In this document: in pieces, positions 1 to 64,000 of the stretch
Layout: every line of letters begins with the position of its first letter
How positions within the stretch are numbered: position 1 is the stretch's first letter
Source of the DNA: Octopus vulgaris
Lineage: Eukaryota
NCBI GenBank assembly: GCA_951406725.2
Contig: OX597837.1
Location: 39,680,001-39,744,000, forward strand
DNA length: 64,000 nucleotides
Direction: 5' to 3'
The notes under the pieces: generated by a model
The model's input: the letters and a program-made list of their open reading frames with translations, nothing else
Database searches by the model: none
Told to the model about the DNA's origin: nothing
Program-made: the position numbers and the translations under genes

Positions 1-154
1 TGATCCCAAAAGCAAAGTTGACCTTGGCAGAATTTGAACTCAGAACGTAAGGCCAAACAGAATGCCGCTAAGCATTTTGCCTGATGTGCTAATTATTCTA
101 CTAGCTTGCTACTGTAATAATAACGATGACGATGATGATGATGATAATAATAAT

Positions 155-696
155 AAATGCCCTGAGGCAGTGGCTCTCATGGCTTCTTATCTTAACTGAT
201 TGGAAGTGTTATCATGTACATTGTTTTGTCTTGGTATAAAAGATAGCCTACAGCAAATATTCTGCTCAATACCACAGATTTGCTTGTCAGTTGTTTGACC
301 TTAACCAGTTGAGGATGTCCCTTAGCAGCTGACGATACGTGCATCTCTGATCATGAGCAGAAGTAATGGGGGAGCATCTTAGCCATGTGTTGAGAGGGAT
401 TCTTTGGGGTTTGAATAATTCACTTCTGGAAACATGGGTGTTTTGTTCAACATCCTTAAACAACGCTTATTGAGGGACCTTTTGAGCAGGATGGGCTACT
501 CGACCAGAAGAAAATTCTAACTGGGTCCCACCTGCAAGGTCATGCGCTGTTTATCTTGATATGAGATCACCATGTCGCGCACATATGGTTGTGATGCATG
601 TGCCTGGTGTATCAGACGGGTAGTCATGATGGGTATATTGGGCTTCGTATATTTTACCCCAGTGTCACTTTGATGGCATGAACTGCTCTCTCACTC
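155..696. mobile_element. ~550-bp interspersed element embedded in (TAA)n, copy 1
   Basis: Colinear with 60451-61015; a fragment also at ~63447-63490; TAA repeats on both sides. Confidence 0.75.
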
Positions 697-812
697 AATA
701 ATAATAATAATAATAATGTTAACGATGGTGGTGATGATGATCATGATGATTATAATAATAATGGTTTCTGGTTTAGGTACAAATTCAGCAGTTTTGAAGG
801 GAAAGGGATTCA

Positions 813-1035
813 CTCTTTCGTTACCAACCTTGACTGAAACCACCTCTGGCTCTGTAGTACAAATGTCTTGTTTCCATAAGTTTTTCATTAAAATCTTCCA
901 CCAAACCTTAATCACAATTCATGTTCCTAACACTAGTTTAATGATAACCAAGTTATTTTACTAAATTCTTTGTCACATTTAAAATCAATTAAAAGAAACA
1001 CAGAGCATCTCAACAGAAATATGGTAACAAAAGGG
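813..1035. mobile_element. TTAA-flanked MITE (piggyBac-like ends), copy 1
   Basis: Ends ctctttcgttacc / ggtaacaaaaggg-TTAA; near-identical copy at 1160-1381. Confidence 0.65.
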
Positions 1036-1159
1036 TTAATCTTTTTCACTCTGTGGAATTTCCACAGGTCCCATTAGTATTGATGTTGAAGATATGAAAG
1101 GTGAAGATGACCTCAACAGCAATAAAATCATTCTTCCTTCCTTAAATAGCTTCTCTTAA

Positions 1160-1381
1160 CCCTTTTGATACCAACCTGGCTGAAACTGGCTCTGGCTCTG
1201 AGTACAAATGTCTTGTTTCCATAAGTTTTGAATTAAAATCTTCCACCAAATCTTAGTCACAATTTATGTTCCTAACACTAGCTTAATGATAACTAAGTTA
1301 TTTTACTAAATTCTTTGTTTATATTTAAAATAAATTGAAAGAAACACAGAGCATCTCAACAGAAATACGGTAACGAAAGGG
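1160..1381. mobile_element. TTAA-flanked MITE (piggyBac-like ends), copy 2
   Basis: TTAA-cccttttgatacc ... ggtaacgaaaggg. Confidence 0.65.
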
Positions 1382-1464
1382 ATTAATCAATTTCATTGAC
1401 CCTAGTACTTGATTTGTACTCTAATTTATCACTGACCCTGGAAAGACAAAAGGGAGGACGTTAC

Positions 1465-1608
1465 CTTTAACCTTTCCGTAAGCTGCTGGATTCGCTGGTT
1501 CTTCTCGTCGTCATGTCCATCTGCAGATTTGCTGCGTTTCTCCATGCTGTGCATCTTGCGCAAGAACGTTTTATGCAACCGCTCATGTTCGGTTCTTAGA
1601 AGAGCTGC
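1465..1608 (-). CDS. CEP63: CEP63/DEUP1-family, coding exon 4 (AALLRTEHERLHKTFLRKM..QQLTERLK); gene continues beyond the window start
   Basis: 144 nt, phase 0/0, TTCCAG acceptor and GTAAC donor; coiled-coil-like peptide. Confidence 0.8.
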
Positions 1609-1948
1609 CTGGAATGGTAAAAAGCAAAGCAAAAACTCATTGGATAAATCAAAGTATGATGAAGAACTGAATAATTTATCATCATCATCATCATCGTTTA
1701 ACGTCCGCTTTCCATGCTAGAAACCAGACCAAACCAGACTGGAGTCTGGTGCAGCCCCTCAGCTTATCAGCTCTGGTCAAAAACTGTCTAACCGATGGAA
1801 AGCGGACGCTGATGATGACAATGCTGATTGGATGGAGTTTGAGGAAACGGAATATTATTTATTCCGTTTGCAAAACAATGGGGACCAAACAGTAATAATA
1901 AAAAAAACAGAAAATAAAATCCCAAAGAATTCTACCAAATTGCTTTAC

Positions 1949-2044
1949 CTTTGACTTGAGATTTGTCACTTGTGTCTCGTGTATCTCTTCTGCTTTCTGT
2001 TTCTCTGCCGTGAGCCATTCGACCTGAGACTGCAGTGCCAGGAT
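1949..2044 (-). CDS. CEP63: CEP63/DEUP1-family, coding exon 3 (ILALQSQVEWLTAEKQKAEEIHETQVTNLKSK)
   Basis: 96 nt, phase 0/0, polypyrimidine-CAG acceptor and GTAAA donor; coiled-coil-like peptide. Confidence 0.8.
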
Positions 2045-2169
2045 CTGTCAAAGAGAATTTAACCGTTTAGCATTCAGGTTATTCTGTGAAATGTATTGCT
2101 CATTTATTCACATTGTTTTGAATCGATCAAGCATTATCTCGTAGCTTCGAGATTTTGGTAGTGTACTCT

Positions 2170-2369
2170 CTCTTTACTCTTTCATTTGTTTCAGTCATTT
2201 GACTGCGGCCATGCTGGAGCACCGCCTTTAGTCGAGCAAATCGACGCCACGACTTATTCTTTGTAAGCCTAGTACTTATTCTATCGGTGTCTTTTGCCGA
2301 ACTGCTAAGTTACGGGGATGTAAACACACCAGCATCGGTTGTCAAGCGATGTTGGGAGGACAAACACAG

Positions 2370-2406
<37 letters not shown>

Positions 2407-2874
2407 CACGCACATACATATATACGACGGGCTTCTTTCAGTTTCCGTCTACCAAATCCACTCACAAGGCTTTGGTCAATCCGAGGCTATAGTAGAAGAC
2501 ACATGCCCAAGGTGCCACACAGTGGGAGTGAACCCAAAAGTATCTATCTATCTATCTATCTTCTACTATAGTCTTGGGCCGACCAAAGCCTTGTGAGTGG
2601 ATTTGGTAGACGGAAACTGAAAGAAGCACATCGTATATATGTACATATATGTATATGTGTGTGTGTATATGTTAGTGTGTCTGTGTTTGTCCCTCACAAC
2701 ATTGCTTGACAACTGATGCTGGTGTGTTTACGTCCCTGTAACTTAGTGGTTCGGCAAAAGAGACCGATAGAATAAGTACTAGGCTTACAAAGAATAAGTC
2801 CTGGGGTCGATTTGCTTGACTAAAGGCGGTGCTCCAGCATGGCCACAGTCAAATGACTAAAACAAGTAAAAGAG

Positions 2875-2876
<2 letters not shown>
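2170..2876. mobile_element. Two oppositely oriented copies of SINE family A (2170-2535 minus, 2560-2876 plus)
   Basis: Both match the family A consensus (internal TA/TG microsatellite, GTAAAAGA tail). Confidence 0.85.
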
Positions 2877-2927
<51 letters not shown>

Positions 2928-2967
2928 GAAAGAAGGTTTGAACATACAATTTTAAAAGATGTTTATT

Positions 2968-3010
2968 TACTTTACCGGTTTCACTCTTAGGAAAAAGATT
3001 GTCAAAAGTA
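2968..3010 (-). ncRNA. Minimal hammerhead-ribozyme-like motif (U3-A8 core variant)
   Basis: Minus strand reads UACUU-UUGACAA-UCUU..AAGAgu-GAAA-CCGG-UA-AAGUA. Confidence 0.5.
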
Positions 3011-3478
3011 GAAGTTTGGTCAAAAGTAGAAGTTTGGTTGCGTTAATTATTGGTTGTTGCAAATTGCTACATTACATATATATCGTCTTTGGTAACAAGG
3101 AGATGTTAAGGACATAAAATAGTTTAACAAGTTCCTTAAAATATTGGGCACAAAAGATTACAATATAAATAATCATTCTCAAGAACATGAAGCATATGTA
3201 ATATAAAGCATATTACTCTACCACTGGTATTCGAGTACTCTTTTTTCCACCTTGTTTCACATTTATGTGTTTACTCCGGTATAACTATTATATATATATA
3301 TATATACACACACAAACATATAATGGGCTTCTTTCAGTTTCCACCTACAAAATCCAGTCACAAGACTGGTCAGTCTGTGGCTAACAATGCATAAAGTGCC
3401 ATGCAATGTAATTGAACCTGAACTCACATGATTCGTAAGTAAACTTAAAGAATAAAGCTTTGAAAGTCTGCGACTGAC

Positions 3479-3671
3479 CTTTTTGGAATTCTCTTCAAGA
3501 GTTATTTTCTGTTGCTGACATTCCTTTGTCTTCTTCTCAAAATGTTTATAAACTTTCTTGACTTGTTGTTTCAAGTCGGTCTCGCGGTTCTTAACAAGAA
3601 TATCGATATGTTGAACCAATTCTTGTAATTCTTGCTCACAGGATCTCATCAAAACGCCATCGACCGGGAGT
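3479..3671 (-). CDS. CEP63: CEP63/DEUP1-family, coding exon 2 (..LPVDGVLMRSCEQELQELVQHIDILVKNRETDLKQQ..ENSKK)
   Basis: CAG acceptor 3674-3672, GTCAG donor at 3478. SCEQELQELVQHIDILV matches the CEP63/DEUP1 N-terminal signature (human CEP63 recalled as SCEAELQELMKQIDIMV). Confidence 0.88.
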
Positions 3672-3783
3672 CTGAAGAGGAAAAGAGGCGAAAGGGAGAA
3701 TCATAAAAACTGAGATTACCAAATGAAACCCAAATGTAGAAACCTTATTAACCATGTTTATAATAGTTTATACTAGTTGGAGA

Positions 3784-3995
3784 CATCATCATCGTTTAAC
3801 GTCTGTTTTCCATGCTAGCATGGGTTGGACGATTTGACTGAGGGCTGGCGAACCAGATGGCTGCACCAGGCTCCAATCTTGATTTGGCAGAGTTTATACA
3901 GTTGGATGCCCTTCCTAACGCCAAACACTCCGAGAGTGTAGTGGGTGCTGTTTACGTGCCACCGGCTCGGGGGCCAGTCAGATGGTACTGGCACA
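3784..3995 (-). mobile_element. SINE family D with (GAT)n tail
   Basis: Shares ..ccaacccatgctagcatggaaa..cgttaaacgatgatgat with copies at 16690-17045, 24598-24780 and 1680-1815. Confidence 0.75.
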
Positions 3996-4091
3996 TTCCT
4001 AATATTTAATATTTTGCATATTGCGGAAGAATAATCAATTTATTTAGGTGGGACGGGGGCTCTGTAAAGGGTTTTGGGGAGTAGCATCCCT

Positions 4092-4322
4092 GGCAGCGAG
4101 CTGGCAGAATCGTTAGCACGCCGGATGAAATGTGTTACCGCATTTCGTCTGCTGCTATGTTCTGAGTTCAAATTCCGCCGAGGTCGACTTTGCCTTTCAT
4201 CCTTTTGGGGTCGATTAAATAAGTACCAGTTACGCACTGGGGTTGATATAATCGACTTAATCCATTTGTCTGTCCTTGTTTGTCCCCTCTGTGTATAGCT
4301 CCTTGTGGGCAGTAAAGAAATG
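4092..4322 (+). mobile_element. SINE family C (Meta-domain-like)
   Basis: tRNA-like head with B-box gagttcaaattcc, then gtcgactttgcctttcatccttt.ggggtcga.taaataagtacc. Other copies at ~1-110, 7043-7320, 13880-14103, 16207-16360, 16478-16660, 63840-63970. Confidence 0.8.
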
Positions 4323-4904
4323 GGAGTAGCATCCCTGCCCTCCTGAGCTAGTTTTCTACCACATTTCTTAAAAATTGTGGTAGAGGCCTTTGTCTTGGGA
4401 CCACTCATGTCTAGAAACTGAGGTTGGGAGTAAACAAGGGCATGCTCCTTGTAGAAAATCCAGCTCCAAAAAAGCCTCATGATAGCAAAGGAGAATGGGC
4501 CCCAACCAGCCCAACGGTTGGGGTGGGCTGCACCTACTTACATCAGTTGCTATGGCATTGAGGTAGATCAAGCCACCCCTGTTGATAGAGACAAAACCCA
4601 GATTTAAAACACTCGTCTAAAGCACAGTTTTTTTCATGGCTTATGAAAAATTGCCACGGATTCCCCAATTTACTATATTGCATCCGTGGACCCCCAGATC
4701 CTATATGGACCCTGGTTGAGAACCCCTTATTTAGATGATCTATCATGTGAAGTCTGGCTGCTGACCGGCCAATAACTCATGTCATGGCTTTAACTTTGTA
4801 ATTCGACATCTCAGGTTCAAGTCTCAGTACGTCTTGATCTCTTATTATTTATTCAATAAAGTTGTGCAGTTTAAAACAATACAAATGTCCACTAAATGAC
4901 TTAC

Positions 4905-4963
4905 ATGTTTTGATTTTCCAAATCTTTCCACAGATTTTGCGGGGATGCATCGTTATCGGTCAT
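4905..4963 (-). CDS. CEP63: CEP63/DEUP1-family centrosomal coiled-coil protein, first coding exon (MTDNDASPQNLWKDLENQN..)
   Basis: ATG at 4963 (minus), GTAAG donor at 4904, phase 2; joins the next exon in frame (at|a = Ile). The start codon choice is inferred. Confidence 0.7.
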
Positions 4964-5373
4964 GTTTGCTGTTTAGCAATCATTGGAGTTCAACTAAAAA
5001 AATTCTTCAACTGTTCCAGATCTGTTTTCTTTTTTTATACATATAGAAAAAGACAAAAAAAAAAAGAAAGAAAATCCAAGATGTTATTAAGATTCTCAAA
5101 GAAAGAATTTAAAGTCAAGAAAAATAAATGAAGAAAATTTCTGATATTTAACTCAAAAGCAGAAAGACATAAATCTCAGACATAGTTCTTACGTTAATTC
5201 TTTAGGATTATCCTATATATAGGAAATATAGCCAGCACCAATTTTGTTGCGATGTTTCGTATCTGAGACGCCTGATGTAAACAACAATGTTATCGAAGAT
5301 GATAAGCACTCTCGTTGTTTGGCAGAAACTGAAAGAAATTCTTCATTGTGTGTGTGTGTGTTTGTGGTATATA

Positions 5374-5591
5374 CTCTTTACTCTTTTACTTGTTTCAGTC
5401 ACTTGACTGCGGCCATGCTGGAGCACCGCCTTTAGTCGAGCAAATCGACCCCGGGACTTATTCTTTTTAAGCCCAGTACTTATTCTATCGGTCTCTTTTG
5501 CCGAACCGCTAAGTGACAGGGACGTAAACACACCAGCATCGGTTGTCAAGCAATGCTAGGGGGACAAACACACACACACAAACACATACAC

Positions 5592-5622
<31 letters not shown>

Positions 5623-5783
5623 CGACAGGCTTCTTTCAGTTTCCGTCTACCAAATCCACTCACAAGGCATTGGTCGGCCCGGGGCTATAGCAGAAGACAC
5701 TTGCCCAAGGTGCCACGCAGTGGGACTGAACCCGGAACCATGTGGTTGGTTAGCAAGCTACTTACCACACAGCCACTCCTGCG
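5374..5783 (-). mobile_element. SINE family A (tRNA head, CORE-like ccttgggcaagt), full length
   Basis: The most abundant repeat here. Further copies at ~7347-7510, 7725-8000, 8311-8670, 18780-19098, 19750-20095, 28835-29325, 33225-33580, 36635-37300, 44115-44275, 53287-53450, 59213-59630. Confidence 0.88.
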
Positions 5784-6733
5784 TATATGTGCATGTTCTT
5801 TTACAGTTGTTGGTTTGTTTATGTTCCTGCAATTTAGCAATCTGGTGATATCTATCTATCTATCTATCAATCATCATCATTGGTTAATGTCTGTTATTCA
5901 CACTGGCATGGGTTGGGCAGTTTGACCAGAGCTTGTAAACTGAGGGGCTGCATGAACCCTGGTCAAGCCATCCAACCTATACCAGCATGGACAACGGACA
6001 TTAAATGATGTTGATGATGATGATGTGTGTGTGTGCGTGTGGTGTGTGAGTGTCTGCGTTTGTCCCCTGCCACTGCTTGATAACCGGTGTTGGTGTGTTT
6101 ACATCTCCATAGCAGTTCAACAAAAAACAAACCGAATAGTACCAAGCTAAAATAACAAAAATAAAAACCCCAAAAAAACAAAACAAAAGTACTGGGGTTG
6201 ACTGAATCGACTAAAAACTCTTCAAGGTGCGGTGCCCCAGCATGGGCGCAGTGTAATATTTGAGACCAAGTAACAGAAAAAAACAAAAGTAAAAAAAACA
6301 ACAACAAAATAACATGAAAACAAAGGAAAAAAAGTTCCACGAGAGATACCTTCGGTAATATTACTCAGAGAAGACAGAGATGTCCAAAGATTGGTAAGAA
6401 TTAATTAAGAATCCATCGTTGCAACCATGTTTAATCCATTCCACAGGGCAAAAAACCCCCCAGAAAATGGGGGAAAAAAGACAGACCCTTAAAAAGCCCC
6501 AGAAACCCTGAATATGATTATTAAAAGCTATTTCACAACAAACCAGAGTGATAACAGTATCACCGTGTGTTTTAATTAATACAGTATCATATCTCCATGG
6601 ATACAGACTCCACCGCTGTCGCCAGCTCACCTACTCCCCCCCCCCCCCCCACCTCCAACCACTTCTTCTTCTTCTTCTTCTTCTTCAATCATAGCAAGAA
6701 TGCATTCCCTAATTTATTATTAGAGTAGATTTC

Positions 6734-6770
<37 letters not shown>

Positions 6771-7516
6771 TTCTTTTGCTTGCTTTTTCTGTCTCTGGAA
6801 AAACGTGTTCTAACTTGACAAACGACCCACGTCTCATCTCGTGGACAGAGTGTGTGCATGGGGGAAAATGGATGGAGTGGGGTGTGTGAATGTGGATCAG
6901 GTGGGGATTGCTTGGTGGTGGTTGGGTGGGTGGTGGTGGTGGAGGAGAAGAATTTAAAGATGTGAGTTTTTGTTTTATGTTGTCCTATTCTTTTATAATC
7001 ATTTTTACTCATATATATATTTTTATATATATATATATATTTCTTTACTGCCCCATAGAGGGGACAAACAAGGACAGACGAAGGGATTGAGTCGATTATA
7101 TCGACCCCAGTGCGAAACTGGTACTTTATTTATCGACCCCAGTGTGAAACTGGTGCTTTATTTATCGACCCCAGTGTGAAACTGGTGCTTTATTTATCGA
7201 CCCCGATAGGATGAAAGGCAAAGTTGACCTCGTCGGAATTTGAACTCAGAACGTAACGACAGACGAAATACCGCTAAGCATTTCGCCCGGCGTGCTAACA
7301 TGTCTGCCAGCTCGCCGCCTTAATATATATATATATATATATATATAGGTGTAGGAGTGGCTGTGTGGTAAGTAGCTTGCTTACCAACCACATAGTTCTG
7401 GGTTCAGTCCCACTGCATGACACCTTGGGCAAGTATCTTCTACTATAGCCTCGGGCCAACAAAAGCCTTGAGTGGATTTGGTAGACGGAAACTGAAAGAA
7501 GCCCATCGTATATATG

Positions 7517-7577
<61 letters not shown>

Positions 7578-7597
7578 CATATATACGATGGGCTTCT

Positions 7598-7629
<32 letters not shown>

Positions 7630-10204
7630 TACGATGGGCTTCTTTCAGTTTCCGTCTACCAAATCCACTCACATATATATATATATATATATATATATGT
7701 ATAAAAATATATGTATATATATATTCTTTGTAAGCCTAGTACTTATTCTATTGGCCTCTTTTGCCGAACCACTAAGTTATGGGGACACACCAGCATTGGC
7801 TGTCAAGCGATGTTGGAGGGACAAACACAGATACACATATATATACATACATATACGACAGGCTTCTTCCAGTTTCTGTCAACCAAATCCACTCACAAGG
7901 CATTGGTCGGCCTGAGGCTATAATAGAAGAAACTTGCTATGCAGTGGGAATGAACCTGGAACCATGTGGTTGGTAAGCAAGCTACTTACCACACAGCCAT
8001 TCTGTTGATGTTTAAAAAGAAAAAGTGTAAAGTTTTCAGAATCTGATGTTAACAATGTCCCAGAGAGGGAAGAATGAACGGAAAACACCTAAAAAGGGTT
8101 TTACCATATCTTTTTATACCAATACTAACTTAATTGGTAGAATTCTGCTTCAAGCACCCCATATAAATCATCATAACGTTTTAGTTTTTGGAATTTTCAG
8201 AAAATTTTTGCGATTTTGGATACTAAACATGGGAATTCGTACAACTAAGAAAAAAAAATTCTTCTTAATTTTTCGAATATTTTTCTTGAAAATTATTTAA
8301 AAATACGGACAGTAGGAGTGGCTGTGTGGTAAGTAGCTTGCTTACCAACCAGTCCCTCTGCATATCACCTTGGGCAAGTGTCTTCTATTATAGCCTTGTG
8401 AGTGGATTTGGTAGACGGAAACTGAAAGAAGCCTGTCGTATATATATATATATGTATATGTACGTGTGTGTGTATGTTTGTGTTTGTCCCCCCAACATCA
8501 CTTGACAACCGATGCTGGTGTGTTTACGTCTCCGTAACTTAGCGGTTGACCGATAGAATAATTACTAGGCTTACAAAGAATAAGTCCTGGGGTCGATTTG
8601 ATTCGACTAAAGGCGGTGCTCCAGCATGGCCGCAGTCAAATGACTGAAACAAGTAAAAAAGTAAAAGAGAGAGAGAGTCTGAATCTTTTGCTTAAATCCC
8701 AGCAATATTAAATGTGTTTTCGAGGTGAAAGATATCGAAAGACATCAATTCGTCAGAGTGAAAACGAAACGAGGAGGGTACGAGGTGGTTGTGAGAAGTG
8801 CTAAAAATAACAGCTAAATAACCCTTAAATCACACAAAATGTTTTCTTCCGGATTCAAAATTCAAAAAAAAAAAAAAGAAAAGAAAAACGAATTACGTGG
8901 GGTTTAAATACGAAGGGTCTCTTGCTATAGCCCTGGGCCAACCAAGGCTTTGGGAGTAGATTTGGTAGACAGAAACTGAAAGAAATCCTTCGTTGTGTGT
9001 GTATGTATATATATATATATACACACGTGTGTGTTCTATTACCGTTGTTGGTTTGTTTACGTTCTTGGGCGTAACTTCGGTATAAGTACCGGATACATTT
9101 CAAGAAAGTGCTTTTTTTATATATGGGGGGTTAGGGTTTGTGTTAGGGGTGTGAGAAAAGGGTTTCTGTTATCTTCAGAAATGGGTAAACAAAGTCACGT
9201 ATGTACTTATACCGAAGGATCGCCAAATACGGTGCTTAAACCAGAATTCTACAACAGGGTGATCCTTCGGTATACGTCCTTGAAAATGAATTTTTGAAAA
9301 ATTTCATTAAAACCTTTACATCGTAAAATTACGGAAGAGACGAATTAAAGAGGCGCCAAAATTTGTAAATTTTTTACATCGACATTATACATGCACACTT
9401 ACACTTCCATACACACCTTTCGTCTATTACCTTTTAGCCTGTTGCAGTCATTGGACTGCGGCCAGGCTGGGGCACCGCCTCAAAAGGTGTTTAGTCTAAC
9501 AAATCGCTGCCAGCACTTATTTCCTTTTTTTAAAAGTCTGGTATTTATTTTATTGGTCTCTTTTGCGGAACTGCTAGGTTACAAGGAAGGCGATCCTTCG
9601 GTATAAGTACCGTAAGTGGCTTTCTTTACATTTCCGAAGATAACAGAAACCCTTTTTTCCCACCCCTAACCCCCGATATATATATATATGTAAAAACACA
9701 TTTTTCAAATGTATTTGGTACTTATACCAAAGTTACGCCTAATAACGTAAACAAACCAACAACGGTAAAAGAACACACACGTGTGTATATATATATATAT
9801 ATATATACATACACACACACACACAACGTAGGATTTCTTTCGGTTTCTGTCTACCAAATCGACCCCCAAAGCCTTGGTTGGCCCAGGGCTATATAGCAGG
9901 AGACCCTTGCTCAAGATGCCACGTAGAGGGAACCGATTCCGAAAGCACAGCAGAAATTTACAATAAAAAAAAAGGCAATACTTACATATAAAGTTCTGTT
10001 ATCATTCTTTAATTAAATATATATATATATATATTAATTAATTAATTAATTGTTTTCGTGGCTTCTTCATCAATTCACAGGAATTCTTCTGATTTTTTTT
10101 TTACCAAGAAACAAAATAAAACAAAACTAAACAAAAAATATATTTTGAAGAAAGAAATATTTTTTTGGAACCAAAATATTTGAAAAAAATGAAAACAACC
10201 AGCT

Positions 10205-10300
10205 GTCGATAGCGACTTCCGGTTGTGTAAACGGAAGTTGATTATTTTCGGTTACTAAACGGAAGTTGACTCGTTGCTAAACGGAAGTCCGTGCGTGATT
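10205..10300. promoter_or_regulatory. Putative bidirectional promoter shared by CEP63-like (-) and COMMD2 (+)
   Basis: ACTTCCGG at 10215 plus three TAAACGGAAGT ETS-type motifs (10228, 10256, 10278), 140-210 bp upstream of the COMMD2 ATG. A candidate minus-strand GTAAG donor at ~9985 could end a non-coding CEP63 exon 1. Confidence 0.6.
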
Positions 10301-10371
10301 GTCACTATCATCATTTGTAGTGGGAGTGACCACTTGCCTTCTACACACCTTTTTATACATACATACACGTT

Positions 10372-10407
<36 letters not shown>

Positions 10408-10428
10408 ACAATCTATTTATATGAGATA

Positions 10429-10495
10429 ATGTTTAATTTGTTAAAAGATGAACACAAGGAACATTTGAAATTCTTAGCAAATGTTGATGCTGAAG
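10429..10495 (+). CDS. COMMD2: COMM domain-containing protein 2, exon 1 (MFNLLKDEHKEHLKFLANVDAE)
   Basis: Matches the COMMD2 N-terminus (EHKEHLxFL); GT donor at 10496, phase 1. Confidence 0.92.
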
Positions 10496-10575
<80 letters not shown>

Positions 10576-10727
10576 TTGTTGTTATGTTTTTCGTTGTTAT
10601 TCTGAATGTTTACACGGACCTTTCTTTCGATCAAAAACCCTTTGTACTTTTCGTCCTGTATTTGTCCTCAGATATTTCTTTGATTTATGTAAGCTCTTGT
10701 GGCCAGTAAACCAGAATTAATTAATTG

Positions 10728-10777
<50 letters not shown>

Positions 10778-11103
10778 GCTCCGAGTCCAATTTCCCCCCC
10801 ACCCAGGTCGACTTTGTCTTTAATCCTTTCAGGAGTCGATATAATAAGTACCAGATGAACATTGGTGTCGATGTAGTCGACTAGCTCCCTCTAAAAATTT
10901 CAGGTTTTGTGTCTGTATTCACCTCTTCTCCGATCTTGCCCCGATCAAGCTGACCTCTGATCAACGGTGCTTCTAACCATGACCTCTTCATTTCATTTTT
11001 TTTCGTAGCATATTTAAGAATACATTATCCGGCATAACAATATACATGTGTGCCTCTTCCTACGGATTTCGTTTCATCATACACACACACGAAATTATAT
11101 ATA

Positions 11104-11231
11104 CAGGGTGTCCCAAAAAAATGTATACACATAGTGGTTCGGCAAAAGAGAACGATAGAATAAGTACTAGGCTTACAAAGAATAACAAATTTACAATTAT
11201 TTAAGGTGTGTATACATTCTTTTGGGACACC

Positions 11232-11234
<3 letters not shown>
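11104..11234. mobile_element. Tc1/mariner-type MITE
   Basis: TA-cagggtgtcccaaaa..atgtatacaca / tgtgtatacatt..ttttgggacaccctg-TA inverted ends; carries an internal SINE A fragment. Confidence 0.75.
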
Positions 11235-11273
<39 letters not shown>

Positions 11274-11619
11274 ATAATAACAAAGGGTAAAATTAATTAA
11301 TTAACTAGTAATCAATAATTTCACCAAGTAGAATTTGGCATGAAAAAAGAACCATTTCTCTGTAAACTTTAGTAATATTTTATAATTATGGTTCAGCAAA
11401 GATTTGCTTTACCACATACCGAAGTTTAGAAATAGCAGCCAAAGAACCTTAGCTATTTCTTCTACTTTAAGAAGTGCGTGGGTTGTTTTCGAGTACTTTG
11501 TTTTTGTCCGGGAGTCTCTTCTTAAAGTAGAAGAAATAGCTAAGGTTCTTTGGCTGCTATTTCTAAATCTTCTGTATGTGGTAAAGGAAATCTTTGCTAT
11601 ATATATACACATACATACA

Positions 11620-11841
11620 CGAGGGTGGGGGCTGAAAAGTTCCTGGTTTTGGGTAAAAGAGAATGTAGGAAGCTTAGTTAATTATGATTTTATTCAACAT
11701 AATTCCCTTCTCTGAGCCACACATTTATTTCAGCGGTCCTTCAGTTTATCTAAACCCTGTAAAAGAACTCGGAAGGTTGAGTCTCCACCCAGGCCTTTTG
11801 CGATACCCTCTAAAGCCAGGAGCTTTTCAACACCACCCTTA
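11620..11841 (-). mobile_element. mariner-derived MITE
   Basis: TIRs cgaggg..gctgaaaagttcctgg / ccaggagcttttcaa..accct; the minus strand keeps a decayed transposase C-terminus (..NKCV..GNYVE*). Confidence 0.65.
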
Positions 11842-12041
11842 TAATGAATATAATATGTTTAATTAATTAATTAAAAGACCAACGCACGGAGTACGATGCT
11901 CAAATTAATGGTAGTTCTTATTCGACTTACAGCTATTGTTGTTTTGCTGTATCCGCCCCCTTCTCGGGTTTTGTTCTGATTCAGCTGACTCATGATCAAC
12001 AGTGGTTCCAACCATGGCCTTCTCGTCTTATTTTACCCTGA

Positions 12042-12197
12042 GGCTGTGTGGTAAGTAGCTTGCTAACCAACCACATGGTTCCGGGTTCAGTCCCACTGCG
12101 TGGCGTGGCATCTTGGGCAAGTGTCTTCTGCTATAGCCTCGGGCCGACCAAAGCCTTGTGAGTGGATTTGGTAGACGGAAACTGAAAGAAGCCTGTC

Positions 12198-12246
<49 letters not shown>

Positions 12247-12465
12247 TTGTGTGTCTGTGTTTGTCCCCCTAGCATTGCTTGACAACCGATGCTGGTGTGT
12301 TTACGTCCCAGTCACTTAGCGGTTCGGCAAAAAAGACTGATAGAATAAGTACTGGGCTTAGAAAGAATAAGTCCCGGGGTTGAGTTGCTCGACTAAAAGG
12401 CGGTGCTCCAGCATGGCCGCAGTCAAATGACTGAAACAAGTAAAAGAGTAAAAGAGTAAGAGAGT
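12042..12465 (+). mobile_element. SINE family A in COMMD2 intron 1
   Basis: Matches the family consensus. Confidence 0.85.
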
Positions 12466-12837
12466 AACTAAGCACTTTTAAACTTCGTATACTGGTAGAA
12501 TGTGTTTATAAAAACATCTTTTTCTCTTGGCTTTATTGAGAAAATTCTATAGTTTGTAAGATATTTGTTGTTTTTTTCTTCAATTTCTTCAATTTCAACC
12601 AATCAATGTCGTCTATTGAGGTAAAAAAAAAAAACATTCTGTGCCGTATGAATATGTCCCTCGTTTAAGAAACTGATTGGGTTTATTTACATTAGTGAAG
12701 AAAAAAAGATACCCTTCCCCCCACCCCTAACCCTAAAAGAGATTGAAATGTAATAGATCGATACTAGGGTCATAATTATGGGTGACAATTTCATATGACA
12801 CCGCTGGAAAAAACTGCCGTTCAAACCGAAAAGATCC
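12466..12837 (-). mobile_element. TIR element with internal TTAGGG motif, truncated copy
   Basis: Reverse complement of 13214-13625. Confidence 0.75.
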
Positions 12838-13213
12838 AAAATACGTTTCAGCCAAATGGTAGATTACGATTATATCGGAATTTGTGCTTATCTACACAAG
12901 GATGCCCTTCTTCCGACTTTGTTTCCTCATAACTTTTTGAAACATGTTTTTGCCTAACTCATTTGTATAGTTATACCCATTACCCCATGTGTCCTTCTTC
13001 GATTCAAACGGTTGTTATTTGAAGAAGATTCATCTGTTCTTTCTAGCACGTCGAACGAACACTTAGGTGCCTCCCTCTTTGGTAGTAGTAATAGTAGTAG
13101 TAGTAGTAGTATATTTGTTGTTGTTCAGCTCCAAGTTAGTCATGGTCTAATATTTATTCTAATCACATAGAAGAGTGTTTGTCTTATACTAGTGGTACTC
13201 AAACATTTTTTTT

Positions 13214-13625
13214 GGATCTTTTCGGTTTGAACGGCAGTTTTTTCTAGCAGTGTCATATGAAATTGTCACCTATAATTATAACCTTAGCATCGATCTATTG
13301 CATTTCAATCTGTTTTAGGGTTAGGGGTGGGGAGAAGGGTATCGTTTTTTCTTCACAAATGTACATAAACCCAATCTGTTTCTTAAACGAGGGACATATT
13401 CATACGGCACAGAATGTTTTCACCTCAATAAACGTCATTGATTGGTTGAAATTGCAGAAATTGAAGGAAAAACAACAATAAATATCTTACAAACCATAGA
13501 ATTTTCTCAATGAAGCCAAGAGAAAAAGATGTTTTATAAACACATTCTACCAGTATACGAAGTTTAAAAGTGTTTAGTTACGTGGAAATTATTTTAAAAA
13601 ACTGCTGTTCAAACCGAAAAGATCC
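13214..13625 (+). mobile_element. ~410-bp non-autonomous DNA element with inverted ends and an internal ttagggttaggg
   Basis: GGATCTTTTCGGTTTGAACGGCAGTTTTT ... AAAAACTGCTGTTCAAACCGAAAAGATCC, inserted in a poly-T run; third copy at 27439-27862. Confidence 0.8.
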
Positions 13626-14242
13626 CTTTTTTTTTTTTTACTTCTGGACCCTGTTGATTCCTATTTTATACCACTGGACCCCTATAGCCATTCAATGTTT
13701 TAAAAATATCCCAGCATATTTTTATAATGAAATATTATTGGGAATTCTGTTGTGTCTGGGGAGAGTAATTTTCTTTTTGTACCTTATAATATTGATATAC
13801 ACACACACGCACACACACACATGTATATATGCATATATGTGTATGCATGCTGACACATATATACACATATATATATATTGCTTTACTACCCACAAGGGGC
13901 TAAACACAGGGGACAAACAAGGACAGACAAAGGGATTAAGTCGACTACATTGACCCCAGTGTGAAACTGGTACTTAATTTATCGACCCCGAAAGGATGAA
14001 AGGCAAAGTCGACCTCGGCGGAATTGGAACTCGGAACGTAACGACAGACGAAATACGGCTAAGAATTTCGCCCGGCGTGCTAACGTTTCTACCAGCTCGC
14101 CGCATATATATATACATACACACTTATATGCATAGATGTGCATATATGCTCAGTCACATTTATATACATACACCTATACACTCATACATATGCATGTATT
14201 TAATTATCACAATTATCATTGCGTCAATATTTTCCATTCCAG

Positions 14243-14320
14243 TTGTTCGGGAATTCTGTCGCATCTCCTTGCAGTTCATTGAAAATGGTGCTAACCCGAA
14301 AGTGTACCAAGGTGCCGCAC
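14243..14320 (+). CDS. COMMD2: COMMD2 exon 2 (VVREFCRISLQFIENGANPKVYQGAA)
   Basis: CAG acceptor, GTAAG donor; GANPKxYxGAA motif of COMMD2. Confidence 0.95.
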
Positions 14321-14384
14321 GTAAGTTGAGATTTTCTGTCATTGTTTTTGTAATTAATGTAACCAGGAGTGGCTGTGTGGTAAG

Positions 14385-14529
14385 TAACTTGCTTACCAAC
14401 CACATGGTTCCGGGTTCAGTCCCACTGCGTGGCACCTTGGGCAAGTGTCTTCTACTATAACCTTGGGCCAACCAAAGCCTTGTGAGTGGATTTGGTAAAC
14501 GGAAACTGAAAGAAGCCGTTGTATATATG

Positions 14530-14560
<31 letters not shown>

Positions 14561-14676
14561 CTGTGTTTGTACCCCCAACATCGCTTGACAACCAATGCTG
14601 GTGTGTTTACATCCCTGTAAATTAGCGGTTCGGCAAAAGAGACCAATAGAATAAGTATAGGCTTGCAAAGAATAAG
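14385..14676 (+). mobile_element. SINE family A in COMMD2 intron 2
   Basis: Matches the consensus; 3'-truncated next to a LINE fragment. Confidence 0.85.
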
Positions 14677-15003
14677 TTAGCTTTCCTTTGATGTTACTGC
14701 ACCTCTTATGTGTCCATAGCTTTACACCGGGTACATTTTATGGAATTTCTACCTACGCCTTTTCTACAGATTGAGCAGGGCCATCTACCTGAAGGGATTT
14801 GTGGTTTGTCTACCTTCCTACTTATTAAGACTTTGGTTTTTGCTAGATTGGCTCTAAAGCCCTTCAGTTCTAGACCTTGCTTCCATAACTGAAACTTCTC
14901 CTCTAGTTCTGATAGTGACTCAGCTATTAGAGCAAGGTCATCAGCATAGAGAAGCTCCCAGGGGCATCCTGTCTTGAATTCCTCTGTTATTGCCTAGAGG
15001 ACT
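14677..15003 (-). mobile_element. RTE-like LINE reverse transcriptase fragment
   Basis: Translates as ..TGCPWELLYADDLALIAES..KGFRANLAKTKVL..WPCSICRKGVGRNSIKCTRCKLWTHKRCS (YADD motif plus Cys-rich insert); contains a stop codon. Confidence 0.85.
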
Positions 15004-15188
15004 AATAATATTAATAATAATCATTTAACATCCATTTTTCCATGCCGGCATGGGTTGGATGATTTGACAGGAGCTGGCCAACTGAAGAGGTATCCAGGTT
15101 CCCTGTTTGTTTCGGCATGGCTTCTAGGACTGCGTCACACCAACCACTCTCCTAAAATACTTTCTTTAATATGAAATCTTTTCTGCAG

Positions 15189-15271
15189 AGAAACTTGATG
15201 TGGAAACGAAAGTTGTTCAGTCGGCCGTGGAAGGGTTGATGTACCTCCTGACAGAAACCTCACGATTTATG
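15189..15271 (+). CDS. COMMD2: COMMD2 exon 3 (QKLDVETKVVQSAVEGLMYLLTETSRFM)
   Basis: CAG acceptor, GTAAG donor; VEGLxYLLTE motif. Confidence 0.95.
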
Positions 15272-15345
15272 GTAAGTATTGCCTCTCGGTATTTTCATTC
15301 TGGCCATGCAATAAAAGACAGTCACATGACATTAACCAAAGTATT

Positions 15346-15753
15346 ACTCTTTTACTCTCTTTTACTTGTTTCAGTCAGTTGACTGCGGCCATGCTGGAGC
15401 ACTGCCTTTAGTCGAGCAACTCGACCCCGGGACTTATTCTTTGTAAGCCCAGTACTTATTCTATCGGTCTCTTTTGCTGAACCGCTAAGTGATGGGGACG
15501 TAAACACACCAGCAACGGTTGTCAAGCAATGCTTGGGGGACAAACACAGACACACAAACACACACACGCATATATATATATACATATATACGACGAGCTT
15601 CTTTCAGTTTCCGTCTACCAAATCCACTCACAAGGCTTTGGTCGGCCCGAGGCTATGGTAGAAGACACTTGCCCAAGGTGCCACGCAGTGGGACTGAACC
15701 CGGAACCATGTGGTTGGTAAACAAGCTACTTACCACACAGCCACTCCTGCGCC
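15346..15753 (-). mobile_element. SINE family A in COMMD2 intron 3, full length
   Basis: Matches the consensus. Confidence 0.88.
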
Positions 15754-16689
15754 TATTGTTCATCATCGTCACCTAAGGGCCTGGTCTACCTAGCTGCTGT
15801 GAAAAGATACCATGGGGCAGCTGTGTGGTAAGAAGTTTGCTTGCCAACCACGTGGTTCCAGGTTCAGTCCCACTGTGTGGATCCTTGGGCAAGTGTCTTC
15901 TACTGTATCCTTGGGCCAACCAAAGCCTTGGGGAGTGGATTTGGCTGATGGTAACTGAAAGAACACACACATACACACACAGACATACACAGACACATAC
16001 ACACACACATCAAGAAATTTGATTGCTATTTTTAGCAGTTTGAATGACCACATAAAGGCTACTTCCTTTGATATTAATTCACTAAAGACCCATGCCAGCT
16101 TGGAAAAGGGGACGTTAATGATGATGATGATGATGATGGTGGTGGAGAGGATGATGATGATGATGATGATGATGATATTGTTGTTATTATCATTATGATT
16201 AAGATGATGAGCTGGCAGAATCATTAGCATGCCAGGTGAAATGCTTTGCGGTATTTCGCCCATCGCTACATTCTGAGTTCAAATCCTGCCGAGGTTGACT
16301 TTGCGTTCATCCTTTCGGGGTCGATAAATTAAGTACCCGTGAAACACTGGGGGCTGATGTAACAAAAATTTGAAATCATCATCATCATTATCATTATTAT
16401 TATTATTATCATTATCATTATTATTATCATTATTATTATTATTATCATTATCATCATTATTATTATTATTATTATTAAGGTGGTGAGCTGGTAGAATGCT
16501 TAGGCAGAATGCTTAGTGGCATTTTGTCCAATATTTTGTTCTAAGCTCAAATTCTGCTGAGTTTGAACTTTGCCTTTCATTCTTTCAGGGTTGTTAAGTA
16601 CCAGTAAAACACTGAGGTTGATGTAATTGACTTGTCCTCTCCCTCAAAATTTCAGACCTTGTGTTGTTGTTGTTGTTATTATTATACGA

Positions 16690-17045
16690 GAGTGATCGTT
16701 GCCAGAGCGGCTATCTGGCCTCCGTGCCAGTGGCATGTAAAAAACACCATTCAAGCGTGATCGTTACCAGCATCGCCTTACTGGCACCTGTGCCGGTGGC
16801 ATGTGTAAAAAGATTCGAGCGAGGGTGTTGCCAGTACCACCTGACTGGCCCCTGTGCCAGTGACACGTAAAAAGCACCCACTACACTCTCGGAGTGGTTG
16901 GCGTTAGGAAGGTCATCCAGCTGTAGAAACTCTGCCAGATCAAGATTGGAGCCTGGTGCAGCCATCTGGTTCGCCAGTCCTCAGTCAAAATCGTCCAACC
17001 CATGCTAGCATGGAAAGCGGACGTTAAACGATGATGATGATGATG
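16690..17045 (+). mobile_element. SINE family D with (GAT)n tail
   Basis: ggttggcgttaggaagg.catccagctgtagaaac body; the tail ends just upstream of the exon 4 acceptor. Confidence 0.75.
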
Positions 17046-17100
17046 ATAATCATTCTTCTTCTTCTTATTGTTGTTATTATGATAATGATGTTCTTTACAG

Positions 17101-17274
17101 ATTCCTGAATCAGAATACAAAGAGTCTTTAAGTATTCTTGGCTTCCAAGATGACAAAATAGACATTTTACTCACCATGTACCTGGAAAACAGAGGAAACA
17201 TCCGGAATATTCTTTCGGAAATGTCTATGGAGTTGCCGCATTATGACAACTTAGAATGGCGTTTTGATGTTCAG
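17101..17274 (+). CDS. COMMD2: COMMD2 exon 4 (IPESEYKESLSILGF..LPHYDNLEWRFDVQ)
   Basis: TTTACAG acceptor, GTGAG donor; start of the COMM domain, LEWRFDV. Confidence 0.95.
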
Positions 17275-17393
17275 GTGAGCAAATATTCTTATTTTTTTTT
17301 ATCATTTATCTAAAAAAAAATCATTATATTTATTCTTCGTTGCCCTTTTCAAGCCTATCCAGATTTTCTTTTCTTTTGCTTTTTTTATTCCAG

Positions 17394-17591
17394 GTTGCAA
17401 GTCGATCCATGAGGCACCAGGTGATGCCAAACGTTCTGCTGAAGCTCCACTTAGAAGAGGACGATAAAGTCACGACACACCCTCTACAAACCGACCCCGG
17501 GAACCTTGTTCAGTTAACGAAGGAACTGGAAAAAGCTCTGGATGAGATGAAATCAGCCTTTTGCAGACGCATTGTTAGAAACATAGACTGA
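17394..17591 (+). CDS. COMMD2: COMMD2 exon 5 (VASRSMRHQVMP..QTDPGNLVQLTKELEKALDEMKSAFCRRIVRNID*)
   Basis: Follows a 119-nt intron; COMM domain C-terminus. The five exons sum to 600 nt = 199 aa plus stop. Confidence 0.95.
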   Translation, partial: VASRSMRHQVMPNVLLKLHLEEDDKVTTHPLQTDPGNLVQLTKELEKALDEMKSAFCRRIVRNID

Positions 17592-17994
17592 ACATTCTCC
17601 TTAATTTATCAACACCTCTGTTTGTCTGTGTGTGTGTGTGTATATATGTGTATATATATATGTGTATATATATACTTTATTTAAAGCAGCAGAAACGGGA
17701 AACTCAGAGTAACAGGCTTTGTTGAATTTTCTGCTGCTTTAAATAAAGCATATTACTCTACCACTGGTATTTGAGTACTCTTTTTTCCACCTTGTTTCAC
17801 ATTTATGTGTTTACTCCGGTATATATATATATATATATAGAATGGTTGTATACTGTCAATCTAACACGAACGTGTCAGTAGGGGGGTACACCACTGCTGT
17901 TTAGCCCTAGGAAGCATCGATGCCTCCTGATGGCTTTGACACATTTTTCTTGTGACCTTATATACATTTACGAAGGGGAGACAAATACCCCCAG

Positions 17995-18193
17995 GTAAAA
18001 TAATATGTGACAATTATTCGGTAGCCAAGATAAAACTCTGAGTTTCTGATGCCGAGGTGGAAATCCACAACACCATCTCTTCGGTTATCTGGCCATCTGT
18101 AAAATGCAAATTCGTGAAGTGTTCCATATTTTTTAAGATCCGAAACTCAGAGTTTTGTCTTGGCTACCGAATAATTGTCACATATTACTTTAC
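17995..18193. repeat. Fold-back element, ~50-bp arms, with a hammerhead-like motif inside
   Basis: gtaaaataatatgtgacaattattcggtagccaagataaaactctgagtttc pairs with gaaactcagagttttgtcttggctaccgaataattgtcacatattactttac. Confidence 0.85.
18028..18090 (-). ncRNA. Hammerhead-like motif (U4C core variant)
   Basis: AGAUAA-CCGAAGA-GAUG..CAUC-a-GAAA-CUC-A-GAG-UU-UUAUCU. Confidence 0.45.
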
Positions 18194-18263
18194 AGATAAA
18201 TTTCCTCTATTTACATAATACTGAGGTCTCTTTCTTTCTTTTGTTATCTTACCGTTTTTACCA

Positions 18264-18294
<31 letters not shown>

Positions 18295-18552
18295 TGTATA
18301 CACACATACACACACTCATGCATCTGTTTCTTCCGATGTTTTTTTTTTTTTTTGTATCTTGACCAAACACCATTTCATGAAAATTCTTGGAGATGGATAT
18401 TTAATTCCACAACTGGAACAAAAACAATGAACCATTTTTGCAAAAATTTTTTTATAAAGAATATTACAAAACAAAACAAAAAAGACCCCAATAATTCCAA
18501 AGCTGTTGCCAAAACATACCATACACCTTCACACAGGTAAGTGTGTATATGC

Positions 18553-18589
<37 letters not shown>

Positions 18590-20618
18590 TACTTTATGTG
18601 TGTTGGTTAAAACAAAATGTAAATTGAAGAATATATATTTAAAAAGAAAAAATCGTTTGAGTTTTGTTGTCTGTGCGTCCTAACTTGAGTTTTATTGTTG
18701 CTTAAATAATTTAAGATTTTGGGTCTTTTGTTACCAATTTCCTGACATTTCGTGCATGTGCTCATCATACTCTCTCTCTCTCACTTGTTTCAGTCATTTG
18801 CGGCCATGCTGGAGCACCACCTTTAGTTGAGGAAATCGACCTCAGGACTTATTCTTTGTAAGCCTAGTACTTATTCTATCGGTCTCTTTTGCTGAACCGC
18901 TAAGTGACGTAAACACACCAGCATCGGTTGTCAAGCGATGTTGGGGGTGGGGGACAAACACAAATATATATATATACATATACGACGGGCTGCTTTTAAT
19001 TTCTGTCTACCAAATCCACTTACAATGCTTTAGTCGGCCCGAGTCTATAGTAGAAGACACTTCCCCAAGGTGCCATGCAGTGGGACTGAACCTGGAACTC
19101 TTTGAAGTAGGATCCTCTGACTTCAGTGCACTTACTTTAGTGCTCCTCCAGAACTGGTTTCAGCCGGGTTGGTAGCGAAAGGGGTAATGTATTTCTCAGG
19201 GAGATTCAGTGTGACACAGAATGTGACAAGGCTGGCCCTTTCAATTACAGGTACAACTTGTTTTTGCCGACTGAGTGGACTGGAGCAAAGTGAAATAAAG
19301 GGTCTTGCTCAAAGCCATAACGGACCACCAGAAATCATAACCTTACGTTCATCAGCTGAATACCCCAACGGCTAAGCCACTTGACTTCACCTGCACTTAA
19401 CGAGAAATAGAAACAAGATTTTTTTGATATTGGAAAATATATTCTTTATTGAGGTGAAATATTTTTTGTTCTTTTTGTTGACATTATACAAGTCTTGATG
19501 AAACAAAACACTAAAATATGAAACACATTGGATAACGAGGAGGGTTTTCTCAAATAGGTATAAGGGCCACAAATTTTTCGATGAGTAAATAATCATGTTC
19601 CTTATTTGGCCCACAATAATTGAAAGTATAAAGTGAACTTTGGTGGTATTTGAACTCAGAATATAAAGGGATGTATATTGTAAGCTAACTAAAATACTGT
19701 AAAGCACTTTGCCCGTTGCTCCACCAATTCTGCACCACAAAGATATTTTCTTATTTGTTTCACTCTTTGGACTGTGGCCATGCTGGAGCACCATCTTGAA
19801 ATTACTTTTTTTTAAGGCTTGGTACTTATTCTAGTGGTTATCTTTGGTGAACTGCTAAGTTACAGGAACATAAACAAACCAACACTAGTTGTCAGGTGGT
19901 GGTGGTGGACAAACACAAAGACCTATATGCATACACATATGACAGGCTTCTTTCAGTTTCCATCTACCAAACTGACTCACAATGCTTTGGTCGGCCTGAG
20001 GCCACAGTGGAAGACACTTGCTCAAGCTACCACACAGAGAGATAGAACCCAAAACCCTGAGGCCAAGAAGCAAACTTTTTTACCACGCAGCCAAAACACG
20101 AAGCTTTGGTTTTATAAGGAATCAAACATGGAAGTCTACGAGGCTGAATGGCAGAAACAATAAAAATATTGGATAAATGCATTTAATATTGTCATGTTCT
20201 GAGTTCAAATCTCACCAAAGTTGAATTTATCTTTCATCCTTCTGGGGTTCTTTGGTAGATTACACCCCATTTACATACTAGTGTCAAGCTAACTGACTTT
20301 GCTGTTTTTCTCCAAAACTTGTGGCCAGGAACCAATAACAGAAAGTAGAGAGCAAAGAAAAGGAAAAAGGTTCTTTGGATTTTATTGTCTCTTTAAAAGA
20401 TTTGTTTTTTTTTTTGGTGGAGTCTGTTACGTCAGTAGCAGCTGGAAATGTAATTCTTGGCAAAATTGAGCGAATTCTATGTAGATTATATTTTCAAAAT
20501 GCGGGGTTTATTGTAATAGAGTAAGGGGGCCAATTTGTTGGTTTGATGAGGAAGCAGGTCATCGGAAGGTGATTTAAAAAAAAAAAAGAAACAAAGCTTC
20601 TGTTTCATGTGTGTGAGA

Positions 20619-20672
<54 letters not shown>

Positions 20673-21012
20673 AGAATTCAAAAAAGAAAAACAAAAAAAA
20701 CAACAACAAAAGATGAATACAGGTGGTGTAGACAACAAATAAATGCATTAGTTTAATGCTTGGGAAGTGAAAAAGTCTTTAATATTTCGAGCCTAAGCTC
20801 TTCCACAGAAAGAAACAAGGGGAGAAAATAAAGAATGTGTAGTGGCTAGCAATCTATATATACATATATATATGCACACACATACATAGAGACATAGATA
20901 GATAAACATTTCTTATAGATGTGTGTGTATGTATATTTATATGTATATAATATGCAATTGTGTATGTGTGTATGTGTATGTATATATATATATATGTACG
21001 TATATATATATA

Positions 21013-21266
21013 ATAGAAAAAATAAGGTATTCGGAGATCTGGATGGTTGTACATATACAAATATTTATAAACATCACATGTTTTTACAAGTCACGTATAA
21101 GTGCTTTTATCTACTCTAGTAGATTCTTCAGATTTTGAAGAAAATCTGAAGAATCTATTAGAGTAGATGAAAGCACTTATACGTGATTTGTAAAAACATG
21201 TGACATGTTAATAAATATTTGTATATGTACAACCATCCAGATATCTGAATACCTTATTTTTTTCTA
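21013..21266. repeat. Long palindrome (~125-bp arms, 4-nt loop)
   Basis: Arms meet at cagatttt-gaag-aaaatctg (21129-21148); flanked by (TA)n. Confidence 0.9.
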
Positions 21267-21304
21267 ATATATAATATCTGTACATCACCTCCAAACCCTC
21301 TAAT

Positions 21305-21349
<45 letters not shown>

Positions 21350-21943
21350 CACAGACTAAATCATAGTATGTTGTATACTATATGTGGTCCAAATCTCATT
21401 GGTGAGTGGTGTGTCTTTTTTCTATCACAATCAGGTATCATATATATATATATATATATATATATGATGTAAATAATAACATTATTTCGTTAAGATTTAA
21501 ATATTACATTATGCAATAAACATCAGATCTATATATGCATATATACATGCAAATACACACACACACAAGTCCATTTATAAAACTTTAAATTATGCTTTTT
21601 GTTTCAACATACATTTCTTTTTTCATGCTAGGAATATATATATATATATGAGATATTGTGATTCGGGGGCAAGTAGTTTTACATTTGGAAATCCCAGTCC
21701 TATGTCATTAATTAAGGGAGCTGAGAGAAGTTGAATGTCTGGTTTGTATCTGAGCAGCATAACAACATCGCTGTAATAGAAAGATTTGAACTCCTGAGTA
21801 TATTACTGGTATCTCCAAGGTGGTAACTTTACTGTGACTGGTATTGGTACCTTCTTAAATGTTGGTATTTTATGAGTATCACATATTCAGAACTCAGGAG
21901 AACAACATGTGTGTTTGAGTATATACACACATATACGCACACA

Positions 21944-22129
21944 TTTTATAAGCTTAAGGCTTGTAAGCAATCCCCGTGTAACAACTAAAAAAAAATAGCC
22001 CAATAATGAAATATATAAACCCTTGATGGCAAAAATACTTTTTCTGTCAAGGGCTTATATGCCCCAATATTAGGGGCTATTTTCTTTAATCCTTACACAG
22101 TGATTGCTCATAAACTTTAAGCTTATAAA
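21944..22129. repeat. Imperfect fold-back / MITE-like element
   Basis: ttttataagcttaag / ttaagcttataaaa ends; cccttgatggcaaaaa / tttttctgtcaaggg centre. Confidence 0.7.
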
Positions 22130-22189
22130 ATACTATTATTAATTACAGAATTGCAAAAAAATTGACACTGCTTACCAAAAAACCACTGC

Positions 22190-22440
22190 ATATATATATA
22201 TGAAATACAAAATGGGACAAGAACGCAAAGCATCCGGACGACTAGGTGATACAAAAAAGGACAACAAAACATCCAGATAGACGATATAAAAAAACAAGGA
22301 CGGGTCATTCTGAGTTTTCTACCCGTCCTTGTTTTTTTGTATCGTCTATCTGGATGTTTTGTTGTCCCTTTTTTGTTTCACCTAGTTGTCCAGATGTTTT
22401 GCATTCTCGTCCCATTTTGTATTTCATATATATATATATA
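22190..22440. repeat. Long palindrome (~115-bp arms, 15-nt loop) within (TA)n
   Basis: ..aaacaaggacgggt-cattctgagttttct-acccgtccttgttt.. Confidence 0.9.
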
Positions 22441-22813
22441 GCGGCGTACGTACACTTTGTTCTCTTATATATATAGGTTTGTTGGTGCAAACAGGAAAAA
22501 TAGAACTAAAAATATGAGCATATCTATATATTTTATTAATATTTAGCAGAATTAACAGAGTAACTCGTGGGTCGAGAGTTTTGTGAATTGGCACTCTGAT
22601 GAGTGCCAATGCATGAAACCTTCAGACCTTGAGTCACTCTGTTGCATCTGGTAAATATTAACAAACATATATATATATATATATATATGAAAATTAGAAA
22701 AAAAACACCTTTAATCAATTCAAAATGAACAATTAAATTACACCATCTAAAAAATTACATATAATAGAAATATTAAAATTAAAATATTATTGTTATTTTA
22801 ATATTTCTATTAT

Positions 22814-23207
22814 ACTCTTTACTCTTTTACTCGTTTCAGTCATTTGACTGCGGCCATGCTGGTGCACCGCCTTTAGTCGAGCAAATCGACCCCGGGACTT
22901 ATTCTTTTGTAAGCCCAGTACTTATTCTATCAGTCTCTTTTGCCGAACCGCTAAGTGACGGGGACGTAAACACACCAGCATCGGTTGTCAAGCAATGTTA
23001 GGGGGACAAACACAGACACACAAACACACACATACATACATATATATATATACATATATACGACAGGCTTCTTTCAGTTTCCGTCTACCAAATCCACTCA
23101 CAAGGCATTGGTCGGCCCAAGGCTATAGCAGAAGACACTTGCCCAAGATGCCACGCAGTGGGACTGAACCCAGAACCATGTGGTTGGTAGGCAAGCTACT
23201 TACCACA
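22814..23207 (-). mobile_element. SINE family A inserted into a fold-back element
   Basis: Consensus match; flanks 22690-22745 and 23208-23265 are reverse complements. Confidence 0.85.
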
Positions 23208-23529
23208 TGGTCTAATTTAATTGTTCATTTTGAATTGATAAAAGGTGGGTTTTTTTCTAATTTATATGTATATATATTATATTGTGTGAAATTTGATTTA
23301 GTATTTCTAAATTGAATTTTTCCCTGTAAGTTAGGATTAATATTCCCTCAAATAATAATTATATATATATATATATATTTTATTCATCATCATCGTTTAA
23401 TGTCTGCCTCCCATGCAGGCATGGGTTGGACAATTCAACAGGAGCAGGCCAGGCAGAAGAATACCCCAGGCTACTGTGTCTATATGTGTATATATATATA
23501 ATGTTCTTTTCAGCAGCAGTTTTTGAGAG

Positions 23530-24100
23530 AAGGTGGAAGAGCAAGTTGATTACATTGACCCCAGTGCATGACTGGTACTTGTTTTATCAACCCCTGAAAG
23601 GATGAAGGGCAAAGTCGACCTTGGTGGAAGAAATTTGAACTTAGAGTGTACTGAGTCGGAAGAAATACCTATTTCTTTACTACCCACAAGGGGATAAACA
23701 CAGAGGGGACAAACAAGGACAGACAACGGATTAAGTCGATTATATCGACCCCCAGTGCATAACTGGTACTTAATTTATCGACCCCGAAAGGATGAAAGGC
23801 AAAGTCGACCTCGGCGGAATTTGAACTCGGAACGTAAAGACAGACGAAATACCTATTTCTTTACTACCCACAAGGGGCTAAACACAGAGGAGACAAACAA
23901 GGACAGACAAACGGATTAAGTCGATTATATCGACCCCAGTGCGTAACTGGTACTTAATTTATTGACCCTGAAAGGATGAAAGGCAAAGTCGACCTCGGCG
24001 GAATTTGAACTCAGAACGTAACGGCAGACGAAATACCATCGGAAGAAATACCGCCAAGCATTTTTTCCGACGCTGTACCAACTCTGCCAGATGAACGCCT
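23530..24100 (-). repeat. Head-to-tail multimer of SINE family C (~177-bp unit)
   Basis: About 3 repeats of ..gaaatacctatttctttactacccacaagggg..gaaaggatgaaaggcaaagtcgacc.. Confidence 0.85.
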
Positions 24101-24273
24101 TAGGATACCATGCATACACACAAACACACACATATTTCTATGTGTGTGTGTGTATTTGTATGTATTAAAGTGACAGTGTAGCAATAAGAATTTCAGATAT
24201 CGGGATTGATACGTTGTTGGAAAAGATGCTGAGAGATGATCTGTGAAGTGAAAAACCATGGATGTTGTTGATC

Positions 24274-24453
24274 TCAGTAGGTAGACACTGGTTTTGTCTT
24301 GAAGTATACATATGTGATGATTAAGCAGACAAGGAGAATGAAAACAGGTAGGACAATGGTGAAGACCTTCTGCTTGTTCTCCAGGAAGTCCTTCTTCCTC
24401 TCCCGCTTCTCTTTTTTCGACTCTTTCTTCACTTGACCCTTTAATTGTCGCAT
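24274..24453 (-). CDS. SMCO4: Single-pass membrane and coiled-coil domain protein 4 (59 aa; MRQLKGQVKKESKKEKRERKK..TIVLPVFILLVCLIITYVYFKTKP)
   Basis: MRQLKG start, basic coiled coil and one C-terminal TM segment as in SMCO4. A CAG acceptor at 24478-24476 implies an upstream non-coding exon. Confidence 0.92.
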   Translation of the reverse strand: MRQLKGQVKKESKKEKRERKKDFLENKQKVFTIVLPVFILLVCLIITYVYFKTKPVSTY

Positions 24454-24889
24454 CTTGAAACAGTTGGTGGAATTTCTGTCGAAGATAAAAACAAACAAAA
24501 CAATGTCAATAATAATTCTTGGTGTTATAGATACAAGGACTGAAATTTAAGGGGGCGGGTGGGCTAGTTGATTACATTGATCACCAGTGCATTACAGTGG
24601 CATGTAAAAGCACCCATTACACTCTTGGAGTGGTTGGCGTTAGGAAGGGTGTCCAGCTGTAGAAACTCAGCCAGATCAGATTGGAGCCTGGTGCAGCCAT
24701 CTGGTTTGTCAGATCTCAGTCAAATCGTCCAACCCATGCCAGCATGGAAAGCAGACGTTAAACGATGATGATGATGATGAATGTAGTGATGGGTGAAATA
24801 CTGCTAAGCATTTTGTTCAACATGCTAACGATTCTGTCAGCTGACCTCCTTAAATGACCACCTACAGAAGGCACAGGGTCCGAAATGTT

Positions 24890-25640
24890 AGGGAAGGTAC
24901 TTGTCGAATACATCGACCCCAGTGTTTCACAGGTACTTAATTTATCGACCTCAAAAGGATGAAAGGCAAAGTCGACCTCGGTGGAATTTGAACCCAGAAC
25001 CTAGCGACGGACGAAATATCGCTAAGCATTTCGTCCAGCATGTTAACGATTCTGCCAGCTCCCCGCTTTAATGATAATAATAATAATGCTTTTCTACTCT
25101 AGGCACAAGGCCCGAAATTTTTGGGGAGGGACCCAGTCGATTAAATCGACCCTAGCACGCAACTGGTACTTAATTTATCGACCCCGAAAGGATGAAAGGC
25201 AAAGTCGACCTCGGTGGAATTTGAACTCAGAATGTAGCGGCAGACGAAATACCCATTTCTTTATTGCCAACAAGGGGCTAAGCACAAAGAGGACAAACAA
25301 AGACAGACAAACGGATTAAATCGACCCCAGTGCGTAACTGGTACTTAATTTATCGACCCCGAAAGGATGAAAGGCAAAATCGACCTTAGCGGAATTTGAA
25401 CTCAGAACGTAACGGCAGACGAAATACCTATTTCTCTATTACCCACAAGGGGCCGAACATAGAGGGGACAAACATGGACAGACCAGGTATTAAGTCGATT
25501 ATATCGACCCCAGTGCGTAACTGGTACTTAATTTATCGACCCCGAAAGGATGAAAGGCAAAGTCGACTTCGGCGGAATTTGAACTCACAACGTAACGGCT
25601 ATTTCGTCCGGCGTGCTAACGATTCTGCCAGCTCGCAGCC
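24890..25640 (-). repeat. SINE family C monomer plus head-to-tail multimer
   Basis: Four gaaaggatgaaaggcaaa.tcgac cores. Confidence 0.85.
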
Positions 25641-27438
25641 TTCAGAGGGGCAGTAATGTTGATATAAAACAGTGTTCCGCAACCTATGTGGTTTGAAATT
25701 GTGGCAGAGAGCCAGCAGTCGGAAGAAATGTCAATAAGCATTTTGTCCGGTGCAATAACGATAATAATAATAACCGTTTCTAATTTAGTCTGAAGGCGTA
25801 ACATCTCGCCCGGTTTAACATCAGAACCTGGCGAATCGAGTACCTTTAGTCAAATCCATTCTGTTGTAAACATTCGGACCGGTTTGGAGACATCTTTCTC
25901 CCCACCCACAACAGTTTTTCGGGACCCTATAAAAGATCATAAACAATACTTTCTGGCTAAAAAAAAAACACGAAAGGGGAAAAAGTCTCCGCCCACAAAT
26001 GGTTTTCTAACGGTGAAGAACATTCTGGAATATCGCCAAGTTTTTTAAAATCCATTAAAATTTCAACGGAAATATGGTAACAAAAGAGTTACGAAGTGTT
26101 GCCACGTATTAAGGTATGACATGTCCTGAAAGTGCTGACAAGGGGAAAAAATTCCGGTAAGGAAGGAACAAGAGCATATGTACAGAATAATGCCCCACCA
26201 ACTATTTCCGCTTAATTTCCCGAAACATGCATATCTTTTAAGTGGAATGTTGCAGCAATATATCATTGGATAGTACAGTAGATCTGGTAGATAACACAGT
26301 TTTGATGTTTAAGATATGAAATCTGAAAGGAATGTGAAAAGTGCTAAATCTACAGAAATTGGTGCTAACAGAGCCAAGGCAGAATGACAAAACGATTCCG
26401 AAACCTATCCCGAAAATCTAATTGTTTTTTCCAAATTCTATGAATATAATTTTAATCGATGCCCTCGAAAATAAATTTCTGCAAAATATCATCTAAAAAT
26501 ATGCATTTTAAACAGTTATGAGGAAATAAAAGTGAGAAGGAGAGAGAAGAATGATGCAAAAGTCCTTTAAAAAATTGTTTTAAACAAGTTTCATTAATAT
26601 AATCATAAGCTACATACTCAAAAATATACATCTACAAAATTTCATTAAAATATATGAATTTTCAGAGAGTTACGAAAAGAAAAATTAAAAAAGAAATGGG
26701 GCATCAAACTGTAGTTATACCATAACCTCTACGCGCTCATAAGATACGCTAGAAATAACAGCCAATCAATCCCCGTTGTATAGTCCTGAAGAGGCGAGGC
26801 GATGGTCACAGCTGGGACCTTTTTATCGTTTGATGCTAATTTAAAAAAAAAAAAAATTTCTACCCATGCTAATTGCAAAATGCTAATTAGTGAGAAATTA
26901 ATAATAATAATAATAATAAGGGGTTACGAACCTTCAACCCGGGGAGGTTTTCTAACGTCTTCGCCTTCTTTCATTAAATTCTCGTTTAAGATTAAATAAA
27001 TAAATATACACGGCGCTCTATTTCATATAGCGATACGGAGTGTCGATAATAAAGGCTTCTGATTGGCTAAAATTAGTTAAGAATAAAAATCTTTTAAAGG
27101 TTTATAATTTTTTAAGTTTTAGTTTCTCTTAAAAGTGAATGGAATTTTTATAATTAGAAGATAAAACTACATCTGTTTTTACAGTCTTTTTGTTTTAAAT
27201 AATATAAATAAATTTTTGAAAGGCTCCGTGCAGCAAATGGAAAAAAAAAAATATTATAGGGTAACTGTGAAGAATAGCGGCGCGGCGAAATTTACAAAAT
27301 AAACGGGGAATGGGTACTACTTAAAAAGAGTGGTCCCGGTGCGCGCACTCGCGTACTCGCGCATCCGCGCTAGCTAGTCGTGACTAGTCGATCCTTACTT
27401 TGTGTTTTTGTGTTTTATTTACTTTGTGTAAAAAAGTT

Positions 27439-27862
27439 GGATCCTTTCGGTTTGAACGGCAGTTTTTTCTAGCGGTGTCATATGAAATTGTCAGCCATAA
27501 TTATGACCCTAGTATCGATCTATTGCATTTCAATCTCTTTTAAGGTTAGGGTTAGGGGTGGGGGGAGGGTATCTTTTTTTCTTCAGAAATGTAAATAAAC
27601 CCAATCTGTTTCTTAAACGAGAGACATATTCATACGGCACAGAATGGTTTTTTTTTTTACCTCAATAGACGTTAGTGATTGGTTGAAATTGCAGAAATTG
27701 AAGAAAAAAAACAACAAATGTCTTACAAACTATAGAATTTTCTCAATAAAACCAAGAGAAAAAGATGTTTTATTTTGACACATTCTACCAGTATACGAAG
27801 TTTAAAAGTGTTTAGTTACGTGGAAATTATTTTAAAAAACTGCCGTTCAAACCGAAATAATC
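27439..27862 (+). mobile_element. TIR element with internal TTAGGG motif, copy 3
   Basis: Colinear with 13214-13625. Confidence 0.8.
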
Positions 27863-27950
27863 AAAAAAATTATTGTGGCCATGCTGGGGCACCGCCATTT
27901 GGTGTTGCTACATGATTTTACTTCACGAATGCTTTTTAGCAATTGCTATT

Positions 27951-28183
27951 TGTATGTATGTATGTATGTATGTATGTATGTATGTATGTATGTATGTATG
28001 TATGTATGTATGTATGTATGTATGTATGTATGTATGTATGTATGTATGTATGTATGTATGTATGTATGTTTGTATGTATGTATGTATGTATGTATGTATG
28101 TATGTTTGTATGTATGTATGTATGTATGTTTGTATGTATGTATGTATGTATGTATGTATGTATGTTTGTATGTATGTATGTAT
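27951..28183. repeat. (TATG)n microsatellite
   Basis: Directly visible. Confidence 0.95.
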
Positions 28184-28975
28184 TTGCATTAATCAATGTC
28201 TGTTCAATTAGCTGTACAGTCGCTAAGGTGAACAATTGTCACAAAATTTAATAAGTTATTTACCTTAGACAAAAGGAATAGAAATGAAAGGGAAATAACT
28301 CTTTTCTTCGCACCAAAAATTCAATTTGATCTGAAAGGTAATAAATAGATAAATTATAAAAGATATATATATATAAATGTATATCTCAGCCAACTAATGA
28401 AACTTTCTTTTATTCCAGTCATGATATAATCCATTAAAAGCCCAAAAATATAAGGGTAAAAATAGTTAATGTATATCCACAGTATATTTAGGAAACTCAT
28501 TCTTTACCATACAATGTCGAACGGGATAGAATTTTCAGTGAAAAATAGGAGTTATTTCCCTTTATAGAGTTCCGTATTTCGCTTTTGGATTTGGCTTGCA
28601 AGATTCTTTATGCGAGTTCGTGTATTGAAGCATATTCTGTTGTGTCTGGGGAGAGTCATTTTTTTTTGTGCCTTATAATGTAACACATTCACCGGTAAAA
28701 TTTCCACCTATTCCTTATTTTTATTTTCCTAAAATTTTCGTTGCGTCTTACAGTGCAAATGCACACACAAACACACACACATATACATACATTCGTATGC
28801 ACATATATGTATACTTGCAAACATACGTACATATAAGTAGCTTGCTTACGAACTACATGTTTCCGGGTTCAGTCCCAATATGTGGCACATTGGGCAAGTG
28901 TTTTCTACTATAGCCTCGGGCCAACCAAAGCCTTGTGACTGGATTTGGCTGACGGAAACTGAAAGAAGCCCGTCG

Positions 28976-29096
<121 letters not shown>

Positions 29097-29327
29097 CTGT
29101 ATGTATATATACATACATATATATATATATATGTGTGTGTGTGTATGTTTGTGTGTCTGTGTTTGTCCCCCCCAACATCACTTGACAACCGATGCTGGTG
29201 TGTTTACGTTCCTGTAACTTGGCGGTTTGGCAAAAGAGACTGATAGAATAAGCACTAGGCTTACAAAGAATAAGTCCTGGGGTCGATGTGCTCGACTAAA
29301 GGCGGTGCTCCAGCATGGCAGCAGCAA

Positions 29328-29382
<55 letters not shown>

Positions 29383-30017
29383 CGAACAAGAATTTGGCGT
29401 CGCCATCTCTAGCCGAGCAGTGATTCTGTGTTGGTGAAGAGAAATACCCAAGGAACCATTGATACACAGATAGTGCGTCGGTAGCCAGCTGGAGACGTTG
29501 TTTCATGGGGTTAAATAACAGTAGCATTTGTCCTAACCAGGACTGCCATATTATGTTGGCAAATAATCTTTACTCCTGAGTACCGTTACCGAATTCTTCC
29601 AGGCGGTGCTCCGGCATGGCCACAGTGCAATGACTGAAGCAATTAAAAGTAGAAGAAAGGAAAAGATGTATTTAGGCGATGAATTATCCTGAACGCACCT
29701 TGGCCGGATGGCAACGGACCTTGTGGTATCTTAGTCAAATATCCTTTTCTATTACCTCGAGGTGGCCTATGCCACGTGAGTGAATTTGGGTCGATGGAAA
29801 CTGTAAGGAAGCGCGCTGGGTGGATTGTACCTGTAATTGAAAAAAAGTAAAGCCTTGCCGCATGTTGTATCATACTGATCTCAGCTGAGAATTACGTTAA
29901 GGGTGAACGTAGGGTGCACGTGTCTGTGGAATACTCGGCCATCAAGACCTCAATTCAGAAGCAGGTAGTTCAGCTGGGATCAAACATGTGAATCCTCATC
30001 GTCGGAGGGCGGAGGAA

Positions 30018-30750
30018 GACGACGACAACGACGACCACCACCACCACTACCACCACAAACATCCCCATCTCCACTGACACCACTACCACCACCACCATTG
30101 CCACCGCCACCGCTACCACAATCATCATCACCATCAACACCATCACCTGCAGCAACAAGCAGTCCCCCCGCCACTACCATGACCACCATGACCATCATGA
30201 CTAGCACCAGCACCACCTCCACTTCCACCACAACCACCACTAACATCACCATCCCCACTGGCACCGCCTCCACAACCACCACCACCACCACACAGTACCA
30301 GTACCACCATTACCACTATCTTCATCATCGCCACCACCATTACCAGCAGCAGCACCACTACCACCACCACCACCGTCATTACAACCGCCGCCGCTACCAG
30401 CACAACCACCAGTAATATGACCACCACCATCAACACCAGCAGCAGCAAACCGTGCCCCCGCCACCACCATGACCACCACCATGACCACCACCATCAACAC
30501 CATCACCAGCAGCAGCAGCAAGCAGTCCAACCAGCCACCACCATGACCACCACCATCAACACCATCACCATCAGCAGCAGCAAGCCGTCCCCCCGCCACC
30601 ACCATGACCATCATGACCTCTATGACCAGCATAACCAGTAGCAGCAGCAGCACCACCACCATGACCACCACCACACAGTACCAGTACTACCATTACCACT
30701 ATATCCATCACCACCACCACCACCACCACCACCACCACCACCACGATCAT
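30018..30750. repeat. Compound CAC/CAT/CAG trinucleotide tract with internal block duplications
   Basis: Repeated blocks such as cccccgccaccaccatgacc and cacacagtaccagtac. Confidence 0.85.
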
Positions 30751-32900
30751 GAATACCATCTCCAGCACTATTTTTATATATTGATCTTCCAGTTGCTACT
30801 ACTTAAATGGTGGTGGTTCTATTCAAAGATAATTTTCTTAAGGCACGAATTCTTGCGACATGACCATTCGATTTGACGTCCACTGCTATCAAACCTCAAC
30901 TTAATAATTCCCATCCAGGTTGATCTGAGATTATTAACGGACGAGCTTTATTGGAACGGAAGCAATGAACTCACGGTCCAAAAGACTTCTTTTCCGACAA
31001 TCCGTTCTCTTGAAGCGAGTTTCGTTTCGTCATTCGGTAAAAGATTTTTGTCAACGGTCGATATTCAAAGGAAACGATATCACCAGCATCTTGAAGAATA
31101 TTATCTGAGGTATCAAAACCATTCCTTTGAAGGAAATATTGAATTCAGTTAGGACTGGTTTTATCAATAACTCCAGCGCCAGGAGGACACAAAAGGGAAG
31201 CAGTCATGCGTATCTGCTCTTTCTGGTTGCTTGAATACTTTTAAATATTAAAGGAAATTCTTCGTCTTCTTTTACTGTTGGCGATTCAGCCCAGGGCAAC
31301 GCTCCGTCATCATCAGATGGTCTTGGAAATGTAACTGTTGGCAGTAAGCTTTCAATTACTGAAACCATTCACAAGTTTTCGTTGGCAGGAATGGAATTCG
31401 AGGTGCAAAAATCCGGATCAAATACATCAAGGCGTACGATTCGGCGTTAATATAGTCCCGCAAACCCATGGTCTTAGATTGGTACTTGTTTTTGGCCCGT
31501 AAAAGATAAAACGCAAAATAAATCTCAGTGGGATTAGAACTGAGTATCCAAAGATTCGGACAAAATACTACAAGGTTATGGAAAAGGAGATTTGACTAAG
31601 ATGCCAGACGGTGCGTTGTCATTCGGTCATGTTGCATCCATAAGTCATCAGCAGAACTAAATACATCTCTTTTTTTCTTGTTTGTTTTACTAGTTTCAGT
31701 CGTTAGGCTGCGGCCATGCTGGATCACCACCTTGAAGAATTTTTAGTCGAATAAATCGACCCCAGCACATCTAATAAAAAAAAAAAATTTACGTTTGGTA
31801 CTTATTTTATTGGTTTCGTTTTTGATTATTTCGAAAGGATTATTTCGAAAGGATAAAAAGACACAATTGACTTTGGTGGGATTTGAACTCAGTTCGCAAA
31901 GGCACTTGGCCTAGTGGTTAGAATATTCGGCTCACGATCGGGAGTTCGATTCCCGGCAGAACGCCGTGTCCTTGAGCAAGACACTTTGTTTCACGTTGCT
32001 CCGGTCCACTCGGCTGGCAAAAATGAATTGTACCTGTAATTCATAGGGGGAACCAGCCTTGTCCCATTCTGTGTCACGGTGATCTCCCTAAGAACTACAT
32101 TAGGGGCACACAAGTCTGTGGAGTACTCAGCCACTTGCACGTTAATCCCTCGAGCAGGCTGTTCTGTTGATCGGATCAACTGGACCACTCGTCGTCGTAA
32201 CCGACAGAGTGTCTGTCATACAAAGAACTGGAAAAAAATACTACAAGGAATTCGGTTGGATCTTCTTACAGTTCCACAAATCCATGGCCTTAGACTGGTA
32301 CTTTGTTTTTGGCTCCTAGAGAATAAAAGACAATGTCGACCACGACAAGATTTGAACTCAGAGTCGGAACAGATACTGCGATGCATTTCTCCGACGATCT
32401 AACGCCTGGGTCAATTCGCCGCAACCCGTATTCGATCCGCCTCATCGCTCCTGTGATATGCGGAGCTGTTACTCAGTTTTACATATAATTGTTTTCTCAT
32501 TCGAAGTCTTTTGTATATTTATTTCTATATTTTACATCCATTATTTTTTCCTTGTTTGTTTACATTTTTCCTGTCATGGCGGCTGGTTTTGAACGTAGGC
32601 AGACGGCGTACAATGTGTATATATTAAGTGGAGTTTGAAAGACATGCCTCTAGGGTATGGGTCTATTACAATTAGATTCTTGCATACATGCATACATACA
32701 TACATACATACATTTATATATGCATACATATACGAACACGAACATATGTATATATCTATGCATACACATATACAGAAACATACACACGCATACGAATACA
32801 TATGTATATATATATAAATACATGCACACATATATATACGGATATATACACATATACAAACATGCATACATATAATTACGTATGTATGTATGTATGTATG

Positions 32901-32934
<34 letters not shown>

Positions 32935-33714
32935 TGTATGTATGTATGTATGTATGTATGTATGTATGTATCTTGATGTATTTGGCTTAGTGGTTAGGGC
33001 GTTGAACACATGATCGTAAGGTTGTGGTTTCGATTCCTGGACCGGGCGACGCGTTGTGATCTTGAACAAAACACTTCATTTCACGTTGCTCCAGTCCACT
33101 CAGCTGGCAAAAATGAGTAACGCTGCAATGGACTGGCGTCTTATCCAGGTGGGGGTGGGGGTGCAATATATACACCATAGAATCCAGGGAACCGTCCTTA
33201 TGGCTCGGTATCTCACTCACGTCGCTCCGGGGTTCAGTCCCACTGCGTGGCACTATGGAAAAGTGCTTCCCACTACTATAGCCCCGGACCAATCAAAGCT
33301 TTGTGAGTGGATTTGGTGGACGGAAACTGAAAGAAGCCCGTCGTACACAGACACATACACACATGTCTGTATATATATTTATGTGTGTATGTCTTTGTGT
33401 CAATGTTTGTCCCCCACACTCACTTGATAACCAATACGGGTGTGTTTACGTTCCCGTAGCTTAGCAGTTCGACAGACCAATAAAATAAGAATAAGTCCTG
33501 AGATTGATTTCTTCGACAAAAAACCCCTTTAAGGCGGCACTCCAGCATGGCCACAGCCAAATTACTGATACAAATAAAAGAATATATATATATATATATA
33601 CACCACACACATACATATATAAAACGACGCAGGTGTGATTTTGTGGTAAGAAGTTTGTTTCCCAACCACATGGACCCGGAATCAGTCTCATTGCATGGCA
33701 GCATGTATGTATAG

Positions 33715-34000
33715 AGTGGGTCATCACATAAATAATGCGGTAATTTATATACTTCTTTTATTTTCCAAAGTTCTTTTTTAATCTAAAATATACTCTACTT
33801 CAATTTCTACAAAGCTGTCCCATCTCACTGGTAGTCTTGCAAGGCCCTTCTTCCAAAATCCAGTTGTTTGTGACGAAAAATACTCCTTCAGTACCGTTCT
33901 GTCCTCGTCTACGGAATTCATATTTTATCCTTCCAAATGATTTTGAAGACTACGGAATAAATAATAATCAGATGGGGCAATGCCCAGCGAATATGGTGGG
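33715..34000 (-). mobile_element. Degenerate mariner transposase 3' end
   Basis: Minus strand gives ..EYFSSQTTGFWKKGLARLPVRWD.. Confidence 0.55.
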
Positions 34001-34134
34001 TGGGGCACAAACACACACACATATAATAAATGAAAAAATGCATTAAATACAACAAAACGTCCAGTTAGGACAGACACAGAAGAACCCTAATTCTTCATCG
34101 GTTATCGACCAAAATACTAACACTCATTTTCGTG

Positions 34135-34174
<40 letters not shown>

Positions 34175-34229
34175 ATATATACGAATTTATATATATGCAT
34201 AATGTTTTGCAGCCTCCTTTGATATGGTG

Positions 34230-34659
34230 TCTTCTTCTTCTTCTTCTTCTTCTTCTTCTTCTTCTTCTTCTTCTTCTTCTTCTTCTTCTTCTCCTCCTCC
34301 TCCTCCTCCTCCTTCTTCTTCTTCTTCTTCTTCTTCTTCTTCTCCTCCTCCTCCTCCTCCTCCTTCTTCTTCTTCTTCTTCTTCTTCTTCTTCTTCTCCT
34401 CCTCCTCCTCCTCCTCCTCCTCCTCCTTCTTCTTCTTCTTCTTCTTCTTCTTCCTCCTCCTCCTCCTCCTCCTCCTCTTCTTCTTCTTCTTCTTCTTCTT
34501 CTTCTTCTTCTCCTCCTCCTCCTCCTCCTCCTCCTCCTCCTTCTTCTTCTTCTTCTTCTTCTTCTTCTTCTTCTTTATTAACATCCTTGTCGCCGTTGTC
34601 ATTGCCATGATGATGATGATGTTGTTGATGATGATGATGATGATGATGATAATGATGAC

Positions 34660-34710
<51 letters not shown>
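34230..34710. repeat. (CTT)n/(CCT)n followed by (GAT)n microsatellites
   Basis: Directly visible. Confidence 0.95.
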
Positions 34711-35062
34711 ATGTCTCCGCTTGGAAATTATACGATCAACTGTATCAAATAAACTTATTCTGACCAATAAAATGCAATTCTCTCGCCCTTTGCATATACA
34801 TACATACATACATACATACATACATACATACATACATACATACATGCAAACATACATACATACATACATACACACACACAAACATACATACATACATACA
34901 CTTACTCACGCACACATACATACATACTCACACTCACACACGCACTATATATAGATATATATACACATAAATAATACATACATGTATGCATACATACATA
35001 TATATACATATGTAATACATACATGCATACATATATATATATACATATGTATATACACATTT

Positions 35063-35136
<74 letters not shown>

Positions 35137-35912
35137 GTATATGTATATATGTTTATGTATGCATGTTTGTGCGCATGTGCATGTGTGTGTGTGTGTGTGT
35201 GTATGTACATGTATGTGTGTGTGTGTGTGTGTTCAGATGATGAGCATTCAGGCTTATTTGCGATCGTTTCCAGTGATGTTAATACGTTAACAGTGACATG
35301 CAACGCGGCCGTTTGCTTCTTTTGGAAATCATCTAAATAGGCACAACATCCACATCTTTGAAACGTTTGAGGAAGAAAAAAAATTCCTCAAAAGACGTCA
35401 CAATATTATCTTTATCATAATCTTTACGAGAGAGAGAGAGAGAGATGGAAAGAGATCTAATAACCACAGCATTCCTGCTGGGAATCCTCTTTGAAGTCTG
35501 CGATCTCTTCAGTTAGTTGGAAATTAGCAAGAAATGTACCATTTGAGGAATATATATATATTAAAAAGTGGTGGTTGTCATCATCGTCGTCGTTGTAGTT
35601 CTTGTTGATGTGTCTTAAGCTTGCTTAGCTTTCGGTGAGTTCTGAGGTTCCAGCTGTGACCATCCCGTCTTGATTTAAAAAAAAATATTTTAGGTATAAC
35701 GTGTAGTTTATACCTGCTTGTGTGGTTAAGAACCTTGCTTTGCACAGCCTCGTGGTTTTGCGTTCAGTTCCACCGCATGGCAGCACCTTCAGTAAGCCCT
35801 TTGCCGACCGATGCCTGGTGAATGAATTTGGTCGACGGAAATTGTGTGGAATCCCATCATATATATATTATATTACAAACATGTTACCAATGCGGTCTAG
35901 GATGTGTATATT

Positions 35913-35953
<41 letters not shown>

Positions 35954-36002
35954 CAACAGCACTGTTCCAAATATGCGTGCAGTACTGTAATGTGATCTAG
36001 GA

Positions 36003-36059
<57 letters not shown>

Positions 36060-36075
36060 ATACCTTTCTGGCCTC

Positions 36076-36115
36076 TGCTGCTGAAGAGGAGATAACTACT
36101 CCGAAATGCATGCGC
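36076..36115 (+). ncRNA. Hammerhead-like core (degenerate)
   Basis: CUGAAGA-GGAG-auaacua-CUCC-GAAA-UGCAU with palindromic stem III; stem I and cleavage base not intact. Confidence 0.4.
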
Positions 36116-36754
36116 CCCACAATCCATACATAAATACGTACATGTATGTATGTATGTATGTATGTGTGTATATATGTAGATATGCTTATTAGTGCGAGTA
36201 TGTGCATCTGTGGCTGTGTTTGTTCTCCTCTACTGCTTGACAACTGGTTTCTTTAGCTCTTCGTAACTTAGCGGTTCGGTTAAAGAAAGCAACATAATTG
36301 AATAAGTACTAAACTCTAAAAAGTAAATAAGTACTGAGGTCGATTCGTTTGAGTAAAACTTTTGGAGGCAGTGCTCCAGTATGACCGCTGTCCAATCACC
36401 GAAAACAAAAGACAACATTAGCCAATATGTTTTCCTTTAATTAAGGCTACAGGGTGTGATTTGAGGACGATCTAGCTGCTATTTTTAGCATATCGAAATA
36501 CGACATTACGACTCTCACATTGTTGCTTAACTTTTGGTCAGCTCTAAGATTCTAATCGTGACCATCCCGTCTTGTGTTTTTTAATTTTTATGTATAATGT
36601 TTCTATCTAAGATGAGTGGCTGTGTTGTATGCGTTTGAGTGGCTATGTGGTAAGAAGTTTGCTTCACAGCCGCATGGTTCCGGGTTCAGTCTCACTGTGT
36701 GGCACCTATAGCCTCGGGTCGACCAAGCCAAAGGTGAAACTGAAGGAAGTCCGT

Positions 36755-36778
36755 TCTATCTATCTATCTATCTATCTG

Positions 36779-36840
<62 letters not shown>

Positions 36841-36865
36841 CATCTATCTATCCATCTATCTATCC

Positions 36866-36960
<95 letters not shown>

Positions 36961-36986
36961 GATCCATCTGTCTGTCGATCTATCTG

Positions 36987-37080
<94 letters not shown>
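36755..37080. repeat. (TCTA)n microsatellite expanded inside a SINE A copy
   Basis: Directly visible. Confidence 0.95.
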
Positions 37081-37462
37081 CGTGTGTGAGTGTGTTTGTG
37101 TTTTTGTGTGTGTGTGTTGTGTGTGTGTGTGTCTTTGTGCCTGTGTTTGTACCCTACCGCCTGACAACCGTTGTTGGAGTGTTTACGTACCCGTCACTTC
37201 GCTTTTGGGTGAAACAGACCAATAGAATAAGTACCATTTGACTAAAAATTCTTCAAGGCGGTGCCCCAGCATGACCGCGGTCTCATGACTTATACAAGTA
37301 AAAAAATATAAGATAAAAGAAACATATTCATTCTTCATACTTGCCCGGCAGATTCGAACCCAAATACTTTAATTGCTGTTCTGTACACATCACAGGAGAG
37401 CAAGTCCTACCTTTGACGATGACAGTGTCTTCATAACACATTAACGTTATTTGCATAAGGGA

Positions 37463-37508
37463 TTCTGAAGCACCGGTGTTTCGACATATTTTGTCTCGTC
37501 AGTCGGAA
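37463..37508 (-). ncRNA. Minimal hammerhead-like motif
   Basis: UUCCGA-CUGACGA-GACA-aaaua-UGUC-GAAA-CACCGGUG-cu-UCAGAA. Confidence 0.5.
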
Positions 37509-38551
37509 ATTATCCAGACTGTCGATATTAAACACAATAGCAATTAGCATATTTGTGATCATACCAGCCGGAACGTGCTTATTATAAATATGCCGATCAT
37601 CATTTTCGATCACGTTGTACACTCTGCACATAACAATTTTATTACCCAATATGCTTTGTTTTAATTATGACGATAGGATGTGATTTGAGGGCGATTAGGT
37701 TGCTACTTCTAACAGATCGAATGACAACTTTGAGACGACGTTATTGCAAAATAAATCTTAAATGTCACTGACTAATCACCTCTAATCAGCAACTAAAAAA
37801 TTTAACAAATGTTGTAAAGTGATTAAAAATCAACAAAGGTTTAAAGTAATTAACAAATGTATAATATTAATGGCCATTAGTTGATTAATGTATTAACAAT
37901 GGTTATTAATTGATTATTAAATGAATCGACAATAATTATTCGTTGATTAGCAAATGTATTGATAATGGTTAATCAATAATTATAACATGTATAAGTAATT
38001 GTTATTAAGAATTTATGAAATGTATTAATAATGTTAATTAATTGAGTATTAAATGAATCAGAATAGTTATTTATCAATTGGCAACAATATTGATTATGGT
38101 TATTCAGTAATTATTAAATGTATTAGTAATTGTTATTAAGTAATTATTAAACGTTTTAATTATGGGTATTCACTAATTAGCAAATATATTGTTGCTGTTC
38201 GTTACTTCTCGAGCCATTCCTGGCTCATAAGGGCCGGTTTCCTGGTTTCATTGGCGTATAGGTTTCCCACCTGGACGGGACACCGGTCCGTCACAGGTGA
38301 GATGCAGGAGGAAAAAGTGAGAGAAAGTTGTGGCGAAAGAGTCAGCAGAAGTTTCGCCATTACCTTCCGCCGGAGCCGCGTGGAGCTTAGGTGTTTCGCT
38401 CATAGACACACACACACACACACCGTCTGAGATTCGAACCTGCGATCCCTGGAACGTGAGTCCGCTGCTCTGGCCACTAAGCCATGTGTCTCCACAGCAA
38501 ATATAACATTAACTAATATTCAGTGTTTATGAGATGTATTGGTTACAAAGT

Positions 38552-38930
38552 GGAAGCGAAATGGCCCAGTGGTTAGAGCAGCGGACACGCGGTCGGAGGT
38601 CGCGGTTTCGATTCCCAGACCGGGCGTTGTGAGTGTTTATTGAGCGAAAACACCTGAAGCTCCCCGAGGCTCCAGCAGGGGGTGGTAGCGAACCCTGCTG
38701 TACTCTTTCACCACATCATTTTCTCACTCTTTCTTCCTGTTTCTGTTGTACCTGAATTTCAAAGGGGTCAGCCTTGTCACACACTGTGTCACGCTGAATC
38801 TCCCCAAGAACTACATTAAGGGTACACGTGTCTGTGGAGTGCTCAGCCACTTGCACGTTAACTTCACGAGCAAGCTGTTCCGTTGATCGGTTCAACTGGA
38901 ACCCTCGTCGTCGTAACCGACGGCGTACCA
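38552..38930 (+). mobile_element. tRNA-derived SINE family B
   Basis: A-box tggcccagtggttagagc and B-box ggtttcgattccc; copies at 39625-40006 and 44635-45012; related minus-strand copies at 38185-38495 and 42360-42533. Confidence 0.85.
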
Positions 38931-39412
38931 TATATATATAACGCGAAGCAAGACGACATTAAAGCATGTTCTGATGTTATCCAACACCTTTATATAAACG
39001 CCTTCACCTTACACATAATTACTTTATTTCTGATCCTGTTACATGATTATCTGACGATCTGATTAATTGTCAATGGTCTTCAGATCAGTTATTATTGTTG
39101 TGACTACAAAAGGAATCATGATTTATTTAATCTTGGTTTATCTGGCTTCATCATGTTTTATTTGTCTGTTAGGTTTCAATAGCGTGGAGGAGATCTTCAG
39201 GAGTCATCAGATATCCTGTTTATATATGCATGTATAAGATATGCACATGAATGCATTTGCATATATGTATATGTGCATATCTACGCACATATGCCTATAT
39301 ATTGACATACGTGCATGTGTATGCTTATATATCTATCTATCTCTCTCTCTCTATATATATATATACACATATATATATATATGTATATATATATGTGTAT
39401 ATATATATATAC

Positions 39413-39475
<63 letters not shown>

Positions 39476-39511
39476 TACATATACAATTTATATATATATA
39501 TATATAGAGAA

Positions 39512-39542
<31 letters not shown>

Positions 39543-39563
39543 ACATAGTGTTTTTTCTAATAA

Positions 39564-39614
<51 letters not shown>

Positions 39615-39624
39615 GTGTGTGTGT

Positions 39625-40006
39625 GGAGGCGCAGTGGCCCAGTGGTTAAGGTAGTAGACTCGCGGTCGTAGGATCGCGTTTTCGATTCCCAGATTGGGCG
39701 TTGTGTTTATAGAGCGGAAACACCTAAAGCTCCACGAGGCTCCAGCAAGGGGTGGTAGCGAACCCGGCTGTACTCTTCCACCACAACTTTCTCTCACTTT
39801 TTCTTCCTGTTTCTCTTGTACCTTTATTTCTAAAAGGGGCCAGCCTTGTCATATTCTGTGTCACACTGAAATCTCCCTGAGAACTACGTTAAGGGTACAC
39901 ATGTCTGTGGAGTACTCAGCCACTAGCTGCATGTTAATTTCACGAGCAGGCTGTTCCGTTGATCGGATCAACTGGAGCCCTCGTCGTCGTAACCGACGGA
40001 GTGCCA
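39625..40006 (+). mobile_element. tRNA-derived SINE family B
   Basis: Colinear with 38552-38930. Confidence 0.85.
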
Positions 40007-40131
40007 ATATGCATATATGTGTGTGTGGTTGTGTATAGATCTGTGTGTGTATATATATATATATATATACGCATATACGTATATATATATATCTATATCG
40101 GTATATATATGAAAGCTGAAATTTATATACA

Positions 40132-40176
<45 letters not shown>

Positions 40177-40203
40177 TATATATATATATATGTATATATA
40201 TAC

Positions 40204-40235
<32 letters not shown>

Positions 40236-40286
40236 CATGTATGTATGTATATATGTATTGCATATGCATGTATGTGTATAAATGTC

Positions 40287-40344
<58 letters not shown>

Positions 40345-40540
40345 CATGTATGTATGTATATATGTATTGCATATGCATGTATGTGTATAAATGTCAGTGT
40401 GAGACGATGGGATATGTGTGTATGTGCCTATGTACGTTTGTATGCGTTTCTATATTTATCTAACACCCTTCTTCTCTTCTTCTCCCTCTCTCTATCTATA
40501 TGTATATAAATATATATGCATGTATGTATCTGCCTATCTG

Positions 40541-40575
<35 letters not shown>

Positions 40576-41097
40576 TCACATATATATATATACATATATA
40601 TAAACGTATATATATATATATTTAGGTATGTATGTATATATATGTATATATGTATTTATGTATGTATGTATATATACATATATACATACATACATAAATA
40701 TATATATATATATTTGTATATATATATATATTTACATACATATACATTCATGCTTATGTAATGTGTGTCTGTGTGTGTATGTATGTGAGGATGTCTGTGT
40801 GCATGTTTGTGCGCATGCGTATCTGTGTCTCTAAACCTACACACAAGGCATCTGCTGGTGTTTGGTGGTGATTGACCAATCTGAACCGTCAAATGCTGAG
40901 AAATAGAAGAGAGATAAGATTAGAAGATTAAAAGATTAATAACAAGATAGATTTAAGTTGTTGTAGCCATAACTGATTTCAAAGAAGAAGACACATTAAA
41001 TAAGTAATAAGTGTGTGTGTGTATGTGCATATATATATATATATACACATATATATATACGCATAGTTATAAATGCATATGTATAAACGTACATACA

Positions 41098-41175
<78 letters not shown>

Positions 41176-41221
41176 TACATATACATATATATTATATATA
41201 TGTATATATATGTATATATAT

Positions 41222-41284
<63 letters not shown>

Positions 41285-42949
41285 CATACACATATATGTA
41301 TTCATGTTTAGATATATCTATACCTATCTATGTACCCATCCATCAATCCATATAAATATGTGTGTGTATGTGTGTGTTTATGTACACATATGAATATATA
41401 ATATATATATATGTATATATACATACATACATACATATATATATTTATAATTTCTTTATGTATGCGTGTATGCATGCATGTGTGTGTGTGTGTTTGTGTG
41501 TGTTCATATATACACACAAGTTTGTATATAGATCAATCGAGGCTCTAATCATCCGCCGCCCACAAACACAGGAATAACCCAGTCAGCAATGTCTATAGGA
41601 TAATATCGAACCGATTGAAAAAATATTGAACACAGGCCGCATACGACGACTGCAGCGTTGAATTGGGGGGAAATGGCGGTCCGAATGAATAGCGTCCTTC
41701 AAAGGCGGAGGCTCTCACAGACGACAATGGCGACCAAGATTATTAGGAGCTACACCATCTCGTTATAGTATTGCAGATACTAAGGTTGTTGTTGTTGTTG
41801 TTGTTGTTATTGATTTTGTTGTTGTTATTGATGTTGTTGTGTTTTTGTTGCGGTTGTGGTTGTTGCTTTTTCGTTGTGACTCCTGATGTTGTTGTTATTG
41901 TTATTGTTGTTAATGTTATTGTTGTTGCTATTGATATTGTGATCTGTTATTGATGTTGTTATTGCTGTTGTGGCTTGTCTTCTTCTTCCTCCTCCTCCCC
42001 CTCTTCTTCTTTTTCTTCTTCTTCTTCTTCTTCTTCTTCTTCTTCTTCTTCTTCTTCTTCTTCTTCTTCTTCTTCCAGTCAGGACTCACGCCATTAGCCA
42101 CAAAGAATAATCTCTAATTCGAGCCTACTCTAAGCTACTAAGAAAGCGTGTGGCAACTTGAAGATCCACCCACCACACGTGATAGACTGGCGGTTGCACG
42201 GGCGCGAAAGCTACGTTGTTATCCTTATTCCGTAAACGGTAGCTTTTTAACGAGTGGAGAGCTGAACCATCTTGGAGTACAGAGGATTCACAATCTAGAC
42301 TAGGGTCTGAAAGTTTACCACACCATAGTGGGTTACACCATGGTTCCTCTGTTTTGTGGCAGAAGTAGGAAGAAAGAATGAGAGAAAGTTGTGGTGATAG
42401 AGTACAGCGGGGTTCGCCACCCCTCCCTGTCGGAGCTTCGTGGTGCTCAGATGTTTTTGCTCAATAAACACTCACAATGCCCGGACTGGGAATCGAAACC
42501 GCTGCCCTAACCATTGGGTTATTGCGCCTCCACAGTTGTTGTTGTTGTTGCTCCTACGGTTGCGGCTGCCTGGCTTGAGGCAACATGGCTCAATTGACTA
42601 CTTCAATTAAGATATCCATAAATATTCACAAAACCCGAGGGAGATTTGGCTGCTATTTTTAGTACATCAAACGACGGCCTAAATGCATCCCCGCAAATTT
42701 GTATCGGAATCGTCGATGTTGTCATTGTTATTGTCATTTTATTGTTTACCCCTAGGTTAGTCCCGATTAAGATAACCTTTGATCGAAGCGGTTCCCTCAC
42801 GACTACTTTCATCTTTTCAAATATTGGATCTATGCTAGGCCACGTTGTATAATGTATGTGTATACACACGCATGCGCACACTCACACACTGAAGCTCGCC
42901 CACGCGCGCACACACACAAAGACACATATATACATTAATAAATCTATCC

Positions 42950-43041
<92 letters not shown>

Positions 43042-43248
43042 CATGTATCTATAATGTATCTATGCACACGCACATATACATACATACATACATACATACA
43101 TACATACATACATACACGCATATACACAGTGGAACTGAACCCGGGAACATGTGGTTAGGAAGCAAGCTTCTTACCACACAGTCACGCCTGGGCCTTGAAT
43201 ATTAGCATATATATATATATATATATATATAGGACCTATTCTATATAT

Positions 43249-43315
<67 letters not shown>

Positions 43316-43882
43316 TTTATAACTCGTAAGTAGCGCTGAAAGATCGAAAAGATGGCCTCCAAGTGAGTCACTATCTACATTGCAAAATAAGTTTACGAGC
43401 TGCAGATGTTTATCTGATACATCACGGCGGTCAGGTCATACTTCACTTGATCTCTTCGTAATACTTTCACACAACATATCAATAATATCATTACGCAGAG
43501 ACAGTACAGTTTTGTTACTGACTCTCAGATCGCAAAGATATCCTTCTGTTTGTTCGCTGAATGGACTAGAATTAACTTTAATCCTAAGAAATGAAGATTG
43601 ATTATCAACAGCTAAACGTATTTGATAGATATTACAATGTATGTATTTTCCACCGATGTGTTTATTTTCCAGTATTCGGTCGGAGCTCGGCGAAACAACG
43701 TATCTTAATAATATATTAGGCAGGCAATTTTCTGTGTGTTTGGTATAAACGAATTTAGGGGAAAAAAAGCATTATTTCATTATTTCGCTATTTACATGAA
43801 TGTGATATAGATACATACACCACACGCACACAAACATCTTTATAAAGCATATATAATATACATACGTACATATATACATACC

Positions 43883-43970
<88 letters not shown>

Positions 43971-43986
43971 GTATATATATATTATT

Positions 43987-44110
<124 letters not shown>

Positions 44111-44277
44111 TTTATTCTTTTACTTGTTTCAGTCAGTTGACTGCGCCATGCTGGAGCACTGCTTTTAGTCGAGCAAATCGATCCCAGGCTTATTCTTTAT
44201 AACCCTAGTACTTATTCTGTCGGTCGCTTTGTCGAACCGCTAAGTTACGGGGACGTAAACTCACCAGCGTCCGTTGT

Positions 44278-44577
44278 CACCCTCCATATTCACCAGCTAT
44301 TGCGCCTTCGGATTTCCACTTATTCAGGTCTTTGCAGAATAGTATTAATGGTAAAAATTGCAATTCCTTGGATGACGTAAAAATATACCTTGATGAATTC
44401 TTTGCCATGAAACCACCTCAATTCTGGGAAGAGGGTATTTTCATGTTAAAGGAAAGATGGAGACGCATTGTGCAACAAAATGGTTCATATTTGGTTGATT
44501 AAAAATGTAATGGCAAGTATTTATTGACCTTTTTCTTTCCTTTAAAAATCGGCAAGAACTTTCCGGACAGCCCAATA
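44278..44577 (+). mobile_element. mariner transposase C-terminal fragment plus right end
   Basis: HPPYSPAIAPSDFHLFRSLQNS..FWEEGIFMLKERWRRIVQQNGSYLVD* (YSPDLAPSD-type motif), stop at 44500-44502, then TIR-like aactttccggacagcccaa-TA. Confidence 0.9.
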
Positions 44578-44634
44578 TTTACATTGACTCTTTTATCGTC
44601 AACAATATAACCATTGTGTCTTACCTTCGAAGTT

Positions 44635-45012
44635 GGGGTGCAATGGCCCAGTGGTTAGGGCAGCGGAGTCGTAGTCATGGGATCGTGGTTTCGATTCCCA
44701 GACCGGGCGTTGCGAGAGTTTATTGAGCGAAAACACCTAAACGCTCCACGATATTCCGGGGATGGGGGATGGTGACGAACCCTGCTCTACTCCATCACCA
44801 CAACTTTCTCTCACTCTTTATTCCTGTTTCTGTTGTACCTATATTTCAAAGGGTGGGGGGCTTGTCACACACTGTATAACTCCGAGAACTATGCTAAGGG
44901 GTACACGTGTCTGCGGAGTGCTCAACCACTTGCACGTTAATTTCACGAGCAGCAGGCCGTTCCGTTGATCGGACCAACTGGAACCCTCGTCGTCGCAACC
45001 GACGGAGTGCCA
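44635..45012 (+). mobile_element. tRNA-derived SINE family B
   Basis: Colinear with 38552-38930. Confidence 0.85.
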
Positions 45013-45461
45013 TGACCTCCGAAACAGATCTTCTTTACATTTCGAAACAACTTCACCAAAAATTAATTCAGCTTCTCAAATCTGGATTTTCATTGGATAA
45101 TTCTTTCGAGTAAATTAATATGTTTTCTTCCACATAATTAGTATATTCTCTTCCATATAATTAAGATTGCTAAATCCAGTGAAATTATATTAGTTGACGA
45201 TAGGTTTTCTAGTGTTTAATATACGAGTGTTTTTGTTGTTGTTTTTTTTTTTGCCAAGCAATTATTGCGTTCAGGATTAGTTTACGTAATCTCAAGCCGT
45301 TGTTGTGCTTGTGTTTATAGGATTTGAGGACCCTTGAGAATTGCTGACGTAAATATTGGATCTGGAATGCGTTCAGGTTTGTTTTAATGCAGATGGGTTT
45401 TTGATGCATCATCGGTTGTCTGTTGTTGCAGCGATAAGTATAAGCAGGGGAAAAAATAGGA

Positions 45462-45501
<40 letters not shown>

Positions 45502-45569
45502 CGGGAAGAGGAGAGAAGGGAAAGAGAGGGATATGTTGGAGAGGTGAAGTGAAACCAATAGCAACAGCA

Positions 45570-45582
45570 ATAATGATAATAC

Positions 45583-45616
<34 letters not shown>

Positions 45617-45727
45617 AATGATAATAATAATAATAATAATAATAGTAATGATACTAATAATGATAATAATATTAATAATGATAATAATAATGATAATAAT
45701 AATAGTAACAACAACAACATCAACAAC

Positions 45728-45774
<47 letters not shown>

Positions 45775-45790
45775 TAATAATGATGATGAA

Positions 45791-45837
<47 letters not shown>

Positions 45838-45859
45838 TGATGATGATGATGATAATAAA

Positions 45860-45926
<67 letters not shown>

Positions 45927-45955
45927 GTAATAACAATAATGATAACAACAACAAC

Positions 45956-46005
<50 letters not shown>

Positions 46006-46040
46006 TGATGATGATGATAATAATATTAATAGTAATAATA
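45570..46040. repeat. (TAA)n/(TGA)n microsatellite
   Basis: Directly visible. Confidence 0.95.
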
Positions 46041-46041
46041 A

Positions 46042-46945
46042 AGAGCTAAAAACAAAGGCAGAGAGCGAAGGCTTTATACTGGTTGATCAAGATCGGAGCT
46101 TATTGACCCGGAACAATCAAGCCAATGGGATGAAAAATGGAGAAGACCCAAAGTGCCGATACTGCAACGATGGGATTGAAACAGTGGACCACCTAATCTC
46201 TCTGGGTGTAAGGTTTTAGCACCTGTAGAGTATAAATCAAGACAGGGCAGAGTTGGCCAATATCTACACTGGATAATATGTCGACATTACAAAATCAAAA
46301 CTGCTGACGAATGGTCCAATCACCACCCTGAGGTTGTAACTGAGGTAGAAAATGTAACGATTCTTTGGGACTTTTCAGTACACACAGACCAGACTGTCAA
46401 AGCTAATAAACCAGATATTGTTGTGAAAGACCAGAACAATAAAATCTGTTTATTGATTGACATGAGCGTAGCTTGTGACGATAATATCTCGGCAAAAGAA
46501 TTTGATAAGCTCAGTAAAATATAAAGATTTGCTAATCGAAATCGAAAAGATGTGGCATCTCAAGACGGTTATAATATCAGTGATTGTAGAAGCACTTGGA
46601 ATGATAAAAAAAGGAGCTGAAAATTATTTGGGGATGATCCCTGGCTTACCACCAATGCAGGAAGTGTAAAAAATTGTCTTAACTGGTATGACACACGTAC
46701 TGAGGAAAACGTTGTCTTGGTGAATTTTCTTTCCTTTTCCACCCCCTTATTTTCTTTGTTTACTTTTTTCCATTCTTTGTTTTTTCTTTTTCTCTCTGTC
46801 TTTCTACCCTTTTTCTCTATCACGTGACTTTGTAAATGGACAATCTGGTGCGTATATTTTAATGGCCTACCAATGTATATAGTGAGTTTCCCTGCCACAG
46901 GTGTCAGGAAGACACTCGGCAAGAAATGGAAACAGAATTGAAAGA
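46042..46945 (+). mobile_element. R4/Dong-like non-LTR retrotransposon 3' fragment (CCHC finger plus restriction-like endonuclease), decayed
   Basis: PKCRYCNDGIETVDHLIS/GC, ILWDFSVHTD..ANKPDIVV..CLLIDMSV..KLSKYKDL..EIEKMW..ALGMIKK; frameshifts and a stop; flanked by TAA repeats. Confidence 0.88.
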
Positions 46946-47119
46946 AGAAGAAGAAGAAGATGATGATGATGATGATGATGATAATAATAATAGTAGTAAT
47001 AATAATAATAATAATAATATTAATAATGAATCCGATGTTAATAATACTGATATTGATAGTAATATTATGAATAATGATAATAATCCTTTCTACTGGAGGC
47101 ACAAGGTCTAAAACTTGTG

Positions 47120-47470
47120 GAGTGGGGACTTGTCGATTACATCAACCCCAGTGTTTCTCTGATATTTAATTTATCGACTCCGAAAGGATGAAAGGCAAAG
47201 TCGACGGAATTTGAACTCAGAACGTAACGGCTGACGAAATACCTATTTCTTTACTACCCACAAGGGGCTAACCACAGAGAGGACAAACAAGGACAGACAA
47301 ACAGATTAAGCCGATTATATCGACCCCAGTGCGTAACTGGTACTTAATTTATCAGCCCCGAAAGGATGAAAAGCAAAACTGGGCATCGGCAATATTTGAA
47401 CTCAAAACGTAAAGACAGATGAGATGCCACTAACCTTTTTGTCCGCTGTGCTAACGATTCTGCCAGTTCC
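47120..47470 (-). repeat. SINE family C dimer
   Basis: Same gaaatacctatttc junction as at 23530-24100. Confidence 0.8.
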
Positions 47471-47519
47471 GTTTGCTAACACTTGTTAACGATTCTACTA
47501 GTTCACCGTCCCCAATAAG

Positions 47520-47562
<43 letters not shown>

Positions 47563-47696
47563 TGTATATATATATATATATATACACGCACACACACACA
47601 CACATATATATATATATAACATACATACACGCATACAGACACACAGTCACACGCACACACTCATACACATGTGTATAAAAAATTACATATATATAC

Positions 47697-47776
<80 letters not shown>

Positions 47777-47943
47777 TATATATGTATGTATATAGATATA
47801 AATATATATATCTATATCTATGTATGTATATATACACATAGGTAAGTTTAATGTATGTATACTTATTTCTTTATCTATATCGGTCTGTCTCTCTCTTTCT
47901 ATGTATGAATGTATGTGTGTGTGTGTGTGAGTGTTTTTGTGTG

Positions 47944-47991
<48 letters not shown>

Positions 47992-48119
47992 CTACATACA
48001 TTTAAACACGAAACAAACAAAAACAAAAGATAAAAGCTGAAAGTCTATAAAACATAGATAAATGCAAGGAACAACAACAACAACAACAGCAGCAACAACA
48101 TTACTACTACTACTACTAT

Positions 48120-48160
<41 letters not shown>

Positions 48161-48243
48161 ATAATAATAATAATAATAGTAATAATAATATCAATAATAA
48201 TAATAATTATTATAACAATACTACTACTACTACTACTACTACT

Positions 48244-48276
<33 letters not shown>

Positions 48277-48285
48277 AATAATAAT

Positions 48286-48327
<42 letters not shown>

Positions 48328-48657
48328 GAAAAAAAAAATAATAATAAGATATAAGAATAATAAATCAATAGCGTCAATGATAATATTGTGACGTAAGCCA
48401 ATTTGGTTGAACCGAAAATTTAGCATAAATAAATAAGAACCTTCGAAATGTATTTATTTAATTCTTGTAATCCATAACATCGCTGTAATAGATGTTGTTT
48501 TGTCAAAGAGAAGAACTTGTTGTTTCGCTCTCTCGTTCGCTCTCCTTGTCTTGCTTTGTCTGCCCCACCCCCTCTTCTTATCTCTCTTCTTCCAATACCT
48601 CTCCCCTCTTTTTTTACTCTACTGACGTCTATCAAAACATAGAGACGGATATGTACG

Positions 48658-48691
<34 letters not shown>

Positions 48692-48819
48692 TGTATGTAT
48701 GTATGTATGTATGTATGTATGTATGTGTGTGTGTGTGTGTGTGTGTGTATGTTTGTGATCTCTGAGGGTTATATATATATATATGTATATATACACACAC
48801 ACACATATATATAAATATG

Positions 48820-48853
<34 letters not shown>

Positions 48854-48947
48854 TTGTGTTCTGTTAGGGTTATATACATATATACATATATATATATATA
48901 TATGTATGTATATATATATATGTATATATATGTATATGTATATAAAC

Positions 48948-49002
<55 letters not shown>

Positions 49003-49170
49003 TAGATAGATAGATAGATAGATATGCATACATATAACAGATATACACATACACTCACACACACACATATATATATATTATTACATTTATATTAATATTA
49101 ATGATCAGTTCAACGTTTATAGAATTATGCCTGCTTGTCGTGTGGTGTGTATATATATGAGTGTCTACGT

Positions 49171-49252
<82 letters not shown>

Positions 49253-49410
49253 CTGTGTTTGTGTTTCTGTATATTATATGGCTTAGTAATATACAAAAAA
49301 GATAGAGAAAGCAGAGGTTAGTGTAAGTACAAGCAAGGTTCATTAGTTTGACGCTCAAGAAAAATAGCTGAAGTCTTTGACGTTTCGAGCCTACAGTCTT
49401 CTACAGAAAG

Positions 49411-49504
<94 letters not shown>

Positions 49505-49521
49505 ATATATATATATATATG

Positions 49522-49856
49522 CTGAGACCCCCTTCGGTCATGACTGACCATGAGATCGCACCTAGAAAGTTACCTTACCAGGCACAAGTCCGGGCAATGA
49601 TGTTTATGGAAGACCAGCAGTCGCCCATGCATACCAGCCTCCCCTCTCCACGCCACCAGTGTTATCCAAGGGAAAGGCAAAGGGGCCGATACAGCTTGGC
49701 ACCAGTGACGTCGCAACTCATTTCTACAGCTGAGTGAACTGGAGCAACGTGAAATAAAGTGTCTTGCTCAAGAACACAACCCACAGCCCGGTCCGGGATT
49801 CGAAATCACAACCTCACGATCTTAAGCTCGACGCTTTAACCACTGAGCCATGCGCT
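49522..49856 (-). mobile_element. tRNA-derived SINE family E
   Basis: Reverse complement of 59925-60260; same head at 31900-32212, 32983-33210 and 19190-19385. Confidence 0.8.
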
Positions 49857-50211
49857 TTCACACACACACACACACACACGCACACACACACACATGTATC
49901 ATAAACGCAGCCGTGGGTGTCTGGTAAAAAGTTTACTTCGCCACCTGGATTTGGCAGACGGAACCTGAGAGAAATAATTCCTTTGTTTCAAATTATATCT
50001 TCGGTGAGTTAACTTGGGATTCCTTAAAAACAATGTTGCCTGCATATAATTACGGTTTTCGTGGCCTGATGATTAGCTAAGTTGAGTAACCCTTGTTGAG
50101 TAATTATTACATCTGACGATCTGCAAGTCTGCTTGCTAAGAAATATATGCAACTCGGATTTTACCTGTTCCAGTCCCTCAACTTGGATATATATATATAT
50201 ATATATATATA

Positions 50212-50566
50212 CTAGCAGTATCGCCTGGCGTTGCTCGGATTTGTAAGGGAAATAACTATATAATCATTTTTAGAGAGTTATAGCAAAAAAATGCATCAAA
50301 AATGGAAATTTTTTTTAAATCGTTGACTCATCGTAGACATTTTTATATAATAGTGAAAAAATGCATTAAAATGGAAAAAAAATTATGGTAAATTTTTTTT
50401 AAAATCGTAGACTCATCGTTAACGTGCGCTAATACCCAGAAGGGCTCGATATGAATCACGACTATAAGATACCCGGTTTTGGTTAAACTGCACCGCAAAA
50501 TGTGGGAGTAGTTAGGAATCTAAATCGTAGGAGACAGACACACAACTTGACTTTTATATATAAAGA
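50212..50566 (-). mobile_element. Non-autonomous Helitron
   Basis: 5' TC, 3' GC-rich hairpin plus CTAG, inserted between A and T; second copy at 56796-57188. Confidence 0.8.
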
Positions 50567-50839
50567 TATATATGTATATGTATGTATATATAACAGGTAG
50601 AGATGATAATAAACAAACGTAACGGTGGAAGCTATGCTACTATAGGTCGCGAGTTTGGTGTTACTGAATCTACCATTCAGTCCAGTACGATGGCGCCTCA
50701 TTCTAACAAATGACACAGAGAAGTATATTCTCTACAGGAAAGAGAAGAAAATATGTAACAATGGAAGCTATGCTGCTGCGGGCAACGCGTTTGGTGACAA
50801 TGAATTTACCATTCCTTCCGTTCACGAAAAGCGTGCAGA

Positions 50840-50946
50840 TGATTCATTAGTCACTGATTCAGTTATCACTGATTCAGTTATCACTGATTCAATTATCACT
50901 GATTCAGTTATCACTGATTCAATTATCACTGATTCAAATATCACTG
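50840..50946. repeat. 15-bp minisatellite (ATCACTGATTCARTT) x ~7
   Basis: Directly visible. Confidence 0.9.
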
Positions 50947-51328
50947 TATTTTTTGAAATCCAAACGCCATAATAAATGAGGGTACATGTACTATTATGTT
51001 TTATTTTACTATTTCTGTTCGACTTATTTTCCTAATTTCACTAAATGTAAATTTTAGGATGCTACTGTTCAATGAATATACTGTATAATATATTTACAAT
51101 AGTATAAAGAAAGTAGAGCAAACATTTCACGTATGATTTATAATTTGATTTTTCTCTACAGCTGTTTCAATATAGCAAAATCATCATCGTTTATATAATT
51201 ACGTAATTAATAACCAAATCAATTCATGAAAATGCATTGAAGTTTAACAGCATGTTAATAATTGAGCTCCTAGATACTGTTGATATATTTTGCAATGTTT
51301 ATACATCAATTCTATATATAATAGTGTA

Positions 51329-51698
51329 GGTGCAGGAGTGGCTGTGTGGTAAGTAGCTTTCTTACCAACCACGTTGTTCTGCATGGCACCTTGGGCAAGT
51401 GTCTTCTACTATAGCCTCGGGCCGTCCAAAGCCTTGTGAGTGGATTTGGTAGATGGAAGCTGAAAGAAGCCCGTCGTATACATGTACGTGTGTGTATATG
51501 TTTGTGCGTCTGTGCTTGACAACCGATGCTGGTGTGTTTACGTCCCCGTAATTTAGCGGTTCAGCAAAAGAGACCGATAGAATAAGTACTAGGCTTACAA
51601 AGAATAAGTCCTGGGTTCGATTTGCTCGACTAAAGGCGGTGCTCCAGCATGGCCACAGTTAAATGACTGAAACAAGTAAAAGAGTAAAGAGTAAAGAG
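51329..51698 (+). mobile_element. SINE family A with a 12-bp target-site duplication
   Basis: TATAATAGTGTA at 51317-51328 and 51699-51710. Confidence 0.9.
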
Positions 51699-52221
51699 TA
51701 TAATAGTGTATGATATATATAAAGCCGTTAATGTTATATGATAAATTGCATTTATCTTTTGTGCGTATGTATACAATATTTCCCTTATCATTTATATGTC
51801 AGGTCAAATAAGGATGACGAAAAGGAGATTTTGTTGTCTGGTGTGACTATTTGAAGATTAATATCTTATACAGATTAACCTGATTGATTTCAGACGATAT
51901 GCTTCCTCAATATCTAGGTGTATTGGGGATCTAAAAGAATGTGTCATTTAAGTCTTTAGAACATCCACTGTAATGGCTGAATATCTACCTAAAAAGGGTT
52001 ATTAATAATTTTGTTAGTCAAAATTATAAATTTTACTTTTTTAATAATTTTCTTGTTATAGAAAATTATCACTTTCAAAATAAGGTAAGTGCTTCGTAAG
52101 GAAAATTCTTTGTAAAAATATGTTAAAATTTAAAAATTTGCAAGAAATTAAATATAAAATATTTTTGCATATCTAGTTTTAAACTTTAAAGCACATACAC
52201 ACGCACACACACATGTTTGCG

Positions 52222-52279
<58 letters not shown>

Positions 52280-52301
52280 AAAAAATATATATGTATGTAT
52301 A

Positions 52302-52400
<99 letters not shown>

Positions 52401-52557
52401 ATATATATATGTATAAGCATATATGTATATATATATATGTATAAGCATATATGTATATATATTATATATATAAGCATATGTACTATACATATGTCTAAAT
52501 ATGTATGTATGCATACATATGTATTTACGTATGTATATATACATATATATATATATG

Positions 52558-52614
<57 letters not shown>

Positions 52615-53064
52615 GATAACTATATACATACATAAATAAGCACACACATAGCTTTTACGTTCGAAATGCGTCACTAATTACGTGCTTAAATAATGAAAAA
52701 TGCATTTTAATGTTCTTATAAGAAATCCACGTTAATGTCTGAGTGCTTTTGAAAAATGCATCATCCATAATATTGTTAAAGGCAAATATAATAAGTGTAA
52801 CGACGTCAGCAAAGGAAGCTTTCTATAATTTCCCGTTTTCTGGAAATTTCCAAATTTTAAAACGTATTTTGTTTCCGAAAAATACTTTCCGTACAAAGTG
52901 CTCCAGTCCTCATCAGCATCGGCGTCATCGTCGTCGTTCTCTTCTCATCCTCATCATGATCATGATCGTCATTATTACCATCACCATCGTTATTGTCATC
53001 TTCATCGTCGTCATCATCGTCGTCGTCGTCATCATCATCATCATCATCCTCATCATCCTCATCC

Positions 53065-53130
<66 letters not shown>

Positions 53131-53244
53131 CTAACCCAGCTAAGCCATCGTCAGCAGTCCGGTGATGGCTTAGCTGGCCGAAGCTTCGAAGTCACTGTTA
53201 ACAACATTTTTGCATAAGAATAATATATACATATATATATATAT

Positions 53245-53288
<44 letters not shown>

Positions 53289-53449
53289 TGCAGGAGTGGC
53301 TATGTGGTAAGTAGCTTGCTTACCAACCACATGGTCCTGGGTTCAGTACCACTGCGTGACTTTTTGACCAAGTGTCTTCTACTATAGTCTCAAGCCGACC
53401 AAAGCCTTGTGAGTGGATTTGGCAGATGGAAACTGAAAGAACCCCGTCG

Positions 53450-53551
<102 letters not shown>

Positions 53552-53764
53552 AATGTAAGTCTTTTCCATTTTTCCCGAGCGTCAAACTAATACACTTGCT
53601 TGTTGTTCCTACACCAACCTCGTCTTCTATAAATTTGAACTATATACATACATATATATAATATATACTTACATACATATCATACACACACACATACACA
53701 CATATATTCATATATATACATAATATATACATAATATATATATAATATATATAAAATATATATA

Positions 53765-53846
<82 letters not shown>

Positions 53847-54369
53847 ATATACATTACACATACACATATATATATATATACGTAAGTGTATATCTATACA
53901 TATCTATAAACATACGTACGCATGAATCTACTAATGAACCAATCGGATTATGTACGTATATAAGTATAAATCACTCCATATCTACATCAAAATCTATACG
54001 ATACACAAATACACACATAATATGCAAAAAAAGTATATACTTCGTTATGCGTATATATACAAACACAGACGTATACACACATTGAAATATATAAAATATA
54101 AACTTGTATAATCCTATTATATTATTTACTTACATACACTTACTTTCTCTCCTGACTTCTTATCCTTTATTATTAATAAAACTCATTTTGTTTCCGATTA
54201 AATAGTGTAATGCGGATTATCGTCTCTTTTAAATACCAAAGATGGTTTAAAGATACAGACATTTTTTTTACCGAAATGATAGGAAGAAAGAAAGAAAGAA
54301 AGAAAGAGTAAAATTATGGAAGACAGAAGAACAATAATATTCTTATTAGTTGTATAAAAATCTATACGC

Positions 54370-54593
54370 TTTTTACTCTTTTTCTCTTTTACTTGTTTCA
54401 GTCATTTGACTGCGGCCATGCTGGAGCACCGCTTTTTTAATCGAGCAAATCGACCCCAGAACTTATTCTTTTGTAAGCCCAGTACTTATTCTATCAGTCT
54501 CTTTTGCCGAACCGCTAAGTGACGGGGACGTAAACACACCAGCATCGGTTGTCAAGCAATGCTAGAGGGACAAACACAGACACACAAACACAT

Positions 54594-54626
<33 letters not shown>

Positions 54627-54797
54627 CATATATACGACAGGCTTCTTTCAGTTTCCGTCTAACAAATCCACTCACAAGGCATTGGTCGGCCCGGGGCTAT
54701 AGCAGAAGACACTTGCCCAAGATGCCACGCAGTGGGACTGAACCCGGAACCATGTGGTTGGTTAGCAAGCTACTTACCACACAGCCACTCCTGCGCC
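54370..54797 (-). mobile_element. SINE family A, full length
   Basis: Consensus match. Confidence 0.88.
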
Positions 54798-55366
54798 TAT
54801 CGGTATAAAGGAACAATAATGCAAAAAAAAAAAATAGAAGAAACAAAATGAAGAAATCTCTTCGGTAAGATTCTTGTATGAATTTCCACTTTTAAATTGT
54901 TCCACAGAAATATTCTTCCCTTCATAAGTTATAAACTAGAAACTGAAGAATATGGTTAAAAATATAAAATAATAAACATTTTTTGTATTTTTATTTGTCT
55001 CATCAGAGCATTTTTTAAAAATATTTGTGCCATTAAATGGATTTTCTATTTTACCGTTTTGATCGAGAATATTTCTTAAGTAAACAATGTAGCTTGTTTT
55101 TCATGTTGTTGTTGGTGTTGTTATTGTAGAAGTTGTTGTTGTTGTTGGTGTTTTAGCCCCAGGCAAACCGTTATTGAGAAGACATATCATCAAAAGCGTT
55201 CCGGCGTGTTGATTCAGTCTTCCTTTTATTCGAAGATGTGTGTGTGTGTATGTATGTATGTATGTATGTATGTATGTATGTATGTATGTATGTATGTATG
55301 TATGCATGCATGTATGTATGTATGTATGTATGTATGTATGTATGTATGTATATATATATACATACA

Positions 55367-55398
<32 letters not shown>

Positions 55399-55550
55399 CA
55401 TGCATAAATATATATATATGTATATATATATGTATAATATATATATATGTATATATATAACTATATGTATATATATGTATATATATATATATATTATATA
55501 TGTATAATTTATACTTACATATATGTATATAAATATATATGTATAATATA

Positions 55551-55587
<37 letters not shown>

Positions 55588-55666
55588 ATATCTATATGTA
55601 TATATATATATATGTATATGCATATATATGTATATATATATATACAAGTATATATACATGTTTGTG

Positions 55667-55732
<66 letters not shown>

Positions 55733-55789
55733 CTATATCTATATGTATATATATATATATGTATATGCATATATATGTATATGCATATG

Positions 55790-55832
<43 letters not shown>

Positions 55833-55860
55833 ACAAGTATATATACATGTTTGTGTATTT

Positions 55861-55920
<60 letters not shown>

Positions 55921-55959
55921 CGTATGTATATATACATTGATGTGTTCAGCTCCGACGAC

Positions 55960-56011
<52 letters not shown>

Positions 56012-56021
56012 GTGCATATAT

Positions 56022-56081
<60 letters not shown>

Positions 56082-56795
56082 TTATACATACACACACATA
56101 TATATATTTATTTTTTTAGGGACAGAATAATTATGTTAATAACCATAGTGAAGTGCTGCCACCTTGTACAGTAACGTCAAAGATTGAGACGCAGCGATTC
56201 AGCGCGAGAATTACGTTAAGAGTAGAATTGTCTGCGGAACACTCGACCACTAACACTATAATTCATTGTGAAGGTCGGTTTTATTTTGATACCATAGAAC
56301 AACTAGCAGTCTACATTCCTCGTCGAAACTGACGAAGATCCATTTGCTTTATTTCCATTTGCTAATCAAGGTTTTATATACATATTTCCTGCGTTCATTA
56401 AAGAGTAAGTCTTATAAAGCTTCATTAGTCAGACGTCAAAGTAAATTAATGAAATTTATTTATAACTGTCGAAAACTAAATAAATTTAATTGTAACTGGC
56501 AGTGACTAAATCAAATTTGTCTGGTAGCAAAATAAGTGTTTCTGTACAAATTATTGTTATATACTAGCAACCGTACTCAACCACGCCCAGGTTTATTTAT
56601 TCAAAATATATGCCATCACACGAAATCGATAAATTTGTATAAAAATTTACTGAAATACTTTGAAGAAACTACTTAAGTAATTAGCAAAAATATTTTGGAG
56701 AAATTTCTTAGAAATTGATTGAAGCATTTTGGAGAAATTGCCAAAAAAGTTGCTCTTATATTTTGAATAAACTGCCTTGAAATGTTGGTGAAATA

Positions 56796-57188
56796 TTTTT
56801 ATATATAAAAGTGAAGTTGTGTGTCTGTCTCCTACGATTTAGATTCCTAACTACTCCCACATTTTGCGGTGCAGTTTAACCAAAACCGGGTATCTTATAG
56901 TCGTGATTCACATCGAGCCCTTCTGGGTATTAGCGCGCGTCTACGATGAGTCTACGATTAAAAAAAAAATTACCATCAATTTTTCCCATTTTTAATGCAT
57001 TTTTGGCATATATAAGGGAAGTAACTCTCTAAAAATTTATTAAATCTCAGAACGTAAAAAAGCTACAGTAACACCCCCCCCCCTTTGTGGTTAGCCATAT
57101 TGAGATGGCTATAATACTTTACTTCTCTAAAAATGCTTAAATAGTTATTTCTCTTACAAACCCGAGCAACGCCGGGCGATACTGCTAG
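56796..57188 (+). mobile_element. Non-autonomous Helitron, copy 2
   Basis: Ends cccgagcaacgccggg-cgatactg-CTAG|T; body homologous to 50212-50566. Confidence 0.8.
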
Positions 57189-57904
57189 TTTTGTATAAAT
57201 TTCGCTTTAAAATTTTGTTGAAATATTTCGAATAAACTGCCTAAAAATGTTTTCAAATATTTTGGAAAAAGTACTTCAAAATGTTGGATAAATTGCTGTA
57301 AGATGTTTGCGAAATACTTTAGTTAAAATGCTTTAAAATATTAGTGAAATATTTTGTATTTTTTTTACTTGTTTCAGTCATTTGCGGTCATGTTGGAGGA
57401 CCGCCTTTAGTCGAGCTAATCGACTCCAGAACATAGAGCCTTTGTACGCATCTAGATTTGTATCATTTCTATGTTTTGTGTGTGTGAGCATATATATACA
57501 CCTACGCACACACACACTCAAAACATACAAATGATACAAATGATACAAATTTAGATGCACATAAAGGCTCTGTGTATATGTGTATGTATGTATATGTATA
57601 TATATGTATGTATGCATGTATGTATGTATGCATGTATGTATATATATGTATATATATGTATGTATGCATGTATGTATATATATGTATATATGTCTATATA
57701 TGTATATATATATGTATATATATATATATATGTATGTATATATATATGTATGTATATATATATGTATGTATATATATATATGTATGCATATATATATCTA
57801 TATCTATGTATGTATCTATATATATATGTATATATATATATGTATATATATATGTAAGTATATATATATGTATATATATGTATATATATATGCATATATG
57901 TATA

Positions 57905-57965
<61 letters not shown>

Positions 57966-58066
57966 TGAAGCTTTCCAAGCTTCTTGCACCGTGATATCTG
58001 AAATTTTGTGCAGGATCACGGCCTTTCGTTAGCATGCAAAATTTGGTTGTCAGATAAATTCATTTG

Positions 58067-58105
<39 letters not shown>

Positions 58106-58280
58106 TCCTTCTTTGTTTTCTTCTACTTAGCACTCACTCCATCATCCTTGTCTAAAAAGTGGTAACAGTTTATTCAAATTTCGGAAACCATAAACCAAAC
58201 TTCCAGAGGAAGTATGAAGTAACATACGAAAGACCCATAAAAAACCACAATTAAATAATTAATTAATTCAAATAATATTA

Positions 58281-58692
58281 GGCGCAGGAGTGGCTGTGTG
58301 GTAAGTAGCTTGCTTACGAGCCACATGGTTCCGGGTTCAGTCCCACTGCGTGGCACCTCGGGCGGGTGTCTTCTACTATAGCCTCGGGCCGACCAAAGCC
58401 TTGTGAGTGGATTTGGTAGACGGAAACTGAAAGAAGCCCGTCGTATGTATATATATATATATATATGTGTGTATGTGCGTGTTTGTGTGTCTGTGTTTGT
58501 CCCCCCCCCCAACATTGCTTGACAACCGATGCTTGGTATGTTTACGTCCCCGTAACTTAGCGGTTCGGCAAAAAAGAGACCGATAAAATAAGTACTAGGC
58601 TTACTTATAAAATAAGTCCTGGGGTCGATTTGATCGACTAAAAAAGGCGGTGCTCCAGCATGGCCACAGTCACATGACTGAAACAAGTAAAA
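58281..58692 (+). mobile_element. SINE family A, full length
   Basis: Consensus match. Confidence 0.88.
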
Positions 58693-59380
58693 TAAACTAA
58701 AAAAAATAAATAAATATTAGAAAAGATGAAATAAACGAGACGAAGGGGAGGTCTTGGGGCAATAACGAACAAATTTATCTGACAACCCATTATCTTTGGA
58801 GCTACACTTAACTCTAAGTAATTGCTGAATTCTATTTTAATTGCGACGATCTACAACCATTATTTTTTTTCGATAATTCAAAGATTTATGGTGAAATCTT
58901 TTTGTAGTAGAATAATTTCTAAAAATTTACCGTGATCCAAATTGATTCCAAATTCCTTTTTTTTTTTTTGAAACAGACGAAGATAAATTAATGCTTAAAT
59001 AGCGCGAATAATTTTTCTGTTCGTAATATGCACCCGTAATTAAATAACTCTTTATTTTTCTCGATTTATTTTCTGAGCAAAGAACTACATTTTTTTTGTG
59101 ATCTGAAGTGAATCGATTGATTTATCTTATCTCTTTACATTTCAATCTCTATCGATTTAACGTCTATTCACGGAAAAGAATTTTTTCCTTTATATATATA
59201 TATACATAAAGAAGGCGCAGGCGTGGCTGTGTGGAAAGTAGCTTGCTTATCAGCCACATGGTTCCGGGTTCGGTCCCACTGCGTGGCATCTTGGGCAAGT
59301 GTCTTCTACCATAGCCTCGGGCCGACCAAAGTTTTGTGACTGGATTTGTTAGACGGAAACTGAAAGAAGCTGTCGTATAT

Positions 59381-59423
<43 letters not shown>

Positions 59424-59424
59424 G

Positions 59425-59458
<34 letters not shown>

Positions 59459-59924
59459 TGCATATGTATATGTTTGTGTGTCTGCGTTTGTCCCCCACCA
59501 TCGCTTGACAACCGATGCTGGTGTGTTTACGTCCCCGTAACTTAACGGTTCGGCAATACAAATCGATATAATAAGTACTAGGCTTACAAAGAATAAGTCC
59601 TGGGGTCGATTTGTTCGACTAAAAGGTGGTTCTTCAAAGTTGGATTCCCAAGCTTGACCAATTAAGGACGGTAGATATAATCCAACCATTTCGTCTGGGC
59701 TTGAAAAATCTATCATGAGTTTCTTCCTTGTGATGTTCTCATCATATGTCGGTAGTACCAGAGCTATGACCTCTCAATGCGGAGAAATTGCGGTTCGATC
59801 TAGAGAGAGATTTCCTTATATCCAAGCTAAGGACCTTGACGAGTAACGTTACTCCAGAAATCCCTTGTAATTCGCGATCGTACGCTTTCGTTTTTGAAAT
59901 TTGAATACATTTTTACCTCTGTCA

Positions 59925-60260
59925 GACATGGTTCAGTGGTTAGAGCGTCGGGCTCACAATAATTAGATAGTGGGTTCGATTTCCGGACCGGGCTGTGTGT
60001 CATGTTCTTGTGCAAGATGCTTTATTTCACATTACTCCAGTTAACTCAGCTGTAGAAATGAGTTGTGATGCCATTGGTGCTAAGCTGCACCGGCCTTTGC
60101 CTTCCGCTTGGATACCATCGGTGTCTTGGAGAGGGGAGGCTGGTATGCATGGGAGACTGTTGGTCTTCCATAAACAACCTTGCTCGGACTTGTGCTTCGG
60201 AAGGGAACTTCCTAGATGCAATCTTATGGTCATTCATCACCGAAAGGAGTTTTTAACCTT
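59925..60260 (+). mobile_element. tRNA-derived SINE family E
   Basis: tggttcagtggttagagcg A-box, gggttcgatttcc B-box. Confidence 0.8.
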
Positions 60261-60309
60261 TTATCAGATATTTGACGAGTGAGTGTCAAATAGAAACCAC
60301 ACATAATCG

Positions 60310-60352
<43 letters not shown>

Positions 60353-60377
60353 GACGAACGAAATTATTTGACAACCC

Positions 60378-60426
<49 letters not shown>

Positions 60427-60450
60427 GGAATGATAAAAATAAAAATAATA

Positions 60451-61015
60451 AATCCCCTGATGCAGTACCAGTCAGGGGCTCTCATGGCTTCTGATCTTAA
60501 CTGGTTTGAAGTGTTATCATGTACATTGTTTTGTCTTGGTATAAAAGATGGGCTACAGCAAATATTCTGCTCAATACCACAGATTTGCTGGTCAGTTGTT
60601 TGACCTTAACCAGTTGACCATGTCCCTTGGTGGCTGACGATATGTGCATCTCTGATGACGAGCAAGAGTAGTGGGGGAGCATCAAAGCCAGGTGTTGAGA
60701 GGAATTCTTTGGAGTTTGAATAATTCACCTCTGGAAACATGGGTGATTCGTTCAATATCCTTAAACAATTTTTATTCAGGGACCTTTTGAGTGGGATGGG
60801 TTACTTGACCAGAAGAAATTTCTAACTGGGCTCCACCTGCAAGGTCATGTGCTGTTTATTTTGATATGAGATCACCATGTCGCGCACATGTGGTTGTGAT
60901 GCATGTGCCTAGTGTACCCTTATCAGACGGGTAGTCATGATGGGTATACTGGGCTTCGTAAATTTTACCCCTGTGTCACTTTGATGGCATGCACTGATGC
61001 GCTGCTTTCTCACTC
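60451..61015. mobile_element. ~560-bp element in (TAA)n, copy 2
   Basis: Colinear with 155-696. Confidence 0.75.
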
Positions 61016-61064
<49 letters not shown>

Positions 61065-61370
61065 TTAGGAATGATAAAAATAATAATAGGAATGATAAAA
61101 AAGGTACTGAAACCTATTTGAAAATGATACCAGGCTTACCATCCCTACAGGAAGTGCAAAAAATCGTGTTAACTGGAACGACTCATGTACTGAGAAGAAC
61201 ATTATTGCTGTGAAGACATCACTTATATGAATTTATTTATTTATTAATTTTTTAAATACATATTTTACCTGTGAATTTGCGTGTGTAATCTTGGAATGCA
61301 TACAATGAGCTTCTCTGCCCTAGGTATTACGGAAAACACTCGGCGAGAAGCGGAAGAAAATTTGAAGGAA
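61065..61370 (+). mobile_element. R4/Dong-like LINE extreme 3' fragment
   Basis: GMIKK..MIPGLPSLQEVQKIVLTGTTHVLRRTLLL*, 3' UTR similar to 46700-46945, ending in (TAA)n. Confidence 0.75.
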
Positions 61371-61423
<53 letters not shown>

Positions 61424-61959
61424 TAATAATAATAATAACAACAATAATAATAATAATAATAAAAAGCAAAGAAGAAATGGACTAAGAGTTCCTTGAAAAA
61501 GTAAGTTTAACCAAATACCGCATGACATACTTTCGCAAAAACATTTGCTATCGCGTATTTTCTCAAAATAAAAAGAGGCCATTTTAACTAACGAATATGT
61601 CAGACTTGACAAGCGAGGGCATTATTCCTTTCTATTTTTATCTTAATCGATCAACAGCCACTTCTGAACGATTGCAAAGTTATCCAAAATGGTGGTGTTT
61701 AAAACGTTTCTATAATATCGTTCAGTAAATTTTTGCAATTTCTTCACGTGTCTCCTTGATGCATTCTCCTATTTAAATGTTGACATCTTAGGATATAGAA
61801 CCAACTTATATCAGAAATAATTACTCGCAGAGATTCTTTATTCTTTCCCCGCCTCTTTTTACTCTGTGATTGATTCTTATTCTTTTGGCTTTGATATTTA
61901 TTCTTATTTTCCATTTTTTTTTGTATTTATTCTGCATCCGTTTTTATCATTTCTTTCCC

Positions 61960-61974
61960 CTTTGCTGCTGCTGC

Positions 61975-62014
<40 letters not shown>

Positions 62015-62500
62015 CTTCTTCTTCTTCTTCTTCTTCTTCTTCTTCTTCTTCTTCTTCTTCTTCTTCTTCTTCTTCTTCTTCTTCTTCTTCTTCTTCTTCT
62101 TCTTCTTCTTCTTCTTCTTCTTCTTCTTCTTCTTCTTCATCTTCTTTTTCTTCTTGTTCTTCTTCTTCTTCTTCATCTTCTTTTTCTTCTTGTTCTTCTT
62201 GTTCTTCTTGTTCTTGTTCTTCTTTTTCTTGAGTTCTGTCATCCCCTCCCCTTCCTCATCTTCTTCTTCCTCCTCCTCATTCTCCTGCTCTTCCTCCACA
62301 TTCTTCACCCCTTTCCCATATCCTCATCCCCACCCCCGCCATCGCCATCGCCAATCATGTAGAAAGATTGTTAATCTCTCAGCTAAAGGGGTTTTTCCAT
62401 TAATGGTTCTCTTCGATTCCACGATACACTCAAAGACTGCTAAGACTAATTTCCAAGATTGCAAAATCGTACCACAAATATCGATGACAGCATCATCATC

Positions 62501-62542
<42 letters not shown>

Positions 62543-62576
62543 GTCATCATCATCATCATCATCATCATCCTCATCG

Positions 62577-62635
<59 letters not shown>

Positions 62636-63011
62636 TTCATCATCCACCTCCTCATCATCATCATCATCATTATCATCATCATCATCAGCAGCAGCAGCAG
62701 CAACGAATATTAATTGTAAAGAACGACTGTAGCAATTAGGAAAAACGACTTGATGCAAATATAATTAAAAAAAAACCAATAAACCCACCACCAAAAAAAA
62801 CAACCAAAAACAAACAGGACAGCAAAAAGTGCAACATCATCGCCGTCGTCATCATTTCTTTTCTCCGCCTCCTCCTCCTCCTCATCATCATCATCATCAC
62901 CTCATTTTCTTGTTGCTGTTGTTCATCTTCTACAATTATTACTACCACCATCACCACCACCATTACCACCATCACTACCACAACTATTTCTTTTCGCATT
63001 TCATGTACTTT

Positions 63012-63070
<59 letters not shown>

Positions 63071-63350
63071 TCTACGATGCAACTACTTCTTTAGCACTTC
63101 TGGCACTTTCTTCTTCTTCTTCTTCTTCTTCTTCTTCTCATCGTCGTTGTCATCGTTGTCCTTGTCCTCCTTTTTTTCACTCCTCTTCTTCTTCATCCTC
63201 CTCCTCAATTTTCTCCCCTTCCTCATCTTTCCTCTCGTCTTTCTCCCCCTTCTTCACTGCGTTACTACCACCGCCACCACCGCCACCACCGCCCCACCAC
63301 CCCACCACACCACCCCACCACCATCCATCCATCCATCCATCCATCCATTT
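61960..63350. repeat. Cluster of trinucleotide microsatellites (TTG, TTC, CAT, CTA, CAC)
   Basis: Directly visible. Confidence 0.9.
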
Positions 63351-64000
63351 GCCCCTTATTCCAACCCCATCGGCACATTTGTCAAATCACATATCCATTC
63401 TTATATCTCTCTGCAGTTTTAAGTAGGTTTTCTAGTAATAGCGAGAGTGGTAGTCATGATGGGTATACTGGGCTTCGTATATAACCCCTGGTGGGGTTGT
63501 CTCTTAAACATAGTTTATTCCTTCTTCTTTTTTCCTCTTAATATAATTCACGTTATAGAGAGTGATTTATAAATTCGTTCATAGCTTTATAGCCATCGGT
63601 TGTTTTATTTATTTCGGTTTTGTATTTGGTTTGTAAGCTCCTTGATGTGAATGATTGTGTTGAACCACACATTTTCTTGTATCTCGGGAGGGTCATTATG
63701 CCAATAATAAACACACGCACTGGTTCTGTTTCACTTCATTTATTAGAACATAGGATACATCGCTTCACAATAACTGTTCAGTCTCTCTAATTGCCGAGTT
63801 GAAATCCCACTCGGACTAAACACGCGTTTCATAATTTAAAGGCGGCAATCTGTCAGAATCATTAACTCGTCGGATGAATTGATTCTAAGCATTCTGTCCG
63901 GCTTTACGTTCTGAGTTCAAATTCCACTGAGGTCGACTTTACCTTTAATCCTTTCCGGATCGATAAAATACAAACCAATCCAAAATTAGTATATTAAAAA

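Follow-up and report, generated by a model that had tools for sequence, protein, structure and literature searches.

The window, a 64-kb stretch of Octopus vulgaris DNA, contains hairpin-forming palindromes that sit between two convergent host genes. Palindromes were located by self-BLAST and by alignment of their arms. SINE inverted pairs (2175-2876, 7469-7671, 15599-15963 and 38305-38739), microsatellite hairpins and spaced inverted-repeat pairs (11096-11242 and 27437-27865) were dropped before counting, which left seven palindromes, A to G, with the following parts.

17675-17695, minus strand: short inverted arm of A; the predicted cut site lies 17 nt upstream of its 5' end, and (TA)n at 17633-17674 adjoins its outer end
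17696-17819, plus strand: long arm of A; it carries a hammerhead 3' half with GAAA at 17699, a palindromic helix III and the cut nucleotide at 17711, is shared up to 17748 and goes on as a 71-nt one-sided tail to (TA)10
17995-18099, minus strand: left arm of B, in which a type I hammerhead motif is complete; inner limit about 18094-18099
Within that arm: B hammerhead, stem I 18085-18090/18028-18033, core 18084-18078 (U4C), GAAA from 18046, cut nucleotide 18034
18105-18134, plus strand: copy of the U6 snRNA 3' end, 30 nt with six T, at the B junction and in the sense of the right arm
18138-18263, plus strand: right arm of B, beginning 4 nt ahead of GAAA (18142); shared part to 18193, then 70 nt to (TA)n, a putative tail
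21013-21136, minus strand: left arm of C, passing through the core and ending 37 nt upstream of the predicted cut site; adjoins (TA)n
21141-21302, plus strand: right arm of C (core 21146-21152, stem II, GAAA 21169), arm to 21266, then a one-sided tail of about 35 nt to (TA)n 21303-21347; public contig records reach 21284 and 21295
21943-22189: F, palindrome 21943-22131 with a one-sided tail 22132-22189; multi-copy family, no hammerhead core seen
22202-22427: D, between two (TA)n tracts, with an atypical core-like motif at the fold; its very abundant family extends upstream of the fold (loose ends 22310 and 22332)
22441-22596, minus strand: left arm of E, arm 22531-22596 and a one-sided tail of about 90 nt (22441-22530) supported by contig depth and by variant rows at 22508 and 22519
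22596-22666, plus strand: right arm of E, from core position 3 (CTGATGA), with stem II, GAAA 22616 and cut nucleotide 22635; reaches (TA)11
11272-11598: G, palindrome 11395-11598 with 123 nt extra at one side, bounded by a TA tract at each end; no hammerhead core seen

A preliminary description had placed hammerhead-ribozyme letters at or near the fold of at least four palindromes, the four that it located being A, B, C and E here, and all four were where it had put them. The arms of A (17675-17695/17728-17748) are identical at 21/21 positions, and their loop encloses the hammerhead 3' half as described (GAAA-CTCAGAG-TA, 17699-17711). The arms of B (17995-18049/18138-18193) are 94.5% identical. 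C (21013-21266) has arms of 95.1% identity, a 4-nt loop and its centre at 21138.5, and it turns just before CTGAAGA as had been claimed, with the core 7.5 nt right of the centre. E, with arms of 78.5% identity, does turn on CTGATGA (centre 22598.5, within the core), but the extent 22554-22643 given for it was too small, the palindrome really covering 22531-22666. D, F and G have a similar build without a canonical core, and G lies outside the 17670..23270 region. The location in or near (TA)n was borne out: with tails counted, 13 of the 14 outer ends adjoin a TA or CA/TA microsatellite, the exception being the left end of B. Target-site duplications are unreadable within TA tracts.

An assembly artefact was considered and rejected, since in six of the seven palindromes the two arms show 2-22% divergence and contigs from independent runs span the folds of E and F.

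Hammerhead motifs at the folds

A strict core with stem II and GAAA occurred four times in the window, compared with 0-1 times in 20 shuffles. Two of these cores are away from folds (36081, plus strand; 37502, minus strand). A strict core lay within 15 nt of 2/7 non-SINE palindrome centres (0.014 for random centres, P = 5e-5), and with one mismatch allowed a core was near 3/7, which none of 20,000 random draws reproduced. Within the window, cores are strongly enriched at folds relative to randomly placed centres. The half motif alone, as in A, was no commoner in the window than in shuffles (5 versus 0-7).

The full hammerhead-like motif reported in 17995-18193 is a complete type I motif, which the left arm of B carries on its minus strand. 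Its core is CCGAAGA (C at position 4, one core mismatch) and is accompanied by a stem I with 6/6 pairs, a stem II of 4 bp and one extra base, GAAA and a palindromic helix III. C and E have the strict core CUGANGA with stem II, GAAA, helix III and a cut triplet. The 5' strand of stem I is cut off in A and E, and about two pairs can be seen in C. With the family majority letters of public contigs, helix III of C is palindromic again and stem II of E is repaired, and in the E family the U3-A8 swap was found with both changes together in one contig. In A, B, C and E the hammerhead reads away from the fold, and by this sense each palindrome is a head-to-head pair with an inverted, 5'-truncated copy.

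No hammerhead descriptor matched within 60 nt of the centres of D, F or G; loose-end contigs show that in the D family the first core box is one base too long and A15.1 is missing. No Rfam hammerhead passed the threshold: the best was Hammerhead_3 at E (14.5 bits versus 48.5, E 2.1), with no hammerhead match for A, B or C, and over the whole window the best 150 of 433 matches were microsatellite or hairpin artefacts. Forcing the hammerhead fold in B was computed to cost 28 kcal/mol relative to the hairpin. The palindromes are likely dead relics, in which the long hairpin would form in preference to the ribozyme. If transcribed, the hairpins would give long double-stranded RNA.

Multi-copy families and variable turn points

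The arms of C, D, E and F were compared with public contigs. Summed contig depth at the arms was about 14,000-740,000 against 36-65 in the unique flank (run X1), depth not being equal to copy number; a single variant place was covered by as many as 122 contigs, and the arm families were present in three organisms. Contigs over the locus from X4, possibly an RNA run, were left out of the evidence. The families extend past the fold, as seen from loose ends at 22039, 22310, 22332 and 22566 and from C-family contig records that begin at contig letter 30 or 71. In other copies of E and D the arms are joined at different places. Judging from the contigs for C, D, E and F and from a solo family-A piece, longer dispersed elements have been 5'-truncated at varying points. 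A one-sided extension was found in six of the seven palindromes, D having none, and the tail belongs to a repeat family in A, C, E and F. The tail of A has a second copy at 3203-3279 (98.7%) without an inverted arm.

These results bear on whether the palindromes could be fold-back DNA transposons or MITEs at TA sites, in which the hammerhead letters are coincidental. The TA flanks, the hairpin shape, the lack of a core in F and G and the frequency of the half motif in shuffles would all suit such elements. Yet symmetric fixed termini and a constant centre were not seen in the contig comparison of C, D, E and F; outer ends are unequal, centres vary and family sequence continues beyond the fold. 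The U3-A8 covariation, the enrichment of strict cores at folds and the capture of U6 also argue against this origin, which is disfavored for A, B, C and E and which we judge extremely improbable.

A Penelope-like element (PLE) origin is likely and is well supported by anatomy, namely the multi-copy families, one-sided tails, (TA)n targets, variable turns, Hydra-like hammerhead, U3-A8 covariation and captured U6 end. PLE membership is inferred from these features rather than from a link to a PLE ORF. No PLE reverse transcriptase (RT) or GIY-YIG was found in 21 selected frames, nor did a scan of the window in all six frames for short motifs reveal one. The earlier statement that the window has no RT or GIY-YIG ORF holds for these, but a LINE-type RT fragment is present at 14709-14993. 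Sixteen of 17 short arm words were absent from the searched part of the Craig 2021 consensus file for Naiad, Chlamys and Hydra, and the one match was unrelated. A 22-nt family-A word gave four matches in metagenomes, all of them short chance matches in microbial-looking DNA, and a family-D word had no match in viral contigs. The earlier view of PLE-derived relics of several families agrees with the anatomy.

The preliminary description went further and proposed a candidate system of non-autonomous hairpin elements. Short, retrozyme-like hairpin elements forming a separate class, copied into RNA and mobilized in palindromic form by PLE proteins, would agree with the lack of coding sequence nearby and with the X1, X3 and X6 contigs that span E-family folds; non-LTR retrozymes have been argued to derive from PLEs. 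Such elements are difficult to reconcile with a region (17600-23300) that has no head-to-tail tandem units, only periods of 2-16 nt, or with turn points that vary among copies and families that reach upstream. In addition, the family-A copy at 3203-3279 lacks an inverted arm, and the hairpin is predicted to block the hammerhead fold. We consider a separate class quite improbable. A distinct system was not upheld, as the families extend upstream of the fold and an inverted truncated copy is a published by-product of ordinary PLE insertion.

Arm ends, the B junction and a proposed origin

We propose that each palindrome consists of two short, 5'-truncated end-pieces that meet head to head in (TA)n, several multi-copy families being represented. 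Such pairs likely arose as by-products of ordinary PLE retrotransposition, with a separate reverse transcript probably primed by each of the two target strands. We assign this reading a probability of about three in four. The PLE enzyme would nick both strands at an AT-rich site, and each nick would prime a cDNA on uncleaved element RNA. A cDNA could start at one of two nearby internal sites, leaving a tail on one arm. Both cDNAs would stop early, at times jumping to another RNA end such as that of U6, and would then be joined via their 3' ends. One purified PLE protein is reported to cut and extend both strands, to use two internal start sites and to use mainly uncleaved RNA.

The junction of B is a detail of some value. 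The U6 3' end scored 15.9 bits (E 0.3) with Rfam U6, and a published U6 3'-end primer matches 18113-18134 with one mismatch, as in none of 100 shuffles. The left arm holds 45-50 nt of hammerhead that are absent from the right arm, while U6 lies in a sense that only the cDNA of the right arm could have copied. Since each arm has templated sequence that the other lacks, two separate reverse transcripts are favored over snap-back in B. The junction would represent two independent reverse transcripts with a jump to U6 in vivo, and it fits two-strand priming in vitro better than self-priming.

Self-priming was proposed by Arkhipova 2013 from junction palindromes (PMC3846280), and snap-back had also been the preliminary reading here: the origin would still be PLE, with each palindrome a single cDNA that snapped back on itself at the ribozyme. 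C speaks for it, with equal arm ends, a 4-nt loop and 6/6 listed non-majority letters common to both arms, as snap-back would give; C in this respect runs against the two-transcript view. The loops of A and D consist simply of one arm's overhang. B contradicts snap-back, since the sense of U6 is impossible for a single fold-back cDNA and each arm is templated beyond the other. E probably does so too, its loop being templated by the right arm and its tail lying on the left arm, unless a right tail was later lost. The arms of D, E and F share just 1/8, 1/6 and 0/5 listed non-majority letters, which later decay also explains. Snap-back is compatible with A, C and D, and we regard it as unlikely to be the general origin.

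None of the eight canonical arms ends within 5 nt of the ribozyme cut site and seven run through it, so that the ribozyme cut was rejected as the cause of the turn. Six of the eight end inside the hammerhead core region, a window chosen post hoc. That arm ends cluster inside the hammerhead but never at its cut site is a detail of some value. The earlier claim that inversion occurs preferentially at the ribozyme is suggestive, based on four insertions, the post hoc window and pre-selected cases; F and G turn without a core. With the hammerhead only 30-125 nt from the start sites, short copies would in any case end in or near it.

Within our proposed origin, the hammerhead structure may add a stopping bias, and the ribozyme cut would not be what makes the turn. 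A stronger version, which we put forward as a tentative and rather doubtful possibility, is that the uncleaved hammerhead signals the PLE reverse transcriptase to stop. On either target strand the cDNA would terminate in the fold and jump to a free RNA end such as that of U6, and the two would be joined there, so that the fold rather than the cut sets the turn. The function of the PLE hammerhead is stated as unclear in the literature, and the stop-signal reading, if true, would give it a role and would imply LINE-like template jumping by the PLE enzyme. Our literature search, with subscription papers and bioRxiv supplements outside its scope, found neither the PLE hammerhead described as a cause of reverse transcriptase stalling or truncation nor a PLE-U6 chimera or template-switch partner.

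Comparison with known systems

Among the closest known systems are Hydra-clade PLEs (Craig 2021, PMC8557442), which share (TA)n insertion, a canonical type I hammerhead about 30-120 nt from the 3' end and the helix III form ACTC-N-GAGT. In the hammerhead table of that clade, helix III has the letters of A and B, and stem II is that of the E family. The clade has a cephalopod member, and an inverted truncated copy was noted for Penelope-13_HM (PMC8557442). The octopus arms have no sequence match to the listed consensi, and the protein by which the clade is defined was not seen.

The minimal, small-helix-III PLE hammerheads of metazoans (Cervera and de la Pena 2014, PMC4209133) share the palindromic helix III, the extra base beside stem II, the U3-A8 covariant and opposite-strand motif pairs 100-700 bp apart. 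The octopus copies differ in being decayed or cut within the motif and are candidate ribozymes as judged by sequence. Non-LTR retrozymes are likewise non-coding and PLE-related with a type I hammerhead, but they are defined by head-to-tail tandem units, of which the octopus region has none.

Published PLE anatomy includes an inverted truncated copy, a 30-40 bp tail at one end and (TA)n targets (PMC3846280, PMC8557442). With the EN+ PLE insertion unit (Arkhipova 2013, PMC3846280; Craig 2021, PMC8557442) the octopus palindromes share the head-to-head inverted truncated copy, the tail at one end, the microsatellite targets and the junction palindromes. They differ in that both copies are reduced to 20-215 nt, with the pLTR end alone remaining, and in that several tails are longer (about 35-120 nt versus 30-40). 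Inverted truncated copies, tails and pLTR hammerheads have all been published, and the palindromes fit this described pattern as likely ordinary PLE debris. The unusual part is the one junction, in B, that holds a U6 RNA end. U6-LINE chimeras formed by template switching (PMC4476161) likewise have a 5'-truncated U6 3' end that lies upstream of a truncated retroelement (L2, RTE) and shares its sense, whereas the partner in B is likely a PLE arm inside an inverted pair.

Palindromes and hammerhead motifs

Comparison of the window with itself returned 23 close inverted pairs, from which seven low-copy palindromes (A-G) were retained. SINE pairs, hairpins made of microsatellite sequence and two inverted-repeat pairs separated by a spacer were left out.

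Fold-back palindromes from self-comparison, with arm 5' ends in nt from the predicted hammerhead cut nucleotide (minus, upstream; plus, downstream)
G, 11395-11598
A, 17675-17748; arm ends -15 and +17
B, 17995-18193; arm ends -16 and about -65
C, 21013-21266; arm ends -37 and -37
F, 21943-22131
D, 22202-22427; arm ends -6 and -21 (atypical motif)
E, 22531-22666; arm ends -39 and -34

The hammerhead motifs assigned to A, B, C and E in the preliminary description were present as stated. In B, a complete hammerhead sits on the left arm (minus strand) with stem I paired at 6/6 positions and C at core position 4, and the left arm alone was predicted by folding to adopt a three-stem shape. With a strict descriptor that required a core, at least 4 bp of stem II and GAAA, four matches were obtained in the window versus 0-1 in each of 20 shuffles. 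Strict matches lay within 15 nt of 2/7 palindrome centres (P 5e-5 against random centres), which upholds at the scale of this window the earlier claim that cores lie near folds; with one mismatch allowed, the count was 3/7. The 3' half motif alone was no more frequent in the window than in shuffles, all hammerheads were below the Rfam threshold, and no canonical core was found in D, F or G.

Two strict cores, at 36081 (plus) and 37502 (minus), are away from any fold. The latter belongs to a canonical-looking type I hammerhead (37440-37530, minus strand) with a long stem I and a near-palindromic helix III, a single-copy, retrozyme-like relic. The former (36060-36135) lies in a short segment flanked by two microsatellites and has a core, a 4-bp stem II and a helix III whose palindrome has decayed. 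The region of G (11272-11598) has arms of 97.5% identity, a spacer of 33-43 nt, a one-sided extension and TA tracts on both sides.

Arm ends and the origin of the junctions

The preliminary description proposed that inversion is made preferentially at the ribozyme by snap-back during reverse transcription. The cut site is traversed by 7/8 canonical arms, and none of the eight stops less than 6 nt from it. The template was therefore intact at this point, which rules out ribozyme cleavage as the maker of the turn. Six of the eight ends fall between -45 and -1. Under a null of exponential lengths, conditioned on a detectable short-loop palindrome, 1.1-3.0 were expected (P 0.0006-0.03, for an interval picked post hoc and only four insertions, chosen for having motifs, whose paired arms are not independent). 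A solo piece of family A ends at +32, outside this interval. The clustering of arm ends inside the uncut ribozyme, and never at its cut site, is suggestive, no more.

In snap-back, or self-priming, both arms derive from one cDNA. C fits this well, with equal arm ends and 6/6 non-majority letters common to both arms; A and D, like C, are compatible with either one cDNA or two. Junction B argues for separate cDNAs. It contains the 3' end of U6 snRNA (18105-18134; Rfam 15.9 bits, E 0.3), a fragment absent from the preliminary description. A U6 3'-end primer listed in PMC13219678 matches 18113-18134 with one mismatch (0/100 shuffles), and comparison by eye with a published U6 probe extends the match to 28/30 letters, both differences being at CpG sites. 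The fragment has the same sense as the right arm and lies 3 nt ahead of its start. Since this sense is not copyable by a plus-strand cDNA, the right arm must derive from a cDNA of its own, and so must the left, which has 45-50 nt of hammerhead missing from the right. E, in which the loop is templated by one arm and the tail (family sequence on one side only) lies on the other, points in the same direction more weakly.

Arm families and present state

Contigs of four public runs from three organisms were aligned to 20960-22720, which covers C, F, D and E. Each of these arm families was covered by many distinct contigs, at a depth in run X1 of about 14,000-740,000 versus 36-65 in unique flank, although depth does not equal copy number. 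Other copies run on upstream of the fold, and in the E and D families the arms are joined at differing places. In one E-family contig with a fully read junction, the long arm begins no more than 7 nt from core position 3 and the short arm stops 11 nt beyond the cut site; such joints are biased towards the core because they are visible only near the reference. A contig of run X4 (guessed to be RNA) crosses fold C at 21037-21191 with 19 differences, and may represent either editing of the hairpin or a further copy that turns at the same place.

One-sided family sequence extends about 35 nt beyond C, about 58 nt beyond F and about 90 nt beyond E. The 71-nt extension of A recurs with 98.7% identity at 3203-3279, as a solo family A 3' end that has no inverted arm and terminates at a TA tract. 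B and G have candidate tails resembling those of other palindromes, and D has no extension. Microsatellite adjoins 13/14 outer ends, and TA tracts connect F, D and E into a chain.

By majority letters from the best 40 of 233 rows, helix III of the C family becomes a palindrome and the E family carries a U3-A8 swap, with both changes within one contig, a pattern indicative of earlier selection for the ribozyme core. Family D (22190-22440) is very abundant, and its upstream sequence carries an atypical core-like motif (first box with an extra base, short conserved stem, GAA without the following A), possibly a hammerhead variant or remnant. A weak family D match (34049-34110, minus; 81% over 37 nt) adjoins a TA tract and a word resembling a decayed core.

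The hairpins have predicted energies between -32 and -177 kcal/mol, and the hammerhead fold, if forced on B, is predicted to cost 28 kcal/mol. The motif is incomplete in A, in E and in the right arm of B. Today the copies are probably inert. A-F lie between the COMM-domain and DUF4519 genes, which converge.

Host features (Pfam)
1432-3700, minus, CEP63 exons
17092-17591, plus, COMM-domain exons (gene end at 17591)
24277-24546, minus, DUF4519 gene

Elsewhere are a LINE-type RT fragment (14709-14993, minus; RVT_1, E 5e-5), a weak zf-RVT match (45548-46216, plus; E 0.03) and TA-flanked terminal inverted repeats of 28-36 bp enclosing a SINE fragment (11104-11234), presumably a small Tc1/mariner-type relic.

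Comparison with published Penelope-like elements

No ORF of a Penelope-like retrotransposon (PLE) was found in 21 selected reading frames of the window or by scanning all six frames for short motifs, and a short-word search of part of the Craig 2021 supplement gave no consensus match to the arms; PLE membership is therefore inferred from anatomy. On that anatomy the proposed PLE origin is well supported, but the separate hairpin system is not: the palindromes are likely new families of already known PLE insertion stubs. What retains interest is the grouping of arm ends within an uncut ribozyme and the U6-carrying junction of B. The latter resembles the 5'-truncated U6-LINE chimeras attributed to template switching in PMC4476161; we found no literature linking PLEs with U6 chimeras.

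The SINEs of the window would fit a cephalopod host. PLEs make up 6.83% of one octopus genome in a single supplement row. Craig 2021 (PMC8557442) describes PLE insertions into (TA)n targets in which a 5'-truncated copy is inverted and one end carries a tail of 30-40 bp; Arkhipova 2013 (PMC3846280) gives an account of this unit as well, with self-priming as the proposed mechanism. In the account of Frangieh 2024 (PMC11167929), a PLE protein cuts and extends both strands, two internal start sites define the tail, and the RNA is used mostly uncleaved. For PLE hammerheads, Cervera and de la Pena 2014 (PMC4209133) report that helix III is palindromic, that the U3-A8 variant occurs, that activity in vitro is low and that motifs can be paired on opposite strands. 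In the Hydra-clade table of the PMC8557442 supplement, hammerheads lie close to the 3' end of each consensus, and the entries include the helix III of A and B and the stem II of the E family.
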